A stretch of DNA of 64,000 nt from Candidatus Nanoarchaeia archaeon (GTDB lineage Archaea; Nanobdellota; Nanobdellia; Woesearchaeales; UBA525). Every line of letters begins with the position of its first letter. Positions within the stretch are counted from its first letter, which is position 1. Shown here piece after piece: positions 1-64,000 of this stretch. Location of the stretch: contig JANQNB010000018.1 of assembly GCA_028279755.1 (NCBI GenBank), positions 134,611 through 198,610 of the forward strand. The letters run 5' to 3'. The notes beneath the pieces were generated by a model. That model was given only the letters and a program-made list of their open reading frames with translations. It was not told the DNA's origin and did no database searches. The position numbers and the translations under genes are program-made.

Positions 1-1344
1 TTCTGTCGCTCTTTCAGTGCCGACCACGCATGGGATGCCGAGCTCGCGCGAGATGATCGCTGCGTGGCAGGTGCGCCCGCCGCTGTTCGTGACAATCGCT
101 GCTGCTTTCTTCATGATCGGTTCCCAATCCGGATCAGTCATCTCAGTCACGAGCACCGCTCCCTCTTGGAAGCGGTGGATCTCCTTGACGTCAGTGATCA
201 CGTTCACATGGCCCTGGCCGATGCGCTTGCCGACGCTGTGGCCAGTCACGAGCACGTTCTTCTGGTCAGCTTTCAGGTGATAGGTCTTGTAGACATTCTT
301 GGCTTTCTGGCTGTGCACAGTCTCAGGCCGTGCCTGCACGATGAACAGGTCGTTGGTCTTGCCGTCTTTCGCCCATTCCATGTCCATGGGCTTGAACTTC
401 CCGGCTTTCTTGCTGTAATGGTTCTCGATGATGACAGCCCACTGCGCCAAGGTGATGACTTCGTCGTCGCTGAGGCAGAACTTCTTCTGGTCTTCTGGCG
501 AGACCGGCACGTTCTTGGTCGCCTTATTGCCGTGCTCGTCGTAGATCATGCGCTTTTCCTTAGAACCGACTTCCTTGCTGATGATCGGGCGCGCACCCTG
601 CGACAGCGTGGGCTTGAACACGTAGTACTCGTCAGGGTTGACCGCGCCTTGGACCACGTTCTCGCCAAGGCCGTACGCGGCTGTGATGAAGACCGCGTTC
701 TCGAACCCGGATTCGGTGTCGATGCTGAACATGACGCCGCTCGTGGCGAGATCAGAGCGGACCATCTTCTGGACCCCGATCGAAAGCCCGATGCTGAAAT
801 GGTCGAAGCCCTTGTCCTGGCGATAGCTGATGGCGCGGTTCGTGAACAATGAGGCGAAGCATTTCTTGCACGCTTCGATGATCGCGTCGTCGCCATGCAC
901 ATTCAGGTAGGTCTCTTGCTGGCCGGCGAAGCTCGCGTCTGGCAAGTCTTCTGCAGTGGCGCTGCTTCTCACCGCGACATCGGTGTTCTCGCCGTATTCT
1001 TTGCACATGGCCTGATAGCCTTCAAGGATGGCATCCCTGAGTTCTGGCGGGAATTCCAGGCCTTTGATCAATTTCCGCACCTTATCGCCGCGCTCAGCGA
1101 GATTGTTCATGTCATGCGTGTTCAGGTCGCTGAGGATCTCTTTGATCCGGTCCATGGCGTTGTTCTTCTCGAGCAGATAGCGGTAGGCGTGCGCGGTAAC
1201 GGCGAAACCGTTCGGCACCTTCACGCCCTGCGCTGCCAGCTCGCTGTACATCTCGCCCAGGGAGGCATTCTTGCCACCGACTAAGGGCACATCCTCATTC
1301 CTCAATTGATCAAACCAGAGAATAAACGCTTGTGATTTGTCCAT
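1..1344 (-). CDS. ppsA: Phosphoenolpyruvate synthase (pyruvate, water dikinase), N-terminal ~448 aa. The C-terminus runs off the window start.
   Basis: The minus-strand frame is open from the window edge to an ATG at 1344..1342. The translation begins MDKSQAFILWFDQLRNEDVPLVGGKNASLGEMY and ends at the window edge with GGRTCHAAIISRELGIPCVVGTE, the PEP-utilizing His swivel motif. This frame is absent from the ORF track because it is edge-truncated. Confidence 0.85.
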   Translation of the reverse strand, partial: MDKSQAFILWFDQLRNEDVPLVGGKNASLGEMYSELAAQGVKVPNGFAVTAHAYRYLLEKNNAMDRIKEILSDLNTHDMNNLAERGDKVRKLIKGLEFPPELRDAILEGYQAMCKEYGENTDVAVRSSATAEDLPDASFAGQQETYLNVHGDDAIIEACKKCFASLFTNRAISYRQDKGFDHFSIGLSIGVQKMVRSDLATSGVMFSIDTESGFENAVFITAAYGLGENVVQGAVNPDEYYVFKPTLSQGARPIISKEVGSKEKRMIYDEHGNKATKNVPVSPEDQKKFCLSDDEVITLAQWAVIIENHYSKKAGKFKPMDMEWAKDGKTNDLFIVQARPETVHSQKAKNVYKTYHLKADQKNVLVTGHSVGKRIGQGHVNVITDVKEIHRFQEGAVLVTEMTDPDWEPIMKKAAAIVTNSGGRTCHAAIISRELGIPCVVGTERATE

Positions 1345-1460
1345 ACGACACCCACCTCTTCTTGAGTAGGCTGCCCGTCTGAGAATATATAAAGGTTTCG
1401 TTGGGAAAATGGTGTTTTCCATTAAAAAGACTTAAAAAACTCAAGAATAAGTGGCTACTC

Positions 1461-2078
1461 ATGCCTCGCGCCCAAGCAGCTCTGGAATTTCTCGTCACCT
1501 ATGGCTGGGCGATCCTGGTCGTGCTGGTGATGATCGGCGCTCTGGCGTATTTCGGCGTGATTGATGCGAAGCGATTTATCCCCCAGAAATGCATGGTGAG
1601 TCAAGGTTTTTCATGCACAGATTACTACTTATCAAAGTGGGATGGTGGAGTCAATCAATGCGAGGTGAGCTTCATCCTCAAGAACAATATGGGCAGGCCT
1701 ATCAGGATCCTGGCGAACAGCACGAACATCACCTGCGACAACTGCGAATACCATCCTGATATTCAATATTGGAGGAATTGCGGGCATTGGCGCTTGCAGG
1801 ACACGACCCTTGTCGCTGTCAATCACGGAAATGATGCTGTTATCGGCACTGATGAGACCTTTATCCTCGAATGCAACTCAGGAGATGTCTATTACATTGA
1901 TTTTGACACTGTGGGTCATAAGGAACGCGTGCGTTTCACTTTTGACTATGCATTGCTCGACAGTAACTTCCCGCACCGGGTCGAGGGCGAGATTCTCGCG
2001 ACAGTCCAGGAACAGAAATGCGGGATGCGCCGGTGTGTCTATCCGCCCGGTGATCCAACCGGGGATACGACATGTTGA
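1461..2078 (+). CDS. Archaeal type IV pilin-like protein with a class III signal peptide and a Cys-rich C-terminal domain.
   Basis: The N-terminus MPRAQAALEFLVTYGWAILVVLVMIGAL matches the PibD/FlaK-type prepilin signal (KR-QA..EFL.TYGWAIL). An ATG at 1461 lies inside the longer ORF 1401..2078. A TATA-like AATATATAAAGG sits upstream. Confidence 0.7.
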   Translation: MPRAQAALEFLVTYGWAILVVLVMIGALAYFGVIDAKRFIPQKCMVSQGFSCTDYYLSKWDGGVNQCEVSFILKNNMGRPIRILANSTNITCDNCEYHPDIQYWRNCGHWRLQDTTLVAVNHGNDAVIGTDETFILECNSGDVYYIDFDTVGHKERVRFTFDYALLDSNFPHRVEGEILATVQEQKCGMRRCVYPPGDPTGDTTC

Positions 2079-2104
2079 AAGAGAAAAAAGAATTCTGAAA
2101 AGGT

Positions 2105-4144
2105 TTACCCGAGCCAGCTGCCCACAGCGAGGAAGACCGGCACGAAGACAAGCGCGACGATGGTCATGAGCTTGAGCAGGATGTTCAAGCTTGGCCCCGA
2201 CGTGTCCTTGAACGGGTCGCCGACCGTGTCGCCTGTCACGGCTGCTTTGTGCGCTTCGCTGCCCTTGCCGCCGTGCTTGCCAGTCTCGATGTACTTCTTC
2301 GCGTTGTCCCACGCGCCGCCGGCATTGGCCATCATCAGAGCGAGCATCACGCCGCTTGCGAGCGCGCCGGCGAGCATGCCGCCAAGCGCCTGGATGCCGA
2401 GCACGAGGCCGACCACGACTGGTGCGATCACCGCCAGGAGTCCTGGCAGGATCATCTGCTTCAGCGCGCCGGTGGTTGCGATGTCCACGCACTTTGCGTA
2501 GTCAGCTTTGGCTTTGCCTTTCATCAGGCCCTTGATCGTGCGGAACTGTCGTCGCACTTCCTCGATCATGTCAAAGGCTGCGCGGCCCACCGCTTTCATG
2601 CTCATGGCACTGAACAGGAAGGGAAGCATGCCGCCGATGAGGAGTCCGATGATGACGAGCGGTTCGGTCAGGCTGATCATCGTGAGCCCGGCTTGCTGCG
2701 CGAACGCAGTAAAGAGGGCCAAGGCCGTCAGTGCCGCGCTGCCGATAGCAAAACCCTTGCCGATAGCAGCAGTCGTGTTGCCAGCGCTGTCAAGCGCGTC
2801 AGTGCGCTTCCTGATCCGCGGACCAAGCTCTGCCATCTCTGCGATGCCGCCAGCATTGTCTGCCACAGGGCCATACGCGTCCACTGCCAGGCTGATGCCA
2901 AGCGTGCTGAGCATACCAACGGCTGCGATGGCGATGCCGTAGAGGCCGCCAGTATAGTACGCGACGCCGATAGCAGCGACGAGCACGAGGACTGGCCAGC
3001 CAGTGCTGCGCATGCCAACAGCGAGGCCTTCGATGATGTTCGTGGCTGCGCCGGTCAGGCTCGACTTGCTGATCTGCTTGGTCGGGCCGTAGTGATAGCT
3101 TGTGTAATACTCGGTCAGGAGACCGATCACCACGCCTGCGACAAGCCCGGAGAGCATGGCCCAGAACAGCGCGAGGCTGCTGAAATAATAGTTGGCCAGG
3201 AAGTAGGTGCCGATCGCGACCAGCACGCTCGCGACGATCACTCCCGAGTGCAAGGCCCAGTTGATCCGCTTGTCGTTGTTCGTGCGCACGAAGAACGTGC
3301 CGATGACGCTTGCGACAATGCCGAGGCCCGCAATCACGAGCGGGAAGAGGATGCCCTTCATGCCGAACGCGACCACGCCGAGGAGCATGGCGCTGATCAG
3401 ACTGCCCACGTAGCTCTCGAACAGGTCAGCGCCCATGCCTGCAACGTCGCCGACATTGTCGCCGACATTGTCTGCGATCGTCGCCGGATTTCTCGGATCG
3501 TCTTCCGGGATGCCTGCTTCCACCTTGCCCACAAGGTCAGCGCCGACATCAGCAGCTTTCGTGTAGATGCCACCGCCGACACGAGCGAAGAGCGCGATGG
3601 ATGATGCGCCGAAGCTGAAGCCCAGGATGAGTTCCAACGCTGCAGTGTCTGCTTCCACGCCAAAGGCGAGGAAGAGGATAAGCAAGCCGAGAAGGCCGAG
3701 GCCGACGACCGCGAGACCCATCACGCTGCCGCTCTTGAACGCGACGTTGAGCGCGCTGTTCAGATTTTTCCTCGCTGCTTGCGTCGTTCTGACAGCGGCG
3801 TGCGTGGCGATGCGCATGCCGATGTTGCCGGCGATAGCGCTTGCCAAGGCGCCGACGATGAACGCGATCGCCGTGGCTGGGAAGGGCGTGGTCGTGCCCA
3901 GGAAGACCAGGCCGGTTCGCGCGTCGACCGTGAGCCATAAAATAATGGCGACGATCAGCACGAACGCTGAGAGAATGTAGTATTCCCGTCGCAAAAAGGC
4001 CATCGCGCCTTCGCGGATATAGCCTGCGATTTCCTGCATGCGTTCAGTGCCTGCTTTCTGTTTTTTCACGTTGTTCGCCAAGAAGGCGCAATAAATCAGT
4101 CCGAGGACTGCAATCACAATCAAACCGTAGATCGTCAATATCAT
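2105..4144 (-). CDS. hppA: Membrane-bound proton-translocating inorganic pyrophosphatase.
   Basis: 679 aa and polytopic. The signature [35 protein letters not shown] is diagnostic of V-type H+-PPases. Confidence 0.92.
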
Positions 4145-4253
4145 TCAACTCCCTCCGCTATCCCCTAAGGATTCTGGGCACAGCGAGCCGGAGCTCTATA
4201 TAAAGATTACTGTCGCTGAGTGGGGAAGATGATGTTACTGGATGATCCACGCC

Positions 4254-4805
4254 TTACTTGTAGGTTTCAGGGATCTCTTGACAGGCCTTTTCCAGCTGAG
4301 ACACGCGGTCCTGAAGCATGGTTCGAGATTTCTCTAGAGACGCAACAGTCTGCGTATGCGTTCCTTCTATGTCCGAGAAGAGCTGTTTCTCGATGTACGT
4401 TCGAGCGAAAGTAGGAGCCAGATGTTCTATATATGGTCCTGTACTGGTTGTATGGGGTCGGATTGTTATTTTTGTAGTGGCTTGCAATGGTGAGCACAAC
4501 ATGACTTGGCCCACTGCAATCAAATCAAATTCTTGACCATTCTCGGGAAGATAGGAGAATTCAAAAGCATCCACGCCACTGATTTTTGAGTATCGCCCGA
4601 CAATTGTAGCTTCATTATTACTGATCAGATCTTTATCTCTAAGATCGCTGGCATCAATGGAGGAGTCTTGTTCCCTGCCCAGTTCCACGACTGTATCGTA
4701 GATGTCTTTGGCACTATTGAGTTGAGCAATCCAGTCTGTTGCGAACTCTTTCGCCAATTTTTCCGCTTTGTTTAGGACTTGTTCGCGAATCATGAGCTCA
4801 CCCAC
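4254..4805 (-). CDS. Hypothetical protein, last gene of a three-gene low-GC operon.
   Basis: 183-aa ORF with no recognisable motif. Its start overlaps the stop of the upstream gene by 8 nt. Local GC is about 45% against about 60% for the rest of the window. Confidence 0.55.
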   Translation of the reverse strand: MGELMIREQVLNKAEKLAKEFATDWIAQLNSAKDIYDTVVELGREQDSSIDASDLRDKDLISNNEATIVGRYSKISGVDAFEFSYLPENGQEFDLIAVGQVMLCSPLQATTKITIRPHTTSTGPYIEHLAPTFARTYIEKQLFSDIEGTHTQTVASLEKSRTMLQDRVSQLEKACQEIPETYK

Positions 4806-5334
4806 CGACTTTGTCCAGGGTCTGTTGGCACAGGGACCTGTATGCCAGCTGGTCTATGCTTCCCCTGGGTGTTGTTCTGCTCATTGACGTAACCTGCACG
4901 CTCGCTTCTTCAATGGCTCCACAAGCGCTATGTGTACTGACCGTCACTTTATGCTGCAGAGCATCACCCAACCATTCACCGTCTACTGGATCTTCTCCGA
5001 AGTAATGTTCGATAGTGTATCCATTATATTTCTCTTGGAGTATGATTCCGAATTGTTCTTCGACTTCCGGATCTCCAGGAATGCGGTACTTGTCGGGAAA
5101 TGCTTTCTCGCTCACTTTCACCGCTATGTAGCTCTCCCGCGCCCTTGTGTGCTCTTCAGGAACTCTGAAGCCGCCGTAGTATACGTTGCCTTGTGCAAGA
5201 TCCCACTTGACTATTCTGTTATCCCAATTCTTCCCTTTTTTCAGCGAACCAATGATACGTTCTGTGAGGTTCTTCATTGTTGTACCACCATCCTCGCCTT
5301 CTCTTGTGTATCCGAACATCTCAGCACCTACCAT
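4798..5334 (-). CDS. Hypothetical protein, middle gene of the three-gene low-GC operon.
   Basis: 178-aa ORF that overlaps both neighbours by 7–8 nt, consistent with translational coupling. No recognisable domain. Confidence 0.55.
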   Translation of the reverse strand: MVGAEMFGYTREGEDGGTTMKNLTERIIGSLKKGKNWDNRIVKWDLAQGNVYYGGFRVPEEHTRARESYIAVKVSEKAFPDKYRIPGDPEVEEQFGIILQEKYNGYTIEHYFGEDPVDGEWLGDALQHKVTVSTHSACGAIEEASVQVTSMSRTTPRGSIDQLAYRSLCQQTLDKVGG

Positions 5335-5819
5335 CGTAATGTCGCTAACTGTACTGTATGTAAGACATCACGGCATAGACTGGAGTAGTTTCTCTGATCC
5401 CTTGGATTGTCAAGTCCTGTTCTGAAATCACTGGATTTGATACCTCGTCCATAGGATGGGCCTTCCAGAGAAGGATTTGCACCCTCATCATACCCATTTT
5501 CAATTTTACTCTTGTACATGACCTTTCCTTTCCATTCTCCATCAATTTTGAGTTCAAAGCATCTTTTCGTGCGTTCTAAGGAGTCTGTTTTTTCCTTTGT
5601 AATAATCTCAAGCATCGGTTTCCCGACAAGATTTGGGTGTTGTGAGGTTGAGCCGGCTGATCCGTCCTCTTTATAGTGAACACTTATCGAACCCTGGTCT
5701 GATGGTACTTCGAGCAGATAACCAAATCCTTGTTCTGGATGATCTTCATCAAGAGCTGTTTTTTCTCCATATTGGATAGCCAAGTCAACAAGGCGTTCTA
5801 CGAGGTTTTTTGTTCCCAT
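5328..5819 (-). CDS. Hypothetical protein, first gene of the three-gene low-GC operon.
   Basis: 163-aa ORF. The AT-rich divergent promoter region 5820..5944 is shared with the Lrp-family regulator. Confidence 0.55.
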   Translation of the reverse strand: MGTKNLVERLVDLAIQYGEKTALDEDHPEQGFGYLLEVPSDQGSISVHYKEDGSAGSTSQHPNLVGKPMLEIITKEKTDSLERTKRCFELKIDGEWKGKVMYKSKIENGYDEGANPSLEGPSYGRGIKSSDFRTGLDNPRDQRNYSSLCRDVLHTVQLATLRW

Positions 5820-5944
5820 GGTTCTGTCCCCATTCTTTGCTACTTTATAGTGGTCATAATATGTTTTGATGTATAATAATATATATTGTCAATTTTTTTG
5901 TCAAATATCGGAATATTTATATAATTCAAGAAAAATCTGAACCT

Positions 5945-6898
5945 ATGCGGCTTGATCTCAAAGACAAAAAGCTCCTCTTTGAACTCAGCAAGAACTCACG
6001 ACTGCCCTACACGAAACTAGGGCGCCTCACCAGAATGTCGAAACAAGTCGTGGAATACCGCATCAAACGGCTTCAGGAAGCGGGGATCATCCTCGGCTAC
6101 CTGACAGAGCTCAATTTCTCAGCCTATGGCCAACCAATAGTAGGCAGGGTCTACATGCAACTCCATAAGCTCGGTAGCAGGCGGGAACAACGCATCACAG
6201 CGCACCTGCACAACTTCGAGGAATGGAGCTTCTACGAGCGTTTAGACGGCCGATACGATCTCAACATCGCGATCATGGCAAGCACGCTGCAGGAATTCCA
6301 ACGAAAAGCCGACATGATTACGAAAGCCTTTCGCTCTGAAATCAGGGAAGAACATATCGTCATCCGCTACCAAGCATATCAATATGACTTCAAAGTCTTG
6401 CTGAACAGCAAGCAATCAGGAGAGTCCGCCATCGTCGATGAACGGCCTCCTGTGGCCTTGGATGAACTCGATGAAGCCATCCTGAAACAGCTCGTCAACA
6501 ATGCACGCATGGAAACCACGGAAATTGCGCATCGTCTCGATAAACCGTATGCAACTGTGCATGGGAGAATCCAACGTCTGATCTCCAAGGAAGTCATCAA
6601 ACGTTTCACAGTAGCGCTTGACTGGGAAAAAATGGGCTATCTCACAACGAGATTCCTCATCAACTTCGTGCATGTAGAGAATCATGAAGAGTTCCGGCAT
6701 TTCTGCCGAAATCATCCTAACATCACCTATCTTGTTTTTGCATTAGGAGCATGGAATGCAGAAATATATACCTGCTTCCCTTCAGTCAAAGCCTATCGCG
6801 CGTTTCGAGCAGAACTCAGGAACAAGTTCGGAAAACACATACGAAACATCGAGATGGTGGATGCGCTTTCCGCCCATCCTGCACAAGAGTTTTCGTGA
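5945..6898 (+). CDS. Tandem-duplicated Lrp/AsnC-family transcriptional regulator with two HTH+RAM modules.
   Basis: Two AsnC-type HTH segments are present: LDLKDKKLLFELSKNSRLPYTKLGRLTRMSKQVVEYRIKRLQEAGII and LDELDEAILKQLVNNARMETTEIAHRLDKPYATVHGRIQRLISKEVI. Each is followed by a RAM-like domain. Confidence 0.8.
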   Translation: MRLDLKDKKLLFELSKNSRLPYTKLGRLTRMSKQVVEYRIKRLQEAGIILGYLTELNFSAYGQPIVGRVYMQLHKLGSRREQRITAHLHNFEEWSFYERLDGRYDLNIAIMASTLQEFQRKADMITKAFRSEIREEHIVIRYQAYQYDFKVLLNSKQSGESAIVDERPPVALDELDEAILKQLVNNARMETTEIAHRLDKPYATVHGRIQRLISKEVIKRFTVALDWEKMGYLTTRFLINFVHVENHEEFRHFCRNHPNITYLVFALGAWNAEIYTCFPSVKAYRAFRAELRNKFGKHIRNIEMVDALSAHPAQEFS

Positions 6899-6950
6899 AT
6901 GCCTCGCAAGGACACAGTTCTTGTGACCACATTCTTTTCATAAAGTATAT

Positions 6951-8621
6951 ATGTGTGTCCACATTCCTCGTCCTATGCCTTTCATCGAGAAACAAGTCAA
7001 GGGCAAGAAGGAGTATTACTATCTCACAAAGACCTCGAGAACAGGTGCAGGCTTCAAGAAAGAGCGAGTACGCTTGTCAGGCCCGAACCCTTCGAAAGCA
7101 GAACTGCGCGAGAAAAGCCAGCAATTGCGGAAACCGTTTTCTGTCCAACGGATCAGTGATTCCCGGATTCCGAACAAGAAGATGATCTGGGAGCGACCCT
7201 GCTATCCATTCTTGGTCTGGTGCGCTGCCGAGGCGCTTGTCGCACCCCAGAAAGAAGAGTTTGGCCATAGCTGGGGCCACACGCAAGGCTTTTTCCAGAA
7301 CGGTATGGTCAAATATGTCTGGGATCGAAAACACATGATCAAGTCCGGCATCCACATCATCAACAATCTGCTCGAGGAGGAGTATTTCAAGACCAAGAAG
7401 AAGCGACACGATGATGCATTGCAGAGATTGAAGCGAACCTACAAGCGATTCCCAGAACTCGCGCGTCTGAGCGACAGGGAACTCTGCAAAGAACAGCTGG
7501 CATTCTACGCAACCTTCATGGAGTGGTGGGGCAAAAGCCAGGTTGCCGAATGCATCGCTCTTGGTGCTGAATACCTTCTCGGCGCAGAAGTCGATGAGAA
7601 TACGGTGAGCATCATCACAACGCCTTCCGAGAAGTCATACTCCACAATAGAAGAGGAAGAGTTGCTCGCAATAGCTGATGAGATCATGAAAGATCAACGA
7701 CTGCGATCGATGTTCGAGAAAGAGACCGTTACTCTCAAGAGCTTTCCAGCACTGCGCACACGACTGGAAAGACATGTTCAGGACTATTACTGGCTGCAAA
7801 ACAATTACGCAACAATCACCTATTGTGATATACAGTACTTCATCCAGGAGATCAAGAAGATCCTGGCACAGAAGAAAGCGCCCAGGAAAATCATCCAGGA
7901 CATGAACTCCCGGTTGGACCGGATCAGAAAAGAGAAAAAAGAAATGATTGCAAAGCTCGACCTTCCGGACGAGTATCTCGGCTTGCTGAGACTGGTCGAC
8001 TACTACAGTGCTCTCCAAGACATGAGAAAAGCGATCTCTATAGAGGGGAATTACTATACATATCGGTTCATTGAAGAACTTTCGAGACGTACCGGAATCA
8101 ACAGCAATCTGCTCCTGTTCATCTCACCCTTCGAATACGCTGACATACTGAAGGGAAGCTTTGATGTCTCAGAGCTGACAAGAAGAAAGACCGGATGCGT
8201 CATGATCATCACTGAGCGATTCGTGCACATGCATACTGGAGAGAAATATGAGAACGCGTACAAGAAAATACGCGGTCCAGAGACGAGTGAGATCACAGAA
8301 TTCGAAGGAAAACGAGCAGAAGGAGGCACAGTCACCGGCAGAGCCAAAATCGTCCTCGACCCCAGGAACGCGCCAGCATTCAAAGACGGAGACATCCTGG
8401 TCACGACAATGACCAGCCCTGATTTCCTCACCTTCATGAAAAAATCAAAAGCCATCATCACCGACGAAGGCGGCATCACCTGCCACGCAGCGATCATCTC
8501 ACGCGAACTCGGCATTCCGTGCATTATCGGAACCAAGATCGCAACTGAAGTTCTGAAAGATAACGATTTCATTGAAGTCAACGCGAACCACGGCCTCGTG
8601 CGCATTGTGTCGAGAGCATAA
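6951..8621 (+). CDS. PEP-utilizing enzyme (His swivel domain) family protein, paralog 1. The N-terminal ~400 aa is uncharacterised.
   Basis: The C-terminus reads GRAKIVLDPRNAPAFKDGDILVTTMTSPDFLTFMKKSKAIITDEGGITCHAAIISRELGIPCIIGT, which is the mobile PEP-utilizers domain. The N-terminal region shares YY..R..YF-type motifs with the 40822..42282 paralog. The true start may be internal, for example M at 6975. Confidence 0.75.
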   Translation: MCVHIPRPMPFIEKQVKGKKEYYYLTKTSRTGAGFKKERVRLSGPNPSKAELREKSQQLRKPFSVQRISDSRIPNKKMIWERPCYPFLVWCAAEALVAPQKEEFGHSWGHTQGFFQNGMVKYVWDRKHMIKSGIHIINNLLEEEYFKTKKKRHDDALQRLKRTYKRFPELARLSDRELCKEQLAFYATFMEWWGKSQVAECIALGAEYLLGAEVDENTVSIITTPSEKSYSTIEEEELLAIADEIMKDQRLRSMFEKETVTLKSFPALRTRLERHVQDYYWLQNNYATITYCDIQYFIQEIKKILAQKKAPRKIIQDMNSRLDRIRKEKKEMIAKLDLPDEYLGLLRLVDYYSALQDMRKAISIEGNYYTYRFIEELSRRTGINSNLLLFISPFEYADILKGSFDVSELTRRKTGCVMIITERFVHMHTGEKYENAYKKIRGPETSEITEFEGKRAEGGTVTGRAKIVLDPRNAPAFKDGDILVTTMTSPDFLTFMKKSKAIITDEGGITCHAAIISRELGIPCIIGTKIATEVLKDNDFIEVNANHGLVRIVSRA

Positions 8622-8655
8622 CGTTTAAAAACAGCTTCTTGTTCGCGTAGCGCAG

Positions 8656-8752
8656 GCCCCTGTAGTGTAGTCCGGCCAATCATACCGCCCTCTCGAGGTC
8701 GCTTCGGCGCCAGAGCAAGGCGGTGACTCGGGTTCGAATCCCGGCGGGGGCA
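8656..8752 (+). tRNA. tRNA-Glu (anticodon CUC) with a ~22-nt intron at 37/38.
   Basis: The acceptor strands GCCCCTG and CGGGGGC pair (one G-U) and are followed by discriminator A. The anticodon stem is CCGCC/GGCGG with loop CU-CUC-G, interrupted by AGGTCGCTTCGGCGCCAGAGCA. The T arm is TCGGG-TTCGAAT-CCCGG. A TATA box TTTAAAAA lies about 25 nt upstream. No CCA is encoded. Confidence 0.75.
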
Positions 8753-8815
8753 TCGAGTGTAACGAGATGCACTCGCCGGTCCCGAAAGCTCTGCTTGAGG
8801 ATATCGGCGGGGGCA
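8753..8815 (+). repeat. tRNA 3' trailer element: a hairpin with a conserved loop followed by an 11-nt direct copy of the tRNA-Glu 3' end.
   Basis: The sequence is TCGAGTGTAACGAGATGCACTCGCCGGTCCCGAAAGCTCTGCTTGAGGATAT + CGGCGGGGGCA. The last 11 nt equal the tRNA 3' terminus. An oligo-T stretch CACTTTTTCT follows. Confidence 0.7.
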
Positions 8816-8840
8816 TTACACTTTTTCTGATATCGAAAGG

Positions 8841-9206
8841 CTATTTATCGCATTTATCGCAGATGCCTTTCACTTCAAGCTGGAAGCTTGTGATGCTTCC
8901 TGGTATCTTGTTCTTCAAGAAATCGATATTATCGATGTCGAAGTGGATAACTTTTCCTGTCTTCTCACATTCGAAATGGCAGTGGCTTCGCTTGCCTTTT
9001 GAGTAGACGCTCTTTCTGTTGCAGGTATATGTATGTAACTCTCCATTCTTCACCGCCTCTGCAAGGTAGCGGTAGATAGTCGCCATCCCGATGTTTTGGA
9101 GTGTACTTCGTGCATGGAGGTCTGCCGCGCTGAAGAAGGAGGTAGTCTTCTCCACTTCTTGTCGAATCAGCTCTTTCTGTTTTGTCGCTCTGCTAGCCCG
9201 CACCAT
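8841..9206 (-). CDS. Fur-family metalloregulator (Fur/Zur/PerR-like).
   Basis: Translation MVRASRATKQKELIRQEVEKTT...HCHFECEKTGKVIHFDIDNIDFLKNKIPGSITSFQLEVKGICDKCDK shows the Fur fold with a C-terminal Cys/His metal site. The ATG at 9206 is preferred over the TTG at 9224. Confidence 0.8.
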   Translation of the reverse strand: MVRASRATKQKELIRQEVEKTTSFFSAADLHARSTLQNIGMATIYRYLAEAVKNGELHTYTCNRKSVYSKGKRSHCHFECEKTGKVIHFDIDNIDFLKNKIPGSITSFQLEVKGICDKCDK

Positions 9207-9260
9207 AATGAGAACGAGAATCAATAAGATATATAAATATTATGGAAAGCCGGAAGATTT
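9207..9260. promoter_or_regulatory. Divergent promoter region between the Fur-family gene and the CobW-family gene, containing a Fur-box-like operator and a TATA element.
   Basis: AATGAGAACGAGAATCAATAAGATATATAAAT shares AATGAGAA..GAGAATCAATAAGAT[A/T]TATAA with the element at 10619..10652. It resembles the Fur consensus GATAATGATAATCATTATC. Confidence 0.55.
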
Positions 9261-9267
9261 GATACTC

Positions 9268-10572
9268 ATGAAAGGATTAACATTACTAGGAGGCGCTCTC
9301 GGTGCAGGAAAAACAACATTCCTTACCAACGTGCTTCTTGCAGATGGATTTACACCAAAAAGAGAAGGCATAATCGTCATGGACGCTGCCGGCAAGATTG
9401 ATTATTCCATACTAGAAAACTTGGCAGAGAGCAAGGGTGTGAGAATCGCCGACGCAACATCAGGATGTACTGTGTGCGATGGGCCGGAAAGCGCTATCAG
9501 GGAACTCGCAACAATGCAGGATCTTGACCACGTCGTCATTGAACTCTCAGGTCAGATGCCACTCACCACCATGATGAGAGGTCTCGCCTCAGAAGGAGTT
9601 GTAGATCCACAAACTTTCTACCTCCTCGACCCGAGGAACTTCACACTTGTGCAGGCGGCAGACGAAGTACCCTATGCGCACGTCATCGGGATCACAAAGA
9701 GCGATGTAACTCCCGATGTTGTTCGTCACGCACCAAATGCGAGAATAGTGAGAATCCATGAGCAAGGAGTATATACTTTGGATAAACTCTTTGAAGGAGT
9801 CGACACAGCACCTTTTGCAGTTGCGTCACACCATCACCACCATCACGGATCGAAGGGGATGGTCACAAAATGGTTTGGCAAAGTGCTGAACCCTTACCAT
9901 ACGGCTGATCAAATTGAAGCAATCATCAAATCCTTGGCTGGAAGATACGATCGCATCAAAGGCCACGTTGCACTCGATGCAGAGAGGATCCTCAGGCTCC
10001 ATACCGTATTCGGCGAATGCACATTCAAGGTTGAGCAGGACGCAAGTGCTGGCAATGGGACATTGCTCTTCGTAAACCAATCAGAGCGCTACTTCCCAGA
10101 AGCCCAGGCAGTAGAGGATGCACACCCGTTTATTGATAGTCCTGACATCGTTCCTGTTCTGAGACGAGGAAGTACACGTGAGAGCTTCGTCAATTATGTC
10201 GGCATGGCACTTGCAGCTCAGCAGTATGATGATGCAATGGGTGCAGCAGCGCAACTCCGCTACGAGCAGGAGGATGAATCCCTGGTCGTGGAAACACTCC
10301 CAGCATACGCCGAAGGCAAGCTGAAACTTATCCAAAGTGGTCAGCACTCCCGGTCTCAACGACTCCTCGAAGGAATGAGTGCCTTATGGTTCTTACAGGA
10401 GAACCCTGGCGTCGTCGAACCCACGATTCAGCATACTTTGGAGAGAATCTATTGTCGGGACTTCGCAGCAATGACTGGAGCCGACTGGAAAGAGATCGAG
10501 CGTGGGTCGGATCCGGAAGAGACAAGATGGTACATCAAGGATGTCCATCAGAAGATTCCGACAAGGTCGTAA
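9268..10572 (+). CDS. COG0523 G3E-family GTPase (CobW/YciC/ZigA-like putative zinc metallochaperone) with a His-rich linker.
   Basis: The sequence MKGLTLLGGALGAGKTTFLTNVLL carries the P-loop, GCTVCDG carries the CxCC motif, and a run of six His (HHHHHH) is present. The ATG at 9268 is preferred over the longer ORF from 9091. Confidence 0.85.
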   Translation: MKGLTLLGGALGAGKTTFLTNVLLADGFTPKREGIIVMDAAGKIDYSILENLAESKGVRIADATSGCTVCDGPESAIRELATMQDLDHVVIELSGQMPLTTMMRGLASEGVVDPQTFYLLDPRNFTLVQAADEVPYAHVIGITKSDVTPDVVRHAPNARIVRIHEQGVYTLDKLFEGVDTAPFAVASHHHHHHGSKGMVTKWFGKVLNPYHTADQIEAIIKSLAGRYDRIKGHVALDAERILRLHTVFGECTFKVEQDASAGNGTLLFVNQSERYFPEAQAVEDAHPFIDSPDIVPVLRRGSTRESFVNYVGMALAAQQYDDAMGAAAQLRYEQEDESLVVETLPAYAEGKLKLIQSGQHSRSQRLLEGMSALWFLQENPGVVEPTIQHTLERIYCRDFAAMTGADWKEIERGSDPEETRWYIKDVHQKIPTRS

Positions 10573-10618
10573 GGATCGAGTTCTCTAGAAGAGCAAAAAG
10601 AAAGGGAAATACTTTAGT

Positions 10619-10652
10619 CTTATTGATAATGAGAATCAATAAGATTTATAAC
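10619..10652. promoter_or_regulatory. Fur-box-like palindrome overlapping the TATA box of the CooC-like operon.
   Basis: TCTTATTGATAATGAGAATCAATAAGATTTATAAC contains the inverted repeat CTTATTGA/TCAATAAG. GATAATGAGAATCAATAAG matches the Fur-box consensus at 15 of 19 positions, and TTTATAAC follows directly. A second partial copy ATTGATTATTGAGAA lies at 10690..10704. Confidence 0.6.
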
Positions 10653-10728
10653 ATACACATCATTTGAGGCGAGGGATAGAGATGATGCTATTGATTATTG
10701 AGAAATATACAAAGAAGAGGTGGATTCG

Positions 10729-11673
10729 ATGAGAGTCGTCTTTCTCGGCAAAGGCGGGAGCGGGAAGACCTCACTCTCAGGCGCATTTATCGAGTTTGCC
10801 ACAAAAAAAGGGCCTGTGCTCGCAATCGACGCTGATGTGAATCGTCACCTCCCCTCATTCCTCGAGATCGAGAGAAAGAGAGATGTCGGAGATGCCTATG
10901 AAGAGGTTGCCTCCTATCTCTACGGGAAACGAGAGGATATCGAACAAAAACATATGGTCGCAACAACACCCCCCTCACGGAACTCACACTTCATTCGAGT
11001 GGAGAAGGATGATCCCTTCCTCAATCGCTTCTGCTCCAAGGGAGAAGGAACGCATCTCCTCGTCGTCGGCAACTACCATGAGAAGGATGTTGGGCACACG
11101 TGCTATCATGGGAAATTGAATGTTCTGGAGATGATCTATCACCACCTGCTCGACACTGAGGATGAGATAGTAGTTGCAGACGCAACAGCAGGAATCGACA
11201 ATATCGGGACATCGCTCTACTTCTGCTACGATCTCTCAGTTTTCGTCGTCGAGCCGACTATAAGGAGCATCGAGGTCTGCAAGGAGTATCTCGCTCTCGC
11301 AGAGCAGAACGAAGTGGCAGTGGCCATTGTTGGAAACAAGATTGAGACGCCTGAAGACGAGCAGTTCATCGAACGAGAACTCGAGGGCGCAAGGATTCTC
11401 TGCCACATTCCCTATACACAGGAGTTGAAAGCGTACGAACAGGGCGATCTCTCTGCAAAGGAGCGCTTTTCGTCGATGGTCGTACCACAGATGGAGATCA
11501 TCCGCAACGCACTTGCAGAAGAGAAAAGAGATTGGAACGCCTATTATGAGCGGCTCCTCAAGACCCATAAAGTGAACAGCATCGAATGGTGGGACTCCTA
11601 TTACGGCGAACCTATCTCCGAGCAGCAGGATCCGACATTCACCTATCAAGAAGTAATGGAGGGAAAGAAATGA
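10729..11673 (+). CDS. CooC/MinD/ParA-type P-loop ATPase (deviant Walker A).
   Basis: MRVVFLGKGGSGKTSLSGAFIEFAT carries a KGGxGKT-type deviant Walker A. The stop overlaps the next gene's start (ATGA at 11670). Confidence 0.7.
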   Translation: MRVVFLGKGGSGKTSLSGAFIEFATKKGPVLAIDADVNRHLPSFLEIERKRDVGDAYEEVASYLYGKREDIEQKHMVATTPPSRNSHFIRVEKDDPFLNRFCSKGEGTHLLVVGNYHEKDVGHTCYHGKLNVLEMIYHHLLDTEDEIVVADATAGIDNIGTSLYFCYDLSVFVVEPTIRSIEVCKEYLALAEQNEVAVAIVGNKIETPEDEQFIERELEGARILCHIPYTQELKAYEQGDLSAKERFSSMVVPQMEIIRNALAEEKRDWNAYYERLLKTHKVNSIEWWDSYYGEPISEQQDPTFTYQEVMEGKK

Positions 11674-13100
11674 AGATAGAGGCGAAAAGCTCAGAGCTGC
11701 TCCGAACCCTCCTTGAGAAGAAGGACTTCCTCTTCGAAGCAGCCAGCCTTCACCAAGGACCAGTCCATCTCCTCCTCCCAGAGCAGCTTTCACGCAATGT
11801 CGAAGAGGTGAAGAGTCTCCTAGAAGAGTTTGACTGTATCAATCATATCTTCTTCGCTCACAAGTCAACAAAGTCGTTGGCCCTGCTCAAAGAGGCCCGG
11901 TTTGCCGGCATCAATCTCGACGTCGCCTCTCTCGGCGAGTTGACCAATGGACTTCGCGCAGGATTCACCGGGACGCAGATCGAGTGCACAGGTCCCAAAT
12001 CCTCTGAGTATCTCGAGGCAGCATTGCTCCATGGCTGCGCAATAAGCGTTGATTCACTCTCCGAGCTTCAGAAAATCGTACGTTTCACAAAGAGATTGCC
12101 GATCAAGCAAGCATCCATTCTGCTCAGGATTGGAGATCTCTCTCCCACTCATAAGGTACTCAAGAAAAGGGATTCGCTGTTCGGCCTTCCGAGGACAGCG
12201 CTTCCCGAAGCCTATGCTATGCTGAAGGAGAATCCGCATATCACTTTCAAAGGAGTCCACTTTCACAATGACGTACGCGATGCTGAGACACAGGCAGGCA
12301 CACTCTTATGCGCGATTGATATCCTCGTAGAGGCGATACAGCAGGGCTTTGAACCAACCATCATCAACATCGGCGGCGGATTGCGGACCGCCCAATTTGC
12401 AAACAAGCAACAAGTGCGGGCGTTTATCCAGCATCTGGAAGAAGGAGTCTCCAAACAAGAGCCTCTTGAGACCTGGCGCAATTACTCATATGGTATCTAC
12501 CTGAATCAACGCGGAACCATCTCGGGAAGGAAAGGACTGAGCGGAAAAATTGAAGTTCCTGAATACACCTCATTTCTTCGAGCCCTGCTCACAACACAAG
12601 GGAGAGATGGACGTCCACTCCTGGAGTTCATGGCCGAGAATATGATCGACCTCGCTCTCGAACCCGGCTTTCTTCTCTCCCAACAATGTGGACTGACACT
12701 TCTCCGTGTCGAGTCGGTCAACCAAGGAGCTGAAGGAAGACTCATCGTCAAGGTGGCAGGAAACATGTACAATCTCTCCTCTCAGATGGTGGAGCAGTTG
12801 ACAGACCCGATTCTCATCTCCAAAACAAAAGAGAAGAGCCCGTGCAGTGCTTTGATTGCAGGAAACCTGTGCAGAGAAGAAGATATGCTCTCGAAACGGT
12901 TCATTCCTTTTGAGCAGCGACCAAAGCAAGGAGACCTCATCTGTTTTCTGAACACCGCAGCGTACGCGGGAGGTTTCGAAGACGGAACGCCAATCCTGCA
13001 ACCAGAAGGAAAGCGCTTTGTCGTCACATTCAAGGATGGAAAGCCAACCCTTCTTTCAGAGGAGCTCTACTCTCCCTGGGAGGAACGAGATGATCTATAA
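11670..13100 (+). CDS. Type III (alanine-racemase-fold) PLP-dependent decarboxylase of the Orn/DAP/Arg decarboxylase family.
   Basis: FFAHKSTKSLALLKEARFAGINLDVASLGEL resembles the N-terminal TIM-barrel region with the PLP lysine. It is about 477 aa. Its start overlaps the upstream stop (ATGA). Confidence 0.65.
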   Translation: MKIEAKSSELLRTLLEKKDFLFEAASLHQGPVHLLLPEQLSRNVEEVKSLLEEFDCINHIFFAHKSTKSLALLKEARFAGINLDVASLGELTNGLRAGFTGTQIECTGPKSSEYLEAALLHGCAISVDSLSELQKIVRFTKRLPIKQASILLRIGDLSPTHKVLKKRDSLFGLPRTALPEAYAMLKENPHITFKGVHFHNDVRDAETQAGTLLCAIDILVEAIQQGFEPTIINIGGGLRTAQFANKQQVRAFIQHLEEGVSKQEPLETWRNYSYGIYLNQRGTISGRKGLSGKIEVPEYTSFLRALLTTQGRDGRPLLEFMAENMIDLALEPGFLLSQQCGLTLLRVESVNQGAEGRLIVKVAGNMYNLSSQMVEQLTDPILISKTKEKSPCSALIAGNLCREEDMLSKRFIPFEQRPKQGDLICFLNTAAYAGGFEDGTPILQPEGKRFVVTFKDGKPTLLSEELYSPWEERDDL

Positions 13101-14400
13101 CTCTCCTTTCGAGCTGATCGGGAATACTCCCCTCCTGCTTATCCCTGAAGAGGTGCATGGGCTGCCAAAGACGAAAGTCTATGCAAAGCTCGAGTATATG
13201 AACCCGTTTGGCTCGCTCAAGGACCGGATTGCTCAGGGGATGCTCGAACCCCATCTCGATATGCTCAAGGAGAAGGGATTGACAGTGCTTGAGGCATCGA
13301 GCGGCAATACTGCCAAGGCTCTCTGCATCCTCTCAGGATGCTTGGGAGTGCCATTCAAGACCGTCACCAACAGGATCAAAGTGCCCGGAATTCGAATGAT
13401 GCTCCAGACCCTCGGCGCTGAAATCGAAGAATTGCCCGGTCTCAGTGACTGTCCTGATCCGCTTGATCCGAACGATTATACGACAGTGGCATCCAATCTG
13501 GCCAAGAGCCATCCTGACAAGTATTTCTATACTGATCAATACTTCAATGAGCGAAATAGGGGAAGTCAAGAGTCGACAGGAGAGGAGATAGCTGCAGATC
13601 TCGAACGCGTCGATCACTTCTTTGCCTGCCTCGGTACTTGTGGTTCGTCGATGGGCGCCGGCAAGGTCCTGAAGGAGCGAATGGAGGATATCAAGATTCA
13701 TGGTGTTGTCGCCGCTGCTGGCCACCATCTTCCTGGTGGGAGGAACATGGAGGAACTCTGGGAGGTCGGCTTCTTCAGAAAGGATTTCTACTCATCAATT
13801 GAGAGCGGGACGACCCAAGAGGCCATTGATGCTATGCTTGAACTGAACAGGCGATGCGGCATGCTCTGTGGTCCAACAACAGGCCTCACCTACCATGCAC
13901 TCAAAGAGGCGTTGAAGCAAGTCCCAAGCGAGAAGGAGCGTGTTGCAGTTTTTATCGCGTGCGATAGAATCGATCCCTACATGCAGTACCTGAAGCAACA
14001 CCGTCCGGAGCTCTTCTCAAAAACTGGATCGGTGAGACCCACTGTGGATGGCCAAGCTGTCGAGGAGGTGATGCATACAGAGGAGATGACACCGGAGAAA
14101 CTGAAACAGATGCTTGATCAGGTTCTCCTCATAGATATTCGCGGTAATTTTGCCTTCCATCGTGGACATATTCCTGGCTCAATCAACATCCTGAACGAGG
14201 TCTTCACAATGATCGTCGAAGAGGGACCATCATTCCCAGAAAGGAAGATTGTCATCGTCTGTCCGAACGGCACCCTTTCCAAGAAGTACGCTTCCTTCCT
14301 CTCAGAACAGGGGTATGAAGCATACTCGGTAAAAAAAGGACTGCTCGGATGGAGAAAGGCAGGTTTCGCTCTCGAGAAGAGCAAGGAGTTGGGAGGATGA
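13090..14400 (+). CDS. Cysteine synthase/CBS-family PLP enzyme fused to a C-terminal rhodanese domain.
   Basis: The N-terminus MIYNSPFELIGNTPLL...KLEYMNPFGSLKDR is the PALP fold (CysK/CysM-like). The C-terminus LIDIRGNFAFHRGHIPGSINI...VIVCPNGTLSKKYA is the rhodanese active-site Cys loop. It overlaps the upstream gene by 11 nt. Confidence 0.75.
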   Translation: MIYNSPFELIGNTPLLLIPEEVHGLPKTKVYAKLEYMNPFGSLKDRIAQGMLEPHLDMLKEKGLTVLEASSGNTAKALCILSGCLGVPFKTVTNRIKVPGIRMMLQTLGAEIEELPGLSDCPDPLDPNDYTTVASNLAKSHPDKYFYTDQYFNERNRGSQESTGEEIAADLERVDHFFACLGTCGSSMGAGKVLKERMEDIKIHGVVAAAGHHLPGGRNMEELWEVGFFRKDFYSSIESGTTQEAIDAMLELNRRCGMLCGPTTGLTYHALKEALKQVPSEKERVAVFIACDRIDPYMQYLKQHRPELFSKTGSVRPTVDGQAVEEVMHTEEMTPEKLKQMLDQVLLIDIRGNFAFHRGHIPGSINILNEVFTMIVEEGPSFPERKIVIVCPNGTLSKKYASFLSEQGYEAYSVKKGLLGWRKAGFALEKSKELGG

Positions 14401-14990
14401 TGCAACCGTTGAAGAAGGTGTTGGCACTCACGATCCTTCCTTTCTTGTTGCTTCTAGAGTTGACTCCTCTCGTTCGGAACAGCGTGCTCGCGTTTTTCGG
14501 AGGTGTTCTCATCCTGATTTTCGCGCCGCAGCTGATAGTTTTTGCAGTCTTCCTCTTCCTTGTCATCTTTATACAATTCCTCAACATGGCGATCGAGCCG
14601 ATTAGCTATCTTGGCATAGAGCTGGGCTACTTCTTCACTTTCATGTCAGGCTACCTCTTCGGCCCAATGTCTGGCTTCTGGTTCGGCGTTCTCTTCCTCA
14701 TCGCGCATCTTGTCCAACAATTACAGTGGGAATCCAACCCCTTCGATCTCCTTTTCAAAATCTTCGGCATTCCCGGCCTCGGTTACCTAGCAGGTTTGGT
14801 CAGCGGTATTAATGTAGTCTTCGCTGGCACGACTGCTGTAGTCGGTATCGCGATAGCCATTTTCATCATCAACATGTTGAGCAGTTTCGAGTCTGATCTG
14901 ACTGTTTTCTTTTGGTGCGTCGGTTTGGTCTTCTTCAACTTTATCCTGTTCAAAAGCCTTGCCCCGGTTATGACTGGCTTGCTCGGATAA
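14397..14990 (+). CDS. Small polytopic membrane protein, last gene of the coupled operon.
   Basis: MMQPLKKVLALTILPFLLLLELTPL... is strongly hydrophobic. The ATG overlaps the upstream TGA (ATGA). Confidence 0.6.
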   Translation: MMQPLKKVLALTILPFLLLLELTPLVRNSVLAFFGGVLILIFAPQLIVFAVFLFLVIFIQFLNMAIEPISYLGIELGYFFTFMSGYLFGPMSGFWFGVLFLIAHLVQQLQWESNPFDLLFKIFGIPGLGYLAGLVSGINVVFAGTTAVVGIAIAIFIINMLSSFESDLTVFFWCVGLVFFNFILFKSLAPVMTGLLG

Positions 14991-15259
14991 ACGAGGCGTC
15001 ACCGTCGCAGCGGCGCTTTCACACATCCTCTGACATTATTTTATAAACAAAAACGTATCCTTCCTGGTGGGGGCATAAGGGGGATCTTGCACCCCACAGT
15101 ATTAGCATTCCAAGAATTTATCGAGGAACGCTGTTTGATCTCCTTCAATATTGCCATACATCTGCGATGCCGAATTTTTTTAAAAGCCTTATCTTTGACC
15201 TATCACTGCGCAAGGCTTTTAAACCCATTTCTTGTTCCACGGCCCGGAGTTGTTTTTTT

Positions 15260-16312
15260 ATGCCTGTCACTGACAAAGAGCTCACAGAGATTAAAGCCGC
15301 ACTCGATGCGAGCGCCCGGCCGTTATTCTTCTTCGACGATGATTGCGACGGCGTCACAAGCTTTGTGCAGCTCTACCGATACAAGAAGGACGGACGCGGC
15401 GTGCCGGTGAAGGCAAGTCCGGTACTTGAGGAGAAGTACGTGCGCAAGGTGGAGGAATACGAGCCAGACCTGATCATCATCATGGACAAGCCAGTCGTGG
15501 AGGAAGAATTCTTCGACAAGGTGCAGACGCCGATCATCTGGCTGGACCATCACAAGCCCCACGACGTCAGCAAGTGGAAGAACGTCTCATATTACAATCC
15601 ACGAATCCACGACGACAAGGACAACTTGCCAACAACGTACTGGGCGTACAAGCTGGTCGGCGGTCCCTTATGGTTGGCAACTGTCGGCGCGGTCGCTGAC
15701 TGGCACCTCCCTGACTATCTCGACGCATTCAAGGAAGAGTACGGGGACTTGCTGCCGCCAGCATACAACAAGGTGGAAGATCTCTTGTTCAACGAGGAGA
15801 GCAAGGTCGGCAAGCTCGCCAGGATCATCAGCTTCAACCTGAAAGGCACGGTCGGCGACACGATGAAAAGTGTGCTTGTCTTGACTCGGATAGAGACTCC
15901 TTACGAGATCCTCGGGCAGACAACACCGCGCGGCAAATACCTGTTCAAAAAATATCAACGCCTGGCTGATAAGTACGATGCCCTGTTGCTGCGGGCAAAA
16001 GAGGAGTTCAATGAGAACGATCCCATCCTGCTCTTCACCTATGAAGACGACCAGATGAGCCTGACAAGCGACCTGAGCAACGAATTATTGTACCTCTATC
16101 CTGAACACTTGATCATGATCGCCCGCAAACATAACGGTGAATACAAATACTCGTTGCGCAGCGCAGGCAAATACGCGATCCCGCCCATGCTCGAGAAAGC
16201 GCTTGAAGGCGTTGAGGGCTATGGTGGCGGACACACCTATGCCTGCGGCGGCTGCGTGAAAGAACGCGATAATGAGAAATTCGTCGAAGCGATCCGCGCG
16301 GAGCTCAAATAA
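15260..16312 (+). CDS. DHH-DHHA1 family phosphoesterase (RecJ/NrnA/GAN-like).
   Basis: The FFFDDDCDGVTSF, IIIMDKP...WLDHHKP (DHH) and GGGHTYACGG (DHHA1 GGGH) motifs are present. Start chosen at ATG 15260. Confidence 0.8.
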   Translation: MPVTDKELTEIKAALDASARPLFFFDDDCDGVTSFVQLYRYKKDGRGVPVKASPVLEEKYVRKVEEYEPDLIIIMDKPVVEEEFFDKVQTPIIWLDHHKPHDVSKWKNVSYYNPRIHDDKDNLPTTYWAYKLVGGPLWLATVGAVADWHLPDYLDAFKEEYGDLLPPAYNKVEDLLFNEESKVGKLARIISFNLKGTVGDTMKSVLVLTRIETPYEILGQTTPRGKYLFKKYQRLADKYDALLLRAKEEFNENDPILLFTYEDDQMSLTSDLSNELLYLYPEHLIMIARKHNGEYKYSLRSAGKYAIPPMLEKALEGVEGYGGGHTYACGGCVKERDNEKFVEAIRAELK

Positions 16313-16343
16313 TCATAAATAGTATTTCTTCCAGATTTCTGTC

Positions 16344-16616
16344 ATGAAGACCCTTCGTCTCATCCTCCACGGCCGCGTGCAAGGCGTGACCTACCGCTGG
16401 TTCACACGGAGAGCAGCGCAGAAGCATGGGGTGCAGGGCTTTGCCCGGAATCTTCCTGACGGCACGCTCGAGATTGTTGCGCAAGGCAGTGACGAGGATC
16501 TTGCGCCGTTCCTTGCCGAGGTGAAGAAAGGCCCGATGTGGGCGCGCGTCGACAAGATCGTTGAGACGAAAGCGCTTGCAGAAGACTTCGACGATTTTGA
16601 TGTCAGATGGTGGTGA
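16344..16616 (+). CDS. acyP: Acylphosphatase.
   Basis: 90 aa. LILHGRVQGVTYRWFTRRAAQKHGVQGFARNLPDGTLEIVAQG is the classic acylphosphatase signature. Confidence 0.9.
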   Translation: MKTLRLILHGRVQGVTYRWFTRRAAQKHGVQGFARNLPDGTLEIVAQGSDEDLAPFLAEVKKGPMWARVDKIVETKALAEDFDDFDVRWW

Positions 16617-17373
16617 GCAAATCAGACAACTGCTCTCGGGATCTCGCTAACCATTCCGGTCGCACGCACTCGAGCATATACGGACCATCAAAGCCACGTC
16701 CTTTCAAGGACTTCAGATGTGGAGTGAAGGTGATTTCGCCCTCGCCGATAGAGCGATGTTGGTCGACGCCACGAAAGGTGTCTGTCACATGCACTTCTTC
16801 AGGCTTGAACGCTGAATAATCACGGCAGTGCATTTCCGCATGCGCGATATCGTAGCAGAATCCTACAGGAAGATGTTCCATGATGTACTGGATCTCTTCA
16901 GGTGTGTTCCCCAGCTCGTTCTCACCACCAGTATTCTCGATGAGGACTCTCGGTGCTCCTCGCTGCGTCAGCAATGGCTCCACCCGTCGGATAAACAGAT
17001 CGAGCAGAGCCAATCTGCTCGGGCTGTCTACACCCATCCGGTAGCCGAGCATCGCCTCGCCTGCATGCATGACAACCTGTGCGCATTCAAGGTCAGCAGC
17101 CACGTACAGCGAGGCTTTGAGCATGTCAAGATGCGGCTGTGCTCGCAATATGCTTGGATGCGCAGGCGCGAAGGCTATGAATGGCGCGTGCATCGTGTAG
17201 GTGAGGTCTGTTCCTGACCTGATTCGTTTCAGCGCCCTCCGCTCCTCGAGCGTGAAATCTCCAGGCTTTTCAAACATGAGTTCTATGAGATCGAATCCGA
17301 GCTCATCGAGTGTGCGGACAGCATTGACTTGCGAGCCGTTCATGCCGAAAAACGTGGATGCGCCGATGTGCAT
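16603..17373 (-). CDS. Sugar phosphate isomerase/epimerase (xylose-isomerase-like TIM barrel).
   Basis: 256 aa with an AP-endonuclease-2/TIM-barrel pattern (HAPF.., ..VLIEN.GG..). Confidence 0.65.
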   Translation of the reverse strand: MHIGASTFFGMNGSQVNAVRTLDELGFDLIELMFEKPGDFTLEERRALKRIRSGTDLTYTMHAPFIAFAPAHPSILRAQPHLDMLKASLYVAADLECAQVVMHAGEAMLGYRMGVDSPSRLALLDLFIRRVEPLLTQRGAPRVLIENTGGENELGNTPEEIQYIMEHLPVGFCYDIAHAEMHCRDYSAFKPEEVHVTDTFRGVDQHRSIGEGEITFTPHLKSLKGRGFDGPYMLECVRPEWLARSREQLSDLLTTI

Positions 17374-17471
17374 GCGTGGCGAAACCCTGGCCAGTTTTTA
17401 TTATTTATTATAAAGTGATGACAAGCACGCGAATCTTTTAAAAAGACCTCTTGTTCTCCAGCGCTTGCACT

Positions 17472-17540
17472 GAGGGGGTGCCGACAACCTCACGCGTTCC
17501 GCGTTCGGAGCCGCCACTCCCTCTCGGTGCTACGCACCTC
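17472..17540 (+). ncRNA. tRNA-Leu 5' leader element: a tRNA-like acceptor-stem mimic that begins with a 12-nt copy of the tRNA 5' end.
   Basis: GAGGGGGTGCCG at 17472 is identical to tRNA nt 1–12 at 17541. The leader ends ...CCACTCCCTCTCGG, which can pair with its own 5' GAGGGGG. A TATA TTTAAAAAG lies about 30 nt upstream at ~17436. Confidence 0.55.
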
Positions 17541-17624
17541 GAGGGGGTGCCGGAGTGGTCAAACGGGCTGGGTTCAGGACCCAGTAGCTTAGTGCTTGCG
17601 CGGGTTCGAACCCCGTCCCCCTCA
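17541..17624 (+). tRNA. tRNA-Leu (anticodon CAG) with a long variable arm.
   Basis: The acceptor is GAGGGGG/CCCCCTC plus discriminator A. The anticodon arm is CTGGG-TTCAGGA-CCCAG, the variable arm is about 16 nt, and the T arm is GCGGG-TTCGAAC-CCCGT. Confidence 0.85.
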
Positions 17625-17678
17625 TACGAAGTAGAAGGGGGACGGTCCCGAACGCTAGTGAGGATATCGTCCCCCTCA
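17625..17678 (+). repeat. tRNA-Leu 3' trailer element: a hairpin with a conserved loop followed by an 11-nt direct copy of the tRNA 3' end.
   Basis: The sequence is TACGAAGTAGAAGGGGGACGGTCCCGAACGCTAGTGAGGATAT + CGTCCCCCTCA. GGGGGACG and CGTCCCCC form an 8-bp stem around a loop that carries GGTCCCGAA..GAGGATAT. Confidence 0.7.
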
Positions 17679-18395
17679 TCATTCCTTTCTAGAAATGGTA
17701 CCTATCAGTGCTTTATGGTCGCTCACGCCGTCGATGACCTGCACGTCGCTGACACGGTAGTGCTTTGTCGAGAAGATGCTGTCGACAGCGAGCTGCAGGC
17801 CAGGCTTGCGATGCAGTTTCGGATCAAGGGTCGATTCCACGTCTGCTGGCAAGTTGTCTGTATAGTGCTCAGCGAGCTTCGTGAAGATCTCCCTGCCGCG
17901 CGGCGCGTTGAAATCGCCGCAGAGCACGAGCTCTTCCGGCGCGAAGCTGAGCAGCTTGGCCAAGGCCACGCGCTGCTTGTCATTCGCCTCGCCGTCGGGC
18001 GTCCAGGTGAAATGCGTCGTGCCGATGGTGAACGACTCGCCGTCTTTCCTGACTGTGGTGAACGCCAGCATGCGATCCTCGTCATCAGGATGTAAGTGCT
18101 CAGGCGCAGTCCCAGTGCCGACGTAGAACTTGATGGTGATCGGGTCGTGCTCGAGCGCTGTGAAGTATGCGAGCCCTTGCACGCCGCGAGCCTCCGCACT
18201 GAACTCGTTGACTCCGCTCTTTGTATGCATTGCCACGAAATGGCCCTCGCAGCCGATCGCCGCTGCGAGCTTCGGCATGTCTTCCTTGAACACTTCCTGG
18301 AGGCACACGACATCTGCAGAGTGCTGTTTGAGAAAAGGAAGCACGCGCTCGAGATGCATGCCGCCTTCGATGTTCAGGCAGAGGAGGGTGATCAT
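17679..18395 (-). CDS. Endonuclease/exonuclease/phosphatase (EEP) family protein.
   Basis: The CLQEV, GDFNAPRG and SDHKAL motifs are present. Confidence 0.75.
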   Translation of the reverse strand: MITLLCLNIEGGMHLERVLPFLKQHSADVVCLQEVFKEDMPKLAAAIGCEGHFVAMHTKSGVNEFSAEARGVQGLAYFTALEHDPITIKFYVGTGTAPEHLHPDDEDRMLAFTTVRKDGESFTIGTTHFTWTPDGEANDKQRVALAKLLSFAPEELVLCGDFNAPRGREIFTKLAEHYTDNLPADVESTLDPKLHRKPGLQLAVDSIFSTKHYRVSDVQVIDGVSDHKALIGTISRKE

Positions 18396-18450
18396 GCTGA
18401 GAATTCTTTTGCAAATGAATATAAAGCTTTGCCTGATCGCTCACAAGGAC

Positions 18451-18528
18451 GCAGCCGTGGTGCAGTAGTTCAGCGTCGCTACCCTGGGAAGCAGGGGTTT
18501 CGGCGCTTCGCACCTCAAGCCCCTTAAC
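18451..18528 (+). ncRNA. tRNA-Gly(CCC) 5' leader element: a tRNA-like RNA that begins with a 16-nt copy of the tRNA 5' end.
   Basis: GCAGCCGTGGTGCAGT at 18451 is identical to the tRNA 5' end at 18529. The core CAGCGTCGCTACCCTGGGAAGCAGGGGTTTC is identical to that of the element at 56798..56881, and both end TCAAGCCCCTTAA. A TATA AATATAAAG lies about 25 nt upstream. Confidence 0.6.
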
Positions 18529-18600
18529 GCAGCCGTGGTGCAGTGGTTAACATTCAAGGTTCCCAACCTTGCGACCCGGGTTCGACTCCCGGCGGCTGCA
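18529..18600 (+). tRNA. tRNA-Gly (anticodon CCC).
   Basis: The acceptor is GCAGCCG/CGGCTGC plus A. The anticodon arm is CAAGG-TTCCCAA-CCTTG and the T arm is CCGGG-TTCGACT-CCCGG. Confidence 0.85.
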
Positions 18601-18628
18601 TGTTCAACAAAAACGTTTATAAATCCTG

Positions 18629-20395
18629 GTGTGGGTGAGTGTTGCTGTGGGTGTCGCTGACGATATGAAGAAGCTGGGCAAGAACCAGCTCGCTCTGCAT
18701 CAGAGCTTTGAATATCTCCAGAAGAAAGTGAAAGCGCTCGAACGACGCGTCGCCACGCTCGAAGGCCGCGAACCAGAGCCTGAGCCCGAGCCGGTCAAGA
18801 AGAAGGTCGAGCAGACAAGCGTGAAAGAAACGCACAAGCCGATCGAGAACCTCGGCTTCAAGATCTTCGGCGGGGTGGGCTTCGCCCTCATCCTCCTCGG
18901 CATCTTCTTCCTCTATAGATATGCGGTCGATCAGGGCTGGATCGGCATCCTTGGCAGGATTGTGCTCGGCATCGTGTTCAGCCTTGTCATTCTCGGCGCA
19001 GCCGAAGTCTTCCGCAAGAAGGAATACGTGAAATTCTCGCAATTGCTCACTGGCGGTGGGCTCGCTCTGCTCTACTTCACGTTCTACGCAACATACGCGT
19101 TCCGGGAGTATCGCGAAGCCTTAGGTATGACACAGACCATGAACTTTGTCCTGCTCCTCGTCGTGATGGTCGTCGCTGTCGTCCTGGCATTGCGACAGGA
19201 CTCGATGCTGCTCACGTGCTTTGCCTTCCTGATGGGGTATCTTTCACCGATTCTCATCGGCATCATCGCACAGTCAGGAAACTATCACGTGCTGCTCATC
19301 GCAACACTCATCCTGTCTGTCGGCATGGCAGTCATCCTCTGGAAGAAGAACTGGCCGCTCGGCTCCTTCCCCGTCGTGATCTCATACCTCATCTACGCAT
19401 TCTTCTTTGCTGAAGAACGGGTCCTGCGATACACGCAAGATGGGACTGCGCCTGACGTCGTGGGCCCGGCTTTTGTCTATCTCCTCCTGTTCTGGCTCCT
19501 CTTCAGCGTGCTCAGTCTAGTGCTCAAGGATGACAAGAACCACATCCAGAACATTCTCATTTCCGTGGGCAACGCCTTTGCCTTCTTCGGTTTCGGGCTC
19601 GCCATGGTCTGGGAGTACTTGCATTCCTGGCGCGGCCTGTTCGTCATCCTCATCGCCGCAGCTTATCTGTTCATGGCAGGCCTTGCCAAACGGCGAGAGC
19701 TCAAGAACCTGTTCGAAACCTTGTTCGTGCTCGCGATCACCTTCCTCACGATCACCATCCCTGTGCAACTGCAAGGCGCGTGGATCACCGCGGCGTGGGC
19801 GCTCGAGGGCGTGCTCCTGCTCAAGGCCAGCGCCAAGCTCAAGCATAACGGGCTCGCGATCCTCGGCTATCTCGTGCTGGGCATCGGCACCTTGCGTCTC
19901 CTGTTCTGGGACACGTGGCAGCTCGATTATGGCTGGCGCACCTTCTCCTTCCTTGTGGTGATCGCTGCGCTGGCAGGCGGCGCGTACGTGCTGTCCAGAT
20001 CAGAGATCGCAGGCAAGGACGAGATGAAAGGCGTGCTCGGCGTCGGCGCAGCCCTTGTGCTGACCGTCATGCTCGGCGTGGAGATTCTCGACAGGAACGG
20101 CATGTTCACCAACTGGACGTCGAACGCGCGCCAGGTGCTCTGCTCGATCGCGTGGGCAGTCGAAGCGATCATCCTCATCATCGCCGGCTTCCTCAACAGA
20201 GCGACCGCGTTCAGGATCACCGGCCTCTTGCTCTTCGGCCTGGTCCTTGTCAAGATCCTCATCTTCGACCTGGGAGCGCTCAACGACATCTCACGCACCA
20301 TCGTCACGATCATCGTCGGGATCATCGCCTTGGTCGGGGCCTTTGTCTATGTGAAGAACAAGGAGAAGATCAAGGCCTTCCTGGAAGAGGGATAG
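18629..20395 (+). CDS. DUF2339-like polytopic membrane protein with an N-terminal coiled coil.
   Basis: An N-terminal LQKKVKALERRVATLEGREPEPEPEP segment is followed by more than 15 predicted TM helices. The true start may be MKKLGK at about 18665. Confidence 0.65.
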   Translation: MWVSVAVGVADDMKKLGKNQLALHQSFEYLQKKVKALERRVATLEGREPEPEPEPVKKKVEQTSVKETHKPIENLGFKIFGGVGFALILLGIFFLYRYAVDQGWIGILGRIVLGIVFSLVILGAAEVFRKKEYVKFSQLLTGGGLALLYFTFYATYAFREYREALGMTQTMNFVLLLVVMVVAVVLALRQDSMLLTCFAFLMGYLSPILIGIIAQSGNYHVLLIATLILSVGMAVILWKKNWPLGSFPVVISYLIYAFFFAEERVLRYTQDGTAPDVVGPAFVYLLLFWLLFSVLSLVLKDDKNHIQNILISVGNAFAFFGFGLAMVWEYLHSWRGLFVILIAAAYLFMAGLAKRRELKNLFETLFVLAITFLTITIPVQLQGAWITAAWALEGVLLLKASAKLKHNGLAILGYLVLGIGTLRLLFWDTWQLDYGWRTFSFLVVIAALAGGAYVLSRSEIAGKDEMKGVLGVGAALVLTVMLGVEILDRNGMFTNWTSNARQVLCSIAWAVEAIILIIAGFLNRATAFRITGLLLFGLVLVKILIFDLGALNDISRTIVTIIVGIIALVGAFVYVKNKEKIKAFLEEG

Positions 20396-20396
20396 C

Positions 20397-20735
20397 GTGG
20401 ACATTCCTGAGATCAAGCCCTTAAGTGATGATGCTCCAAGCTCCACAGCTGCCACTACACCGTCGGATACTCCCTTCTTCTCGTTCTCCAGAAAACAGAA
20501 CTATTACACAACAGGAGGGCGTGTTGCTGGCGACTTAGCAGTCGGCGCGTTCGCACCCCTTGCTGCGTACTTCGTACTCTTGATATTCGGATTCCTTGTC
20601 ATCCCGGCACAGTTGATCGCGATCATCCTCTGCTTTGTGTTCCGACGACACTGGCTGGCAGTCGGACTGCTCCTCAACTTTGGCGTGTTGCTCTTGATAA
20701 TAATACTATACATCTCACTGTTCGGACTGTTTTAG
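20397..20735 (+). CDS. Small hypothetical membrane protein.
   Basis: 112 aa with two hydrophobic helices. It lies immediately downstream of the DUF2339 gene. Confidence 0.45.
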
Positions 20736-20746
20736 GTGGTGATACG

Positions 20747-22381
20747 ATGAAACGATTACTCTGGTGCCTCGCACTCCTGCTGTGCCCGCTTGTCGTGAGT
20801 GCGGCATTCGACAGCAGCTCGTGGCAATACATGCAAGAGATCAGCGTCGATGCTGACGAACCGGTGAAGCTCGTCCTCGATCCGAGCCTGCTGGCCAATG
20901 CGCAGCTCGACGGGCACGACCTCCGCGTGACAGAAGACGCGGTCGAGATCCCGTACAAGCTCTCGTTGGAAGGCAGTGCAGAACAGCAACGAACCATTGC
21001 GAGCATGACTGCCTCGTCGACGCGGCCGGACTTCCGTTCAGTCTCGTATGCGCCGGTCAATATGATCGATGGTGACGCATCCAATAGCGAGGGCGCGTAT
21101 TTCCAGATCGACGGCACAGTCGATACGGAAGTCTCGTGGATCGTCGCAGACCTCAGCTCTTCTGTGTTGAGTACAAAAGCCCGGTTCACGCTTGGGAGCG
21201 CGCGCTTTACGCATGTCCAAGTCCAAGGCAGCAACGACCTCGCGTCGTGGACCTTGCTGAAGCAGAAGACGAAAAGCGGCAGCCAGGTGAGCTACGCGCC
21301 GAGCAGCTTCCGCTACGTTCGCTTCACGCTCTGGCACAAGGGCGATCTCGTGATCAACGAGCTGACGATGTATGGCGAGAGCAGCGGCTGGCTCCTGTTC
21401 AACGCGCAGACCGGCAAGACCTACATGATCTATTACGGCAATGCGCAAGCAGGCGTGCCTGACTATGATCTTGAAGGATTGTATACTGTCGCGACCACGC
21501 CCTTCGTGTACACGCTCGGCGAGTGGGTGAACCCGTTGTTTGTCGGCGACGCTGATGAAGACGGCGTCGGCGTGGGCGACAATTGTCCGTCAGTCGCCAA
21601 TCCTTCGCAGCTTGACAGCGATAATGATGATCTTGGCGATGACTGCGACAATTGCCCTGGCGTGAGCAACCCTGGCCAAGGGGACCGTGATCACGACGGT
21701 GTGGGCGATGCGTGCGACAACTGCGCAGCGATGTACAATCCCAACCAGTATGACGACAACTTCAATGATATCGGCTGGGTATGCGACGACGAGGATCGCG
21801 ATGGCGTGGTGAACAGCGAAGACAATTGCGTGCCTGGCGCAAACCGTGATCAGCAGGACGTCGACCGTGACGGGGTTGGCGATGCGTGCGAGGACGACGA
21901 CGGCGACGGGGCTGCAAACTATATGGATAATTGCCCAGAGCTTGCGAACGCTGACCAGGCTGACAGCGAAACAGAGAATGGCAGGCTGGTTGGCGATGGT
22001 GTTGGCGATGCGTGCGACAATTGCGTGAACGTCAGGAATGCGGATCAGCGCGATACTGATGAAGATGGTGTCGGAGATGCCTGCGAGGACGACGACCAGG
22101 ACGACGTGCGCAATGATGCTGATAACTGCCGGCTTGTCGCGAATGCTGACCAGGTCGACTGGGACAGCGACGGCTTGGGCGATGCCTGCGACAATTGCCC
22201 GGAACATAAGAACCCGAATCAGCGCGATGTCGACAGCGACGGGCTTGGCGATGCCTGCGACGAGACTGAGAGCAGGCTGCTCGAGCAGAAGTGGATCGTC
22301 TGGAGCATCATCATCCTCGCGATACTCGTGCTCGGCTTCTTCGCCTACCGGATGTACCAGACGCCGGGAGGGAAGGAATGA
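20747..22381 (+). CDS. Secreted, membrane-anchored surface protein with an N-terminal discoidin-like domain and about 10 thrombospondin type-3 (Ca-binding) repeats.
   Basis: There is a signal peptide [19 protein letters not shown]. Repeats of the form [24 protein letters not shown] recur, and a C-terminal TM helix is present. The DNA shows matching internal repeats. Confidence 0.75.
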
Positions 22382-23076
22382 AACGCTTTTTCTTCTTGTT
22401 GGTGATCGTCCTCTTGCTCGCAGGCTGTTCGTGGGACGATTTTGCGAGTGGCGGTGCGAAGAAGACGCCACGAGTTGATCGGTCGCAAGTGGTCGAGACC
22501 ATGATCACCTGCACTGATCCTGACGGCCTCGACCCATTCGTGAAAGGTGTGACCAAAGGCGCGAGCACCCCTGTCAGCCAGGACGCGGTGAGCGCGACTG
22601 ATCGATGCATGGTCGAGCGGGAATACCCAAGCCATGTCATGGAGTATCACTGCGAGGGCTCTCTGATCAAGTTCAAGATCATCGAATGCGAACATGGCTG
22701 CGAGGATGGCGCCTGTATTCAGGAAGAAGCCGTTCCAGCACCCCAACAAGTGCCGTCGCAAGAAGTCCTCCAACTGGCCTTTCCAGTGTTGGTGAATGGC
22801 CAATACCCGCCGCCGAGCTTGGCACGTGGCGAGGAATTCACCGTGTCCTGGGATGCTGCAGGGCTTCGCGACTGCGCAGGCAGCGGGAATTACATCATGC
22901 TCCCTGATGACACGCTCTGGACAGACCAGAGCAACCTGCCAAGCACTGGCAGCATGCGCTTGACTGCACGCCACAAGAACCTGCCCAACACGCCGTCCCT
23001 GCAGCTCATGGTCCGCTGCTTCGACGACACGGGGAATTCGTACCCTGTCTCAGTCATCATTCCTGTGACAGACTAG
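22378..23076 (+). CDS. Lipoprotein-type secreted hypothetical protein.
   Basis: [19 protein letters not shown] carries a lipobox-like LAGC. The ATG overlaps the upstream stop (ATGA). Confidence 0.6.
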
Positions 23077-23691
23077 TTATTTTTTCTATATGGAAGATAA
23101 ATAACTTCCTTTCTATTTCTACTCTGTAGTGGTATCAAAACGAAACATTTATATATCTGTACTACCATACAGTAGTCAGGGGGTTTGGGAGCTGGTCTTG
23201 ATCTCTACGATCATACGCTTCTACCACCTCACCTCACCACCCTTCGAGCGTTCCACGCTCCTGGCCCCCCACTTCTTTTTTATTCTCGGAAATCCTACGT
23301 GTTCTCATCTTCATCACTTATAAGTAGATACAAACGAAAGCTTTTTATAGGATGAATGCCTTAGAGAATGAATGGTACTCAGTACGACGCCAGTGGAGCA
23401 GGAGAAGGAACACCGTTCTTTCAGCGCACAGATAGCGCAAGCGGAAATCCTTGCTGCCAATAACAAATCCATAACTGAGTATTTCCCTTCAGATTCTCCG
23501 TTCTACACCGCAACACCCGCTTCTGGAACACCAGTCACAACGAGTACTCCTGTGCAGAGCACATATTTTACGAACACAACGAGTGATGTTAAGGATCCGA
23601 GACGGCAACCTGCAGAACTCGCTCCAATAGCACTTGTCGCTGCAGCATATCAAGAACGCACCCCCCAGAATTATGGCGCGTGCTGCCGCCG

Positions 23692-25077
23692 TTAGAACTT
23701 CATCTTCTTGCGGGACATGCGTCCGCCCATCTGACCCTTCTGGATCTTCTGCATCATTTTTTCCATTCCCTTCTCAGACTGCGCGCCCTTGAACATCTTC
23801 ACCATCTTCTTGCTCTGCTTGTACTGCTTGAGCAAGCCGCGCAATTCCTGGATGGACTGGCCGCTGCCTTTGGCAATGCGCTCTAAGCGGCCGCCGGAAA
23901 CAGTGCTCGGATCCTCTAGTTCTTCCTTGGTCATGGAATCCATGAGGAAACGCCACTTCTTCAGCTTGTCTTCCTGCACATCGAGCATCTCTTTCGGGAT
24001 GTCCATCTGGCCCATGCCAGGGATCATCTTCATCACCTTATTCAAGGGCCCCATCTTCTTCATCGCAGCCATCTGCTCATAGAGGTCCAGCAGGTTGAAC
24101 TCGCCTTTCAGGAACTTTTTACCTAAATCTTCAGCACGATCCTCGTCGATCGCATCCTTCGCTTTCTCGAGGAGCGCTTCAAGATCGCCCAGTCCCAATA
24201 AGCGGCCGACAAAGCCCTGCGGCTTGAACTCTTCGAACTCCTCGACCTTCTCGCCGGTGCCGATGAAACGCACTGGTGCGTCAGTGACTGCGCATGCTGT
24301 CAACGCGCCACCGCCTTTCGCAGTGCCGTCGAGCTTGGTGATGATCACGCCCGAAACCTTGACAGTGTCGTGGAACGCCTGCGCTTGCTTCTGCGCCGCT
24401 TGCCCGACATCGGCAGCCATCACGAGCAATGCCTCGTCGGGTTTGACGAGCGTGTTGATGCCATTGAGTTCCTTGATCAGGTCGTCGCTCAACGCGTCAC
24501 GGCCAGCAGTGTCGACAATGATCAGGTCGTATTGCTTGAGCTCTGGCTGGACCTTTTTCCAGATCTTCTCAGGATCCTTCTCGCCCTTGATGCCATACAC
24601 CGGGACGCCGACCTGTTTGCCGAGCTGCACGAGCTGGTCGTACGCAGCTGGTCGCCAGGTATCGGTCTGGATCAACGCGACTTTCAGCCCGCGCTTCTTG
24701 TAGTAGAGTCCGAGCTTGCCCGCAGTCGTCGTCTTTCCATTGCCGAACAGGCCGACCAGCATGATCGTGAACGGCTTCTTCTTCGTCTCTGTTGTGAACT
24801 GTTCAGCCTCGCCGCCTAAGAATTTCACGAGTTCCTCATACACGATGTTGACGATGAACTCCTTCTTCTGTAACGCAGAGGGCGCTTTTTCCGACAGCGC
24901 GCGCTCCTTGATCTGATTGCTGACTTCGAAGACGAGCTTGACATTCACGTCTGCCTGCAACAACGAGCGCTGTATCTCTTTCACGAGCTCGTTGATGGCT
25001 TTCTCATCGATGAAGGCTTTGCCTGTCAGGGTGCGCAGGCTGGCTTTCAAGGCATCTCCTAGTTTGTCGAGGACCAT
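23692..25077 (-). CDS. srp54: Signal recognition particle protein SRP54.
   Basis: 461 aa. The GTPase domain motifs IMLVGLFGNGKTTTAGKLG and DLIIVDTAGR are present, and the C-terminal M domain is Met-rich. Confidence 0.92.
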   Translation of the reverse strand: MVLDKLGDALKASLRTLTGKAFIDEKAINELVKEIQRSLLQADVNVKLVFEVSNQIKERALSEKAPSALQKKEFIVNIVYEELVKFLGGEAEQFTTETKKKPFTIMLVGLFGNGKTTTAGKLGLYYKKRGLKVALIQTDTWRPAAYDQLVQLGKQVGVPVYGIKGEKDPEKIWKKVQPELKQYDLIIVDTAGRDALSDDLIKELNGINTLVKPDEALLVMAADVGQAAQKQAQAFHDTVKVSGVIITKLDGTAKGGGALTACAVTDAPVRFIGTGEKVEEFEEFKPQGFVGRLLGLGDLEALLEKAKDAIDEDRAEDLGKKFLKGEFNLLDLYEQMAAMKKMGPLNKVMKMIPGMGQMDIPKEMLDVQEDKLKKWRFLMDSMTKEELEDPSTVSGGRLERIAKGSGQSIQELRGLLKQYKQSKKMVKMFKGAQSEKGMEKMMQKIQKGQMGGRMSRKKMKF

Positions 25078-25129
25078 TGGACGGAGAGAACCAAGAACGA
25101 TTTATAAAGGTAGAGGAGAACAAGGGCGA

Positions 25130-25176
25130 TGCACCCGCCGATGTCCTCAACCCTGTTTCGGGACCGGCGAGTGCTA
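25130..25176 (-). repeat. tRNA-Gly(UCC) 3' trailer element, same family as 8753..8815 and 17625..17678.
   Basis: In tRNA sense the sequence is TAGCACTCGCCGGTCCCGAAACAGGGTTGAGGACAT + CGGCGGGTGCA, a copy of the tRNA 3' end. GCACTCGCCGG is a near-reverse-complement of that 3' end. Confidence 0.65.
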
Positions 25177-25292
25177 TGCACCCGCCGGGACTCGAACCCG
25201 GGTAGCCGGCTGTCTTCGCCGCAGGCGGAGGCCCAGCGGGACCTCGTTCCGCGCGTGGAAGGCCGGAATCATAGCCACTAGATCACAGGTGC
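25177..25292 (-). tRNA. tRNA-Gly (anticodon UCC, tentative) with a ~44-nt intron at 37/38.
   Basis: In tRNA sense the acceptor is GCACCTG/CGGGTGC plus A. The anticodon stem is CCGGC/GCCGG with loop CU-UCC-A, then an intron, then A38. The T arm is CCGGG-TTCGAGT-CCCGG. A TATA TTTAAAAAG lies about 25 nt upstream. Confidence 0.65.
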
Positions 25293-25348
25293 GTTGCCTG
25301 GTGAGGACCGGACAAGCTTTTTAAACATACCGTTCTCTACACCTGTTC

Positions 25349-26005
25349 ATGGCCACGATAGTCATTTTCGCAGCGCATAACGATGACCACGCGCTCGCAA
25401 TGGGCGCCACGATCGCAAAGCACTACAAGGAGAAGGACAAGGTCCACACCTTTATCGGCTCGTTCGGCGAATTAAGCCATCCGCATTTCAAGCCAGAAGT
25501 GATCAGGAAGACCCGCGTGAAGGAAGCGCAAAGAGCCGACCGCGCCTATGGCGGTAAGGGACACGTGCAATTCCTGGGGCTCAAGGAATTCTCGTTCGAA
25601 GAGGAATTCAAGCGGAAAAAGCTGGACACGCAGCTCGTGAAGAAGATCAGGAAACTCAAGCCCACGAAGATCTACATCCCGGGAGAGAACGAACTGCACC
25701 CTGACCATCGCGCGATCGCAAAGCTCGTCCTGAAAGCGCTGGACAAGGCAAAGCTGAAATATGAAGTGTACGCCTATTATACCTATCCGAACCTGCACCA
25801 CCCGAAGAAAGCGAAGATGGTTGTGGATGTGAGCGGCTTCTACCGCAAGAAAGTGGACGGCATCAACGCGTTCAAGAGCCAGATCCACATCTTCACCCAC
25901 GCGTTCGGGAACAACATCCTCTACGTGTACCAATTGAGCAGGAACTGGCTCCAAGGCTTCCTGCGCGGCACGCGCTTTGTGGAAACCTTTTACAAACTGA
26001 GGTAA
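25349..26005 (+). CDS. PIG-L/LmbE-family N-acetylglucosaminyl deacetylase.
   Basis: IVIFAAHNDDHALAMG matches the AHPDDE-type motif region. A later HPDH is also present. Confidence 0.75.
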   Translation: MATIVIFAAHNDDHALAMGATIAKHYKEKDKVHTFIGSFGELSHPHFKPEVIRKTRVKEAQRADRAYGGKGHVQFLGLKEFSFEEEFKRKKLDTQLVKKIRKLKPTKIYIPGENELHPDHRAIAKLVLKALDKAKLKYEVYAYYTYPNLHHPKKAKMVVDVSGFYRKKVDGINAFKSQIHIFTHAFGNNILYVYQLSRNWLQGFLRGTRFVETFYKLR

Positions 26006-26009
26006 GCTG

Positions 26010-27170
26010 ATGGCTGAAAAACAAAAACCCCGGCTTGTCATCGCGACCGACAACTACCTGCCGCGCTGGGACGGGATCGCACGCTTCCTGGCAGAGCTCA
26101 TCCCGCGACTGCTCGACGAGTACGACGTCACAGTCATCAGCCCTGACTACGGCGTGACCGATCTTGACATCAAGACCCGGCGCATCCTCATACCGACGCG
26201 GGACAAGAAATACGGCGACTATAACCCGGCGCAATGGCAACCAGAACCCATCATGAAAGCCATCGCCGACGCAGACCTTGTCTTCACGCAAACCATCGGC
26301 CCGATCGGCTACCTCGCGCATCGTTACGCGCGCAAGCTGAAAAAGCCAGTGGCGAGCTTCATCCATAGCATCGAGTGGGAGCTTGTGCCCAAAGCATTGG
26401 AGCATCGCTTCCTCAAGCGCTTCGCCTCCCCACTGACCAAACTGTTCACCCGCTTCCTCTACAACCGCGCCAGCTTGTTGATCGTGCCGTCAAAGAATAT
26501 CGCAGAATTGCTGACCTGGCAGCACATCGAGACCAAGAAGACAGTCGTGTATCTTGGCGTCGACACCAAGCGCTTCATCAAAGGGAACAAGCAGGAAGCG
26601 AGAAAGCATTTGCGCATCCCCAAGGACGCGCTGGTCGTCGGCTTCCACGGCCGCATCGGCTACGAAAAGAATCTGCTGACGCTCAGCAGGGCATACCTGC
26701 GCCTTGGCGCCAAGAACAAGCGACTGCTCATCGTCGGCGAGGGCGTTGACGAGCTGCGGCAACGGCTGAAGAAGATCAAGGGCAGCATCATGCCTGGGAG
26801 CACGAACGAGATCATCCCCTACCTGCAGGCCATGGACATCTATGTCATGCCCAGCTTTACAGAAACAACCTCGCTTGCTGTACTCGAAGCCATGAGCTGC
26901 GAACTCCCGGTTGTTTCGAGCCCGGTCGGCTTCATCCAGCAGTACATCAAGCATGGCCAGAACGGCTTTTTCTATGAGACCAAGAACGCGTTCGACCTGA
27001 GCCGGAAGCTTGAACTCTTGGCCCAGGACGAGATGCTGCGCAGCAGGATCGGCCGGGCAGCCCGGAAGACCGTCAGGGAGAAATTCGACTGGGACCGCAC
27101 GGCTGAAGGTATAGCTAAGGCGCTGCGCTCGCTGCTGCCTCAGAAGAGCAGGACGACGAAGAAGACATAG
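26010..27170 (+). CDS. Family GT4 glycosyltransferase (PIG-A/MshA/BshA-like).
   Basis: The C-terminal ETTSLAVLEAMSCELPVVSSPVG is the GT4 EX7E region. Confidence 0.8.
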   Translation: MAEKQKPRLVIATDNYLPRWDGIARFLAELIPRLLDEYDVTVISPDYGVTDLDIKTRRILIPTRDKKYGDYNPAQWQPEPIMKAIADADLVFTQTIGPIGYLAHRYARKLKKPVASFIHSIEWELVPKALEHRFLKRFASPLTKLFTRFLYNRASLLIVPSKNIAELLTWQHIETKKTVVYLGVDTKRFIKGNKQEARKHLRIPKDALVVGFHGRIGYEKNLLTLSRAYLRLGAKNKRLLIVGEGVDELRQRLKKIKGSIMPGSTNEIIPYLQAMDIYVMPSFTETTSLAVLEAMSCELPVVSSPVGFIQQYIKHGQNGFFYETKNAFDLSRKLELLAQDEMLRSRIGRAARKTVREKFDWDRTAEGIAKALRSLLPQKSRTTKKT

Positions 27171-28075
27171 AGCATGAAGAGGAGCCAGCCCTCCCAACGC
27201 GTCACTGTTCTGTCTCGTGCTGTGACAAAATACATCATGAGTGTGGCGACGAGGAGCATGGGCAAGGCAAAGACCAGGATGGTGTAATCGACAGCAAGGG
27301 TGCCGAACAGGCCAGTGATACCCGTAACCCCAAAGATGTTGAACATATTGCTGCCGATGATGTTGCCGAACGCGAGCTCCTGCTTTTTCTTCAGCGCCGC
27401 GACGATCGTCACAAAGAGCTCTGGCAAGGAGGTGCCGACTGCGACAGCTGTCACAGCGATGATGCTGCTCGGCACGTGCGTGATGGTCGCGATATTGACC
27501 ACGCTCTTGATCACCCAGGTGGCGCCGAAATAGATCAGGGTTGCGCCGATGAGCAATGGCCAGAGGATCTTGTAGAACGTGGCTTTCTGCTGCTGCTTGC
27601 TCAGCTTGTGGATGCCCACCTTGTGCTTGTGATGGAGATAGTTCAGGTAGACGCCGTAGCCGAAGAGCATGAACACGGCTTCCATGAATGTGAACGTGCC
27701 GTCGAGGCACATAAGGATGAGCAAGAATGTTGCCGCGAAAAGAATGGGGAAGTCCACAGTGCGCATCTCCCACTTTGTCGAGAGCTTTCCTGCTATGATC
27801 GCGCCCAGCCCGAGCACGAGGAAGATGTTCGCGATGTTACTTCCGACGACATTGCCCAGCACGATTTCAGACTCCCCAGCAGCGACCGCGGCGATGCTTG
27901 ACGCGAGCTCTGGCAAGCTCGTGCCAACACTGACGACCGTGACGCCGATGATGAAGGGGCTGATTCCGAGCTTATGGCTGAGCTTTTCCGCAGCCTGCGT
28001 GAACCAGTCAGAGCCTTTGATCAGCACTGCCAGTGCGATGACAAAGACAAGAATCCACAGGAGGAGCATAGTCAA
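27140..28075 (-). CDS. Ca2+/cation antiporter (CaCA/YrbG family).
   Basis: There are two alpha repeats, each with GTSLPEL. Confidence 0.8.
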   Translation of the reverse strand: MTMLLLWILVFVIALAVLIKGSDWFTQAAEKLSHKLGISPFIIGVTVVSVGTSLPELASSIAAVAAGESEIVLGNVVGSNIANIFLVLGLGAIIAGKLSTKWEMRTVDFPILFAATFLLILMCLDGTFTFMEAVFMLFGYGVYLNYLHHKHKVGIHKLSKQQQKATFYKILWPLLIGATLIYFGATWVIKSVVNIATITHVPSSIIAVTAVAVGTSLPELFVTIVAALKKKQELAFGNIIGSNMFNIFGVTGITGLFGTLAVDYTILVFALPMLLVATLMMYFVTARDRTVTRWEGWLLFMLYVFFVVLLF

Positions 28076-28112
28076 TCAAGAGACGCCCAGGTTTATTAAG
28101 CTTCTGCCTCTT

Positions 28113-29036
28113 TCAGCACACTTGGCGCTTCTGACCGTGTTCTTTAACACAAGCAAATGCTTCTCCTAAGAATTTCGGTGTAGTTTCTATTATGATTGGA
28201 ACGTCTCGCCCGATAGCGTACGGGAAAACCGCGTCAAACTGCTGACTGTTCAGCGTGCTCATAGATCTTGGGTGCTTTCGAAGATCATAGAGGTCAATAC
28301 CTCTTGTATGGATAACTTCTGGCTCCAGTTTAAGAAAGTCTGCGACAGCTCTCACTTGCAACCCCTCCTTAAATCTTGTCTCGTGTTGTACAAGATCAAG
28401 CGGCTCTGCAATTCCTTCTGCATTAAGTATGAAAATATTGTGAGGGGGGAGCTGGAAGTCTCTGTCTGGGGGATCATACATGTGTTCGGGGTAGCAGTTT
28501 TGTGTTAAGCCAACATTAGCCAGATCCAGGCAGAAACCAAAACCTGCTGCTTTCATACTCTGGTAGAAAGGGCTTAGTGGTGTTGCGAAGATTGATTCCT
28601 GATTTCCTGACCAGCGAGGCATGTTCTCCACGAGCACTCTCACAGGACCTTTCCGCTCTGCTATCCACTTTGTCAGTGCATCAAATTGCTCTTCGATTCT
28701 CATCGAGAGTTGATAATCTCGCCATTCTTCTCTCGTGAGGAAGCCAGGATGAAGAATGAGGTGGGATGCTCTGAGGTATGTCGCACTCTCAAACGCCTCC
28801 TCCAATATCGTTCTGTTCTTCTCAGTCGCTCCTCGAGGATAATTGAATCCGTGCGCTTCATGTGCTGCATGGACTATAACAGCCAGACCAGAATCCTTTA
28901 CTGCTTCCAAATCATGCTTCTCTGTGCCTGGTTCGATATAGACTTGTATTTGAGTGAGGCCCATTTCAACAAATCGGCAGAGTTTCTCTTCTTTGTCCGG
29001 TTCTCGTGAGCTGATTGTTGTCCCTATTTTGATCAT
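28113..29036 (-). CDS. Sugar phosphate isomerase/epimerase-like TIM-barrel protein (xylose isomerase-like).
   Basis: 307 aa. It resembles the fold family of 16603..17373. The region is lower in GC. Confidence 0.55.
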   Translation of the reverse strand: MIKIGTTISSREPDKEEKLCRFVEMGLTQIQVYIEPGTEKHDLEAVKDSGLAVIVHAAHEAHGFNYPRGATEKNRTILEEAFESATYLRASHLILHPGFLTREEWRDYQLSMRIEEQFDALTKWIAERKGPVRVLVENMPRWSGNQESIFATPLSPFYQSMKAAGFGFCLDLANVGLTQNCYPEHMYDPPDRDFQLPPHNIFILNAEGIAEPLDLVQHETRFKEGLQVRAVADFLKLEPEVIHTRGIDLYDLRKHPRSMSTLNSQQFDAVFPYAIGRDVPIIIETTPKFLGEAFACVKEHGQKRQVC

Positions 29037-29076
29037 GCTGTAGGGAATCAGGGAGAAACATATAAGGATTCCTAAT

Positions 29077-32000
29077 CTAGATCTTCAAGCTCGTGACTTT
29101 CGACACGCCGTGCTCGTTCATGCTCACGCCGAAGAGGTTGTCGGCTTCGCTGATGACTGAGTCGTTGTGGCTGATGATGATGTATTGCGCGTGGTCGCAA
29201 TACTTGCGGATGAGGCGCGCGAGCTTCTCGCTGTTATGCTTGTCCAATGCAGCGTCGACCTCGTCCATGATGTAGAAGCTTGCCGGTTCGTGCTCCTGCA
29301 CTGCGAAGAGGAAGGCGAGCGCTGTCAGGGTCTTCTCGCCGCCGCTGAGTGAGCGGATGTCGAGGAATTTCTTTCCGGTGAGCTTCACCTTGATCGTCAT
29401 GCCGGCCTGGAACGGGTCGTTGTGATCCTCCAGGTCGAGGTAGGCGTCGCCTTTCGCGCTGAGCTGGCCGAAGAAATGCTTGAAGTTCTCGTTCACGACC
29501 TCGAAGGTCTTCATGAAGAGCTCTTTCTTCTTCGCGTCGATCTCGTTGATCATGACGAGCACGTCTTCCCTTTCCGAGCCGAGCTTGTCCTTCTTCTCGA
29601 TCAGGTTCTTGTACTCGTGCTCGACCTGTTCGTAGATCTCCAGGGCTTTCATGTTGACTGCGCCGATGTTCTCGACAAGGCGTTCGAACTGGCGGACTTC
29701 CAGGAGAATATCCTCTTCTGATTTCTCTGCCTTCTTGTACGGCTCCACGCCTTCGTACTGGCGCAGCTCTTCCTCGAGTCCGGCGAGCTCTGCTTTCAGG
29801 CGCGCCACTTCGAGCGAGCTCCCGGTGTTCTTGTGCTCGATGTCGCGGGATTTCTCATCCATGCTCTTGATGTCCGCTTCCCGCTTGGTGATCTCGTCGC
29901 TGAGCTTGGTGCGTTTCGTGAACAATTCCTTAAACTGGCTGAAGAACTTCTCTTCCTGCTTCTCCTTTTCCTTGAGCGCTTTCTCCTGCTCCTTGATCTT
30001 CGCTGTGAGCGCGGCTTTCTCCTTCTTGAAGGATTCACCCTCCTTGTCGTGCTGCTTGAGGATGTCCCGCACCTTCTCGGTTTCCGGGCCGAGGATGTTC
30101 TTGACCTCGCTCTCGCTCGTGCGCAGCTCGCCATTGAGTTCAGCAATCTCCTGCTGGAGCTCTTGCTTCTTCTCCTCGAAGCTGTTCAGTTCTGCGAGCA
30201 CGGTCGGGCTTCGCAATGCCGAAATCTTGTCGCGGAGCTTCTGCTTCTCGATCTTCAGCGTGCCGAGTCCGCTCGTCTTGTCAGTGATATCGTTCACCAC
30301 CTCATCGAGCTCCTTGTCGACTTTGACGAGCTCCTGCTGCAGGCGCTTCTTCTCGTCCTGCGACAAGCCGATGTCGTCGCTGTCAAGATGCAGGCTCTTC
30401 TCGCTCTTGATGATCTCGCCTTCGAGGTTGGCTTTCAGTTCACGCAATCTCGTGATCAGCTCTTCGTTGTCTGCGCGCTTCTTCTCGAGCTTGCTGACAA
30501 TGCCTTCAGTGTCTGCCACCTCTGCCTCGAGCTTTTCGATCTTCTCGCTCGTCTCCTTCTGCTTGAAGCCGATGCCACGGCGCTCTTTGGAACGGAAACC
30601 ACCGCTCATCGCGCCGCTTGTCTCGAGCAGGTCGCCGTTGAGGGTCACCATCCGAGCCTTGCCCACACCCAAGCGGCGCGCCGCCTCGATGTTGCTCATC
30701 ACGACCGTGCTGCCGAACACGTACGAGAACACCTTTGCGTATTTCGCGTCGTGATCCACGAGCGTGGAGGCGAGGCCGATGACATCGCCGCCTTTCGCTA
30801 CCTTCGCAGGCTCTGGCGAGCGCAGCTTGTTGAGCGGGAGGAAGGTCGCGACTCCTAATTTATTCTGCCGCAGGTACTTGATGCATTTCGCCGCCACTTC
30901 GTCGGTGTCGACCACGATGCTGTTGACTCTCGGGCCAGCGGCGATTTCCAAAGCAAGAGCGTATTCTTCCTTCACCTTGCCGAGGCCTGAGACTGTGCCG
31001 TGGATGCCCTTGATTGTGCCCTTGGCCTTGAGATCGAGGATCGTGGTGATGGCAGTGCCGCCGGCGATGCGCTCCATGATGCTGCTCTGCTGCGCTTCGA
31101 GCTTGGCGAGTTCCTCTTTTCTACTCAGGAGTTTTGCTCTCGCTGTTTGCAGCTGCGCATGGAGACTGCTGTCCTCGGTGACTGCCGTGTTGAGCTCTTT
31201 TGTCGTCTTCTTGAACTGCTCTTTCTTACTCTTCAAGGCGTCGAGCTCTTTCTTGTGCTCTGCAGCGATGCCGGTCACGCGCGAAATTTTCTCGTCGATC
31301 TGCTCGAGCTGGATCTCGGCCTTGTCTTTTTCCCGAAGCAGTTCCTGCTGCTGCTCGCGCAGCTTCGCGATCTCTTCCTGCAGCTTCTCTGCCTGCTTGT
31401 CGATCTCTTCCACGCGCGAGTCGATCGCTGCCGCGTCTTCGACATGGTGCTTTTTCCTGAACTCGTTGATGCGCGTGTCGAGCTTTGCGATCGATTCTTC
31501 CCGTGTCTTGATGCGCTTCTCGACATCCTTGCGCTCGTCCTCGATAAGCTTGATCTTGTCGAACAATTCCTTGTTCGTGCGTATGAGCTCGTCCTTCCGG
31601 TCCTCGAGCTTTGCCAATTCCTGTTCGAGGCTTTCGACGCGCTGTTTGTTCACTGCGAACTCGACCTTTGCTGCTTCGATCTCTTTATGGAGCTTGACCT
31701 GTTCCTTCTCGCCGCGCTTCTCGACTTCCTGGTTGATTGCTTCGACGCCTTTCTTCCGCTCCGCGATCTCAGCCTCGAGCTTTGTGCGCCGTTCCTCGAG
31801 CTTTGTCAATTCTGCCTGGTGCTTGCCCACCTGCTGGTCGAAGCCTGCCAGCTCTTTCTCCCGCTTCTTCTTCTTGATCGTCAATAAGGTGCATTTGTTG
31901 CGCTTGATCTTCTCGTCGAGTTCCTTGAATTTGAGCGCTTGGTTTCGTTCTTTTTTCAGCTCGCGCAGGTAGGTCTTTCGTTCTGCCAGGACGATATCCG

Positions 32001-32571
32001 CCTCGTTGAGCTTGTCCTCGACACGCGTGAGCTCGCGGAGCGCCTTGTTCTTCTTTTCTTCATAGATTGAGATGCCGGCGATCTCTTCGATGATGCCTCT
32101 GCGTTCGATCGTGCTCATCTCGATCAAGTGGTTGATGTCGCCTTGCAGGATGATGTTGTACCCGTCAGGATTGATCTTGTCCCTGCTGAGCATGTCCAGG
32201 ATTTCCTGCCTGCTGGAATTCTTGCCATTGATTTTATACTTGGATTGGCCGCTCTTCTGCACGATGCGCGTGATCATGAGCTCGTCGAAATCGCCAAAGA
32301 CGCCCTTGCTGTTCTCGAAGACAATCGTGACCTCGCCGGACTTGGCTGGCTGCTTCTTCTTGCCGCCATTATAGATCAGATTGGCCGATTTCTCAGCACG
32401 GAGCCCTTTAGCCGAGCCCTTGCCCAGGACAAAGCAGAGCGCGTCCAGGACATTGCTCTTCCCGCTGCCATTCGGCCCCAGAATGCAGTTAAAGCCCTCG
32501 CCGACCATGATCTCGGTCTTGTTGGCGAAGCTCTTGAATCCCTTCATCTCAAGTCGCTTGATTCTCGTCAA
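29077..32571 (-). CDS. smc: Chromosome segregation protein SMC.
   Basis: 1164 aa. The N-terminal Walker A is FNCILGPNGSGKSNVLDALCFVLG. It also has long coiled coils, a hinge, and a C-terminal LSGGEKTLTALAFLFA signature with Walker B. Confidence 0.95.
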   Translation of the reverse strand: MTRIKRLEMKGFKSFANKTEIMVGEGFNCILGPNGSGKSNVLDALCFVLGKGSAKGLRAEKSANLIYNGGKKKQPAKSGEVTIVFENSKGVFGDFDELMITRIVQKSGQSKYKINGKNSSRQEILDMLSRDKINPDGYNIILQGDINHLIEMSTIERRGIIEEIAGISIYEEKKNKALRELTRVEDKLNEADIVLAERKTYLRELKKERNQALKFKELDEKIKRNKCTLLTIKKKKREKELAGFDQQVGKHQAELTKLEERRTKLEAEIAERKKGVEAINQEVEKRGEKEQVKLHKEIEAAKVEFAVNKQRVESLEQELAKLEDRKDELIRTNKELFDKIKLIEDERKDVEKRIKTREESIAKLDTRINEFRKKHHVEDAAAIDSRVEEIDKQAEKLQEEIAKLREQQQELLREKDKAEIQLEQIDEKISRVTGIAAEHKKELDALKSKKEQFKKTTKELNTAVTEDSSLHAQLQTARAKLLSRKEELAKLEAQQSSIMERIAGGTAITTILDLKAKGTIKGIHGTVSGLGKVKEEYALALEIAAGPRVNSIVVDTDEVAAKCIKYLRQNKLGVATFLPLNKLRSPEPAKVAKGGDVIGLASTLVDHDAKYAKVFSYVFGSTVVMSNIEAARRLGVGKARMVTLNGDLLETSGAMSGGFRSKERRGIGFKQKETSEKIEKLEAEVADTEGIVSKLEKKRADNEELITRLRELKANLEGEIIKSEKSLHLDSDDIGLSQDEKKRLQQELVKVDKELDEVVNDITDKTSGLGTLKIEKQKLRDKISALRSPTVLAELNSFEEKKQELQQEIAELNGELRTSESEVKNILGPETEKVRDILKQHDKEGESFKKEKAALTAKIKEQEKALKEKEKQEEKFFSQFKELFTKRTKLSDEITKREADIKSMDEKSRDIEHKNTGSSLEVARLKAELAGLEEELRQYEGVEPYKKAEKSEEDILLEVRQFERLVENIGAVNMKALEIYEQVEHEYKNLIEKKDKLGSEREDVLVMINEIDAKKKELFMKTFEVVNENFKHFFGQLSAKGDAYLDLEDHNDPFQAGMTIKVKLTGKKFLDIRSLSGGEKTLTALAFLFAVQEHEPASFYIMDEVDAALDKHNSEKLARLIRKYCDHAQYIIISHNDSVISEADNLFGVSMNEHGVSKVTSLKI

Positions 32572-32637
32572 TAGAGCCCACCTACCTCTTACCAGTCAGA
32601 CTTGCTCAAGAAGGGTATTTAAATGTTTTGGGCAGAA

Positions 32638-34101
32638 CTAGGCAGCACGCGACGGTGCCGGGATATAGCAGGGATTACTGACTGCGCAACTGGCAGTGCG
32701 TGTCTTCACTCCTTCAGCTTCTGAAACCTCCCGAATGGAGTAATTGCCTTTGAACGGATCATGCTCGACTGCTATGGCCATCCACTCGTCCCCCAAGGGC
32801 TCTGGGCAGCGGACGACTATGTTTGCTTCTCTGCTGCTGTCAGGATACAGTACTTCTCCGATCTCGACAGGATCCTGAAGAGGACGGTACCTGCCTGCCC
32901 ACCCTCCCTGGGTTCGGAGAATGTGAAGCAGTTCCCTGCCTGAAGAATTGCCTGTTCCGACATTGTAGGTTCGAAACTGTAAATTGACGTCTGTCGGACC
33001 CTTGCTACGTCTCCACCGGGCCTTGATGAATTCGAATGCCAGTGCTGACTGCGGTTGGATTGGCACGACAACATCCGGCTGCTTTGTCACTCTGTCTTCT
33101 TCATAATCGAAGTAACTTGGATGCCACATTCCCAGCTGGAAAGCCGGATCCACTAATTCGTACGGAACCCAGAGCCCTGTCTCGTGCTGCAGCGCATGAG
33201 GAAAATTCTGAAGGATTATATCATGGTATTTGTGAGGAAACTCGATTGCCGGTGTCACGTGGCCACCGCGCTTGGTCGGATCGCTTGCACAGCGTTCGCC
33301 ATAATAGAAGAGGAGGGCTGTTCTGAACATATGGGCTTGCGGATGAAACTGAAGCAATGTGAGGAAGAAGGTGGCGAGATCTTCACAATCATGGCCTGCC
33401 TGCACACCCTGGTAGAAGAGTCGATGGAGAACCTCGACTGGTTGAAACGGGCATTCCACTCTGGCAGGATCCTTTCCGTACCCCAGCGCCTGGGTTGTGC
33501 GTGCGGCCATATGAATCCAATGCTCCCACTCTCGTATGCTATTCCACTGTTCCAAAATCTGCCGATCCCGTTCACGGTTCCGTTGCAGGCCTCCAGGAAA
33601 CCGTGCCAGCCGCCATTCAAGCCGTTGATATTTTTTCTTTTTCTCCCTCAGTTTACTGGTGATCTGCTTGCCAAGATGGCTCATGACTCTGACGTCTTCC
33701 TGACGGCCGACCTGGGACCAGATCGGACGCCGAAACTCCCATCGTTGTCTGGGTGAGAATGGATCACTCCGGTTGTCGCTGCAGTTAAAGTAGATTTTAC
33801 TTACTGTCTCCCGGGGGACATGAAGCGCTTGCTCAACGTCGGCGAGCGGCTCTGCCTGATCCTCCCGTACCATTTGGGAAACCGGCCTGAGCGGTATGGC
33901 GCGACACGCCTCGACGTCTTCATCAAACACGAGAACCTCAAGCCGTGAACAGCCGAAATAATTGACTTCGATGACTGGAAAGACATTCCCGTTAGGAAAA
34001 GGTGCGGCGTGGCCTAATCCTGCTGATAGTGCAGTGGCTGCTCCAGCACCTGCCAATATGCGAATCATGTGCCGTCGATCAAGGCCTGCCTGCTGCATCA
34101 T
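32638..34101 (-). CDS. Tat-signal secreted hypothetical protein, His-rich and possibly a metalloenzyme.
   Basis: MMQQAGLDRRHMIRILAGAGAATALSAGLGHAAP has a twin-arginine motif followed by a hydrophobic core. The rest has no firm family assignment. GC is lower than the surroundings. Confidence 0.55.
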   Translation of the reverse strand: MMQQAGLDRRHMIRILAGAGAATALSAGLGHAAPFPNGNVFPVIEVNYFGCSRLEVLVFDEDVEACRAIPLRPVSQMVREDQAEPLADVEQALHVPRETVSKIYFNCSDNRSDPFSPRQRWEFRRPIWSQVGRQEDVRVMSHLGKQITSKLREKKKKYQRLEWRLARFPGGLQRNRERDRQILEQWNSIREWEHWIHMAARTTQALGYGKDPARVECPFQPVEVLHRLFYQGVQAGHDCEDLATFFLTLLQFHPQAHMFRTALLFYYGERCASDPTKRGGHVTPAIEFPHKYHDIILQNFPHALQHETGLWVPYELVDPAFQLGMWHPSYFDYEEDRVTKQPDVVVPIQPQSALAFEFIKARWRRSKGPTDVNLQFRTYNVGTGNSSGRELLHILRTQGGWAGRYRPLQDPVEIGEVLYPDSSREANIVVRCPEPLGDEWMAIAVEHDPFKGNYSIREVSEAEGVKTRTASCAVSNPCYIPAPSRAA

Positions 34102-34312
34102 TTTTTTCCTCCGCGACTGAGAATGGCGTCGCGGCTCAATAAAACCGGTTGACGGGCCAGCGAGAAAGCAGAATACTATGCCAATATGCAACCATGCTAG
34201 CCCCTCCAATTGCTGCGTCAGTCGTAACTGCTGGGAAGACGCAGTTTTCCATTTTCGAGTGAAAACTGCTTATAATGGTTGCGACCAGATTCAGGAAATT
34301 TCAGTCGAGAAT

Positions 34313-35215
34313 TCACGATTTCTGGCTTTTTCTTGCGACAAGCTTTTCCACTCTGGCTTTGCCCTTACCCTGAATGACGAGCTTGCCAGTCGTGTATTTG
34401 ATGATGCTCGCATCGCTGCTTTTCATCCGGACGACCTCGTATTGGCTCTTTGGCGCCTGGAACTCGAAGCCGTGCTCTTTGAGGAATTCGAACTCTTTGA
34501 GTTCCTTGGCGTGCTCTTCCTGTGCTTTCCCACTGAACTGGAACAGCCTGCTTTGCTTGCCCTGCTCCACGAGTTCCTTGTAGCTGGCCCAGGAAGTCCG
34601 GAAAAAATCCTTATACTCCTTTTTCTTGTAATTGTTTCTGAGGAAATCTTGCGTAATCGGATCGGCAGGATAACCAGAACCGATGCTTTTCTTGATCTTC
34701 TTCTGGATATTTTCAATTTCCTTGTCGCGCGTCACTTTCGCGATGATGCTTGCGGCGCTGACGACTGGGTAGTTCTCATCAGCCTTGTGCTCAGCGATGA
34801 CAGTCATCTTCTTGTTCAGCAATGCTGCGATGTCAGCTGCGTATTTCTCGGTGTTCTTCGCCGGGCAATCGATGAGCGCTTTCTTGATCGCGTTCTTTTG
34901 CAGCGCTTTGTTGATGAGCTTGGCTGTTGTTCGCAGTTCGAGCTTGTTCAGATTGTCGTTCTTGGTGTCGACAGCAGCGTCGATCTCTGTTGGGGGGAGA
35001 ATAATTATTTCAAAATTAATTTTTTTTTCTTTTTTGAGTTTTTGCGCACGCTCAAGAAAACCTTCGCGCTGCATCGCGCTGAGCTGCTTGCTGTCTTTGG
35101 CGCCAGCTTCAATTAGGAGCTTCTCATTCTTTTCTTCGACCCAGCAGCAGGCCATCACCATCGGCCCGAGCACCGGGCCACGCCCCGCTTCCTCAACGCC
35201 GCAGATCCACGCCAT
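34313..35215 (-). CDS. rnhB: Ribonuclease HII with a C-terminal extension.
   Basis: MAWICGVEEAGRGPVLGPMV matches the GxDEAGRGP motif of RNase HII. Confidence 0.88.
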   Translation of the reverse strand: MAWICGVEEAGRGPVLGPMVMACCWVEEKNEKLLIEAGAKDSKQLSAMQREGFLERAQKLKKEKKINFEIIILPPTEIDAAVDTKNDNLNKLELRTTAKLINKALQKNAIKKALIDCPAKNTEKYAADIAALLNKKMTVIAEHKADENYPVVSAASIIAKVTRDKEIENIQKKIKKSIGSGYPADPITQDFLRNNYKKKEYKDFFRTSWASYKELVEQGKQSRLFQFSGKAQEEHAKELKEFEFLKEHGFEFQAPKSQYEVVRMKSSDASIIKYTTGKLVIQGKGKARVEKLVARKSQKS

Positions 35216-35585
35216 GCTGCCTTGCCAGCAGGCCCTGTATAAAAACTTGGCGGCAAGTTTTATATAGCGTGCCCTGATCGCGACGATTATGGATTACACT
35301 GTTATGTCGGCGCTTACTGACGCATGGCAGTATGCGCAAGCACGGCCGTATGAGTCAGCATGCATTGGTGCAATCGTTGGATCGAGTGTCATCGCAGCAG
35401 GCACCGCTATCGGACAATGGGTTCCGACCTGGCGACAACAGGTTGCAGAATTCCTGCGTCATGAGCGGCAACGAGAGCCGCGATACGAGCGTCTGGCATT
35501 TCTCCAGTAGCGGCTGTGCAGTTTTCATGCACGCTTCACCCTTCAACAATGCTTTTTTAAACCAAACTTTGCTCCATCTTCTCTG

Positions 35586-36920
35586 GTGATTATTATGGTC
35601 AAGAAAAAATCCACAAAAAAGACGCCCAAGGTTCACACCAATGGCGTGTTCGCCAACGCGATGCAGCAGCTCGAGCACGCGTACCAGTACATGAAAGTGA
35701 GCAATGACGCGAAAGAGACGCTCGCGAAACCGACACGATTCATCGAAGTCTCGATCCCTGTCAGGATGGACGATGGCTCGTTGAAGGTCTTCACTGGCTA
35801 CCGTGTCCAATACAATGACGCGCGCGGCCCGGCAAAAGGCGGCATCCGCTTTCATCCGCAAGTCGACCTGAGCGAGGTGAAGGCGCTCGCGTTCTGGATG
35901 ACGATCAAGACCGCAGTCGTCAACATCCCGTTCGGCGGGGGCAAAGGCGGCGTCATCGTCAATCCGAAAGAATTGAGCAAGCACGAATTGGAGCGGCTCA
36001 GCCGCGGCTACATCCGCGCAGTCGCAGACATCATCGGCCCGGATGTCGATATCCCTGCGCCAGACGTGTATACCAACCCGATGATCATGGGTTGGATGGC
36101 AGACGAGTACGGCACGATCGCGCGCCGCTACCAACCAGCTGTCATCACTGGCAAGCCATTGGCGCTCGGCGGCAGCAAAGGCCGCAACGAAGCGACAGCG
36201 AAAGGCGCGTTCTACACCTTGATGGAAGCAGTCAAGGTGAAAGAGATGACGCCGGCAGAGACGACCGTGGCGATCCAGGGTTTTGGCAACGCTGGCAGTT
36301 ATCTTGCGAAGATGCTGCACGAAGCCGGCTTCAAGGTCGTGGCAGTGAGCGACAGCAAAGGCGCAGTCTATGATAAAGACGGCCTTGACCCGTTCCAGCT
36401 CGCGAAAGTGAAACAAGGCAAGGGCAAGCTCAACGGTGTGTATTGCGAAGGCAGCGTATGCTGGGGTAAGGATCACAAGGAGATCAGCAACGAGAAACTC
36501 CTCGAACTGGATGTCGACATCCTCGCGCCTGCAGCGTTGGAGAATGTCATCACCAAAGCCAACGCTCGCAAGATCAAGGCGAAGATCGTGCTCGAGGTCG
36601 CGAACGGCCCGACAACGCCGGAAGCAGACACGATCCTGCACAAGAAAGGCGTGCTCGTCATCCCTGACGTGCTTGCCAATGCAGGCGGCGTGACAGTCAG
36701 TTATTTCGAATGGGTGCAGAACAAGCAAGGCTATTACTGGAGCGAGGAAGAAGTGTTCGACAAACTCAAAGAGTTGATCGTACCGGCATTCCACGAAATC
36801 TATGCAGGCATGGAGGAACACAGCTGCCTGATGCGGGATTCAGCCTTTGTGCACGCAGTCAAGCGGATCGTCGAGGCGATCGAGGCGAAAGGCACTGAGG
36901 ATCAGTACAAGACAGACTGA
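35586..36920 (+). CDS. gdhA: Glutamate dehydrogenase.
   Basis: 444 aa. The [21 protein letters not shown] and GFGNAGSY (NAD(P) Rossmann) motifs are present. Confidence 0.93.
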
Positions 36921-36977
36921 GCGGATATTGGTCAATAGCTTTATATAATCTCGGCGAGCGCAAGCGCCTGGCTCCAT

Positions 36978-37367
36978 ATGATACATTCGACACTTGAGGA
37001 ACAACTCGATACAACCTGCCCTAATTGTGGGCATGATCATCACGCGAAATTCTTCAGCCTCCTCCTCGATCGGATGCATTACGTGATCGGCGACTGCGAT
37101 TCGTGCGGGTATCGGATCGAATTCCGCAAGGATGAGCTCGGCGCGGGCTTGTTCATGCCGGATGGCAAGGTCGCGACAGTCAAAGAAATGTTCAAGAAGG
37201 AGCATGTCGATCACATGAAAGAACGGTTAGCAAGCGGTGAACACGCGAGCGATCCGCGAGAGAAGCCAGTGAATTGGGGTGAGGAGAAAGTGTTGAACAC
37301 GTTCAGCACGATGCGATTGCGATTCTTAGATGACGAGCCGATTCGTGAAGAGCGCGAACGGCATTAG
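36978..37367 (+). CDS. Zinc-ribbon hypothetical protein.
   Basis: CPNCGHDHH ... GDCDSCGY forms a CxxC..CxxC pair. Confidence 0.5.
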   Translation: MIHSTLEEQLDTTCPNCGHDHHAKFFSLLLDRMHYVIGDCDSCGYRIEFRKDELGAGLFMPDGKVATVKEMFKKEHVDHMKERLASGEHASDPREKPVNWGEEKVLNTFSTMRLRFLDDEPIREERERH

Positions 37368-38266
37368 GGCTGTGTTAGAATTCTACAACCGTCCTTCTCT
37401 ACCAGCACGGTGTGTTCTGATTGGCTCACAAGGCCTTTGCTCTCTTCTGGCAAGGGCGGGTATTCGTGCAGCATGTTGTTCCGTTTCAATTCCATCAATG
37501 CGAGCTTTGTCTTGCCTGCGCCGAATTTTGTGGTGAGCCATCGTGTCGTGAACGGCAAGCCGTTCCACTGCTTCAGGAGTTCGAGCACTTCCCGCGCTGC
37601 CGGACTTCGAACTGGCTTGACGCTAGTGAGCGAGAACAGGGTTGGATTGTCTGAGGAATAGATCAGGCCTTTGCCTGTCGTGGCGAATGGCTCGATCGCG
37701 ATGACCTGACCCTCTTCCAAGGGCTTGGTGTCGCCGCTTGCGTAATTGGGAATGTTCGGCGCGGTGTGGATCTGGTATTCCGCAACGCCATGACCGCTCA
37801 GATTCCTGATAGGCTGGAAACCGCGCTTCGTGATCTCATGCTCGATCGCTTTCCCGAGCTCGTCAGGCGTCACGCCCGCTTTCACAAGCTTGATCGCTGC
37901 GTCCCGCGCTGCTTTGCTCGCTTCCACGAGCAGTTCCTTCTCCTCATTGTCCGGGTCGAGGTTGACAGTGAGGGCGTTGTCGCCGACATAGCCGTCGACA
38001 TGCGCGCCCACGTCGAGCTTGACAAGGTCGCCAGGAACGAATGTGGTGTCGTCGTCTTCTGCAGGGCAGAAATGCGCCGCCACCTCGTTGATGCTGATCT
38101 GCGCTGGGAATGCCATGGCAGCGCCGTGCTCGAGAATGAAGGCTTCGATCTTGTCCAGCACCTCGCGGACTTTTTCTCCGGGTTTGATAAGAGAAGCACC
38201 GTATTCAAGGGCTTGCGCCGCTATCTTGCCGGCTCGAATGTACTTATCAAGTATTTCTTGCTCCAT
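37364..38266 (-). CDS. map: Methionine aminopeptidase, type 2 (archaeal).
   Basis: 300 aa with pita-bread-fold motifs: FPAQISINEVAAH..., DLVKLDVGAHVDGY and HG.G..H. Confidence 0.88.
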   Translation of the reverse strand: MEQEILDKYIRAGKIAAQALEYGASLIKPGEKVREVLDKIEAFILEHGAAMAFPAQISINEVAAHFCPAEDDDTTFVPGDLVKLDVGAHVDGYVGDNALTVNLDPDNEEKELLVEASKAARDAAIKLVKAGVTPDELGKAIEHEITKRGFQPIRNLSGHGVAEYQIHTAPNIPNYASGDTKPLEEGQVIAIEPFATTGKGLIYSSDNPTLFSLTSVKPVRSPAAREVLELLKQWNGLPFTTRWLTTKFGAGKTKLALMELKRNNMLHEYPPLPEESKGLVSQSEHTVLVEKDGCRILTQP

Positions 38267-38299
38267 TCAGAACGTGAAGAAGGAAGTCTTTAAAGAGTT

Positions 38300-38824
38300 T
38301 TAGTAGAGCAATACTGCGACCACGCCAACGATCTCATCCAGTCGGACCTTGCACGGATCCGCTTCTTTGAGGTTGTCGCCCTTAGTGATCCAATACGGTC
38401 CGAGCTGGTCCTCGCCCTGCTTGATCACGCGGTGGATGATCGTGCCGCCATCTGTGCACGTGTTCTTGTATGCGATGATGTCACCTTCGCGCACTTGCTC
38501 AGCGCTTTCCGGCTTGATCTCGATCGCATTGGCTTCAGTATCGAGCACTGGCTCCATGCTGTTTGTCGGGCCGAATTTTGCATAGATGGCATTTGGGAGA
38601 TCGATCACGATGCGGTCCTTGTAGACGTGGATCTGGTCCTCGCTGATGTGATTGCTCGGGCTGAGACGTTCGACTGCCCTGCCAGTGATGCCGCTATAGA
38701 CATTGCTCGGGAAGGCCACATCGTCGTAGTTCGTCGGGTCCAGCGCTGCCTGGGTGGCATGATAGCCTTGGCCAGCCAGGATGCCGGCGACGAATGCAAT
38801 CAACAGGATAATTCCTCGTTTCAT
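38300..38824 (-). CDS. Signal peptidase I (S26 family, archaeal Sec11-like).
   Basis: It has an N-terminal TM anchor MKRGIILLIAFVAGIL, a catalytic-Ser region near NSMEPVL, and the YWITKGDN motif. Confidence 0.65.
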   Translation of the reverse strand: MKRGIILLIAFVAGILAGQGYHATQAALDPTNYDDVAFPSNVYSGITGRAVERLSPSNHISEDQIHVYKDRIVIDLPNAIYAKFGPTNSMEPVLDTEANAIEIKPESAEQVREGDIIAYKNTCTDGGTIIHRVIKQGEDQLGPYWITKGDNLKEADPCKVRLDEIVGVVAVLLY

Positions 38825-39024
38825 ATCGTACCCCCTAGTCTTTCTATGGTGACGCAAGTATATAAACTTTTCCTTTTTTGACTACTTTAAAGTAAAAACA
38901 AATAAAGTGTCTTTACTATTCAAAAAACTATTAATATGATTAGTAATTAAATAAATTCTATATAGAAAAATAATAATTGTGTCCAAGGACAATCTTTATT
39001 AGCAGGAAGTGCTCGGACACAGGC

Positions 39025-39795
39025 ATGACACTCCTGCAGATCAGCCTGACACTCGCGCTGTTATTGCTCATCTACATGACTGTGTGGTGGCTCATTGCCT
39101 CGCTGCTGAAAGACATGAGCCTGGTGGACATCGCCTGGGGCCCTGCCTTCGTGCTCGTCGCCTGGTTTATGTTGTATTTGAGTAATACTGCAGCGCCGAC
39201 GCAGTTGCTCGCTACCTTGCTCGTGACGATCTGGGGCATTCGTTTGGCCATGCATATCGGCTCACGCAAGATCGGCGCGCCTGAGGACTGGCGCTATGCA
39301 CGCTGGCGCAAGCAGTGGAAATGGGTGAAGACCAAGAGCTTCTTCTATGTCTTCCTGCTCCAGGGCTTCCTTGTCTTGCTGCTGAGTCTGCCGATCATCC
39401 TGATCAACATGCACGCCGGACCCTACTTTCACTGGCTCGCTTTTGTCGGCTTGTTGGTCTGGCTGAAAGGCTTTATGTGGGAAGTGCTTGGCGACTGGCA
39501 ATTGACCCAACACCTCAGGCTCAAGCGCAACCACGGCAAGTTGCTCACAAAAGGCTTGCGCAAGTACACGCGGCACCCGAATTACTTCGGCGAAGCCACG
39601 CTGTGGTGGGGTATCGGCCTGATGGCTGCGAGCATGGGGCAGTGGATCGCGCTGCTCAGCCCCGCCTTGCTGACCTTCTTGTTGATTCGTGTCAGCGGCG
39701 TTCCGCTTATCGAAGAGCGGCACGCGAAGAAGAAAGGCTGGGATCGCTACAAGAAGAAGACAAGCATGTTCATCCCCTGGCTGCCGAAGGCGTGA
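39025..39795 (+). CDS. DUF1295 / steroid-5-alpha-reductase-like membrane protein.
   Basis: The RHPNYFGE signature and a polytopic topology are present. Start chosen at ATG 39025. Confidence 0.7.
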   Translation: MTLLQISLTLALLLLIYMTVWWLIASLLKDMSLVDIAWGPAFVLVAWFMLYLSNTAAPTQLLATLLVTIWGIRLAMHIGSRKIGAPEDWRYARWRKQWKWVKTKSFFYVFLLQGFLVLLLSLPIILINMHAGPYFHWLAFVGLLVWLKGFMWEVLGDWQLTQHLRLKRNHGKLLTKGLRKYTRHPNYFGEATLWWGIGLMAASMGQWIALLSPALLTFLLIRVSGVPLIEERHAKKKGWDRYKKKTSMFIPWLPKA

Positions 39796-40729
39796 GCTGT
39801 TCGAGTATTTCTTTGTCAGTGAATTGCCGTAGCCACTGCAGTGTTTTCTTGCTTGCGCCGATGTATTGCTTGATGTACTCGTTGTCCGGGTGCTCCTTGG
39901 TCTCATGGCTCGCTTCTGCCAGGAGGAAGGCGATGCGTGTCTTAATCAGGCTTGGCAATAATTGCTGTTCTGCAGCGTTTATCGATCGTTCTGAGATGTA
40001 TCCTGTGTAAAGATGTGCAGCAGTGGCGAAATCCTGCTTGATAAGCAGGAAGGTTGCCAGGCAGACTGCGAGACCATTGATCACTTGGGTCTTGACCATG
40101 TCGCCAAAATCGATCAGGCCTGCCACTGTGCCGTTGTTGACGACGAGATTGTGCTGATGTCCGTCGTTGTGGATGACGTGTTTCGGCAAGTCCTGCAAAG
40201 CGGGCAGAACCTGTTTCTCAAATTCATGAAAGATCTGTGTGACATCAGGATCGTCGAGTTCTTCGACGTATGGTATGTTGATCAATGCCTGACTGATGTC
40301 GGCTGTGATCTCATGATCTGCGCTGGGATGGTCGAAGTCAGCGAGCGCGTTATCGATCTTCGCCACGAGCGCGCCAGCTTGTCGAAGTACTTCAGGAGGC
40401 CAGTCTTTCTTTCCCATCTGCTCGCCAGGGATCCAGGTGAGCACTCTGAGGAGCAGACCGGCATGTTTGACGATGAGCTTGCCGTCCTTGTTCGGGATTG
40501 GTTCTGGCACTGACATGCCCTTTTTGCGCAAGTGCAGCATCGCTTTGTTCTGCAGGTCGATAATATCTTCAGAATCATACACTGTCGCCTTGAAGACAAA
40601 ACTCTTATCCCTTGTCACGACGCGGCGATTGATGTCGAAATACCCCTCGAGCACGTGGAGTTCGTCAGCATCGATATCCCATTCTTCTTTGAGAATGCGC
40701 TTGATCTCGGCATCGTCGAGGCTTGTCAT
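39770..40729 (-). CDS. Aminoglycoside/homoserine-kinase-type phosphotransferase (APH family, protein-kinase-like fold).
   Basis: HNDGHQHNLVV carries the Brenner HxDxxxxN motif, and GLIDFGDM carries the DFG motif. Confidence 0.7.
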   Translation of the reverse strand: MTSLDDAEIKRILKEEWDIDADELHVLEGYFDINRRVVTRDKSFVFKATVYDSEDIIDLQNKAMLHLRKKGMSVPEPIPNKDGKLIVKHAGLLLRVLTWIPGEQMGKKDWPPEVLRQAGALVAKIDNALADFDHPSADHEITADISQALINIPYVEELDDPDVTQIFHEFEKQVLPALQDLPKHVIHNDGHQHNLVVNNGTVAGLIDFGDMVKTQVINGLAVCLATFLLIKQDFATAAHLYTGYISERSINAAEQQLLPSLIKTRIAFLLAEASHETKEHPDNEYIKQYIGASKKTLQWLRQFTDKEILEQLTPSAARG

Positions 40730-40821
40730 TATCTCTCGCTTTTTGCGAAGGAGGGTAGCTCTAAAAGGGTTTCGTTTTGTGCCCAAACCTTTTTATTTGA
40801 CTCTTTGTTTCGCGCTGTCTT

Positions 40822-42282
40822 ATGACAACGTACAAAACACTCGGGACCTACTCTATCAGTTTGCTGCATTACAGCCTGTTCTATGAGGATGAGCGAAAGC
40901 TCGTGTTTCACCAACCGATTCGCGTGCACAAGGGCATCGAATGCGAATACTACTTCGCCGAAGAAGACGGGAAGCAGTTCATGGCCACGATGCGGAAGAA
41001 GCTCGAGGATCCGAAATTCATCTACGAGTTCCACGCGCAGCACGAGAAGGACTGGGAAGCCCTGATGCGATTCATCGAAGAGATCATCCAGGAGCAGCCG
41101 ACCGAGAAGCTCGGCGAGCTCTTCGAACAATACTGGCACCTGCTCCAGCAGAGCCAGCCATTGGGCGACTGCTTCATCACTGTGGACAACGTCTACATGG
41201 AAGGCACCAGGCAGTGGGTCGAGCAGCGCCTGACAGCGCTTGGCCGTGCAGACGAGATCAACCATGCCATGACCATCCTGAGCTGGCCATGGAAGAACTT
41301 CGAGACCCTCGAGCAGGAGATCGAGTTCTACGCGTTGGCAAAGAAATTCAAAGGCAAGGACGTGCCGACAACGTTCGCCGAATTCCGGGAGAAGATCGAT
41401 GAAGACTTGCTGCTCGCGTTCGACAAGCATCTGGAGCGCTGGTGCTGGATTCCGCACTGGTACGACAACGAGCCATTCGATGAACAATTCCTCTTGGACC
41501 AGTTGCACAAGGCATTGAAAGAGGACGTTGATGCGCGCTACGACGACTTGTACAACAAGACTGCTGAGATCAAGAAGGAAGCTGAAGCGCTTGTGAAAGA
41601 CTTGCAGCCTGACGAGAAAATGCAGGAATTGATCGATGGGCTCCGCGAGTTCACGTATTTCCGGACAGCGCTTGACCTCCACACGAGCCGCGCATTGTAT
41701 TATGCGCGTCCGTTCTACGAACAGATAGCTAAAGCCTTAGGCGTCACCTTCTATGACCTGAAACTCCTTGTGGCTGAAGAGATCATCGACTTCCTCAAAG
41801 GGAATAAGGACACAGCCCTGATCAAGGGACTCCTTGCTGCACGCAAGGACATGGTCATCGACATGTATGAAGGCGATGAGCAGACCGTGCTTGTGGGTGA
41901 AGCTGCTGAAAAACTGTACAAAGACGTGCTGGCGAAGCTTGAGAAAGAAGACACCGGCACAGCCGACAGCCTCACTGGTGTCGGAGCCAGCCCTGGCGTG
42001 GCAGAAGGACCTGCACGCGTCATCACGTCGGTGCAGGAAGTCTCGACTGTGCAGGAAGGCGATGTTCTTGTCGTGCCGTCGACCAGCATCGATTTCCTCG
42101 TCGCGATGAAGAAAGCGGTGGCGATCGTCACAGAAGTGGGCGGGCTCACAAGCCACGCTGCAATCGTGTCGCGCGAACTCGGCATCCCGTGCGTGGTAAA
42201 CACGCAAGTCGCGTGCGAGAAGCTGCAAACCGGGCAGCAGATCAAGGTCGATGGCAAAGCAGGCACAGTAGAGGTCGTCTAA
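40822..42282 (+). CDS. PEP-utilizing enzyme (His swivel domain) family protein, paralog 2.
   Basis: The C-terminus GVGASPGVAEGPARVITSVQ...GDVLVVPSTSIDFLVAMKKAVAIVTEVGGLTSHAAIVSRELGIPCVV is the mobile His domain. The N-terminal region is paralogous to 6951..8621 (LREFTYFRTALDLHTSRALYYARPF against LRLVDYYSALQDMRKAISIEGNYYTYRF). Confidence 0.75.
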   Translation: MTTYKTLGTYSISLLHYSLFYEDERKLVFHQPIRVHKGIECEYYFAEEDGKQFMATMRKKLEDPKFIYEFHAQHEKDWEALMRFIEEIIQEQPTEKLGELFEQYWHLLQQSQPLGDCFITVDNVYMEGTRQWVEQRLTALGRADEINHAMTILSWPWKNFETLEQEIEFYALAKKFKGKDVPTTFAEFREKIDEDLLLAFDKHLERWCWIPHWYDNEPFDEQFLLDQLHKALKEDVDARYDDLYNKTAEIKKEAEALVKDLQPDEKMQELIDGLREFTYFRTALDLHTSRALYYARPFYEQIAKALGVTFYDLKLLVAEEIIDFLKGNKDTALIKGLLAARKDMVIDMYEGDEQTVLVGEAAEKLYKDVLAKLEKEDTGTADSLTGVGASPGVAEGPARVITSVQEVSTVQEGDVLVVPSTSIDFLVAMKKAVAIVTEVGGLTSHAAIVSRELGIPCVVNTQVACEKLQTGQQIKVDGKAGTVEVV

Positions 42283-43352
42283 AGCGCTTTCTTCACTTGC
42301 GCCCAGACCTTGACAGGATCGCTCGCGACAACACTCTGGCCAAGATAGAGCTCCATGATGCCGATGTCAGTCGTGCGCGCATTGAGATTGCCGCGATCGA
42401 CGATGCGCACGATGACTGGAAAACCAGGCCAGGATTTATCGAGTGGGGGCATGATCACTGCGACATTGAAGGACTCGACGCCCATCTTCCGATAAGAATT
42501 CAAGACCTTGTAGATCGTTCGGAAGAGCTGTTCGTCAGCAGATTTTGAGATGAGAATGATTTCTTTTTCTTTTTTTGGAGTCAGCGAGGCGAAGACCTTC
42601 ACCCCTTTCTTCTCTGCGGCCAGGCCGAGCGTCTTATGCACGGCGTAGAGTTCCTGCCAGAACGTGCGTTTGTACCGGCCCTTATAGACCTCAGCGCCAA
42701 GCTTCCACAAATGGGTTGCGGCATAAGGCTCGTGCTTGCCGACCATGACCTGCATGTGGCCGTGCACCAGGGAAGCGGCAGCTTTCCACAGGCAGTTCCA
42801 GCCGATGACTGGGTAGTGCGCTTCCGGATGCTCTGCATGCGCTGCAGCGATCCACGACAGCGCGGCGTTGAAATGATCGACCGTCTCTTCTTCAGTGAAT
42901 GCCAAGGGATCTGCCTTGTTGAAGATCACCAGGCCGTGGAGGCTATCGTATTTCGCGACATTACTGGCCGAGACTTCGCTCTTGCCATACAATCTGCCGA
43001 ACGTGTCTTCCGGCGTGTTCTTCTCGACATCAGCAAAGGGCTCTTTTGCTGCCAAATCCTTCAGGGCCTTCTTGGTGATACCCTTCCCGCTCTGGATCGG
43101 CCGGTCCGCACGCAACTTGTTGAACAGCGCGCCTTCATGGAGCACGTGGTTCGTGACTTTCAGAATGGGCTGTTGCTCGAGCTTCGCCACAGCGCCGAAC
43201 TGTTTCTTTGCCCAGGGCTTCATGCTGTCCGGCACGACAAGCTCGCCTGCATCCATGCTGAACGAGAAGATGCTGTCGAACCTTCTTTTGTCCCGCGGAT
43301 TGAGCTTCTTGTAAGCCTTGGACAGATCGAGCACGCTCTTCATGGTCACCAT
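42279..43352 (-). CDS. HIT-superfamily nucleotidyltransferase/phosphorylase (GalT-like, HxHxQ motif).
   Basis: ASLVHGHMQVMVGK matches the GalT/ADP-glucose phosphorylase active-site motif (H-phi-H-phi-Q). It converges on the paralog-2 gene with a 4-nt overlap. Confidence 0.5.
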   Translation of the reverse strand: MVTMKSVLDLSKAYKKLNPRDKRRFDSIFSFSMDAGELVVPDSMKPWAKKQFGAVAKLEQQPILKVTNHVLHEGALFNKLRADRPIQSGKGITKKALKDLAAKEPFADVEKNTPEDTFGRLYGKSEVSASNVAKYDSLHGLVIFNKADPLAFTEEETVDHFNAALSWIAAAHAEHPEAHYPVIGWNCLWKAAASLVHGHMQVMVGKHEPYAATHLWKLGAEVYKGRYKRTFWQELYAVHKTLGLAAEKKGVKVFASLTPKKEKEIILISKSADEQLFRTIYKVLNSYRKMGVESFNVAVIMPPLDKSWPGFPVIVRIVDRGNLNARTTDIGIMELYLGQSVVASDPVKVWAQVKKAL

Positions 43353-43450
43353 TCCTGGTTATTGCTTTTAATAGTTTTAGCTTCCACTATCTTTATAAAT
43401 CCTTTCACAGGACTTCGAGGCGTTTTACAAGCATTACCGAGGTAATATCC

Positions 43451-44449
43451 ATGAAGGTACTTATACCGCTCGCAGGGAAAGGGTCGCGCATGCGACCGCA
43501 CACGCACAGCAAGCCGAAACCGATGCTCCCGGTCGCGGGCAAGCCGAACATCGACCACATTCTCGACCTGCTCAAAGATATTGAGGTGTCGGAATACATC
43601 TTCATCACCGGGCATCTCAAGGAATACGTCGAGGAATACATGAGGGAGAAAGGCATCACGAACGCGCGCTACATCGAGCAAAAAGTGCGCAATGGTCCTG
43701 CTGGCGCGATCAAGCTCGCGGAAGAATTCATCAACGAACCCTTGCTCATCATCTACGTTGACACAATCTTTGACATCGACCTGAGCATCCTCAAGGACTG
43801 CACAGACGACGGCATCATCTGGGCGCAGGAAGTCGAGGATTACCAACGCTTCGGCGTCATGGTGACTGACGACGATGATTACCTCGTCAAGATCGTGGAG
43901 AAGCCCAAGGAACCCATCTCTAAATTGGCGAACATCGGCATGTACTACATGCACGACATCAAGAAGTTCTGGGACGGCATGCACTACATCTTCGACAACA
44001 AGAAGACTGTGAAAGGCGAGTATTATCCTGTGGATGCGTTCCAGCGCATGGTCGACACCGGCGCCAAGATCAAGATCGTTGAGGCGAAAGGGTGGTACGA
44101 CTGCGGCAAGCCCGAGACGACGCTCGAAAGCAACGCGATCCTGCTCAAGAAATTCCACGAGATCAAGAGCAAAGCGAAGAACAGCAAGATCGTCGAACCA
44201 GTGTTCATTGATTCAGATTGCACGATAGAGGATTCTGAGATCGGACCGAATGTGCACGTCAGCAAAGGCTGCGTGGTGCAGAACGCGAAATTGCACGACT
44301 GCATCCTTGACGAGGACTCGACTGTGAAAGACATCTCGCTCGGCGAGAGCATCCTCGGCAGCAATACCTTCATTGAGGGGGAAGGCAAGGACAAGAAATT
44401 GACACTGCTTGCCGGCTGCCACAGCAATCTGAACCTGAAACCGAAATAG
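43451..44449 (+). CDS. Sugar-1-phosphate nucleotidyltransferase (NDP-sugar pyrophosphorylase) with a C-terminal left-handed beta-helix.
   Basis: MKVLIPLAGKGSRMRPHTHSKPKPMLPVAGKP matches the G-x-G-x-R-L nucleotide-binding motif. Hexapeptide-like repeats follow at the C-terminus. Confidence 0.8.
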   Translation: MKVLIPLAGKGSRMRPHTHSKPKPMLPVAGKPNIDHILDLLKDIEVSEYIFITGHLKEYVEEYMREKGITNARYIEQKVRNGPAGAIKLAEEFINEPLLIIYVDTIFDIDLSILKDCTDDGIIWAQEVEDYQRFGVMVTDDDDYLVKIVEKPKEPISKLANIGMYYMHDIKKFWDGMHYIFDNKKTVKGEYYPVDAFQRMVDTGAKIKIVEAKGWYDCGKPETTLESNAILLKKFHEIKSKAKNSKIVEPVFIDSDCTIEDSEIGPNVHVSKGCVVQNAKLHDCILDEDSTVKDISLGESILGSNTFIEGEGKDKKLTLLAGCHSNLNLKPK

Positions 44450-44477
44450 GGCCTGTACCGCGGCCCTCTCGCTGCGC

Positions 44478-46316
44478 ATGTCGGGCCAGGGCGGTACAGG
44501 CGCTAGTGCTACCAAAACCTTTTTATCCCGTAGTTCTTCAGAGCATACAAAGAGGTGGGCAGTGGTTCGTATTATCCACGAATTCGGAAAACAGCACATC
44601 GAAGGCGAAGGCGACGGCCTGTTCGTGCTGACTGACAAGAAAGGCAGCTTCTTCTCAGCCTGTGGCGAGAACCTGACCAAGTACAACGGGCTGCAGCACT
44701 ACGATCCGCAACACGGCTATGTCAAGAGCCTTGAACGATTGTCCCTGCCTGCGAAAATCACGACAGTCATCAACCGGGTGACGAATGTCGAGCGCCAGTA
44801 CGACAACGGCGCCGTTGAAACGTACTGGATGAGCAGCAAGTCCCTGCATTACACCGTGAAGAACTACCACGGCCAGCTGGAAGTCGTGCTCGACATGCGA
44901 AGGGATGAAAAGACCGAAGGCCGGGTGTATCACGTCACGCACGAAGATGATGTCCTGCTCATCCGCTACGAGCAAGAAGGCGACTATGTCGACGTCCTCG
45001 CGATCAAGGGCGTGCACGGCTTCACCGCGACCGGCACCTGGTCTGAAGAACGCTACGCATACGACGAGCGGCGCAAAGACAAGAGCGCGTACTGGGTCTA
45101 TCACGCCGGCACGATCTCCGTCGAGGGCGAAGCACATCTCATCATCGCGCGCGGGCATAGCGCCGAGCACGCGACCACCCTGGTGCAGACAGCGAATGCC
45201 GAAGAATCGCACCTGCAGAACAGCATCGAGCACTACGCGTTCACAGAATTCACAGCGCAGCATCCTGGGCTCTTTGCGCACACAGCTCTTGACGCGCTTG
45301 TCACCAACAAGCCAGGCGAGAAAGTCACTGGCATCTTCGCAGGCCTGCCGTGGTTCACGCAATACTGGAGCCGCGACGAGCTCATCAGCCTGGGCGCCCT
45401 GATCAGGATCGAGAAGTTCGGTCTCGTGAAAGAGATCCTGACACGCTATTACGAACTGCTCGACAAGCCCCTGCAGGCGCACTACCCGAGCGGCGGCCTG
45501 CTCGCTGCCGACTCGCTAGGCTGGCTGGCGAAACGAACGCTTGACCTGTTACAGGCGCTTGACGAACGCGGCATCAGGAAGAAACATTTCACTCGATTGG
45601 AATTGGCGTACATCAAGGATCGCATGGCCACTGCTGTGGAAGAATTGCTTGCAGTGCGCGGCGAAGATGGCTTGGTACGCAATGGTCCAGGAGAAACGTG
45701 GATGGACGCGGCTTTTGATGGCGATCACCGCGCAGGTATCCGTGTCGAGATCCAAGCATTGACACTTGCCTGCTACCGGCTGTTGCGTGTTCTCGACGAG
45801 AAATGGCACGAGGAAGGGCACGCCTTCGCTGAGAGAGCGCGCACGAAACTGTATCGGGAAGGCAGGCTATTGGACGGCGTGCGTGACGAGACAACACGAC
45901 CGAACGTGTTCATCGCATACTATGTGTATCCTGAACTCTTGAGCGCAGCACAGTGGAAGAAGGTGTTCGATGACGCTCTCGCAAAGCTCTGGTGCTCGTG
46001 GGGTGGGCTCGCGAGCATCGACACAAACGATCCGCGCTACTGCGAACGCTATTCCGGCGCCGACGACAAGAGCTATCACCGCGGCGATTCCTGGTACTGG
46101 ATCAATGCGCTTGCCGCCATCTGCCTCAAACGCCTGGATGCCAAGAAATGGCAGGATGCGATTTCTCAGCTCAAAGACGCGTGCCTGAACGACCTGCTCT
46201 GGCAGGGCGCGCTCGGGCATTGCTCGGAATTGAGCAGCGCAAAACAGCAAGAATGGGCAGGCACGTTTTCTCAGGCATGGAGCGCCGCGTTGCTGTATGA
46301 GCTGCTGACAGAATAG
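44478..46316 (+). CDS. Six-hairpin glycoside hydrolase (amylo-alpha-1,6-glucosidase / GDE C-terminal-domain-like).
   Basis: GLPWFTQYWSRDELISLGAL and YHRGDSWYWINALAAICL resemble the GDE_C / (alpha/alpha)6-barrel catalytic region. Confidence 0.6.
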   Translation: MSGQGGTGASATKTFLSRSSSEHTKRWAVVRIIHEFGKQHIEGEGDGLFVLTDKKGSFFSACGENLTKYNGLQHYDPQHGYVKSLERLSLPAKITTVINRVTNVERQYDNGAVETYWMSSKSLHYTVKNYHGQLEVVLDMRRDEKTEGRVYHVTHEDDVLLIRYEQEGDYVDVLAIKGVHGFTATGTWSEERYAYDERRKDKSAYWVYHAGTISVEGEAHLIIARGHSAEHATTLVQTANAEESHLQNSIEHYAFTEFTAQHPGLFAHTALDALVTNKPGEKVTGIFAGLPWFTQYWSRDELISLGALIRIEKFGLVKEILTRYYELLDKPLQAHYPSGGLLAADSLGWLAKRTLDLLQALDERGIRKKHFTRLELAYIKDRMATAVEELLAVRGEDGLVRNGPGETWMDAAFDGDHRAGIRVEIQALTLACYRLLRVLDEKWHEEGHAFAERARTKLYREGRLLDGVRDETTRPNVFIAYYVYPELLSAAQWKKVFDDALAKLWCSWGGLASIDTNDPRYCERYSGADDKSYHRGDSWYWINALAAICLKRLDAKKWQDAISQLKDACLNDLLWQGALGHCSELSSAKQQEWAGTFSQAWSAALLYELLTE

Positions 46317-46383
46317 AGTTGTCTCTTTAAAGTGGTAACAAATAGAAAAGCTTAAATACCTGGGGTAGTTCTAGGTACGTGAT

Positions 46384-46527
46384 GAAGATCAAGACGAGTG
46401 TGGCCTTGGGAGAAGACACCCTTCATTCTATGCGTGAACTCGTCCGTGACGGCCGTTTTCGGAACAAGTCGCACGTGATGGAATTTGCCATCAAACAGCT
46501 GCTCAGAGAGGTCTCCAATGGGAACTG
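46384..46527 (+). CDS. Ribbon-helix-helix (CopG-like) small DNA-binding protein.
   Basis: 47 aa: MKIKTSVALGEDTLHSMRELVRDGRFRNKSHVMEFAIKQLLREVSNGN. The ORF track omits it because it is under 60 aa. Its stop overlaps the downstream start. Confidence 0.5.
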
Positions 46528-47624
46528 AGATGTTCTTTGATCAATTTGGCAATACGACTGTTGTCGACTCTATTGATGGTGTAGAGATATGGAATGTTAC
46601 AGAAGAGACTCGCTTCATGTTACCCGGGGCCTTGACACGGACGGAACGAGAGGTGCTTGAGGCGCTCCGCGGAGACGCGCTTCCACACCCGAGGAATGGA
46701 GAAGACATCCACGAAGGCACTGCTTTTGCCCATTATCATGGACCCCGAAAGCCAGGAACCGGAATTCCGGTAGACTTGCTTCTGGGAACAGTTGTGGAAC
46801 GCGACAATGCCTTGCATGTTGAAGGGGACACGGTGATAACATATCACGCAAATGATGATCCCTGGTTTTCGCCTGCTATAATCGGACTTGACATCGGAGA
46901 AACGCAACAGAGACGATTATTCATAGGCGACACGCTCCATGGAACTCCGCTCGACAGTGAGCGCTACACTGCAATCATGGAAACGATCGGCGGCATCTCT
47001 CGAGAGCGATCTATTGCACACCCTGCGACAAAGGAAGGTCGTCGGTACAGCGAAGAATACGACGCGCTTGTTGCACGCTGTGCTCACGCTGGCTTGCAGG
47101 AGATCGAAGGAGGCATGTTCAACTCAAAAGGTCTTGAAAGCCCTGGTCCAACACTCGTGGCAGTCCATCCGTTTTACATGGAATATCATAATTCATTCGG
47201 AAATAGGACGAGGCTGTCAATCCAGCAACGCGATGCTCTCATGCAACGTTATGATGACTTGTTTACACGCCATGAGGGTCCGTTAGTTGTGGTCGAAGAG
47301 GAAGGACGCATTTGTGATACACTGCAACGAATACGGGCGAATGGCCGTGCAGGCGACATTTACTTTGTCCCAACAATGAATCGATCGTCTTCGCTGTTTC
47401 CGTTTACAGACGACAGAGAGTTCATTGACCTGCTGCAAGGTTTAGGCGTTGACGGCCTGAAATTTGTCGGCGGTCATGACGCTGGCAACAGACGCTATAC
47501 TTCAAGAGATCCTATGACTGGCGAAACAACGCGGTATTCCGGATGCTTGAGAGGTCTGGCGAACCGGATTGAGAAGCTCGGATTTCCGGCTGTGGAAACA
47601 ATTCCGGCATATGTTTACTCGTAG
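46518..47624 (+). CDS. Hypothetical protein in a low-GC islet, translationally coupled to the RHH gene.
   Basis: About 369 aa with no recognisable domain. The ATG at 46518 overlaps the RHH gene's 3' end. Confidence 0.5.
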   Translation: MGTEMFFDQFGNTTVVDSIDGVEIWNVTEETRFMLPGALTRTEREVLEALRGDALPHPRNGEDIHEGTAFAHYHGPRKPGTGIPVDLLLGTVVERDNALHVEGDTVITYHANDDPWFSPAIIGLDIGETQQRRLFIGDTLHGTPLDSERYTAIMETIGGISRERSIAHPATKEGRRYSEEYDALVARCAHAGLQEIEGGMFNSKGLESPGPTLVAVHPFYMEYHNSFGNRTRLSIQQRDALMQRYDDLFTRHEGPLVVVEEEGRICDTLQRIRANGRAGDIYFVPTMNRSSSLFPFTDDREFIDLLQGLGVDGLKFVGGHDAGNRRYTSRDPMTGETTRYSGCLRGLANRIEKLGFPAVETIPAYVYS

Positions 47625-47726
47625 ATCTGATGTATGGACGCGATGAGGAGAACACACGAAATATATTTCTATATAGAAAACAATCCATCCCCCAAACGCT
47701 TTTAAAGCGCCTGCTCATCCATCTCG

Positions 47727-48278
47727 GTGATGGGGATCCTCGACGGGTTGGAAGGGTTTATGGAGCGATTCACGCCCTACCTGAACAAGATCGTCATCTT
47801 CTTCCTCATACTCTTCATCGGCTTCCTCGTTGGCAAGATCATTGGCAGGCTTGTCAGGAAGATCCTGCGTGACATCAAGACAGATGCGTTTGTCAACCGC
47901 ACGCTCGGCTGGAAGCTCAGCCTGGAACGCACGATCAGCAGTCTGGTTGCAGGCCTCGTGTACCTGGTGAGCTTCATCCTCGCCCTGAACGCAGTCGGCC
48001 TGACGACATTGGTGCTTGAGATCATCCTTGGCGTGTTTGTCCTGGCCATTGTCCTGAGCTTCCTCATCGCGTTGAAGGACATCATCCCCAATGCCGCTGC
48101 TGGCCTGACGATCCGGCAGAAAGTCAAGGAAGGCGTCAAGGTGAAGATGGACGACGCAGAAGGCAAGGTGAAGGAAGTCAACCTCTTGGAGACGATCGTG
48201 CAGACCAAGAACGGCGACACGATCGTGGTGCCGAACGCGCTCTTTGCAAAACAATTGATACGAATCAAACGAAGGTGA
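47727..48278 (+). CDS. Small-conductance mechanosensitive channel (MscS family, short archaeal type).
   Basis: TM helices are followed by LTIRQKVKEGVKVKMDDAEGKVKEVNLLETIVQTKNGDTIVVPNALF, the MscS beta domain. Confidence 0.7.
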   Translation: MMGILDGLEGFMERFTPYLNKIVIFFLILFIGFLVGKIIGRLVRKILRDIKTDAFVNRTLGWKLSLERTISSLVAGLVYLVSFILALNAVGLTTLVLEIILGVFVLAIVLSFLIALKDIIPNAAAGLTIRQKVKEGVKVKMDDAEGKVKEVNLLETIVQTKNGDTIVVPNALFAKQLIRIKRR

Positions 48279-48282
48279 TACC

Positions 48283-49008
48283 ATGAAGTACGTACTCGTT
48301 GCATTGGCAAGTCTCCTGCTGCTCGCAGCATGCGGCGGCGACACTGGCGATGACCAATTGCCACCACCGCCGACAACCGACGCTGACGACGTCATCCGGG
48401 ACATCCAGGAGAAGAGCCAGGAGCAGACTGCGCTGGAAGAGTATCTGTCCAAAGGCAAGAACCGGGGATTCAGCGTGACGTACGACACGATGGACAGCTT
48501 TGCCGGCAAGAGCGGCGAGCTCGCCATGTATGTCAAAGGCGACAATGCGCGCACTGACGTCACCATGGAGGTCGAGGGTGACAGGATCGAAGCACGGCAG
48601 TACCAGCTGGCTGGAGAGCTCATCAGCTGCGACAAGCAAGAAACGTGGTCGTGCATGATCATGGACTTCGGCGACGACGCCGGCAACACGCCCTTGGACA
48701 TGCAGTCATCGTTCGAGGAACCGGATGTTGACGTCACCAAGAAAGCATCACGCACCATCGCAGGCGCAACAGCAGAATGCTTCCTCGTCGAGTTCGGCGA
48801 CGGCATGTTCGGCGACATGTCCACAGAGCAATGCTTCAGCGAGGAAGGCGTGCTTCTCTACAGCGAGATGATCATGCCGCAGGGCACGATCAAGTGGGAA
48901 GCCACTGAGTACTCGCTCAGCGTCTCTGACAGCGATTTCGAACCGCCAGCAGAGCCGCAGACCATGGAAGACTTCCTTGCTGGCATGATGGGCGACATGC
49001 CGACGTAA
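48283..49008 (+). CDS. Secreted lipoprotein, hypothetical.
   Basis: MKYVLVALASLLLLAACGG carries a lipobox (LAAC) and a Pro-rich linker. Confidence 0.6.
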   Translation: MKYVLVALASLLLLAACGGDTGDDQLPPPPTTDADDVIRDIQEKSQEQTALEEYLSKGKNRGFSVTYDTMDSFAGKSGELAMYVKGDNARTDVTMEVEGDRIEARQYQLAGELISCDKQETWSCMIMDFGDDAGNTPLDMQSSFEEPDVDVTKKASRTIAGATAECFLVEFGDGMFGDMSTEQCFSEEGVLLYSEMIMPQGTIKWEATEYSLSVSDSDFEPPAEPQTMEDFLAGMMGDMPT

Positions 49009-49054
49009 TCATTCCACAGTAAACAATTTAAACCTCTTCCTGATTTCTTTCTTT

Positions 49055-49852
49055 GTGAGAATCGGAATTAGGACTGGACACGATTCATATTTCTCTTCAG
49101 AGTTGCATGGATGGGAAAGTCATGCGTTCGGGGTTATTGATACTGACTTGCCCATGCTTGTTGAAGAATTATTGCTCTCATGCGGAGCAGCACTGAACCA
49201 CGATCGCACACCAGTAGCCTGGCTCGGCGCAGCAGGCCACGAAGATATTGGTTTAGTATTCAACATCGTGGACGTTAAACGGTACAAGACGAAGTTTGTC
49301 CATCATGGAACTGTCGCGCGCATTTCGTATGGCGCTGGCCGCGGCGGATATCATCCTCAGGAAAAAGGTCGCTGGGACATCGACAAGCTCGGACGGTTGC
49401 ATATCAGCGCGTATGGCTACCGGCGTGTGTTTCCGACAGACTGGGAAACGCTTGGCATTTCGGAGGATCAGAGCGTAGAGAATATCGTGCACGTGCCGCT
49501 TCGTTGGATTGATGGTCAGTTCGACACGTCCTTGACAGGAGACAAAAACTATGCCCATACGCCGACAAGGACGTGTTTCTTGCTCTCGGAAGCGACGAGG
49601 AAAAAGAATGATGAGTTCCCAGAATTCCCTCGCCGAGAAAACCGACTGCCACTTTCAGAAATTCGTCCTGGAGGCTTCGGCAAGCGTGATGCTGCGTATC
49701 CAACAATTGGCTATCAGCCAGCGCTCGAATTCCTTTCTCAGTTTGGCACTGTTTCTTCTGGGGATGCCATTCCGCGCATGGACATGAAACAAGGGGTTGA
49801 GTATTTTATCACCGAACTCCTGCCAGCAGTACATGCCTTCTCACGCAGCTGA
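49055..49852 (+). CDS. Hypothetical protein.
   Basis: 265-aa ORF in a lower-GC segment with no recognisable motif. Confidence 0.4.
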   Translation: MRIGIRTGHDSYFSSELHGWESHAFGVIDTDLPMLVEELLLSCGAALNHDRTPVAWLGAAGHEDIGLVFNIVDVKRYKTKFVHHGTVARISYGAGRGGYHPQEKGRWDIDKLGRLHISAYGYRRVFPTDWETLGISEDQSVENIVHVPLRWIDGQFDTSLTGDKNYAHTPTRTCFLLSEATRKKNDEFPEFPRRENRLPLSEIRPGGFGKRDAAYPTIGYQPALEFLSQFGTVSSGDAIPRMDMKQGVEYFITELLPAVHAFSRS

Positions 49853-49918
49853 TTTTTAGTATTGATTAGTAGTGATTATTCGGAATACTTATAAAGCCCC
49901 TCTTTTCCACACGTTCGC

Positions 49919-50980
49919 ATGGCACGACGACGAATGCGAGCAAAGGTAGCGCCACGCCGAAAAGGCATGACCCGGCGGCAGCTCTGGGGTTGGGGTGCAG
50001 GCGGAGCTGCAGCTGCACTGCTCTTTGCACTTGGACGCGACAAGCCGCCAAGTCAATCACGGCTGCCAACACCAATACTTGATGAGGAATGGCTCTTCCT
50101 GAACCATCCCCTGACCACAGCAGACCACATACCGGCGTCGCAGGTCGTGAAGGTCGGTGTTCCTTTGGGCACCAGCGAAATGGTCTATTCTCCTAACAAA
50201 TGGCGGGAGCACGTGACCTCGGCAGCACCGAAGATCGGACAAAAGCTGCTCTCAGAAGGGCTGGTTCCGAATGACTTTGAGCTCCGCCTCACCAGCCAAT
50301 CCTATGGCATGCCTGCGCCGCATCGCGTTGCCGCAAGCCTTGAACAATACTCTCAACAAGCCCTGGCATACCTTGAAGCAAGTGTCGAAGGACTCACGCA
50401 TGGGGATCTCGAGTTTGTCATCCTGAAACATGGTGATGACTTCACGCATGATCCAGATAGGAAGATCTTTCTCGGAGATCACTATTACGAAGTGTTTCGC
50501 GTTGCTGCGTTTGACAAGGCCACTGGTGAAATGAACTGTGAAGTTGCACGATCAACACGCGAATTTGGCAACGCGTGTGTCATCCGATTCAGTTCTCCTG
50601 ACAATACTATCTATGAACGCTTCGGCTTCCTGTATACTCAGCCCGGCGCTATCATCGGCATCCCCTCTGAGGTCATCCCACACACTACTTGTCAACGCAG
50701 TCTCGCATTCGGTGAAGAGCGCGGACGGGACAATTCGAGACTTGCTGAAGAATCGCTTGTCGAAGGCATGAGCCTCTGCCTGGGCTATCGCATGGGACGC
50801 GCATTCGACATCCCGGATTTTGAACAGCACCTGCAATCACAACGACATGCTTTTGCACAACATCGCATCTATCGCTATGTCGAGCAATCGCTCGCCTGGT
50901 TCCAGAAGAACAGCCTGCAGGCAGGCTTCGATCTCTACATGGACAACCCGGATAAATTCATGCAAGCGATCCTGAAGTGA
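49919..50980 (+). CDS. Hypothetical protein with a possible Tat-type signal.
   Basis: MTRRQLWGWGAGGAAAALLFALG has an RR followed by a hydrophobic stretch. Confidence 0.5.
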   Translation: MARRRMRAKVAPRRKGMTRRQLWGWGAGGAAAALLFALGRDKPPSQSRLPTPILDEEWLFLNHPLTTADHIPASQVVKVGVPLGTSEMVYSPNKWREHVTSAAPKIGQKLLSEGLVPNDFELRLTSQSYGMPAPHRVAASLEQYSQQALAYLEASVEGLTHGDLEFVILKHGDDFTHDPDRKIFLGDHYYEVFRVAAFDKATGEMNCEVARSTREFGNACVIRFSSPDNTIYERFGFLYTQPGAIIGIPSEVIPHTTCQRSLAFGEERGRDNSRLAEESLVEGMSLCLGYRMGRAFDIPDFEQHLQSQRHAFAQHRIYRYVEQSLAWFQKNSLQAGFDLYMDNPDKFMQAILK

Positions 50981-50981
50981 C

Positions 50982-51959
50982 TCAGTCATGCATTCGCATG
51001 AAATCATCGATCTCTTCTCTCGTCGGAATGACAGAACAGGTGCCTGGTCGCGAGATCGCGATCGCGGCTGCAGCGCTGGCAAAGCGCGCGGCTGTCAGCA
51101 AGGCTTTGAATGGTACTGTGTCGATGGTGCATCGATGCTGTTCGCAGTATTCGATGACTTTGTAGCCGAAGATGCCTCTGAACGTGTCGCCGACCCCGCC
51201 GCCATCCACAGCCTCGACTTCATACACTGGTAGGATGCGGTATCCTTTTCGATCTGAGACAAAGACGCCTTCCTTGCCGAGCGTGACTACGACAATCTTC
51301 ACGTGTTCCAAGAGCTGCTTGGCGCCTTTCACCAGATTCTTCTTGCTGTCTGGCTTAATGCCTGTCAAAGCCTCGACCTCAAAACGATCTGGCATGAGTA
51401 TGTCGGTGTTCGGCAGGACCTCGTTGAAGAGCATCCACCGTCCCTGGTCGTCATTCGGCACGACTGACGGGTCAAGCAGGGTTGGCACATCTTTCTCTTT
51501 CGCCAAGCGGAATGATTCTGCCAATGTCTCGATCGTGTTCTCGATCTGGCCGATGACCAGCGCTGCACCCTGAATAACTTTCTTCGCCTTCTGCACATCC
51601 TCGATCGTGAGCAGACGATTCGCGCCTGGCTCGATGCCGACCATGATCTCGCCGTTGCCATAGATGTATTCGAGTACGATGCCGGTGATGCCTGGCTTTT
51701 CGAAGACGAAGCGTGCGTCCACGTCCATCTCTTCCAGGCGTTGCATGACATAGCTGTTCCAGCGATCCTTGCCGACGCAACCGACAAGCAGCACTTCTCG
51801 TGCTGGCACGAATCGCTTGATCGCGCAGCAGGTGTCGCAGCCTTTGCCGCCGAGATCTTCGGAATACTCGCCGAAAAAGGTCTTCGGGCCTTTCATGTCC
51901 GGCGTGGTGAGCTTGAGATCAGGATTGATGCTGCCAGGACAGCAGACAATGGGCTTCAT
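50982..51959 (-). CDS. PfkB-family carbohydrate kinase (ribokinase-like).
   Basis: DGGGVGDTF matches the PfkB DTxGAGD signature 2. An N-terminal GG motif region is also present. Confidence 0.8.
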   Translation of the reverse strand: MKPIVCCPGSINPDLKLTTPDMKGPKTFFGEYSEDLGGKGCDTCCAIKRFVPAREVLLVGCVGKDRWNSYVMQRLEEMDVDARFVFEKPGITGIVLEYIYGNGEIMVGIEPGANRLLTIEDVQKAKKVIQGAALVIGQIENTIETLAESFRLAKEKDVPTLLDPSVVPNDDQGRWMLFNEVLPNTDILMPDRFEVEALTGIKPDSKKNLVKGAKQLLEHVKIVVVTLGKEGVFVSDRKGYRILPVYEVEAVDGGGVGDTFRGIFGYKVIEYCEQHRCTIDTVPFKALLTAARFASAAAAIAISRPGTCSVIPTREEIDDFMRMHD

Positions 51960-52795
51960 ACGCCTGACACCTCGCGCAATTGCTGATGCAATGCCTTGTT
52001 CGAGGCGACGATGTCGAAGCGGCTGCCGAAATAGGTCATGCCACTTCGGTGCCTGGCTGTCAGCACGCCACCAGCCTCTTCGAGGATGAGCTGGCTGGCA
52101 AGATAATCATGCGGTGACAAGCTCAGGAATGTGAGGCCGTCGATCCTTTCGTCTGCTGGAAGACTTTCTCCTGCAGCGATGTATGCGAGCACTGCTGCAG
52201 AACTGTACGGGCGAATCCTGCCTTTCATTGGCAAGCCAGCAAAACGCCGGAAATCAGGGCTTCTTTTCTCGTCATCCCATCCTTCCTCTTCAGCGATGAC
52301 TGCGTCGACAAGCGAGCTTGTTCCTGCAACACGGATCTCGCGATCGTTGAGTTGGGCGCCATTGTCTTTGACTGCTTTGAACAGCTGGTGTCGGTGCGGC
52401 AGCAGGGTGAAGCCGAAGATGGTCTCGTACTTATTGCCTTCTCGATACTGCACAGCAAGGGTGATCGAATAGAAGTCTGAGCCTTCATCGAAGATCTTTG
52501 AACCGTCGATTGCATCCTGTACAATAAGGTAAGGTTTGCCAGGATTCCACCAGCCTGCTTCTTCGCTGTAGAGTGAGATGTCTGGGAATGTGCCGGTAAT
52601 CTCTTTGCGCAGAAAAGCATCAATTGCCTTATCACCAGGCGTCACGATCCGCTGCGAGAGATTCGGGCCATCCTTTGCTTCTTGCCCTACTCCTTGTCCA
52701 TGATACTGGAACGCGAGTTGTCCAGCGTTGAGAATAACATCTATCAGGTGAGTGTATAAATCGTACTCAAATCGGCTTGACATATGATGAGGCAA
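51956..52795 (-). CDS. Inositol monophosphatase / FBPase-family (FIG) phosphatase.
   Basis: The LIVQDAIDGSKIF (DPIDGT-type) and WNPGKPYL motifs are present. A 4-nt overlap with the pfkB-like gene suggests an operon. Confidence 0.75.
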   Translation of the reverse strand: MPHHMSSRFEYDLYTHLIDVILNAGQLAFQYHGQGVGQEAKDGPNLSQRIVTPGDKAIDAFLRKEITGTFPDISLYSEEAGWWNPGKPYLIVQDAIDGSKIFDEGSDFYSITLAVQYREGNKYETIFGFTLLPHRHQLFKAVKDNGAQLNDREIRVAGTSSLVDAVIAEEEGWDDEKRSPDFRRFAGLPMKGRIRPYSSAAVLAYIAAGESLPADERIDGLTFLSLSPHDYLASQLILEEAGGVLTARHRSGMTYFGSRFDIVASNKALHQQLREVSGV

Positions 52796-52832
52796 TACAT
52801 AATACTATATAAGAATTATCACTGAGGAGTGC

Positions 52833-53078
52833 TCATTCCTCGATGTCTTCGAGCATTGAACTGATGCTCCAGAGCTGTGTCCTGACGTAGCTCGGAATGT
52901 TGACATCGCTTTGCAGCTCGTCGAGCTGGCTCAGGAGCTTGTCAGCCTTCAGGCGCGCTTCTCCCGGCTCAGCAATCGCAGTCAGCATGCCCTGCACTTT
53001 CTCACGTACGTTCTTCGGCGTGCCCTGCTCTTCAAGTAACATCTTCAGTCCCTGCGCAACGTTGTCAAAGCTTGTCAT
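52833..53078 (-). CDS. Small conserved archaeal protein (UPF0147-like).
   Basis: 81-aa helical protein located in the conserved pfdB–pcc1–rpoP–rpl37ae cluster. Confidence 0.5.
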   Translation of the reverse strand: MTSFDNVAQGLKMLLEEQGTPKNVREKVQGMLTAIAEPGEARLKADKLLSQLDELQSDVNIPSYVRTQLWSISSMLEDIEE

Positions 53079-53081
53079 TTC

Positions 53082-53411
53082 TCACTCCCCCTTTTCCATC
53101 TCCTTCATGATCTCCTTCTGCAGTTTCTCAGCCTTCTCCTTGAGCTGCTTCTCCTGCTTCTCCAAGGCCCCGATCCGGAGCTTCACGCGCTCCATGCGCT
53201 CGGCAAGATCCTTCTTGAGCACATCGCTCGGCTGCTCGACCATGATGTTGCCGATGATCTTATAACCCTGCTTGGCAGTGCTCATCGCCTCGGTCGCGCT
53301 CTCGATCTCCATCAATTGCGCCTGCGCCTGCTGCTTCTGCGCCAGATAATTGTGCAGGTTCTCCTCGATCAGCTGGAGCTTCTGGACCTTTTCATGCGTG
53401 TCTTTCTCCAT
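53082..53411 (-). CDS. pfdB: Prefoldin beta subunit.
   Basis: 109-aa coiled coil whose sequence (QKLQLIEENLHNYLAQKQQAQAQLMEIESATEAM) is typical of GimC beta. Confidence 0.8.
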   Translation of the reverse strand: MEKDTHEKVQKLQLIEENLHNYLAQKQQAQAQLMEIESATEAMSTAKQGYKIIGNIMVEQPSDVLKKDLAERMERVKLRIGALEKQEKQLKEKAEKLQKEIMKEMEKGE

Positions 53412-53412
53412 C

Positions 53413-53628
53413 TCAGATCCCTTTCGCTTTCTCGTACATGGTGATGACGCGGCACAAGGAACTGACGGCCGTCTTCAACGCGACCGCGTCTTCAGCTTCG
53501 ATATCGATGTGCAGCGTCTTCCCTTTGTTGTGAATGTCATACCGGGCGCGTGGGTGCTTGAACTGCTCGGTCTCGAGGAGGTGGAAGAGCGCTTGTTCAG
53601 CCGGCAGGCTGATGCTCGTCTTGATCAT
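53413..53628 (-). CDS. pcc1: KEOPS complex subunit Pcc1.
   Basis: MIKTSISLPAEQALFHLLETEQF...GKTLHIDIEAEDAVALKTAVSSLCRVITMYEKA matches the Pcc1 pattern (..L.IEA.D.VALRAA.NS.LR..). The ATG overlaps the rpoP stop (ATGA). Confidence 0.65.
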   Translation of the reverse strand: MIKTSISLPAEQALFHLLETEQFKHPRARYDIHNKGKTLHIDIEAEDAVALKTAVSSLCRVITMYEKAKGI

Positions 53629-53759
53629 CGCGCGTGCACATGCGTGGTGACTGTGCGCTCCTTGAAGATGATCTTGCTGCCGCAATAGATACAGCGCACC
53701 TTCTTCTTGATGTGCTCCTCCTTGATCCCCTTGCCGCAATAGAAGCACTTGTATGCCAT
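53625..53759 (-). CDS. rpoP: DNA-directed RNA polymerase subunit P (Rpo12/RPC10).
   Basis: 44 aa: MAYKCFYCGKGIKEEHIKKKVRCIYCGSKIIFKERTVTTHVHAR, a CxxC..CxxC zinc ribbon. It is too short for the ORF track. Confidence 0.85.
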   Translation of the reverse strand: MAYKCFYCGKGIKEEHIKKKVRCIYCGSKIIFKERTVTTHVHAR

Positions 53760-53760
53760 C

Positions 53761-54012
53761 TTACACCTCAAGGCTCTGCTCAGTCTTGACCGCGCCTGGC
53801 TTGGTCACGTTATAGGCTCTGCTGGTGAATGTGCTCTTGCACTTGCCGCAATGCCAGATGCCGGCAGATTTCCTGGACACTTTCGGATAGCGACAGTATG
53901 GACAGGTATGGGCTTTCTTCTGCTGGGCTTCGATATGGCCGAGCTTTTTCTTCGTGGTACGGCCGTAGCGGACGCCGTAGCGTTTGATGCCCTTCTCGTG
54001 CTTTTCTGCCAT
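53761..54012 (-). CDS. rpl37ae: Ribosomal protein L37ae (eL43).
   Basis: MAEKHEKGIKRYGVRYGRTTKKKLGHIEAQQKKAHTCPYCRYPKVSRKSAGIWHCGKCKSTFTS. Confidence 0.93.
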   Translation of the reverse strand: MAEKHEKGIKRYGVRYGRTTKKKLGHIEAQQKKAHTCPYCRYPKVSRKSAGIWHCGKCKSTFTSRAYNVTKPGAVKTEQSLEV

Positions 54013-54107
54013 GACCGCGCACGAATCGAGAACTGTTTATAAAGCTTGCCGTTAGGAAACAAGCAAGTATATAAGGAGAAAACGCCGTCCAATGCACAGC
54101 GATCACA

Positions 54108-54746
54108 GTGCAGCAAACATCCGCATACTACCAAGCGGTCGAACGCCACGGTGTGACCAGGTTTCTGGAAGTCAATCCCTTGCTGCGCGACGGCGCCTTC
54201 TTCTACCTCTGCACGCTCAGATACTTATTCCATCAAAAAGCGCCAGAGCACGCTTGGCACAGCAGCCGTGTCGGACAGCAAGTCGGCCTGATTCTTGATC
54301 CCTCTGCAGCCTTTGCTGCTGACCTGCACGACATCGGGAAACTCGGTATCGATGAAGCCATTCTGAACAGCAAGCAACGCCTCACTCCAGTACAATTTGT
54401 CGAGATGCAGCGCCACAATGAATACACCAGGGAGCTGCTCCGACGCGTGGAGCCACACGGATTCCCTTTGCTGAGCACCATGGCGGCGAGCGCGCACGAC
54501 TATCGCCGCCGCCGACGCATGCCGATCACGTTCCCAGACCGGCGACGCAATGATCCCTATCTTGCCATTGTCGCGCAAGTGCTGCAGGCCTGCGACGCTT
54601 TTGATGTCTTCATCCATGGCCGGCCGTACCAGCCGCCAATCGAGTTCGAGGAAGCGCTCGACAAGCTGCGGCAACTACGTATCGAGCAAGGCCTGGTCGA
54701 GGAGATCCGGGATTCCCACCGCTTCCGGACGCGAAGTGTGGCTTAA
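54108..54746 (+). CDS. HD-domain phosphohydrolase.
   Basis: ADLHDIGKLGI (HD motif) and the surrounding His/Asp residues are present. Confidence 0.6.
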   Translation: MQQTSAYYQAVERHGVTRFLEVNPLLRDGAFFYLCTLRYLFHQKAPEHAWHSSRVGQQVGLILDPSAAFAADLHDIGKLGIDEAILNSKQRLTPVQFVEMQRHNEYTRELLRRVEPHGFPLLSTMAASAHDYRRRRRMPITFPDRRRNDPYLAIVAQVLQACDAFDVFIHGRPYQPPIEFEEALDKLRQLRIEQGLVEEIRDSHRFRTRSVA

Positions 54747-54789
54747 GGACAATATTCTTAAATCATTCCACATTACACATTTTTAGGGG

Positions 54790-55344
54790 GTGGTGTTTGT
54801 GAACAAAACACTCATGTTAATAGTTCTGATAGCAGTAGGTGCCATGCTGGCAATGCCGGTGCATGGCGCAGCCTTTGCCAAGTACGACGGCATCGATGGC
54901 GAATCGAAAGACGCAGACCACGACAAGTGGATCGACGTGCTCAGCATCGACTGGGGCGTCCACAAGCCTGGCGGTGGCATGACCGGCCAGTCACGAAGGC
55001 GTGGCGCGGCTGTTGTTGAGGATCTTGTCCTGACGACAGAGTTTGAGAAATCGAGTCCGAAACTGCAGGAGAAATGCCTGAAAGGAGAAGTGATCCCGAA
55101 GCTGGAGATCGAGCTGACCTCAACCTATGGCGGCGCGCGCGCGACCTATCTCCGCTACGAGCTGAAGAACGTGATGATCACGAGCTATAAGATGACTGCG
55201 TCTGGCAACGACGAAGCAGGGCCGCCGACCGAGGAATACGGCGTCAACTTCGAAGAGATCAAGGTGACGTACACCGAATACGACGGATCCGGCTCGAGCC
55301 TGGGCAATGTCGAGATGGAGTACAAGGTCGAAGAGGGCGAGTAG
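54790..55344 (+). CDS. Hcp-family (type VI secretion tube protein-like) protein with an N-terminal signal peptide.
   Basis: After the signal sequence MVFVNKTLMLIVLIAVGAMLAMPVHGAAFA comes YDGIDGESKDADHDKWIDVLSIDWGV....FEKSSPKLQEKCLKGEV...YLRYELKNVMITSY...SGNDEAGPPTEEYGVNFEEIKVTY. This aligns with Hcp1 (GESKDK.H...IDVLS..WG; DKS.P.L...C; L.IT.K.V.ISS; E.V.LNF..V.V.Y). Confidence 0.75.
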   Translation: MVFVNKTLMLIVLIAVGAMLAMPVHGAAFAKYDGIDGESKDADHDKWIDVLSIDWGVHKPGGGMTGQSRRRGAAVVEDLVLTTEFEKSSPKLQEKCLKGEVIPKLEIELTSTYGGARATYLRYELKNVMITSYKMTASGNDEAGPPTEEYGVNFEEIKVTYTEYDGSGSSLGNVEMEYKVEEGE

Positions 55345-56193
55345 ATGCGTCTCGCTGTTGCCATTTTGATGTGCTTACTCATCATCCCCGTAGCAGCAGC
55401 GATGCCATACGTCCCTGACTATTCGATCTTCTATGAGAAGTCGGCTGGATCACCTTTGCTTACAGAAGGTGATTATTACAACCTTTTCGTTCTGTCTATA
55501 CATCTGCCTGATGGCGGCACAGGGCCAACACGGCGCCGAGGCGCTCCAGTGACTGGCGCTGAAGTGACGCGCGAGTTCGACAAGGCAAGCCCGAAACTGC
55601 AAGAAGCTATCCTGAAAGGCGACACCTTCGCAGCAGTCAGGCTCACCATGCCAGGCAGCAGCGATATGATCCTGCACAACGTGACCTTCACGAATTACTC
55701 GTTCCACGCATCTGGCAACGACGAGGCAGGACCGCCGACAGAGACTATCACCTTGGATTTCGAGGAGATAACCTGGGGTGAGAACGTCACCAATACGACC
55801 AACACCACGAACCTGACCGCGCCTTTCACTGTGACGATCGAGCCAGACTACGCGAAGATCAAGAAAGGCGAGAACGTGAAGTACCTTGTTGTGATCGACG
55901 CTGACGAAGGATTCAACGAGCTCGTGCAGCTCGAAATGGACCTTGACATCCCACTCGGCGACCAACACTATATTATCGACACCTACGGGCCGGACTATCC
56001 GGTGCGACTGAACTACACGCTGATCGTGCCCTCGAACCTGCCGTTCGGCTTTGTCGCGCACGGCACGATCATCGGCATCAGCGAACCCTATCAAGCGACA
56101 GACGACTTCATCGTCGTGGTCGAAGGTCCGGCCATGGGCGTGGGCAAGTTCCTGAACGGGATTGACAGATTCTTTGAAGGATTGTTTGGTTGA
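55345..56193 (+). CDS. Second Hcp-family domain protein with a signal peptide and a ~130-aa Asn/Thr-rich C-terminal extension.
   Basis: After MRLAVAILMCLLIIPVAAA comes TRRRGAPVTGAEVTREFDKASPKLQEAILKGDTFAAVRLTM...HNVTFTNYSFHASGNDEAGPPTETITLDFEEITW. The extension carries NVTNTTNTTNLT sequons. It starts directly after the stop of the first Hcp-like gene. Confidence 0.7.
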   Translation: MRLAVAILMCLLIIPVAAAMPYVPDYSIFYEKSAGSPLLTEGDYYNLFVLSIHLPDGGTGPTRRRGAPVTGAEVTREFDKASPKLQEAILKGDTFAAVRLTMPGSSDMILHNVTFTNYSFHASGNDEAGPPTETITLDFEEITWGENVTNTTNTTNLTAPFTVTIEPDYAKIKKGENVKYLVVIDADEGFNELVQLEMDLDIPLGDQHYIIDTYGPDYPVRLNYTLIVPSNLPFGFVAHGTIIGISEPYQATDDFIVVVEGPAMGVGKFLNGIDRFFEGLFG

Positions 56194-56198
56194 TAAGA

Positions 56199-56600
56199 AT
56201 GTACACTGCTTCTGAACGGCGACGCCTGTACTTTGACGAGGCGACGAATCGCCGATTGCTGCTGCAGCTTGGACTCGAGCAGCTCACCACACCTGACGGC
56301 GCAAGCGACTCCCCGCTCATCGGCGTGCTCGAATGGTCATTCGCACCGCATTACAACCACCTCGAGAAGCCGCCCAACATCGTCGTTCTCGGTCCACCGG
56401 TCAGAATGAGCCTTCAGCAACCAAAAGTCCGCCTGCAGCACGACGGGGCTCGCTGGTACTACCATTTGCCACCGTTTGGTTTGCCGCTCTACGTTCGCCG
56501 CGGGAAACCAAGGCCTCAACCCTATTTCCTTCGCGCCATCAATCTCTTTCTCGCTTCAGAAGCACAGCGACAGAGGTATTTTCCTGAAACTCAGACGTAA
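56199..56600 (+). CDS. Hypothetical protein immediately downstream of, and overlapping, the Hcp-like pair.
   Basis: ORF 56190..56600 has a TTG start overlapping the upstream stop. The ATG at 56199 is chosen instead. Confidence 0.4.
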   Translation: MYTASERRRLYFDEATNRRLLLQLGLEQLTTPDGASDSPLIGVLEWSFAPHYNHLEKPPNIVVLGPPVRMSLQQPKVRLQHDGARWYYHLPPFGLPLYVRRGKPRPQPYFLRAINLFLASEAQRQRYFPETQT

Positions 56601-56669
56601 TGGGGCTACGAGGATAACTCGAGCGGAGCTCTCGTAACCTCTCATCCCCAGTTCTCACTATGTTCGAAC
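56601..56669 (-). repeat. tRNA-Pro 3' trailer element ending in a 14-nt direct copy of the tRNA 3' end.
   Basis: Plus-strand TGGGGCTACGAGGA at 56601..56614 repeats 56670..56683. In tRNA sense the trailer is GTTCGAAC...GAGAGCTCCGCTCGAGTTAT + CCTCGTAGCCCCA. Confidence 0.6.
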
Positions 56670-56787
56670 TGGGGCTACGAGGATTTGAACCCCGGTTGCC
56701 AGGTGTTTTGATCTCGGATCAAAACCCGCGAGGACTTTGTCCGAGCATGCCCAAACCTGGAGTGATACCAAGCTACACTATAGCCCC
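56670..56787 (-). tRNA. tRNA-Pro (anticodon UGG) with a ~45-nt intron at 37/38.
   Basis: In tRNA sense the acceptor is GGGGCTA/TAGCCCC plus A. The anticodon stem is CCAGG/CCTGG with loop UU-UGG-G then an intron. The T arm is CGGGG-TTCAAAT-CCTCG. Confidence 0.7.
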
Positions 56788-56797
56788 GGTGAATCTG

Positions 56798-56881
56798 TTT
56801 AAGGGGCTTGACTGAGCGTCAGCGAAGGAAACCCCTGCTTCCCAGGGTAGCGACGCTGATACCGAGCTACACTATAGCCCC
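56798..56881 (-). ncRNA. tRNA-Pro 5' leader element: a promoter-proximal tRNA-like RNA that begins with a 17-nt copy of the tRNA-Pro 5' end.
   Basis: In tRNA sense it reads GGGGCTATAGTGTAGCT (= tRNA-Pro nt 1–17) CGGTATCAGCGTCGCTACCCTGGGAAGCAGGGGTTTCCTTCGCTGACGCTCAGTCAAGCCCCTTAAA. Its 5' GGGGCT and 3' AGCCCC can pair like an acceptor stem. A TATA CTATATATAGG lies about 33 nt upstream. The 31-nt core is identical to that of 18451..18528. Confidence 0.6.
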
Positions 56882-56929
56882 TGTATAAGCTCTAGCACTT
56901 CAGGCTCGCCCAGCCCTATATATAGATTT

Positions 56930-57322
56930 CTACGAGAATGCTTGTTGCAGCAAGTCACCAAGCTGTTCGCGATTACGGACAGCATCTATGTATCGATCAT
57001 CTGGCTGGACTGTCTGTGGTGTCAAAGGGCCGCCTATCATTATCGTCTCGACCATAACAATGGGCTTGCCTTCTCTCCGCAACGTCTTGTAAAGTATTCC
57101 ATATCTATCCTGAACCAGATTTGAGGTGACAAGAACCACTCCCCGAGCCCCCCGAGCATACGAAGAGACTGCAGTGAAATCGCCGCAATGTTTATCCAGC
57201 TCAAAGCTCTCAACTGCGTGTCCAGCCGAGACAAGATGATTCCTTACCCTGCCCAGCATTTTATAGCTCGGGTCGTTCGTGTACATATCTGTCGCGCAAA
57301 GAATGTGTCCTGCATCAGCCAT
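56930..57322 (-). CDS. Hypothetical Rossmann-like protein.
   Basis: 130 aa with no firm family assignment. Confidence 0.4.
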   Translation of the reverse strand: MADAGHILCATDMYTNDPSYKMLGRVRNHLVSAGHAVESFELDKHCGDFTAVSSYARGARGVVLVTSNLVQDRYGILYKTLRREGKPIVMVETIMIGGPLTPQTVQPDDRYIDAVRNREQLGDLLQQAFS

Positions 57323-57502
57323 TACTCATCCCCCCGTGGCAACGGGGGGTGTCGCATGAATTCTTAAGCGTTTCGACAGGAAGCTTTTTAAACGAATCAG
57401 GGTTCGCAAAGCGTACCATTTTACCTGGCAGCCAGAGCTGCGGTCCGCGTATCTAAGCCAAGGGGGCTGGACGACCCCGTCATGTTCATAGGTGATACTC
57501 AC

Positions 57503-58258
57503 ATGGGAAAAGACAAGAAGGACAAGAAAAAGAAAGAGAAGCCGAAACGGCAGATCGTGAAGAAAGCGGCGAAGCCGAAAGCCAAGAAGAAATGGTTCAG
57601 CATCGTCGCACCGAAGAGCTTCAATAACCACGTGCTCGGCGAGAGCCTGGTGGAGAACGCGGACAAGCTCGTGGGCAAGAGCATTACAGTGAATCTGATG
57701 CACCTCACGAACGACATGCGCAACCAGGGCATCGAGATCCGGTTCAAGGTCGTGAAGACCGACGAGGGCAAGGGCCTGACGTCTGTGACTGGCTACGAGG
57801 TCCTGCCAGGCCAGATGAAGCGCGTCGTGCGACGCGGGCGTTCGAAAGTCATGGACAGTTTCATTGTCCGGTGCGGCGACGTGCTCGTGCGGATCAAGCC
57901 GATCGTGTTCACCGCGAACCGCGCATCAGCAGGAGCGCAGACCACGATCAGGCTCGCAGTGCGTGAGAAGATCAAGCACCTGCTCAAAGGAACGACCTTC
58001 GACCAGCTTGTGCAGGAACTGATCCAGCACAAGCTCCAGCGAACCCTGAAGGACGTCGGGCTGAAGACGCACCCGATCAAGAGCGTCGAAGTCAAGAGCT
58101 GCGCCATTCTCAGGCAGAAGCCGAAAGAAGCGGCTGAAGAGCCTCAGGAGCCAGAACCTGCAGTTGAGAAAGCAGAGGAACCTGCGCCGGCTGAAAAACA
58201 GGAAGAAGCTGAACCTGCGAAGAAAGAAGCGGCAGAACCAGCTCCTGAAGAAAAGTAA
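57503..58258 (+). CDS. rps3ae: Ribosomal protein S3Ae (eS1) with a Lys/Glu/Pro/Ala-rich C-terminal tail.
   Basis: MGKDKKDKKKKEKPKRQIVKKAAKPKAKKKWFSIVAPKSFNN...GKSITVNLMHLTND is the canonical S3Ae N-terminus. Confidence 0.88.
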   Translation: MGKDKKDKKKKEKPKRQIVKKAAKPKAKKKWFSIVAPKSFNNHVLGESLVENADKLVGKSITVNLMHLTNDMRNQGIEIRFKVVKTDEGKGLTSVTGYEVLPGQMKRVVRRGRSKVMDSFIVRCGDVLVRIKPIVFTANRASAGAQTTIRLAVREKIKHLLKGTTFDQLVQELIQHKLQRTLKDVGLKTHPIKSVEVKSCAILRQKPKEAAEEPQEPEPAVEKAEEPAPAEKQEEAEPAKKEAAEPAPEEK

Positions 58259-58306
58259 GGAAAACCTTTTTATTCTCTCCTTCCGACCATGGTGAGAGGT
58301 GAGGAC

Positions 58307-59590
58307 ATGGGCTTTGTGCTAGACTGGCAGAAAAAACTCGGCTACAAGAAAGACCCCTTCATGCCAGAGCCTGACAAGAAGATTTCTACGTACTTTGTCG
58401 ATCGCGAGCAAGAGCGCGAGAAGCTCAACCTCTTCGTGATCAAGCAGCACCGCTTCGGCATTGTGCACGGCCCGAAAGGCGTTGGCAAAAGCACGCTTGT
58501 CGGCTGGCTGCAGGAACAGCTCGGGGTGCGCGTCCGCCGTGTCAGCTTCGCAGGCAAGGTCGTGACCAAGCCAAAAGACTTCTTCGAGCAATTCCTCCAT
58601 GAAAGCCTGAACGTGGTCGAGAAGAAAGTGACCAGGCCGCAGGAGAAACTCAAGAAGGACGAGATGGAGCCCTTTCTGCTCCAGAAGCTCAGGAAGAAAC
58701 GAGTGCTGGTCATCGTCGACGACGCGCAACTGCTCGTCAAGCAGAACAAGGATCTGCTCAAGCATTTGCTCGAGGCCTGCCCGCAGAGCCAGGTCTTGCT
58801 GGTGCTGGAACGCGTGCTGAAAGAGCACGAGCACTATGGAGCCGATCAGCTCAAGCTCGCGCTCGAAGACATGTCAGAAGCAGGGCTGGAAGCGATGCTC
58901 AAGCGGCGCATCGAGCTTGCCGGCGGCGTCGGCACCTATCCCTTCGATAAGAAGGAAATCCAGGGGCTCATCACGAAAGCGAAGAGCAATCCTGTCAAGC
59001 TGCTCGAGCTGGCACGGGAGCGCGCGATCGAGCTCAGCCTGAAAGCTGGGCCGCCGCCGAAACCAAAGCCAAAACCAAAACGGAAGCCTGTGAAGAAAGC
59101 GCCAACTCCAAAAGCATCAAAAGAAGCAGGCCCTGTACCTGAAACTGCGGAGGCAGAAGCCATCGAAGTCCATGAGGAATTGCAGGAGGAACAGCAGCGA
59201 GTCCCAGAAGCGAAGGACAAGCCGAAGAAATGGTTCTCGATCAAGTTTGTCAAGGACGATGAGGAAGAGAAAAAGGGCATCACGCTCCGGAAGGCGGACG
59301 AGCGAAGCCCGACTGAGATCCACAAAGAGCATAAGCAGAAAATGCTGAAGGCGGCACGACCGAAAGAACCGGAGAAAAAGCAGAAGGACGAGCACCACTA
59401 CCTCGACGAGGAACTGCTCTCGCCCAGCAATGAGGCGGACGCAGAGATGCTCAGCGAGATCGTCGAAGCGGCAGGCGAGGAGATAGAAGTCGAGCAGGAA
59501 GTCAAGAAGGAGAAGAAACAGCCTGAAGACGGCGTGGAAGTCGAGGACGTGATACAATCACTGGTCAAGGAAATGGATAAGAAAGGGTGA
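58307..59590 (+). CDS. P-loop AAA-type ATPase with a long low-complexity K/E/P-rich C-terminal region.
   Basis: FGIVHGPKGVGKSTLVGWL is the Walker A and RVLVIVDDAQLL is the Walker B. The tail contains PKPKPKPKRKP and is KE-rich. Confidence 0.6.
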   Translation: MGFVLDWQKKLGYKKDPFMPEPDKKISTYFVDREQEREKLNLFVIKQHRFGIVHGPKGVGKSTLVGWLQEQLGVRVRRVSFAGKVVTKPKDFFEQFLHESLNVVEKKVTRPQEKLKKDEMEPFLLQKLRKKRVLVIVDDAQLLVKQNKDLLKHLLEACPQSQVLLVLERVLKEHEHYGADQLKLALEDMSEAGLEAMLKRRIELAGGVGTYPFDKKEIQGLITKAKSNPVKLLELARERAIELSLKAGPPPKPKPKPKRKPVKKAPTPKASKEAGPVPETAEAEAIEVHEELQEEQQRVPEAKDKPKKWFSIKFVKDDEEEKKGITLRKADERSPTEIHKEHKQKMLKAARPKEPEKKQKDEHHYLDEELLSPSNEADAEMLSEIVEAAGEEIEVEQEVKKEKKQPEDGVEVEDVIQSLVKEMDKKG

Positions 59591-59594
59591 TCGC

Positions 59595-60386
59595 ATGGGA
59601 GAAATCATCATAACATACCGATCGTTGGAACGCGTGGCATACTGGATCGCCATTGTCGTACTGCTCGTGCTCCTGATCATGAGCTATGTCGGCGACAAGA
59701 ATTGCGACGACGCCGAAGAGATTACCGCTGAGACTGATGACGACGTCGAAGCTGGCAGCGACGCAGGCGAAGACGACGAGACGCCGCCGGTCGTAGAAGA
59801 TGACCCTCCAGAACCTGATGAGACCTGCACCGACGGAATCGAGAACCAGGACGAGACTGACGTCGACTGCGGCGGCAGCACCTGCGACCCCTGCGCTGAA
59901 GGCAAGGACTGCTCCTTGAATCGCGACTGCGAAGAAGGCGAGTGCAAGAGCGGCGAGTGCGATGCAACGCCAGACCTGAGCGGCGACGTCACTGTCGAGA
60001 TCGTGGGCACGCCGCAATACACTGCGAACGAGGACACGAACGTTGCCAAGCTCACAGAGCTCAAGGTGAAGATCGAGAACGGTGAGGACAGCATGTTCAG
60101 AGGCACCCTTGAGATGTGGGTGAAATCGCCGAACGAGCTGTATTACCTCAACCAGCCGATGGGTGACGAAGGCGAAGGGTCCAACCCCTATGCTGAGATG
60201 AGCATCTCATCCATCGCGAGCGGCGCCAGCCTGAGCAAGACCTACACTGACGACAACTTCGACCAGGGCTACCTGTTCAGTCTCACCGGCGACTACGTCG
60301 GCGGCGATGACTTCTGGATCGAGGTCGTGTTATACGACAACGACCATTCCCTGGTGGACGTGGCCAAGAAGAAAGTGACGGTCTAA
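59595..60386 (+). CDS. Membrane-anchored secreted protein with an acidic linker and a Cys-rich module.
   Basis: It has an N-terminal TM segment IAIVVLLVLLIM, an Asp/Glu-rich stretch, and CTDGIENQDETDVDCGGSTCDPCAEGKDCSLNRDCEEGECKSGECD. Confidence 0.5.
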   Translation: MGEIIITYRSLERVAYWIAIVVLLVLLIMSYVGDKNCDDAEEITAETDDDVEAGSDAGEDDETPPVVEDDPPEPDETCTDGIENQDETDVDCGGSTCDPCAEGKDCSLNRDCEEGECKSGECDATPDLSGDVTVEIVGTPQYTANEDTNVAKLTELKVKIENGEDSMFRGTLEMWVKSPNELYYLNQPMGDEGEGSNPYAEMSISSIASGASLSKTYTDDNFDQGYLFSLTGDYVGGDDFWIEVVLYDNDHSLVDVAKKKVTV

Positions 60387-60434
60387 GCAAAACATTTTTA
60401 AATCCCTTTCCCTATTTTTCTTATTGCGACAAAG

Positions 60435-60935
60435 GTGGTAGACATCCAGCGAACCGTACTATACGGACTACTATTCCTGCTCATAGCAGGCAGTGCGACT
60501 GCCGCGGGCGTGTGGATCAGCGCGAGCCCGCCAGAAGCGCGTCTGAACGACATAGCGTATTACCATTACCAGGCTGGCGAATACGAGGCTGCAGAAACCA
60601 GCTATCTCGAAGCCCTGACAGAGAATCCTGACTATGAGACTGCCCGGTACAATCTCGCGATATTGTATTTCAGGCAAGGATTGTATGAACAGGCTATTCC
60701 GCAGTTTGAGCGCTTGCTGGAACAAAACGGGAACAATCCGAGCTATCACTTCGATTACGCAGTGACGATCGTCGAGCAGATGCGCGAAACAGGCTATTGG
60801 GACCGTGAGGTGCTGGAACGCGCCATCTACCATTACGAAACCGCGGAGCGCTTGCAACCAGGCTTTCCCCACGCTGCGGAGAACGCCGTCTTTCTCCAGA
60901 AACCCTTGGCTGATCTTGAAAGCATAGGTATATAA
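60435..60935 (+). CDS. Secreted TPR-repeat protein, first member of a tandem paralog pair.
   Basis: It has a signal peptide followed by YEAAETSYLEALTENPDYETARYNLAILYFRQGLYEQA. The C-terminus ends PGFPHAAENAVFL. Confidence 0.6.
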   Translation: MVDIQRTVLYGLLFLLIAGSATAAGVWISASPPEARLNDIAYYHYQAGEYEAAETSYLEALTENPDYETARYNLAILYFRQGLYEQAIPQFERLLEQNGNNPSYHFDYAVTIVEQMRETGYWDREVLERAIYHYETAERLQPGFPHAAENAVFLQKPLADLESIGI

Positions 60936-60969
60936 ATCTGGATTCGTCCCTTTTCATGGGGGTGAGTCA

Positions 60970-61452
60970 ATGAAACGACTCTTACTGACAGTCATCGTTC
61001 TCTTGGTCCTAATCGGCAGTGTCAGCGCATATACAGTGCTTGTTCAGGAAGACCTGACACCAGTTGAATTGAACAATATCGCGTACTACGCCTACCATGA
61101 TGGCGATTACGCAGCTGCGGAAGCGGCGTATCTTGCTGCACTGGCTTTGGATCCGTCATATGAGAAAGCGCGCTACAACCTCGCGCTGCTCTTGTTCGAA
61201 CTCGAACGATACGAAGAGGCGCATCCCCATTTTGCGCAGACGCTCGCACTCGCGCCAGGGAATGCAGGCTATCACTTCGACTATGCTGCTAATTATGTCG
61301 CCTGGTTCCGCCAGCTTGATCGGGCAAGCGCAGCAGACTTTGACCATGCGATTGCTGAGTATGATCTTGTGGAGCAATTATCACCCGGCTTTCCGCATGC
61401 AGCTGAGAACGCTGCAGTCTTGCGCGCGATCAAGGCAGAATTCTTCGGATAA
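60970..61452 (+). CDS. Secreted TPR-repeat protein, second member of the tandem paralog pair.
   Basis: YAAAEAAYLAALALDPSYEKARYNLALLLFELERYEEA ... PGFPHAAENAAVL is paralogous to 60435..60935. Confidence 0.6.
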   Translation: MKRLLLTVIVLLVLIGSVSAYTVLVQEDLTPVELNNIAYYAYHDGDYAAAEAAYLAALALDPSYEKARYNLALLLFELERYEEAHPHFAQTLALAPGNAGYHFDYAANYVAWFRQLDRASAADFDHAIAEYDLVEQLSPGFPHAAENAAVLRAIKAEFFG

Positions 61453-61484
61453 AACTTATTAATCGCTTCTTTATCCTTACCCAC

Positions 61485-61742
61485 ATGCCAGATTATGATT
61501 TGTCGGTCGACGAGATCGTCGCCACGATCAGGAAAGAGAAGGCAAAACGAGTCCTGATACAACTACCTGATGGACTGAAGCCAGAAGCTGCTGCGTTGCA
61601 GAAAGCTGTGCTGTCTGCATTGCCTGACACTGAACTCTTTTTCTGGGGAGGCAGCGCATATGGTGCGTGCGACGTACCACTGGATGTTGACAAACTCGGT
61701 TTCGATTTGTTACTGCACCTGGGTCATGCGCAGTGGCGCTGA
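61485..61742 (+). pseudogene. dph2: Truncated diphthamide biosynthesis gene dph2: only the N-terminal ~85 codons are present.
   Basis: MPDYDLSVDEIVATIRKEKAKRVLIQLPDGLKPEAAALQ...FFWGGSAYGACDVPLDVDKLGFDLLLHLGHAQWR* aligns with the first ~85 residues of archaeal Dph2 (..AKRVLIQ.PEGL.....YGACD......GCDALIHLGHS..). It is then terminated and followed directly by the promoter of the K/R-repeat gene. No downstream continuation exists in any frame. Confidence 0.6.
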
Positions 61743-61843
61743 AACATCTGTTTTCTCGGGAAATACGTCGTAAAAAAGTAAACTTTAAATAAGGTTATTG
61801 CCGGGATACGAACTTAGGTAATGATTTATTTGAGGTGAACACC

Positions 61844-62485
61844 ATGGTGGCACGAAAGCGTAAGGTCGTCCGTAAGACGAAGCGCAAACCTGCCAAACGC
61901 AAGACAAAGAAGCGTGTTGTCAAGCGGAAGGTAGCCAAGCGCAAGACCGTCAAGCGGAAGACTCGCAAGAAGGCTGCGAAGAAACCGGTGAAGCGCAAGC
62001 GACGAGTCGTGAAGAAAAAGGCAGTGAAGAAGAAACCTGTCAAGCGACGGAAGCGACGAGTCGTGAAGAAGAAGGCTGCGAAGAAACCGGCGAAGCGCAG
62101 GAAGCGACGCGTTGTTAAGAAGAAAGCGGCGAAGAAGAAGCCGGTTCGACGGAAGCGACGAGTCGTGAAGAAGAAGACTGCGAAGAAGCGAACGGTGAAG
62201 CGCCGAAAGGTCGCGAAGAAGAAACCGGTCAAGCGCAGGAAGCGACGCGTTGTTAAGAAGAAAGCGGCGAAGAAGAAGCCGGTTCGACGGAAGCGACGAG
62301 TCGTGAAGAAGAAGACTGCGAAGAAACCGGCGAAGCGCAGGAAGCGACGCGTTGTCAAGAAAAAGGCGACGAAAAAGCGGACGGTGAAGCGGAAGGCGAA
62401 GCGAAAGGTTGCCAAGAAGAAACCTGTGCGACGCAAGAAGCGAGTCGTGAAGAAAAAACCGGTGCGACGCAGACGACGCAGATAA
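61844..62485 (+). CDS. Highly basic K/R-rich tandem-repeat protein, a possible DNA-binding or chromatin protein.
   Basis: 213 aa made of about 10 repeats of roughly KRRKRRVVKKKAAKKKPV, with a DNA period of about 60 nt. A TATA TTTAAATAAGG lies about 45 nt upstream and GAGGTGA lies 7 nt before the ATG at 61844. The mirror ORF on the minus strand (61795..62436) is rejected. Confidence 0.65.
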   Translation: MVARKRKVVRKTKRKPAKRKTKKRVVKRKVAKRKTVKRKTRKKAAKKPVKRKRRVVKKKAVKKKPVKRRKRRVVKKKAAKKPAKRRKRRVVKKKAAKKKPVRRKRRVVKKKTAKKRTVKRRKVAKKKPVKRRKRRVVKKKAAKKKPVRRKRRVVKKKTAKKPAKRRKRRVVKKKATKKRTVKRKAKRKVAKKKPVRRKKRVVKKKPVRRRRRR

Positions 62486-62490
62486 ACTTT

Positions 62491-64000
62491 TTACTTTTTA
62501 TCCTTACTTTTATGATTCCCATTCGCAGGCTCAGTATGCCTGCATTTCGGGAATCCTGAACAGCCCCAGAACGCGCCATACACGCTCTTGCGCAAGACGA
62601 GTTTCTTCTCGCATTTCGGACAGATCTTGCACGTGCCTTCCGCGTCAGCCTCTTGCTGCGCATCCTTCTCTTCCTTGAGCTTCTGCGGGCATTCGTTATT
62701 GATGCACACGAGCTGCTTCCGTCTCCCGGAACCGATCATGATCATCGGCGCCTGGCAGTGCTCGCACTGCTTGTCTGTCGGCTGGATCATGCCCTTCTGC
62801 GGCAGCGGGTATGTCTGGTCACAATCAGGATACCGGTCGCAGCCGCAGAACCGTTTTCTTGTCTTCTTGGAGAACGTGACTTTGATCGTGCCCTGCTTGC
62901 ATTTGATGCACGGCCCGAGCGTGTTCATCATGTCCTGCTCTTCGCGATAGGCCGCTATGAGTTCCTCGCCGACCTCCTTCTCGTTCTTCTTGAACTTTGC
63001 GAGCAGCTTGTCCAATTCCTTCTTGGCAGTATTGAGGATCTGTTCGCCGTTCTTTTTCTGCGCCTGGATCTCTTCCATCTCTTCCTCGAACTGCCGTGTC
63101 AGCGCCTCGTCGATGATCTCTGGGCTGTGTTTCTCGAGAATCTTGACCATCTCCATGCCGAGCTCAGTGCCTTCGATGTTTGCGTCGCCCTTGACATAGT
63201 TGCGCTTGAACAAGGCCTCGACAACGTCGGCGCGTGTCGCTTTCGTACCGAGGTTGCGCTTCTCGAGCTCGTTGATGATGGACGATTGCGTGTACCGCTT
63301 CGGTGGCTGCGTCTCTTTCTCGTGCAGGTCGAGCTTTGTGATCGGGAGAGATTCGTTCTCCTGGAGTTTCGGCAATTCCTCTTCCTTGAGGTTCACGTAC
63401 GGCGCGTAGTAGAGGTGCCAGCCTGGCGCTGTTGTCCTGGTGCCTTTCGCGACGAACGGTTCGGTGTTTGCATCCAGGTGTGCGGTCACTGTTTCCCTTG
63501 TCGCTGGCTCTGCGAACGTTGCCAGGAAACGCTTGACAATGAGATCGTAGATCTTCAGGTCCCAATCCTTGCCTTTGACTGGTTGTCCTGTGGGGTGGAT
63601 GGCTGGATGCGCCGGATCCGATTTCTTGCCCTCGTTGGGTTTGAGCGTCTTCAGTTTCAGGATGTCGCCAGCGAGGCTTGCGTAGTCCTTGTTCTTTGAG
63701 AGTGCGGTGAGTATCTTCTTGTAGCCCAGCTTTGCCGGCAGTTTCTGGCTGCTGGTGCGCGGATAGCTGATGCTGCCGTCAGTATAGAGCTTCTGCGCGA
63801 CTTCAAGCGTCTGTTTCGGCTTGATCTTGAAGCAGCGATACGCTTCTGTTTGTAGCGAACCGAGATCGAACGGGTGCGGTGGCTGTTGCTTGAAAGATTT
63901 CGCATCGACCTTTTTGACTGTGGCGTCTTTCGCTTCCTTTGCCTTGCCAAACGCGGTCTTGGCTTCGTCTTCTTTCCAGAACTTGTCTGTTGCGTGCCAG
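62491..64000 (-). CDS. topA: DNA topoisomerase I (type IA), C-terminal ~500 aa including zinc-ribbon repeats. The N-terminus runs off the window end.
   Basis: The minus frame is open from 64000. It contains the ...TDGSISYPRTSSQKLP.. topoisomerase core, then multiple CxxC...CxxC zinc ribbons (CIKCKQG..CGCDRYPDC; CEHCQAPM..CINNEC; CKICPKCEKK..CSGFPKC). Confidence 0.8.
   Translation of the reverse strand, partial: WHATDKFWKEDEAKTAFGKAKEAKDATVKKVDAKSFKQQPPHPFDLGSLQTEAYRCFKIKPKQTLEVAQKLYTDGSISYPRTSSQKLPAKLGYKKILTALSKNKDYASLAGDILKLKTLKPNEGKKSDPAHPAIHPTGQPVKGKDWDLKIYDLIVKRFLATFAEPATRETVTAHLDANTEPFVAKGTRTTAPGWHLYYAPYVNLKEEELPKLQENESLPITKLDLHEKETQPPKRYTQSSIINELEKRNLGTKATRADVVEALFKRNYVKGDANIEGTELGMEMVKILEKHSPEIIDEALTRQFEEEMEEIQAQKKNGEQILNTAKKELDKLLAKFKKNEKEVGEELIAAYREEQDMMNTLGPCIKCKQGTIKVTFSKKTRKRFCGCDRYPDCDQTYPLPQKGMIQPTDKQCEHCQAPMIMIGSGRRKQLVCINNECPQKLKEEKDAQQEADAEGTCKICPKCEKKLVLRKSVYGAFWGCSGFPKCRHTEPANGNHKSKDKK

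Follow-up and report, generated by a model that had tools for sequence, protein, structure and literature searches.

Three minus-strand ORFs of 163, 178 and 183 aa (5328–5819, 4798–5334 and 4254–4805) tile positions 4254–5944 of the 64-kb window, that is, the whole stretch of DNA analysed here, and a gene for a tandem Lrp/AsnC-type protein faces away from them across a short spacer (Table 1). The three predicted proteins, called P1, P2 and P3 in operon order, are of 18–20 kDa; with no hydrophobic segment and pI values of 4.9–5.8, they should be soluble and acidic. An earlier note on this DNA described the ORFs as overlapping by 7–8 nt, and as longest ORFs they do, by 7 and 8 nt. The first overlap is that of the P2 ATG at 5334 with the P1 stop; alternative P2 starts lie at 5319 (M6) and 5277 (M20), and the likeness to P1 begins at M20. 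The description of P3 needs revision. Its longest ORF begins at a GTG at 4805, and a Shine-Dalgarno sequence, GGTGGGTGA, stands 4 nt upstream of an ATG at 4793; as the public gene call is also for a protein of 179 aa, that ATG is most likely the start, in which case a 4-nt gap after P2 replaces the second overlap.

Table 1. Genes and putative control elements of the locus (window coordinates)
Feature	Position	Strand	Remarks
P3, third gene, 179 aa from ATG 4793	4254..4793	-	ORF; upstream Shine-Dalgarno sequence; public gene call
P2, second gene, 178 aa from ATG 5334	4798..5334	-	ORF; divergent paralogue of P1
P1, first gene, 163 aa	5328..5819	-	ORF; pI 5.6; soluble, acidic
Divergent promoter spacer	5820..5944	.	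125 bp, 25.6% GC
TATA-like box ACTATAAAG for the trio	5843..5851	-	read from sequence; centre 28 nt upstream of P1 ATG
Candidate operator, TTGTCAA-N5-TTGTCAA	5886..5904	.	two near-palindromic TTGNCAA heptamers, 12 bp apart
TATA box TTTATATA for the Lrp gene	5916..5923	+	read from sequence; centre ~26 nt upstream of ATG 5945
Tandem Lrp/AsnC-type protein, 317 aa	5945..6898	+	two modules, each HTH plus putative effector domain; pI 9.4, basic

The trio very probably consists of real protein-coding genes. Three stop-free stretches of 150 aa or more never occurred together on a strand in 5000 shuffles; an excess of G at codon position 1, together with purine periodicity, singles out the annotated frame in each of the three; and codon log-likelihood, too, is highest in that frame among all six. 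For P1 the margin in the host codon model is slim (−0.174, vs −0.205 for frame +1), and G occupies position 1 in 0.34 of its codons, vs 0.15–0.20 in the other frames. An independent assembly (Logan, of run SRR20820740) is identical across 2297–8682; therefore, the junctions on either side of the trio are not assembly artefacts.

P1 and P2 are evidently old tandem duplicates. They match each other with a BLASTP E-value of 0.001 and, counted from M20 of P2, are 33% identical end to end; the Smith-Waterman score has z = 3.9, equalled by 6 of 2000 shuffles, and each is the other's best non-self match among 12,882 six-frame segments. P1 is predicted to have helices at its N- and C-terminus flanking a beta-rich core, and the alignment runs from the N-terminal helix to the C-terminal one, as complete collinear units. 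Such collinear paralogy implies long persistence as protein-coding sequence. Further paralogues were sought with phmmer and with an HMM built from P1 and P2; none is present in the window or in 121 fetched loci. The earlier note had proposed that ORFs with no homologues anywhere and no purifying selection would be spurious; homologues outside the locus are indeed lacking (see below), but paralogy and frame periodicity both argue that these ORFs are not.

P3 is distinct: no likeness to P1 or P2 was found, remote paralogy included. It is an acidic protein (pI 4.85) for which AlphaFold2 gives, at low confidence, four strands in the middle and a long helix at either end. A short, coiled-coil-like helix with heptad repeats (VASLEKSRTMLQDRVSQLEKACQEI) can be read at the C-terminus.

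Relatives and folds of the three proteins

P2 and P3 matched only themselves among 5.8 billion proteins, and P1 did likewise when 1.84 billion representatives were scanned in full with HMMER; each of the three forms a singleton cluster. Pfam, NCBIfam and PADLOC returned zero families for any of them at E ≤ 1. PHROGs gave no significant match, the single row at E ≤ 1 being P1 to phrog_11651 (E = 0.13). The initial impression that none carries a recognisable domain thus survives comparison with all four collections, and as judged from these searches the proteins belong to no described family.

Mobile elements were searched directly as well: tblastn of the trio found no match in 50,697 phage and 72,556 plasmid records, and IMG/VR held no relative of P3 or of the P1/P2 profile. 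At the nucleotide level, Rfam detected no RNA element between 4100 and 6000 at a permissive threshold.

Structure was no more informative. Sequence searches of the PDB, made with P3 and with a profile of P1 and P2, found no relative; their sole match, to a GB1 domain (E = 0.08), was set aside as chance. Structure prediction, proposed earlier as a check, yielded no usable fold: AlphaFold2 reached a pLDDT of 44 for P3 from the single sequence and of 40 for P2 with P1 as the alignment. The P2 model found nothing better than E = 0.89 in the PDB with Foldseek, at TM < 0.3, and the actin-capping-protein rows in that list were discarded as not significant. With pLDDT at 40–44, neither the fold of these proteins nor the complex considered below is backed by structure.

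The tandem regulator and the divergent spacer

The Lrp/AsnC identity of the neighbouring gene product rests on strong matches to PF13404 (HTH_AsnC-type, E = 6.3e-20) and PF13412 (HTH_24, E = 2e-21), each at residues 3–49 and again at ~172–220. The two halves of the protein align with each other (E = 7e-4, over 140 residues). The effector domain PF01037 (AsnC_trans_reg) is matched weakly at residues 242–292 (E = 0.0017; 18.7 bits, cut-off 25), in the second module; the first has no direct match to it and aligns with the second. The NCBIfam models AsnC, LysM, LrpA and Lrp all match below their equivalog cut-offs. A siroheme decarboxylase identity (AhbA/B, NirDL-like) was considered and rejected, as those models score 20–29 bits vs cut-offs of 125–140, far under the generic Lrp matches. 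Even the best matches, five tandem Lrp proteins of ~320 aa, are only 24–30% identical, and with 30% for its closest relative the gene is nearly an orphan itself.

Lrp/AsnC (feast/famine) regulators usually couple divergent neighbours to a small-molecule signal; AsnC-asnA, BkdR-bkd, archaeal LysM and Ss-LrpB are familiar cases with divergent targets. The locus resembles these in that a small operon and the gene of an HTH_AsnC regulator diverge from an AT-rich spacer. It differs in that two modules are fused in a single regulator chain of 317 aa, the closest relatives of which are only 24–30% identical; the presumed targets are not genes of amino-acid metabolism and have no assignable function; and binding is predicted from a motif.

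That motif, the candidate operator, sits between the two TATA boxes. Nowhere else in the window is TTGTCAA-N5-TTGTCAA matched exactly, and read on the reverse strand the element fits itself with two mismatches; the TATA box of the Lrp gene also scored as a palindrome. The TTG...CAA repeats are reminiscent of the Ss-LrpB box, TTGYAW-N3-WTRCAA, a resemblance that provides a lead and not a test. With two TATA boxes in a spacer of such low GC, the region has the anatomy of the shared AT-rich divergent promoter that the earlier note ascribed to the trio and the duplicated regulator.

In archaea the usual spacing from TATA box to transcription start is ~26 nt. Given the distances of the two boxes from their ATGs, the trio would have a leaderless or nearly leaderless transcript, and the Lrp gene a leaderless one.

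The tandem Lrp protein is presumed, from arrangement and motif, to regulate the trio. No trio-like small genes lie beside any of the five relatives, the contexts of which are unrelated; the link between regulator and trio is thus without comparative support, and we put Lrp control of the trio at even odds.

Composition, neighbourhood and host

GC falls to 44.2% over 4254–5944, from a mean of 53.6% across the 64 kb (z = −3.2). The trough of about 45% over ~1.7 kb first noticed is in fact the minimum among 1.7-kb stretches of the window, and only 0.16% of sliding windows are equally low. Its left border is sharp, the adjacent H+-PPase gene having 61% GC; the right border is soft, with 45–51% GC persisting to ~16 kb. 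Codon usage, compared with that of other window genes, is atypical as well: GC3 is 0.35–0.50 in the trio, vs 0.55–0.80 in most window genes, and that of P1 (0.35) is at the bottom of 49 long ORFs; codon log-likelihoods are 2.5–3.8 sd under those of reference genes. By its trinucleotide relative-abundance distance, which is normalised for GC, the region is unremarkable and not foreign: z is 1.16, and it ranks 19th among 147 windows. Low GC3 and codon scores occur in several other genes of the window too, for example in a CobW-like gene (log-likelihood 0.04) and at 28113–29036 (GC3 0.44), and window-wide GC3 follows conservation, with SRP54, SMC and H+-PPase at 0.76–0.80.

The neighbours are ordinary. 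Within ~15 kb lie genes for PEP synthase, a pilin-like protein, H+-PPase, a PEP-utilizer-domain protein, tRNA-Glu, Fur, a CobW-like GTPase, a CbiA-like protein, a decarboxylase, a PALP-rhodanese protein, DHH and AP endonuclease; no defence gene was found in that range, and no integrase, transposase or viral gene among the neighbours scanned. No att-like direct repeat or tRNA fragment brackets 4145–5944 or 4145–8752. The nearest tRNA gene, tRNA-Glu (8656–8752), is 2.8 kb off, past two other genes.

SRP54, with best matches of 81–86% identity, assigns the genome to the Woesearchaeota (DPANN archaea), and the host belongs to a thinly sampled lineage there. Sister genomes recovered via SRP54 include JACWAN01 (A_NAN_12), CAZSAS01, QZIT01 (SURF_58) and JAFGNA01; the loci found in this way stop short of the trio region. 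An Lrp query against GTDB representatives found nothing; an H+-PPase query against metagenomes gave matches of at most 62% identity; the H+-PPase protein, looked up by exact sequence, returned no record; and a literature search on run SRR20820740 found no paper. DPANN genomes carry many lineage-specific hypothetical families (PMC8204110).

The trio has much in common with the ORFan clusters of DPANN and other prokaryotes: no detectable homologues, short soluble proteins, tight operon packing, GC and GC3 under the genome average and atypical codon usage. It differs from them in holding an ancient internal duplication and a dedicated-looking divergent regulator. A duplication of that age shows that these ORFs are neither junk nor very recent de novo arrivals.

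Reading the locus

One way to understand these observations, to which we give a probability of roughly 0.55, is that the trio is a genuine three-gene operon limited to one Woesearchaeota lineage and encoding three soluble acidic proteins without a described family. Transcription would start ~26–28 nt downstream of the TATA-like box, giving a leaderless mRNA, and ribosomes would start on P2 and P3 at internal Shine-Dalgarno sites, each within a few nucleotides of the stop codon of the gene before. Sites so placed suggest joint production of the three proteins, which would probably assemble into one hetero-oligomer, perhaps a pseudo-symmetric P1–P2 pair with P3 as an oligomerising scaffold; that they are co-expressed and act together we consider reasonably probable. 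The tandem Lrp protein may bind TTGNCAA-N5-TTGNCAA between the TATA boxes, and through binding there a small-molecule signal would govern how strongly the trio and the regulator itself are expressed. The cassette would be accessory: either it came laterally from a mobile element of archaea not yet sampled, or it evolves fast and is weakly expressed.

Of these two origins, lateral acquisition, which the earlier note had favoured, has slightly less than an even chance. Low GC, low GC3 and deviant codon usage, the properties that the trio shares with laterally acquired genomic islets, still stand; the integrase or transposase, flanking direct repeats, insertion at a tRNA end and foreign oligonucleotide signature of such islets are all missing. 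The ordinary trinucleotide signature and the lack of mobility genes or att repeats weaken the case, and a horizontal origin is plausible but unproven.

A second perspective supposes vertical inheritance: the trio would be fast-evolving, weakly expressed Woesearchaeal genes, their low GC3 a result of weak codon selection and their orphan status one of thin sampling. The same unremarkable signature and absence of any integrase, att repeat or mobile-element gene speak for this, as do the low GC3 or codon scores of several other genes such as the CobW-like gene and 28113–29036, the way GC3 follows conservation across the window and the adjoining Lrp gene, nearly an orphan too at 30% best identity. 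This perspective accounts less well for a GC trough that is the deepest in the window and breaks off abruptly on the left, or for P1 having the lowest GC3 of 49 long ORFs. Moreover, SRP54 relatives of 81–86% identity exist, yet the trio has no homologue in the 5.8 billion proteins searched with P2 and P3 or the 1.84 billion representatives searched with P1. We regard this vertical reading as rather unlikely.

Defence and toxin-antitoxin loci are often small, coupled cassettes beside a transcription factor. A trio of short, coupled, orphan genes of low GC, without housekeeping annotation and adjoining a regulator, could then be a novel anti-virus defence or toxin-antitoxin-type module run by that regulator, and a function in defence or as a toxin had been suggested at the outset, with prophage context as a point to check. 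Nothing found supports a role in defence, as a toxin or in a prophage: PADLOC, PHROGs, IMG/VR and the phage and plasmid records are all without a match, the neighbours are ordinary, no att repeat is present, and no defence genes lie in the surrounding ~15 kb. Tripartite toxin-antitoxin and small defence cassettes resemble the trio in having three short coupled genes close to a regulator; the trio departs from them in matching no toxin, antitoxin or defence family of PADLOC, Pfam or NCBIfam, and in its layout, as three proteins of 160–180 aa, two of them paralogues, would be unusual. Nor do the proteins show any feature of a nuclease, ATPase, protease or membrane protein. A module of this kind has only a slim chance of being the answer.

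Slimmer still is the prospect that the ORFs are non-functional, being chance ORFs or the frameshifted remains of one longer gene: the absence of outside homologues, the low AlphaFold2 confidence, the poor codon usage relative to the host model (with the P1 frame barely set apart) and overlaps of 7 and 8 nt that could in principle be frameshift junctions all fit, but shuffling never reproduced three such ORFs on one strand, position-1 G is enriched in every annotated frame, P1 and P2 align as whole units, a Shine-Dalgarno site precedes P3, and pieces of a known gene would still give local matches, of which none was found.

To return to the lineage-restricted operon, a more elaborate version of it is improbable, if a little less so than a defence module: a new complex of one Woesearchaeal lineage, in which P1 and P2 would pair as a pseudo-symmetric heterodimer, with coiled-coil P3 as the scaffold. 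The covalently duplicated Lrp sensor would turn the complex on, and it would serve the host-dependent, episymbiotic lifestyle of DPANN cells or an undescribed form of archaeal immunity. As it stands, the trio is one more orphan operon in a thinly sampled archaeal lineage, worth recording; it holds no surprise for the specialist and opens no long-standing question. If the genes are expressed and their products form a complex, two new families (P1/P2 and P3) would join the DPANN-specific proteins without assigned function, a large pool on which, it is suspected, the symbiotic way of life of these archaea depends. The locus would then also make a simple test case, of one regulator, one operator and one operon, for the poorly studied tandem Lrp proteins.

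Composition and origin of the islet

The three minus-strand orphan ORFs P1, P2 and P3 (the trio) most likely make up a real, lineage-restricted operon; that they are real protein-coding genes is given a probability of about 0.9. The drop in GC across some 1.7 kb described in an earlier note, which read the sequence alone, is borne out: 4254-5944 has 44.2% GC against a window mean of 53.6% (z = -3.2), the minimum among 1.7-kb stretches of the 64 kb. GC changes abruptly at the left edge, where the adjoining H+-pyrophosphatase gene stands at 61%, and only gradually at the right, remaining at 45-51% as far as ~16 kb. The independent Logan assembly of SRR20820740 matches the window base-for-base over 2297-8682, which rules out misassembly as the source of this arrangement.

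Table. Coordinates of the trio, the spacer and other features of the window
Feature	Position	Strand	Description
P1	5819 to 5328	minus	163 aa
P2	5334 to 4798	minus	178 aa
P3	4805 to 4254	minus	183 aa from GTG (longest ORF)
Spacer (P1 to Lrp gene)	5820-5944		125 bp, 25.6% GC
TATA-like box ACTATAAAG	5851-5843	minus	centre 28 nt from P1 ATG
TTTATATA box	5916-5923		centre ~26 nt from Lrp ATG
TTGTCAA-N5-TTGTCAA	5886-5904		between both TATA boxes; two near-palindromic TTGNCAA heptamers
Tandem Lrp protein	5945-6898	plus	317 aa, basic, two HTH_AsnC-type domains
PEP synthase	1 to ~1310	minus	PPDK_N + PEP-utilizers; runs off window start
Pilin-like ORF	1401-2078	plus	225 aa
H+-pyrophosphatase	2105-4144	minus	PF03030, E = 6.5e-283; GC3 0.78
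PEP-utilizers paralogue	6951-8621	plus	556 aa
PEP-utilizers paralogue	40822-42282	plus	486 aa
fur	8841-9224	minus	
TAATGAGAAYGAGAATCAATAAGATWTATAA, two copies	9206-9236; 10621-10651		31 nt, copies 87% identical
CobW-like	~9247-10572		
CbiA/ParA-like	10720-11673		
tRNA-Gly(CCC)	18529-18600		
Thrombospondin/discoidin protein	20747-22381	plus	544 aa

One account of this composition is lateral acquisition, as the note proposed. For a foreign or accessory origin stand the window GC minimum, low GC3 (0.35, 0.50 and 0.46 for P1, P2 and P3, versus 0.55-0.80 in most window genes; P1 is lowest among 49 long ORFs) and codon log-likelihoods 2.5-3.8 sd below reference genes, so that the atypical composition itself is confirmed. 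Against it count an unremarkable GC-normalised trinucleotide signature (z = 1.16, rank 19/147), the lack of direct repeats bracketing the islet or of tRNA-end insertion, and a neighbourhood (PEP synthase, pilin-like, H+-PPase, PEP-utilizer-domain protein, Fur, CobW-like, CbiA-like, decarboxylase and others) with no integrase, transposase, viral or defence genes. On balance, acquisition falls a little short of an even chance.

A second account, differing in origin only, supposes that these are vertically inherited, fast-evolving genes of the lineage. GC3 climbs with conservation in the window, to 0.76-0.80 in SRP54, SMC and H+-PPase, and the low values could be no more than a sign of weak expression and fast evolution; this account is rated rather unlikely. 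That the trio is a novel defence or toxin module, a possibility raised in the note, is highly improbable: neither a match nor the context supports it, with no defence-island or prophage genes alongside, and none of the membership features tested for known defence, toxin-antitoxin or mobile-element families was found.

The strongest GC-normalised trinucleotide outliers lie not in the trio but at 57400-63750, where 58289-59590 encodes an AAA/STAND-like ATPase and several ORFs lack annotation, and at 28900-32300, the SMC gene; z reaches 3.4 (61626-63325).

Coding status and relatives of the trio

Several lines of evidence favour real genes. None of 5000 shuffles of the region produced three stop-free stretches (>= 150 aa) on a single strand; the annotated frames show the universal signature of coding sequence, with a G frequency at codon position 1 of 0.32-0.39, versus 0.13-0.25 in other frames; and the annotated frame is the best of six by host-trained codon log-likelihood for each gene, by a narrow margin for P1. 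A plus-strand antisense ORF opposite P2 (4930-5388, 152 aa) has a codon score of -0.13, below the 0.00 of the P2 frame, and is most likely a shadow ORF.

P1 and P2 are collinear paralogues: they are 33% identical end to end (BLASTP E = 0.001) and have in common an N-terminal KNLxER, a central DGEWxG and a C-terminal YxSLCxxxLxxV; the Smith-Waterman z is 3.9, equalled by 6/2000 shuffles, and in a screen of 12,882 six-frame segments, drawn from the window and every fetched locus, each is the other's best non-self match. That identity fell to ~30% with both frames intact implies that the pair has long been maintained as protein-coding sequence. P3 is not related to either. All three are hydrophilic and acidic (pI 4.9-5.8), and none has a membrane segment.

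As the note had said, no domain is recognisable: no meaningful match at E <= 1 came from Pfam, NCBIfam, PADLOC or PHROGs. Against 5.8 billion proteins, P2 and P3 matched themselves alone, and a full HMMER pass of P1 through 1.84 billion cluster representatives ended likewise; all three form singleton clusters. Neither PDB sequences nor IMG/VR held a match, nor did 50,697 phage and 72,556 plasmid records, and Rfam found no RNA element over the region. This lack of outside relatives is what non-functional ORFs or a frameshifted wreck would show, but the shuffles, codon periodicity and P1/P2 paralogy contradict that reading and make it the least probable of all.

AlphaFold2, run on P3 and P2 without alignment depth, gave pLDDT of only 44 and 40; Foldseek matches of the P2 model were noise (best E = 0.89). 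Low-confidence secondary structure suggests a terminal helix, beta-rich core and terminal helix for P1 and P2, and for P3 four strands flanked by a long N-terminal helix and by long C-terminal helices; an a/d heptad pattern, read from the sequence, marks the final helix.

The window is archaeal. Of its four tRNA genes, two are long enough to hold an intron: tRNA-Glu(CTC) (8656-8752, 97 nt) and a minus-strand 118-nt tRNA (56670-56787) found by Rfam and missed by ARAGORN. SRP54 (23692-25077) is up to 81-86% identical to Woesearchaeota/Nanoarchaeia MAGs; the source genome is absent from GTDB species representatives, and the best relative of the Lrp gene has 30% identity. Because the lineage is thinly sampled, and DPANN genomes are rich in lineage-specific hypothetical families (PMC8204110), orphan status is far less surprising than in a well-sampled clade. 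The trio resembles the orphan islets typical of prokaryotes and is a genuine but ordinary DPANN find: an uncharacterised addition to the lineage-specific orphan operons.

Gene starts, spacer and divergent regulator

The three ORFs of the note are present, though not all its overlaps survive. GGTGGGTGA sits 4 nt upstream of an ATG at 4793 (179 aa, as in the public gene call), almost certainly the true P3 start; an 8-nt P2/P3 overlap thus becomes a 4-nt gap. The P2 start is ambiguous among 5334, 5319 and 5277; similarity to P1 sets in at M20 (5277). Downstream, the H+-PPase gene has its own TTTATATA (4204-4197) and GGAGGG site; therefore, the trio is a separate unit.

The divergent arrangement with a duplicated Lrp/AsnC regulator across an AT-rich spacer is as the note described. 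Spacer anatomy is symmetric, a box each side and a repeat in the middle; the heptamers lie one helical turn apart, and the exact repeat occurs only once in the window. Such TATA-to-start spacing is established for leaderless archaeal transcripts, and both boxes fit these; we infer that 5886-5904 is a candidate operator.

The trio mRNA would then be leaderless, transcribed from the box at 5843-5851; P2 and P3 would be translated from internal Shine-Dalgarno sites a few nt from the preceding stop codon, yielding three soluble proteins together, probably assembled as a pseudo-symmetric P1-P2 pair with a predicted oligomerising P3. Expression would probably be set by the tandem Lrp protein, responding to a small metabolite. 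That the three are co-expressed and act together is somewhat favoured; predicted Lrp control is an even bet.

The locus works like the classic pairing of an Lrp/AsnC regulator and a target operon transcribed divergently from it. The regulator has the helix-turn-helix of the family; its halves align (E = 7e-4), and the second-module effector domain is a weak match. Its double-module relatives are a small, very divergent set (319-374 aa, 24-30% identity) on a few DPANN-like contigs (loci L002-L006: Ga0265292_1000428, ERZ27280317 k141_205507, JAIYRI010000065.1). Their neighbourhoods are unrelated to this one (ribosomal L1/L10, Pcc1/prefoldin and TA genes among them) and contain no trio-like genes; the pairing of regulator and trio is therefore without comparative support.

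Other features of the window

The best metagenome relatives of the H+-pyrophosphatase, some of them on human-gut contigs, reach only 50-62% identity, and the gene may therefore have a history of inter-domain transfer. Between it and the PEP synthase gene lies the pilin-like ORF; Pfam has no match for it, and its signal motif QAALEFLVTYGWAILVVL resembles that of archaeal type IV (class III) pilins. Both PEP-utilizers paralogues have the C-terminal mobile His domain only, their N-terminal ~400 aa lacking a Pfam match; the mobile-domain DNA of the genuine PEP synthase forms a 116-nt inverted repeat (74%) with 8434-8549.

Both copies of TAATGAGAAYGAGAATCAATAAGATWTATAA lead into a TATA-like box that precedes a gene for a metal-chaperone-type NTPase, and both adjoin a Fur-family gene; the second, GATAATGAGAATCA, resembles a classical Fur/Zur box, and six consecutive histidines (HHHHHH) occur in the CobW-like protein. 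Elements and genes probably form a small Zur/Fur regulon.

A 22-nt stretch at 18449-18470, lying 78 nt upstream, repeats the 5' end of the real tRNA-Gly(CCC) gene (18527-18548) with 95% identity. This copy fits no tRNA model and may be a remnant of partial tRNA duplication. Finally, the product of 20747-22381 combines thrombospondin type 3 repeats with an F5/8 type C (discoidin) domain; it is probably an adhesin at the cell surface and may be relevant to the DPANN episymbiotic lifestyle.

Follow-up and report, generated by a model that had tools for sequence, protein, structure and literature searches.

Why should four different tRNA genes in one stretch of archaeal DNA each be followed by a trailer that ends in an exact copy of that tRNA's own 3' terminus? 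We addressed this question over the whole stretch of 64,000 nt (hereafter the window) and in related genomes. The trailers are copies of a small non-coding hairpin module found at tRNA-gene ends in Woesearchaeota-like DPANN archaea. The window itself is assigned to this group by its SRP54 homologs; a Thermoproteales origin, suggested by the intron-rich tRNAs, was rejected on this evidence. A hairpin module at DPANN tRNA ends has apparently not been described before: Rfam searches at the gathering threshold and at E<=10 returned tRNAs only and no match to the module, and no description was found in the literature searched, in agreement with the earlier note on this DNA, which had recognised no described element.

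Terminal duplications at tRNA genes

At each of the five tRNA genes of the window, a terminal segment is duplicated on either side of a short inserted module (Table 1). Modules lie at the 3' ends of tRNA-Glu, tRNA-Leu, tRNA-Gly(UCC) and tRNA-Pro, where we recovered the four trailers with the coordinates, lengths and sequences reported in the earlier note, and at the 5' ends of tRNA-Leu, tRNA-Gly(CCC) and tRNA-Pro. The four 3' trailers are real, and their number understated the extent of the phenomenon, which also includes these 5'-end duplications with modules.

The 3' unit is ordered as X1 (tRNA nt 61/63-73), spacer S, arm X', core and outer copy X2, where X' is an imperfect complement of the duplicated segment X and X2 is an exact copy of it. 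The core consists of GGUCCCGAA, then a mini-hairpin, then UGAGGAYAU. Segment X extends from nt 61-63, or from nt 50, in the T arm to an outer edge exactly at N73. Duplications span 11-30 nt, with an outer edge that is always the exact tRNA terminus and an inner edge that varies; the modules measure ~35-60 nt, and 35-214 nt separate the repeats. The direct copies are 11 nt each at Glu, Leu and Gly(UCC), or 12 counting the following T, and 13 nt at Pro, or 15 counting the preceding AT. The trailers had been described as opening with the complementary arm, which does not hold for Glu, Leu and Pro, where a spacer of 11-19 nt comes first; at Gly(UCC) the spacer is 2 nt. The Pro spacer has a UCGA-ACAUA-GUGAGAA apex. 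Similarly, the oligo-T said to follow directly on the Glu element is present, with a start 7 nt beyond the copy.

The loop motif shared by three trailers, GGTCCCGAA-N-GAGGAYAT, occurs three times in the window against 0 expected from 100 shuffles. Exact repeats of at least 11 nt within ~110 nt occur at 30 places in the whole window, seven of them tRNA-end duplications; the remainder lie mostly inside predicted coding regions, many in a repeat-rich ORF at 61.8-62.3 kb. We rejected a 12-nt repeat at 53678/53732 as a further unit, as it is part of an apparent coding repeat, and attributed a third CGGCGGGGGCA, located inside a coding region at 35933, to coincidence.

The 5'-end events are the mirror image of those at the 3' end. 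They duplicate nt 1-12/13, as at tRNA-Leu in the window and at loci L145-151 and L155/L220, or nt 1-16/25 with type E, a second module family. The module at the 5' end of tRNA-Leu was matched by the covariance model described below at 17472-17523(-) with E=6e-5. The two type-E copies, at Gly(CCC) and Pro, share 32 identical nt, and their variable hairpins are unrelated. The promoter box lies outside the outer 5' copy, at a normal distance (~30-38 nt) from it. Since tRNA-Gly(CCC) bears a 5' duplication, it is not a clean negative control despite its missing 3' trailer.

Table 1. Positions of the tRNA genes, modules and terminal copies in the 64,000-nt window
Feature	Position	Strand	Details	Basis
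tRNA-Glu(CUC)	8656..8752	+	canonical 37/38 intron; X1 8742-8752	ARAGORN, Rfam
Glu trailer, whole	8753-8815	+	63 nt	
Glu spacer S	8753..8768	+	apex of X1-S-X' hairpin, tandem GA/GA motif	sequence, fold
Glu arm X' (GCACTCGCCG)	8769..8778	+	identical to Gly(UCC) X'; A.G mismatch vs Glu X	
Glu type-A core, GGTCCCGAA-hairpin-TGAGGATAT	8778..8804	+		
Glu outer copy X2 (CGGCGGGGGCA)	8805..8815	+	T5 downstream at 8822-8826	
Outer 5' copy of tRNA-Leu nt 1-12 (GAGGGGGTGCCG)	17472..17483	+	promoter box TTTTAAAAA outside, 17436-17444	
Inverted type-A' module (GGCTCCGAA..TGAGGTTGT, minus-strand reading)	17484..17540	-	between outer 5' copy and tRNA-Leu	
tRNA-Leu(CAG)	17541..17624	+	X1 17614-17624	ARAGORN, Rfam
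Leu trailer, whole	17625-17678	+	54 nt	
Leu 3' unit	17625..17667	+	S 17625-17635, X' 17636-17644, type-A core 17644-17667	
Leu outer copy X2 (CGTCCCCCTCA)	17668..17678	+		
Outer 5' copy of tRNA-Gly(CCC) nt 1-16	18451..18466	+	TATA-like box AATATAAAG upstream	
Type-E module at Gly(CCC)	18467..18528	+	core CGCTACCCTGGGAAGCAGGGGTTTC at 18477-18501	
tRNA-Gly(CCC)	18529..18600	+	without 3' unit	
Gly(UCC) trailer, whole	25130-25176	-	47 nt	
Gly(UCC) outer copy X2 (CGGCGGGTGCA)	25130..25140	-		
Gly(UCC) 3' unit	25141..25176	-	type-A core 25141-25165, X' 25165-25174, 2-nt spacer 25175-25176	
tRNA-Gly(UCC)	25177..25292	-	canonical intron; X1 25177-25187	Rfam with E-value threshold, ARAGORN -i
Pro trailer, whole	56601-56669	-	69 nt	
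Pro outer copy X2 (CCTCGTAGCCCCA)	56601..56613	-		
Pro 3' unit	56614..56669	-	divergent core 56614-56637 (ACGA-hairpin-GAGU variant), X' 56638-56650, S 56651-56669	
tRNA-Pro(UGG)	56670..56787	-	canonical intron; X1 56670-56682	Rfam, ARAGORN
Type-E module at Pro 5' end	56788..56864	-	25-nt core 56828-56852 identical to Gly(CCC) one	
Outer 5' copy of tRNA-Pro nt 1-17	56865..56881	-	match to nt 25 with one mismatch	

Structure of the core hairpin

We derived a covariance model from 21 hairpins. An unfiltered search of the 64-kb window with this model gave four significant matches, all four at tRNA ends, and every full-length match in 26 other loci was tRNA-adjacent. In the alignment, 82-84% of cells are paired and the covariation score is 0.45-0.53, compared with 0.14-0.16 in shuffles; compensatory changes are seen beside the tandem GA in subfamilies A, A', B, D and Pro. 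On this covariation, we consider the core hairpin to be real. It comprises an X'.X stem, a 1x2 internal loop, the tandem GA and a variable apex. The structure shows strand specificity and a G.U pair conserved in 23/24 sequences, and mismatches between the X' and X arms (13 G.U vs 11 A.C) have no RNA-type wobble bias. Loops and spacers differ from copy to copy, also within one genome, but the core blocks do not. Across the box variants (CCGA + RUGAGGA, UGGA/GUGACUA, UCGA/GCGAGAU and ACGA/GAGU), only the GA dinucleotides are common to all.

Distribution and turnover in relatives

The earlier note had proposed a covariance model and a scan of relatives; sequence scans placed the core behind at least 11 tRNA identities on unrelated DPANN contigs, including Val, Leu, Pro, Ser, Phe, Lys, Thr, Gly, Arg/Cys-like, Glu and others. 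The arms were specific to the local tRNA in all contigs compared. The contig scan, with a 33-bit pattern, yielded 3 real cases among the 120 matches listed, the rest being mostly chance bacterial ones, and the metagenome scan yielded ~18 real cases among the 120 matches listed.

Units form tandem arrays, and their layout differs between near-identical strains. Two orthologues of unit-bearing window tRNAs, tRNA-Glu at L145 and tRNA-Leu at L148, have no 3' unit, and at the latter a 5' unit is present in decayed form. At tRNA-Gly(UCC), the window carries type A at nt 62/63, L145 an array of three units and L148 type D at nt 60/61. Disabling mutations were found in outer copies at L202, in the distal Gly unit of L145 and at L148; because the outer copies decay, the contiguous tRNA is the functional gene. 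Core mutations were found in distal copies and also in some proximal ones. Between tRNA-Leu of the window and that of L145, X', X1 and X2 change together. In the Glu unit, both X copies are of the Glu type and X' is of the Gly(UCC) type, mismatching Glu, and this sharing of X' suggests transfer between similar targets.

A proposed insertion module aimed at tRNA-gene termini

The anatomy, distribution, polymorphism and mirror orientation of the units, the decay of their outer copies and their structural covariation are all observed in the sequences. Our preferred reading, to which we give a probability of about 0.5, is that each unit is a miniature non-autonomous insertion module aimed at tRNA-gene termini, which carries or recreates a copy of the terminus and is co-transcribed as a leader or trailer. 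Among the possibilities raised in the earlier note were relics of a small mobile element that targets tRNAs and duplicates its target site. A mobile-element relic is indeed the best fit, because there are mirror units at 5' ends, presence and absence among orthologues, mixed subtypes and insertion points at one tRNA, strain-variable arrays and decaying outer copies. A target-site duplication of fixed length from a staggered cut was not found; the outer edge is always the tRNA terminus.

Each insertion event would lead to the order tRNA...X1 / S - X' - core / X2. As the duplication extends to the very end of the gene, a single uninterrupted and functional tRNA gene would always survive, and the outer copy would be left as a decaying relic. 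Recombination between the repeats could then make arrays grow and shrink. The module may pass through a transient single-stranded form folded as a rod or hairpin; X' would pair with X in this form, and thus its stem would reproduce the duplex tRNA-gene end. Integration might proceed by recombination or templated copying within X, Campbell-style, by analogy with the folded CTXphi attP(+) and integron attC sites, or alternatively through an RNA or cDNA intermediate derived from processed leaders and trailers. The units are probably transcribed, because they are placed between the tRNA and its T-run, and most likely they are co-transcribed with the tRNA, from which RNase Z would cut off the trailer or RNase P the leader.

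The need for X' to match every new target is a difficulty for the insertion-module reading. In addition, the combination of identical core blocks with differing loops and spacers in one genome, seen also in the two type-E copies, looks like purifying selection, suggesting function rather than recently made copies of a single master, and to our knowledge a mobile entity of 47-100 nt has no precedent. A bolder and rather unlikely proposal is a self-targeting mobile module free of protein genes. This would be a 35-60-nt RNA or ssDNA with a rod or hairpin stem that reproduces its target (the final 11-24 nt of the tRNA or mirror-tRNA), which homes by that arm with host enzymes and re-creates the target copy at each event. 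Candidate host enzymes would be tRNA-end processing activities together with a ligase and a reverse transcriptase, or a hairpin-specific recombinase.

Searches for machinery and carriers of the units also weigh against the insertion-module reading. Pfam scans of the 64 window ORFs, ~29 of which have no Pfam match, revealed no gene for a recombinase (and no match of the Phage_integrase type), a transposase, a reverse transcriptase, Cas1 or a Nop-domain protein, and none of these genes was seen beside units in annotated relatives. No larger autonomous version turned up at the ~30 loci compared. Among the viral contigs of IMG/VR, type A gave 24 matches, all coding-sequence coincidences, and type E gave none. 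No tetranucleotide target is conserved at the insertion points beyond a YC/C tendency (the slash marking the junction). Several other origins of the unit sequences were also rejected. A hairpin-telomere or palindromic footprint would make the spacer a reverse complement of the flank downstream, and apart from a single 6-mer coincidence at Glu no such match is seen. GGAY is not a copy of tRNA nt 59-62, because the core is constant whatever the tRNA. Derivation of X' from the tRNA's own 5' acceptor strand also fails, since X' follows the perfect complement instead (at Leu, ACGG and not GCGG).

Alternative explanations

It is possible, if on the doubtful side, that the units are host-functional RNAs kept by selection, either as structured leaders or trailers or as small RNAs freed by RNase Z or RNase P. 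They might act as a mimic of the tRNA end or minihelix, as a folding or quality-control switch in which X' pairs with X1 or X2, or as a protein-binding hairpin. The invariance of the core blocks against varying loops and spacers, also within one genome, would be expected of such RNAs, whereas mutations of the core in distal and even some proximal copies would not. Likewise, the strand-specific structure with its conserved G.U and the position between tRNA and T-run argue for an RNA role, but the inverted copies at 5' ends would be antisense in the tRNA transcript, and the arm mismatches show no wobble bias. The concerted change of X', X1 and X2 at tRNA-Leu points towards function, while the unit is missing at some orthologous tRNAs. 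Small RNAs directly downstream of tRNA-Val and beside tRNA-Gly provide a DPANN precedent (PMC3491384). When pre-tRNA-Leu was folded with its trailer, as the earlier note had proposed, RNAfold predicted an alternative pairing of X1 with X' in which the 5' acceptor strand lies on X2. However, the duplication has its starting point at nt 50 or at nt 61-63, depending on the tRNA, and so no single tRNA-mimic geometry applies.

Two narrower roles had been put forward earlier. A dedicated module for pre-tRNA 3' processing or termination is poorly supported, as some orthologous tRNAs are without the unit and extra copies decay, and a processing role is further disfavoured because inverted 5' copies cannot work in this way in a tRNA transcript. 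A decoy of the acceptor stem is conceivable for the class duplicated at nt 61/63-73 and does not fit the class duplicated from nt 50.

We consider it quite improbable that the repeats are classical integrase scars, that is, attL and attR left behind after a larger integrative plasmid or virus had lost its body by deletion. Repeats of a terminal tRNA segment, a regenerated tRNA and tandem repeats are hallmarks of tRNA-targeted integration, and here the direct repeat is a tRNA segment ending exactly at the gene end, the intact tRNA is regenerated and repeats accumulate in tandem. Nevertheless, none of ~30 independent units has more than 214 nt between the repeats or contains an ORF, and nothing was found in IMG/VR. 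The same ~25-nt core lies beside attR at more than 10 different tRNAs, which is unexpected under protein-only recognition of att sites, and at tRNA-Glu both copies are of the Glu type and yet X' is of the Gly type.

Very unlikely, in our view, is a box C/D-like guide RNA made with the tRNA, in which X' is the guide, CCGA a D'-like box and RUGAGGA the C' box, directing 2'-O-methylation of the tRNA's own T/acceptor stem. A D'-like GA, a short loop and a C'-like GA do occur in this order, a second GA/GA apex lies in the spacer and a guide-like arm of ~12 nt stands directly 5' of the D'-like box; moreover, dicistronic tRNA-C/D sRNA genes are known from N. equitans, as are sRNAs in circular or permuted form (PMC3491384). 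However, the boxes are unlike RUGAUGA/CUGA, and the nucleotides due to form the 3-nt bulge of a K-turn are in Watson-Crick pairs: 23/24 sequences have A-U and the next pair covaries (C-G 14, U-A 3, A-U 1, U.G 1). The GA-to-GA spacing is 16-23 nt in the three window units counted, the target predicted by the N+5 rule would differ between duplication classes (nt 64 or nt 51), and the two "guides" are mutually complementary. The K-turn, C/D sRNA, H/ACA RNA and the hammerhead, hairpin and HDV ribozymes were likewise set aside, since in a comparison by eye with their consensus sequences neither boxes nor bulges agreed.

Finally, a non-canonical BHB intron or alternative 3' exon, with the outer copy as the true 3' exon and X1-S-X'-core spliced out, is barely credible: one register does give a 4-bp helix flanked by CGA and AU(C), though with 2 unpaired nt facing the first bulge where a BHB has two 3-nt bulges around a 4-bp helix, the b1b2/b3 cleavage rule (verified on the window's own tRNA-Glu intron) puts the 3' cut exactly at the junction of core and X2, and a T-run follows X2, but the only possible 5' cut, RUCC-CG/G, is 2 nt inside X1 and would leave a tRNA with 2 extra nt, covariation in subfamilies A', B, D and Pro backs another register without a BHB, the contiguous tRNAs score 45-57 bits and outer copies carry disabling mutations. 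Split-tRNA leaders or trailers, permuted tRNAs and BHB introns were also rejected on geometry in both layouts, as the junctions never restore a tRNA.

Implications

If the units are insertion modules, elements with no room for a coding sequence would keep reshaping DPANN tRNA genes at both ends, and the annotation of tRNA genes and small RNAs in DPANN genomes would have to allow for them. They would form a sequence-defined system for the gain of tRNA leaders, trailers, fragments and possibly introns, and would imply machinery that recognises tRNA termini at the nucleic-acid level. Should the self-targeting proposal be true, DPANN archaea would have a new kind of site-specific insertion that works in a guide-like way, and this could be a route to tRNA leaders, trailers and perhaps introns. 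On the other hand, if the units are functional RNAs, most tRNAs of one lineage would carry a conserved RNA motif that is new. The family is easy to detect with one 9+9-nt motif and one covariance model, and is testable by small-RNA sequencing.

Comparison with known systems

Among miniature elements, a MITE was rejected, since the unit ends are unrelated (the start of S and GAGGAYAT) and thus form no terminal inverted repeats; the only palindrome lies inside the unit and takes in the target copy, and the duplication has no fixed length. PATE/REP elements derived from IS200/IS605, which have subterminal hairpins and insert 3' of a 4-5-nt target with no duplication, do not fit because the 11-30-nt duplication is always there. 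TIGR-Tas arrays, the IS110 bridge RNA and C/D dual guides resemble the units in having tandem units in which two conserved elements alternate with two short variable segments matching opposite strands of one DNA site. In TIGR arrays, edge and loop repeats alternate, spacers A and B (9-12 nt) are not mutually complementary and the arrays lie beside a Nop-domain gene (PMC12045711). In contrast, X' and X are complementary (84% paired) and no Nop-domain ORF is present in the window, and we rejected both TIGR-Tas and the IS110 bridge RNA.

The small RNAs of N. equitans include one with a GA motif immediately downstream of tRNA-Val and others adjoining tRNA-Gly genes, and mobility and circular intermediates have been proposed for them (PMC3491384). 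They share with the units a DPANN lineage and the combination of a GA-motif small RNA with neighbouring tRNAs. In N. equitans the boxes are the canonical RUGAUGA/CUGA, the predicted targets are mostly rRNA and a copied tRNA end is not described, whereas the units have non-canonical boxes, no K-turn bulge and arms made of the tRNA end and its complement.

Casposons make a 14-15 bp duplication at the 3' end of tRNA genes, and tandem insertions occur. The units are similar in their short duplication at the tRNA 3' end and in their tandem copies, but have no TIRs and, among the window ORFs, no Cas1, and their duplication of 11-30 nt is pinned by its outer edge to the terminus. The attL/attR sites of SSV- and pNOB8-type tyrosine integrases are also alike in the tRNA-segment repeat up to the exact gene end, the intact tRNA and the relics outside it. 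The units differ from these sites in that their repeats are 35-214 nt apart and enclose neither an integrase nor any ORF, that a conserved hairpin core and an inverted target copy lie beside the outer repeat, and that insertions occur at 5' ends as well, in mirror orientation.

In form only, the units are comparable to CTXphi attP(+) and integron attC sites. They lack the conserved RYYYAAC/GTTRRRY boxes, with no AAC/GTT triplets at the stem base, and have no evident dif-like site, no cargo and, in the window searched, no linked Xer or IntI, and their target is the terminus of a tRNA gene. What they have in common with these sites is an imperfect hairpin that has extrahelical bases, a variable apex and a stem reproducing the target or core site, and insertions that accumulate as arrays.

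tRNA genes of the window and their trailers

Five tRNA genes were found in the window by ARAGORN and Rfam, and three of them carry canonical 37/38 introns. The minus-strand Gly(UCC) and Pro genes, with introns of 44-45 nt, were missed by ARAGORN defaults and recovered only via the intron option or Rfam; a tRNA undercount is to be expected in automated annotation of genomes with such intron-containing tRNAs.

Positions of the tRNA genes and of the modules at tRNA 5' ends (type E)
Feature	Position	Strand	Remarks
tRNA-Glu(CUC)	8656-8752		ARAGORN/Rfam
tRNA-Leu(CAG)	17541-17624		ARAGORN/Rfam
type E module	18467-18528	+	between outer copy and intact tRNA-Gly(CCC)
tRNA-Gly(CCC)	18529-18600		ARAGORN/Rfam
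tRNA-Gly(UCC)	25177-25292	minus	ARAGORN/Rfam
tRNA-Pro(UGG)	56670-56787	minus	ARAGORN/Rfam
type E module	56788-56864	minus	between outer copy and intact tRNA-Pro
type E module	L148/L149 (compared contigs), ~12110-12200

An earlier note had reported trailers behind the Glu, Leu, Gly(UCC) and Pro genes, each closed by a copy of the tRNA's own terminus. When the sequence was re-checked, all four positions proved exact and each copy a perfect match to the last 11-13 nt of its tRNA. The motif said to be shared by three of the trailers, GGTCCCGAA-N-GAGGAYAT, occurs three times against zero expected, and tRNA-end duplications account for seven of the 30 places in the whole window where exact repeats of at least 11 nt lie within about 110 nt, so the trailers are real and not a product of chance. 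The complementary arm that the note placed at the trailer start is present, but in Glu, Leu and Pro a spacer of 11-19 nt precedes it, and the oligo-T described as directly following the Glu element is a T5 run that starts 7 nt past the copy. This feature of DPANN tRNA genes is genuine, reproducible and wider than had been seen. In every case an intact tRNA gene has a relic duplicate of its terminus beside it, a conserved hairpin with a stem made of the target and its complement lies between gene and relic, and such events are found at the 5' and the 3' ends of genes as mirror images.

Several other features of the window were observed. Just upstream of the tRNA-Pro locus, two adjacent ORFs (54790-56193, plus strand) match the type VI secretion Hcp family (PF05638, E=2e-33 and 2e-8), which is unexpected for an archaeon. 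An ORF at 61835-62485 (plus strand) consists of 54/102-nt periodic repeats rich in AAG/GAA codons and has no Pfam match. The region 4001-12000 has a GC content of 0.47-0.49, compared with about 0.54-0.58 elsewhere in the window. Besides tRNA-Glu it encodes an AsnC-type regulator, a CobW-like GTPase and a PEP-utilizer protein and has three small ORFs without annotation (4254-5819, minus), and mobility genes were not detected in it.

Anatomy and fold of a unit

At 3' ends each unit reads X1-S-X'-core-X2, that is, the tRNA's own terminal segment, a spacer, a complementary arm, the core and an outer direct copy. X comprises tRNA nt 63-73 in Glu, Leu and Gly and nt 61-73 in Pro, and X' is an imperfect reverse complement to its first 9-13 nt. 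The core consists of GGUCCCGAA, a mini-hairpin of 2-5 bp and UGAGGAYAU. Over 21 independent copies the X'-core-X2 hairpin is 84% paired, with a covariation score of 0.53 compared with 0.16 for shuffles and at most 0.19 for slid controls; a model-fitted alignment gave similar figures for both.

In the favoured register of the core, a tandem G.A/A.G is directly flanked by two covarying Watson-Crick pairs, which are CC/GG in subfamily A (the window and many contigs), UG/CU in subfamily B (L145), UC/GA in subfamily D (L148) and AC/GU in the Pro variant of the window. Beyond these pairs a 1x2 internal loop is followed by pairs such as U-A in type A, or C-G in types A', B and D, that run on into the X'.X2 stem. 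Towards the apex, 23 of 24 sequences have an A-U pair, and covariation is seen at the pair after it (C-G 14, U-A 3, A-U 1, U.G 1). The spacer often forms another such apex (for example UCGA-ACAUA-GUGAGAA in Pro, or UCGA-GUGUA-ACGAGAU in Glu), which caps an alternative hairpin, X1-S-X'. Two BHB-type candidates were rejected: a BHB-like core register (a 4-bp GUCC/GGAY helix between CGA and AU), against which the subfamily comparison favoured the other register, and a BHB intron, whose only candidate 5' site misses the register by 2 nt.

Mirror units at 5' ends

On the 5' side of tRNA-Leu, in the window and at L145-151 and L155/L220, the first 12-13 nt are duplicated with an inverted module between the copies. 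These mirror modules are antisense within the tRNA transcript, and their promoter box precedes the outer copy by about 30-38 nt, just as it precedes the gene in tRNAs with no 5' unit. All tRNAs of the window are affected by units. The type E modules, a second module family, accompany duplications of nt 1-16 in Gly(CCC) and nt 1-17/25 in Pro. In the window the two type E copies agree exactly over a 25-nt core and have 32 identical nt, and each has a variable hairpin within AGGGGUUU/AAGCCCCU; type E has no target-complementary arm and gave no Rfam or viral match. At L178 (~12440-12600), 20 nt of upstream flank and tRNA nt 1-26 are duplicated before tRNA-Glu, followed by an inverted A'-like core (GCTTCCGAAGCATCAGCCGAGGAAGT) and a T-run; unlike all other cases, this duplication reaches past the tRNA 5' end.

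Distribution and turnover

Pattern scans of genomes and metagenomes gave mostly noise, but at least about 21 genuine units were recognised among the matches listed, each at a tRNA-gene end (Val, Leu, Pro, Ser, Phe, Lys, Thr, Gly and Arg/Cys-like) and each with arms matching the local tRNA. Duplications starting at nt 61-63 are 11-14 nt long and those starting at nt 50 about 24 nt, and the outer edge is the tRNA terminus in all 3' units, plus at most 1-3 shared T's. An unfiltered covariance model gave only four significant matches over the window, all at tRNA ends, and its full-length matches on 26 other loci were all tRNA-adjacent. No matching family was found in Rfam and no viral carrier in IMG/VR, and literature searches did not find the units described. 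In the tRNA-Val(GAC) of two related contigs (L014 and L240, labelled Methanosarcinales or unlabelled), both the gene and its downstream copies have the T loop UGCAAGU, which puts a G where U55 is nearly universal; L014 may have been misbinned.

The SRP54 gene adjoining tRNA-Gly(UCC) has 88% identity to a Candidatus Woesearchaeota protein, which places the window in the DPANN archaea rather than in the Thermoproteales. Relatives for comparison were reached via SRP54 homologs (82-86% identity). Among these, the 3' unit is absent at the L145 tRNA-Glu and at the L148 tRNA-Leu, where a decayed 5' unit is the sole remnant. Gly(UCC) carries one type-A unit in the window, an array of three in L145 and a type D unit at a different insertion point in L148. 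Near-identical strains have Leu arrays of (A B)x3 or A A B A A B, and Gly arrays of three or two units. Changes that would break the acceptor stem are found in outer copies (X2 of L202 and L148 and the distal L145 Gly copy), so the contiguous gene is the functional tRNA. At Glu the unit has the same X' as at Gly(UCC), with mismatch to the Glu acceptor strand; entry of a Gly-type unit into the closely similar Glu terminus would give this result.

Three units follow tRNA-Pro at L162/L196 (L196 4358-4700), the first and third with a longer, different core (ATGCAGTCAATCTGCGGATTTCCTGCAC..., "type C") in the same X'-core-X layout. Independent arrays at L033 (5160-5200) and L145 (13590-13620, minus) end in a unit broken after the 5' half of the core (GGTCCCGAATGAC..., GGTCCAGAAC...), which hints at a preferred breakpoint in its apical hairpin.

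Origin of the units

We consider the units to be insertion modules, with a probability of about 0.5. Mirror copies, the involvement of all window tRNAs, turnover, array differences, outer-copy decay, the Gly-type X' at Glu and X'.X mismatches without RNA-type bias (13 G.U versus 11 A.C) argue for insertions rather than a built-in tRNA feature. Against these observations we weighed a host-functional RNA, which appears rather unlikely but has several points in its favour. Copies within one genome have invariant core blocks but wholly different loops and spacers, and the two type-E copies show the same division, a pattern suggestive of constraint on resident copies. Because 23 of 24 hairpins keep a G.U pair, the structure can form on one strand only, as RNA or ssDNA. 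At tRNA-Leu, X1, X' and X2 have all changed in concert between L145 and the window. Situated between tRNA and T-run, the units are probably transcribed. The alternative acceptor pairing raised in the earlier note is predicted for Leu by RNAfold, in that the minimum-energy fold of the pre-tRNA with its trailer (17541-17685) pairs X1 with X' and the 5' acceptor strand with X2, a purely thermodynamic prediction that ignores tertiary structure; if transcribed, this trailer could compete with correct tRNA folding. A DPANN precedent is Nanoarchaeum equitans, where C/D sRNA genes lie directly downstream of tRNA-Val and adjoin tRNA-Gly genes, and where circular and permuted sRNAs occur whose mobility was raised by the author (PMC3491384).

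For insertion modules, duplication always to the exact terminus and the presence of both target strands (X' and X) favour a folded single-stranded molecule. A small molecule of this kind carrying a terminus copy would integrate, its X'.X stem imitating the duplex target much as in CTXphi attP(+) or integron attC, and recombination inside X would yield X1-S-X'-core-X2. Conceivably, processed trailers or leaders were instead re-joined to tRNA or mirror-tRNA ends as RNA and copied back into DNA, a route that would equally account for boundaries at RNase P and RNase Z sites. Arrays would most simply grow and shrink by unequal recombination between X copies. On the opposing side, no recombinase, transposase, reverse transcriptase, Cas1 or Nop domain was found among the 64 window ORFs, about 29 of which have no Pfam match. 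A self-targeting mini-element that borrows its enzymes seems unlikely.

Comparison with known systems

Each of the closest systems has at least one defining feature that was tested and that the units lack. The units differ from tRNA att duplications in having no element body or integrase, from folded ssDNA recombination sites in having no AAC/GTT or dif boxes, and from casposon target duplications in having no TIRs, fixed TSD or Cas1. Canonical C/D boxes and the K-turn bulge of C/D sRNAs, including the tRNA-sRNA genes of N. equitans, are likewise missing. In TIGR, compared together with the IS110 dual-guide RNAs, the spacers are independent of each other (PMC12045711), whereas the arms of the units are mutually complementary. 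Overall, the finding is akin to known small non-autonomous insertion elements and tRNA-linked small RNAs.

Follow-up and report, generated by a model that had tools for sequence, protein, structure and literature searches.

Related systems

Aspergillomarasmine A (AMA) synthase of the fungus Aspergillus oryzae (PDB 8H4H and 8H4Q) and Fda4 of Fusarium poae each join a CysK-fold PLP domain to a C-terminal rhodanese-like domain, and both form C-N bonds from O-phosphoserine (PMC12751119); AMA itself binds zinc with a Kd of about 0.2 nM (PMC11672702). An enzyme of the same architecture is encoded in the cluster described here, which lies in a 64 kb stretch of DNA (the window) from a DPANN-type archaeon, and a serine-kinase-like gene is found beside some prokaryotic clusters of this kind, O-phosphoserine being the substrate of the characterised enzymes. 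Identity to AMA synthase is, however, only about 24%. The prokaryotic family also differs in carrying an extra cysteine, C121, in a shared insert (131 of 140 members), in being paired with a type III decarboxylase (122 of 132 loci), usually together with a SufS-like desulfurase or P-loop NTPases, and in lying under predicted metal-responsive operators.

Metallophore clusters controlled by Zur, among them those for coelibactin, EDDS and pseudopaline, are an established class (PMC6103462). The present cluster resembles the [S,S]-EDDS aes genes of Amycolatopsis japonicum, the pseudopaline and staphylopine systems and coelibactin in its predicted control by a metal-starvation repressor, in its inferred product, a small chelator built from amino acids, and, in actinobacterial relatives, in the presence of a family-5 SBP ABC importer and an MFS transporter in the operon. 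Staphylopine uptake uses the same SBP family, and the EDDS cluster is reported to pair a CysK-like with a DAP-decarboxylase-like enzyme as well (Spohn et al., 2016). It differs from that class in having no SbnB-like, nicotianamine-synthase-like, opine-dehydrogenase or NRPS gene, whereas the system does include a rhodanese fusion, a SufS-like enzyme and CooC-like or COG0523-like NTPases. To our knowledge no metallophore pathway has been described in DPANN archaea or CPR bacteria, where this cluster occurs.

SbnA and SbnH of staphyloferrin B biosynthesis are an O-phosphoserine-dependent CysK-fold enzyme and a type III PLP decarboxylase, and a pair of the same folds, with the substrate inferred, is encoded here. 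The sequence-only reading had drawn this analogy, which can be sharpened: SbnA has no rhodanese domain, and among characterised relatives AMA synthase, which makes a zinc chelator, is the closest to combine both domains. A staphyloferrin-like system as such was not upheld, the cluster having neither an SbnB partner nor NIS synthetases.

The two NTPases of the cluster may be compared with the COG0523 zinc metallochaperones (YjiA, YeiR, ZigA and ZagA), with which one shares a P-loop G3E GTPase domain, a Cys motif and a His-rich tract, and with the nickel insertase CooC, with which the other shares the deviant Walker A of the CooC/MinD class. Zur-regulated COG0523 genes are known (PMC6103462), and the COG0523-like and CooC-like genes are here likewise under predicted metal-responsive control. 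Both window proteins are nevertheless very divergent; the COG0523-like protein lacks a CobW_C Pfam match and carries CxxC instead of CxCC, while the CooC-like protein has C-Y-H where CooC has its CXC motif, and no CODH is encoded nearby. Genes of the COG0523 or CooC type are not known to have a precedent inside a PLP-enzyme operon.

Gene content of the cluster

The six genes proposed in the sequence-only reading were all confirmed in place, as were their domains, the His6 run and the three overlaps of start and stop codons; only the starts of the COG0523-like, CooC-like and Fur genes were adjusted. The Fur-family regulator (8841-9206, minus strand; 121 aa, matching the 121-aa product on record; PF01475) starts at ATG 9206 and is divergent from the gene of a COG0523-like G3E GTPase (9268-10572, plus strand; 434 aa; PF02492). 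The start of the latter is probably at 9268 and not at 9091; this start takes in the P-loop and agrees with the 434-aa NCBI product.

Four genes follow on the plus strand, encoding a CooC/MinD-type deviant-Walker-A ATPase (10729-11673; 314 aa; PF01656), a DAP-decarboxylase-like type III PLP decarboxylase of the alanine-racemase fold (11670-13100; 476 aa; PF02784 and PF00278), an AMA-synthase-like PLP beta-replacement enzyme of the CysK fold with a GlpE-like rhodanese domain (13090-14400; 436 aa; PF00291 and PF00581) and a small polytopic membrane protein of a lineage-restricted family (14397-14990; 197 aa). They overlap exactly, by ATGA at 11670-11673, by 11 nt at 13090-13100 and by ATGA at 14397-14400. 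For the CooC-like gene the most likely start is not GTG 10720 but ATG 10729, which has GAGGTG ahead of it. The cluster is far beyond chance, given the decarboxylase/CysK-rhodanese order in 122 of 132 loci and two operator cores where none is expected. No published description of it was found, and its core appears to be undescribed.

Regulator and operators

The regulator matches PF01475 (E 1e-12); its NCBIfam matches to PerR and Fur are weak and all far under the cut-offs, and its subtype (Zur, Fur, Nur or PerR) was not resolved. Repeat and pattern searches recovered two operator copies, neither assigned to a strand. The first (9205-9230) has an imperfect left arm and is followed by the AT-rich, TATA-like ATATATAAATA at 9231-9241. 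This element (9205-9241 in all) is common to the divergent Fur and COG0523-like genes, the spacing read off the sequence being about 30 nt from ATATATAAATA to the Fur ATG (9206) and about 32 nt to the COG0523 ATG (9268). The second copy, upstream of the four-gene operon (10619-10651 in all), is a perfect palindrome, CTTATTGAT-N7-ATCAATAAG, at 10619-10643, with a TATA-like TTTATAA at 10645-10651. It agrees with the classical Fur-box consensus, as generally known, at 15 of 19 positions.

The two operator-plus-TATA sites form a 31-nt direct repeat with 87% identity. A pattern search of the 64 kb window gave two occurrences of the 20-nt operator core against zero expected, both of them inside the cluster, and the operator-plus-TATA element was not found elsewhere in the window. 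In the orthologous operon of a Woesearchaeota relative (L082), the motif recurs upstream of the CooC-like gene. The operators abut the TATA-like boxes of both promoters; promoter function and binding by the regulator are inferred from sequence alone. A lack of co-regulation between the downstream genes and the Fur-box promoter had been named beforehand as a possible refutation, and the result favours the proposal, since the operator of the Fur/COG0523 promoter is repeated in front of the four-gene operon. That the two adjacent transcription units make up one metal-starvation regulon is part of the main reading and shares its probability of roughly 0.5.

Bacterial loci have a different palindrome, TGCAAC-N3-GTTGCA, at the operon start, with 15 matches in 2.33 Mb. 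Ten of these (nine without redundancy, as L086 and L087 are one locus) sit where the first gene of the operon starts. In L006 one match is 310 nt upstream of the first gene and another at the start of Fur-ZnuA-ZnuC-ZnuB, while two matches, in L117 and L119, precede a DsrE-like gene that is followed by a ZIP zinc transporter. Actinobacterial loci show Zur-box-like sites at the operon start. The sister cluster in L170, on the other hand, has a NikR regulator; as the subtype of the window regulator is also unresolved, zinc is inferred only from related loci and nickel remains open.

The PLP enzymes

The CysK-rhodanese fusion is well supported by Pfam (PALP, E 1e-47; Rhodanese, E 2e-14). K44 and the rhodanese cysteine C391 are invariant in all 140 family members, and C121 is kept in 131. 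Its strongest HMM matches are to cysteine synthase models; the SbnA model gives E 8e-34, at 117 bits against an equivalog cut-off of 350. When the AF2 model (pLDDT 89.8) was compared with the PDB by Foldseek, AMA synthase was the top match (8H4H and 8H4Q), both in the apo form and with O-phosphoserine, and SbnA structures were also among the fold matches. A P.PND insert, VPGxR, CD..PY and the rhodanese cysteine are common to this family and AMA synthase and are absent from ordinary CysK, which also lacks a rhodanese domain. The enzyme is a prokaryotic relative of AMA synthase by homology, its substrate and product being inferred.

The decarboxylase matches the lysA model (E 1e-33) with a score far under the cut-off, and in the PDB it is closest to DAP decarboxylases (E 3e-16). 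The catalytic motifs AhK.N, EPG and GNLCxExD are conserved in an alignment of 119 family members.

NTPases and membrane protein

The COG0523-like protein (GTPase domain PF02492, E 6e-12) carries the P-loop GALGAGKTT, GCTVCDG and R.KG, and has a long unassigned C-terminal half; HHHHHH is found at residues 188-193 (nt 9829-9846). Its best PDB match, to YjiA, is weak (E 7e-3). For the CooC-like ATPase, whose PF01656 domain is of the CbiA/MinD type, the best PDB match by sequence is CooC (3kje, E 1.5e-8). A 42-sequence alignment of its family conserves GKGGSGKT, DAD.N, D..AG.D, NK and an invariant G..CYH (TCYH at nt 11098-11109 in the window), and a paralogue in L003 has a His/Cys-rich tail.

The membrane protein has no Pfam or NCBIfam match and belongs to a family with only 5 representatives among 1.84 billion proteins; homologues of 39-40% identity close the same cluster in L082/83 and L170. 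Among AF2/Foldseek matches only the ECF S-components PanT and ThiT reach a TM of about 0.5, with E-values that are not significant. It may possibly be the transporter of the system.

Conservation across loci

Conservation was counted over 132 related loci of at least 37% identity, from DPANN archaea, CPR bacteria, Actinobacteria, Firmicutes and Cyanobacteria. In 122 of them the decarboxylase gene immediately precedes that of the CysK-rhodanese enzyme. Scattered orthologues would have refuted the proposal; they are instead clustered in more than 120 loci of many phyla. An adjacent SufS-like desulfurase with the catalytic motif R(S/T)GxHC occurs in 93 loci, and none is encoded anywhere in the 64 kb of the window. 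The CooC-like ATPase is directly upstream of the decarboxylase in 44, a Fur-family regulator is present in 21, and Znu components in up to 15, the zinc importers among the neighbours being ZnuABC or ZIP. COG0523-like genes are found in 11, with positional equivalents inside the operon in the closest relatives (L082/83, L084, L086, L115, L132 and L170), and a SerK-like gene (serine kinase N-domain) in 5.

Most actinobacterial loci keep the PLP pair without either NTPase, and in Nocardia an HMA-domain protein takes the place of the ATPase at the same position. In the Gordonia locus L067 the decarboxylase and CysK-rhodanese genes are accompanied by those of a family-5 SBP ABC importer, an MFS transporter, a SufS-like enzyme, two methyltransferases and two ATP-grasp ligases, of which one is DdaF-like (E 5e-54).

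Proposed function

The sequence-only reading, which saw here a metal-homeostasis or small-molecule biosynthesis cluster under Fur/Zur control and left the product unknown, is supported, the metal not being established. With a probability of roughly 0.5, the cluster is read as a metal-starvation operon, probably for zinc, that would make an AMA/EDDS-like chelator, perhaps sulfur-bearing, from O-phosphoserine, together with metallochaperone NTPases and a transporter. Gene content, operator duplication, cluster conservation and homology to AMA synthase are shown; substrate, product, metal and NTPase roles are inferred, zinc being the most likely metal and nickel possible.

In this view the metal-loaded Fur-family repressor would bind the palindromic operator at the Fur/COG0523 promoter and at that of the CooC-like, decarboxylase, CysK-rhodanese and membrane-protein genes, and metal scarcity would turn both on. 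The CysK-rhodanese enzyme would convert O-phosphoserine to a PLP-aminoacrylate and add a nucleophile. This would be an amino-acid amine, the kind of nucleophile used by AMA synthase, Fda4 and SbnA, or else sulfur delivered by the invariant rhodanese cysteine. The DAP-decarboxylase-like enzyme would then strip a carboxylate from the adduct, leaving a small ethylenediamine- or aminoethyl-type N/O(/S)-donor chelator of the AMA/EDDS class. The CooC-like ATPase, through its Cys-His motif, and the COG0523-like GTPase, through CxxC and His6, may bind metal and pass it between chelator and client proteins, and transport across the membrane, of the compound itself or of its complex with the metal, may fall to the small membrane protein.

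Several points count against the chelator reading. There is no known product, and the activity of the prokaryotic family is inferred without assay data. AMA synthase keeps the rhodanese cysteine although AMA has no sulfur, and the invariant cysteine therefore leaves C-N and C-S chemistry undecided. The SufS-like and DsrE-like partners suggest sulfur trafficking, which an AMA/EDDS-type product does not explain, and two P-loop NTPases of metallochaperone type occur in no known metallophore pathway. The window cluster lacks a recognisable exporter or importer except for the orphan membrane protein; DPANN and CPR cells may secrete no metallophores, and an intracellular ligand fits the data equally.

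Alternative explanations

A sulfur-trafficking or zinc-sparing role is the alternative that survives best and remains possible. The CysK-rhodanese enzyme would here be a persulfide-dependent O-phosphoserine sulfhydrylase, following the logic of CysM/CysO or SepCysS, with sulfur from the SufS-like desulfurase, and the decarboxylase might produce cysteamine or a similar thiol for use inside the cell and not a secreted chelator, for instance as a low-molecular-weight thiol metal buffer or in a metal-independent route to a sulfur metabolite. It is favoured by the rhodanese cysteine (140/140) and C121 (131/140), by the SufS-like gene with R(S/T)GxHC adjoining in 93 of 132 loci, by the DsrE-like gene under the same TGCAAC-N3-GTTGCA operator in L117 and L119, and by cysteine synthase models being the strongest HMM matches. 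Against it, taking sulfur from cysteine to make cysteine again would be futile, the derived inserts are shared with AMA synthase and not with CysK or CysM, and AMA synthase retains the same cysteine without sulfur chemistry. Moreover, actinobacterial loci have genes for an exporter, an importer and ATP-grasp ligases, as is typical where a natural product is secreted, and the window variant has no desulfurase in its 64 kb.

Metallocentre maturation, in which the CooC-like ATPase and COG0523-like GTPase would form the core and load a client enzyme, as yet unidentified, with Ni or Zn, and the PLP enzymes would build or modify a ligand of the metallocofactor, is unlikely. In its favour are the two metallochaperone-family NTPases with conserved Cys/His motifs and His-rich tracts inside the operon, the His/Cys-rich tail of the L003 paralogue, the Nocardia HMA-domain protein at the ATPase position and the NikR regulator in L170. 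However, no lineage conserves a candidate client metalloenzyme beside the cluster, no CODH, urease, hydrogenase or nitrile hydratase was found among the examined window genes, and most actinobacterial loci dispense with both NTPases while keeping the PLP pair.

An iron siderophore precursor under a true Fur, by an L-Dap or staphyloferrin-B-like pathway following the SbnA/SbnH analogy, is very unlikely: the Fur-box fit (15/19), the Fur and PerR model matches, the SbnA model match (E 8e-34) and SbnH being a decarboxylase of the same fold speak for it, but neither an SbnB/ornithine-cyclodeaminase-like gene nor an IucA/IucC NIS synthetase is present among the cluster genes, zinc is the metal to which COG0523 proteins are typically linked (PMC6103462), the linked transporters in related loci are ZnuABC and ZIP and not iron systems, and the actinobacterial loci carry Zur-like boxes.

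Gene content of the cluster

All six genes that the sequence-only reading had placed between 8841 and 14990 were found to be present. A Fur-family regulator gene (8841-9206, minus strand; PF01475, E 1e-12) is accompanied by genes for a COG0523-like (cobW-type) GTPase (9268-10572; PF02492, E 6e-12, more exactly 5.7e-12), a CooC/MinD-type ATPase (10729-11673; PF01656, with CooC 3kje as the best PDB match, E 1.5e-8), a type III PLP decarboxylase (11670-13100; PF02784 and PF00278, with DAP decarboxylases as the best PDB matches), a CysK-fold PLP enzyme fused to a rhodanese domain (13090-14400; PF00291, E 1e-47, and PF00581, E 2e-14) and a 197-aa membrane protein without a family match (14397-14990). 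The three gene overlaps in the same reading also held, namely ATGA at 11670, 11 nt at 13090-13100 and ATGA at 14397. The preferred starts at 9268, 10729 and 9206 agree with the products on record, and GAGGTG precedes the ATG of the CooC-like gene at 10729. No homologues of SufS-like, Znu, methyltransferase, ATP-grasp or HMA proteins were found in the window.

The left boundary of the cluster is formed by a tRNA-Glu (CTC) gene (8656-8752), located between a gene with a PEP-utiliser domain and the 3' end of the Fur gene; its length of 97 nt implies an intron. The host is an archaeon. Its promoters have a TATA-type appearance, and the closest orthologous operon was found in a Candidatus Woesearchaeota MAG.

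Operators and conservation of the cluster

A 31-nt direct repeat occurs at two sites, one between the Fur and COG0523 genes (9206-9236, TAATGAGAACGAGAATCAATAAGATATATAA) and the other upstream of the CooC-like gene (10621-10651, TATTGATAATGAGAATCAATAAGATTTATAA). The 20-nt operator core was encountered twice in 64 kb, both times at these sites, with zero occurrences expected, and a relaxed palindrome search of the 64 kb returned the same two sites only. In the second copy the palindrome is perfect (9-7-9), CTTATTGAT-N7-ATCAATAAG (10619-10643), and it abuts TTTATAA. The first copy abuts ATATATAAATA, an element some 30 nt away from both of the divergent start codons of Fur and COG0523; ATATATAAATA may act as a single TATA element in both directions, giving two leaderless transcripts, with the operator lying towards Fur, although this promoter function is inferred. 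Compared with the classical Fur-box consensus, the operator is identical at 15 of 19 positions. The presence of GCTTATTGATAATGAAAATCAGTAGC upstream of the CooC-like gene in a Woesearchaeota relative (L082) indicates that the operator is conserved. Palindrome scanning was misleading at one related locus (L008), where the gene lies at a contig edge. Both features of a Fur-family regulon, a regulator gene (PF01475) and palindromic operators at both promoters, are present in the cluster, and the regulator itself gave only weak PerR/Fur matches (NCBIfam).

Co-regulation of the downstream genes and clustering of their orthologues in related genomes had been named as tests in the sequence-only reading, and both were passed. 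The downstream operon has its own copy of the Fur/COG0523 operator, binding of the regulator being inferred, and the decarboxylase gene lies directly upstream of the CysK-rhodanese gene in 122 of the 132 loci (at least 37% identity) in which neighbours were counted; loci without it are mostly at contig ends. Homologues of the CysK-rhodanese enzyme number in the thousands, with identities of 48-64% in Woesearchaeota, Patescibacteria, Chloroflexi and Proteobacteria and around 42% in Nocardia, Streptomyces, Actinoplanes and Gordonia. Other neighbours recurring among the 132 loci are a SufS-like class V enzyme (93 loci; PF00266, E 2e-84; sufS model, E 1.5e-83), a CooC-like ATPase (44 loci, including 40 of the 56 low-GC loci), an HMA-domain protein at the CooC-like position (34 loci, Nocardia and relatives), a Fur-family gene (21 loci), Znu components (up to 15 loci) and a COG0523-like gene (11 loci). 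The COG0523-like and SufS-like genes are mutually exclusive, with no locus sharing both. Greedy ORF calling in high-GC actinobacterial loci generated two antisense artefact clusters (c3 and c7), which were excluded.

In the closest relatives a cobW-type gene forms part of the operon itself. The loci L082/83 run CooC-like, decarboxylase, cobW, CysK-rhodanese, methyltransferase and membrane protein; L084, another related locus, runs CooC-like, decarboxylase, CysK-rhodanese and cobW; and cobW is divergent in the related loci L086 and L001. The sister DPANN-type cluster (L170) has the order NikR, 133-aa ORF, two CooC-like genes, CysK-rhodanese, cobW, decarboxylase, methyltransferase and membrane protein. 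It was also observed that in L001 and L086 the SufS position is held by a 495-aa protein with faint similarity to cystathionine-beta-lyase. At L012:7132-8409, and likewise in 33 further loci of the Nocardia type, a protein of some 425 aa with a C-terminal CopZ-like HMA domain (MTCKHC) and an unassigned N-terminal region is encoded between the SufS-like and decarboxylase genes, which is the CooC-like position elsewhere.

A prokaryotic relative of AMA synthase

The CysK-rhodanese ORF combines an N-terminal fold-type II PLP domain (PF00291, residues 33-315) with a C-terminal rhodanese-like domain (PF00581, residues 358-447; ORF numbering). Its AF2 model (pLDDT 89.8) found its best Foldseek PDB matches in the synthase of aspergillomarasmine A (AMA), a fungal zinc chelator, both in the apo form (8H4H) and with O-phosphoserine (8H4Q), with 471-486 columns aligned. 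The family shares with AMA synthase an insert, the VPGxR and CD..PY motifs and the rhodanese loop cysteine, whereas the ordinary cysteine synthase 9nld lacks both of these PLP-domain motifs and is gapped at the insert; in the hmmsearch alignment the insert LPGLSDCPDPNDPND pairs with GGPSQ-PAPNDERG of AMA synthase. K44 and C391 are invariant in all 140 prokaryotic family sequences, and C121 is found in 131 of them.

AMA synthase condenses O-phosphoserine with L-aspartate; in Fda4, which likewise has a PLP domain and a rhodanese-like domain, the amino acid joined to O-phosphoserine is L-alanine (PMC12751119). By inference, the prokaryotic enzyme may likewise use O-phosphoserine to form a C-N bond with the amine of an amino acid. 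Five loci contain a small ParB-like gene similar to the N-terminal portion of SerK, an archaeal serine kinase, with a score well short of the cut-off (E 1.7e-9), and such a neighbour offers a weak and indirect hint of this substrate.

The decarboxylase partner has a barrel bearing the PLP lysine and a C-terminal sheet domain (PF02784 and PF00278), and the catalytic motifs AhK.N, EPG and GNLCxExD are all conserved among the 119 family members. It is not a LysA equivalog (116.6 versus 297.9 bits).

The membrane protein belongs to a rare family with five representatives (50% identity) among 1.84 billion proteins; a word-indexed homologue search recovered only the query, and exhaustive HMMER searching gave four relatives. 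Its closer members are the final gene of the cluster in L082 and L170, the distant ones lie elsewhere in DPANN genomes, and the motif G.E.GYF.T..MGY..GP.AG is conserved. Only two ECF S-components, PanT (4rfs_S) and ThiT (4tkr_B), reached a full-length TM of about 0.5 with the predicted fold (pLDDT 74), and the matches are non-significant (E 1.1 and 8.1).

The two NTPases

CxCC is the defining motif of COG0523 proteins. The window protein has a P-loop (GALGAGKTT), a hexahistidine run at residues 188-193 and CxxC (GCTVCDG) in place of the canonical CxCC; CxCC is present in L082 and L086, and CxxC in L084. Its G3E P-loop domain covers profile positions 3-159 of 180 in PF02492. No Pfam CobW_C match was obtained for it, and conservation among the cluster-associated proteins is limited to an R.KG motif and a His-rich linker. 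These cobW-like proteins keep the P-loop, CxxC or CxCC and R.KG, with a His-rich stretch in most, yet are only 18-24% identical, and the partners could therefore be recognized only through the Pfam annotation of the closest relatives. A tblastn search of the first 80 genome loci with the window COG0523 and membrane proteins gave no matches.

The CooC-like family (42 members) conserves the deviant Walker A motif GKGGSGKT and D..AG.D. The nickel-binding motif of CooC is CXC, which in this family is replaced by an invariant G..CYH; by analogy with CooC, this may be a Cys/His metal site at the dimer interface. The protein was also considered as a BioD/CobQ-type ligase, but the deviant Walker A and the Cys-His motif better suit a dimeric metallochaperone. 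Alphaproteobacterial loci encode a second, tandem CooC-like paralogue (L003:7460-8512) with a His/Cys-rich tail, HGHGGGHTCGSVCNHHRHEHS, of a type common in metallochaperones.

Links to metals in related loci

In CPR-type and other bacterial loci the palindrome TGCAAC-N3-GTTGCA lies between -35-like and -10-like boxes, with 15 hits in 2.33 Mb (loci L001, L002, L006, L054, L086, L088, L115, L117 and L119). Ten of the 15 are just upstream of the first gene of the operon, representing nine non-redundant loci (L086 and L087 being the same). In L006 one lies 310 nt before the first gene and another at the start of a Fur-ZnuA-ZnuC-ZnuB run (L006:10571), and two (L117:10445 and L119:10442) precede a DsrE-like gene whose downstream neighbour encodes a ZIP zinc transporter (PF02535, E 2e-48). 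The palindrome appears to be the Zur-type box of these bacterial lineages. Zur-box-like sites also occur at the operon start in actinobacterial loci of the ATP-grasp type, and in a Woesearchaeota locus (L007) the cluster adjoins ZnuB- and ZnuC-like genes and a ZnuA with a long His-rich insert.

The Gordonia locus (L067) has a layout typical of a metallophore cluster. It encodes import components (a family-5 SBP with a permease, an unassigned ORF at the second-permease position and a fused ATPase) together with the decarboxylase, CysK-rhodanese and SufS-like enzymes, two ATP-grasp ligases, of which one is DdaF-like (E 5e-54), one MFS transporter and a pair of methyltransferases. Metallophore clusters under Zur control form a known class, to which coelibactin, EDDS and pseudopaline belong (PMC6103462), and AMA binds zinc with a Kd of about 0.2 nM (PMC11672702).

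The sister cluster L170, however, has a NikR-family regulator (L170:284-667, minus strand; RHH and NikR_C, E 4e-15) instead of the Fur-family gene, and two tandem CooC-like genes. Nickel thus remains a possible metal, and because the regulator class is not fixed, the metal of the window cluster can only be inferred, between zinc-linked relatives (ZnuABC, ZIP and Zur-like boxes) on the one hand and NikR on the other.

Interpretation

The best-supported model is a metal-starvation regulon producing a small AMA/EDDS-like chelator, to which a probability of roughly 0.5 is assigned, the product and the enzyme activities being inferred. In this model O-phosphoserine would be converted in two PLP steps to the chelator, possibly a thiol-bearing one, and the regulon would further contribute a transporter and two NTPases that bind metal.

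A less likely alternative is a pathway for sulfur trafficking or for an internal thiol. That sulfur is mobilized in many versions of the cluster is argued from the SufS-like partner, which keeps its R(S/T)GxHC cysteine, and from nearby DsrE-like genes. The window variant has no sulfur-donor gene, since no SufS-like homologue is found there, and the invariance of the rhodanese cysteine C391 does not by itself prove sulfur transfer because AMA synthase retains this cysteine as well. A metallocentre maturation system, in which the two NTPases might serve a metalloenzyme, as their metallochaperone-like motifs would allow, appears unlikely; no CODH gene was found in the cluster or among the large window ORFs scanned. 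An iron siderophore module, despite the Fur-box likeness of the operator, is very unlikely, the transporters near the cluster in related loci being ZnuABC and ZIP.

Several specific routes were also rejected. The sequence-only reading had likened the two PLP enzymes to SbnA/SbnH; for a staphyloferrin-type pathway, neither an SbnB-type dehydrogenase nor an IucA/IucC-type NIS synthetase is present in the six window genes or the recurrent neighbour families. An opine metallophore was dismissed in the absence of CntL- or CntM-like genes, a cysteate/taurine route has no tie to metals, and coenzyme A/cysteamine salvage leaves the metal regulators unexplained.

The chelator model also permits a bolder reading, which is judged more likely to be wrong than right: that the cluster represents a so far unrecognized prokaryotic equivalent of the fungal AMA pathway, very widely distributed and making a new class of small zinc or nickel chelator, possibly thiol-bearing, with dedicated ATP- and GTP-driven metal-transfer proteins, in DPANN archaea, CPR bacteria, Actinobacteria, Firmicutes and Cyanobacteria. 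No description of this gene combination was found in the full-text literature searched. The general logic of a metal-repressed chelator pathway is already known; what appears to be new is the prokaryotic AMA-synthase-like enzyme, its constant decarboxylase partner, the NTPases embedded in the cluster and the presence in DPANN and CPR. To our knowledge, no earlier metallophore pathway is known in the ultra-small DPANN/CPR lineages, nor are metallochaperone NTPases known to be integral to a chelator pathway, and the bolder reading, if true, would provide the first case of each.

The trace-metal supply of minimal-genome CPR/DPANN organisms is essentially unknown, and a pathway of this kind, if real, would represent a widespread means of metal acquisition or buffering that they share with Nocardia, Streptomyces and oral Clostridia. 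Clinical interest in AMA stems from its ability to strip zinc from metallo-beta-lactamases, and if the reading is right, bacterial relatives of its synthase, with their decarboxylase and ligases, would provide new chelators of the aminocarboxylate or thiol type. COG0523 and the CooC-like ATPases, both of them metallochaperone families that are poorly understood, would gain a concrete biochemical setting. The cluster would likewise offer an archaeal Fur-family operator that is defined, clearly placed relative to its TATA element and open to direct testing.

Other features of the window

Just upstream of the cluster, a 317-aa protein (5945-6898) with two tandem Lrp/AsnC-type HTH modules constitutes a fused double regulator. 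Paralogous proteins encoded at 6951-8621 and 40822-42282 have only a C-terminal PEP-utilising 'mobile' (swivelling phosphohistidine) domain, with no Pfam match in the long N-terminal region. A 118-nt tRNA recognized by Rfam (56670-56787, minus strand; 48.6 bits) and not reported by ARAGORN is probably another intron-containing archaeal tRNA. The 544-aa protein encoded at 20747-22381, with thrombospondin type 3 repeats and an F5/8 type C (discoidin) domain, is likely to be a surface or adhesion protein, as is frequently seen in DPANN archaea.
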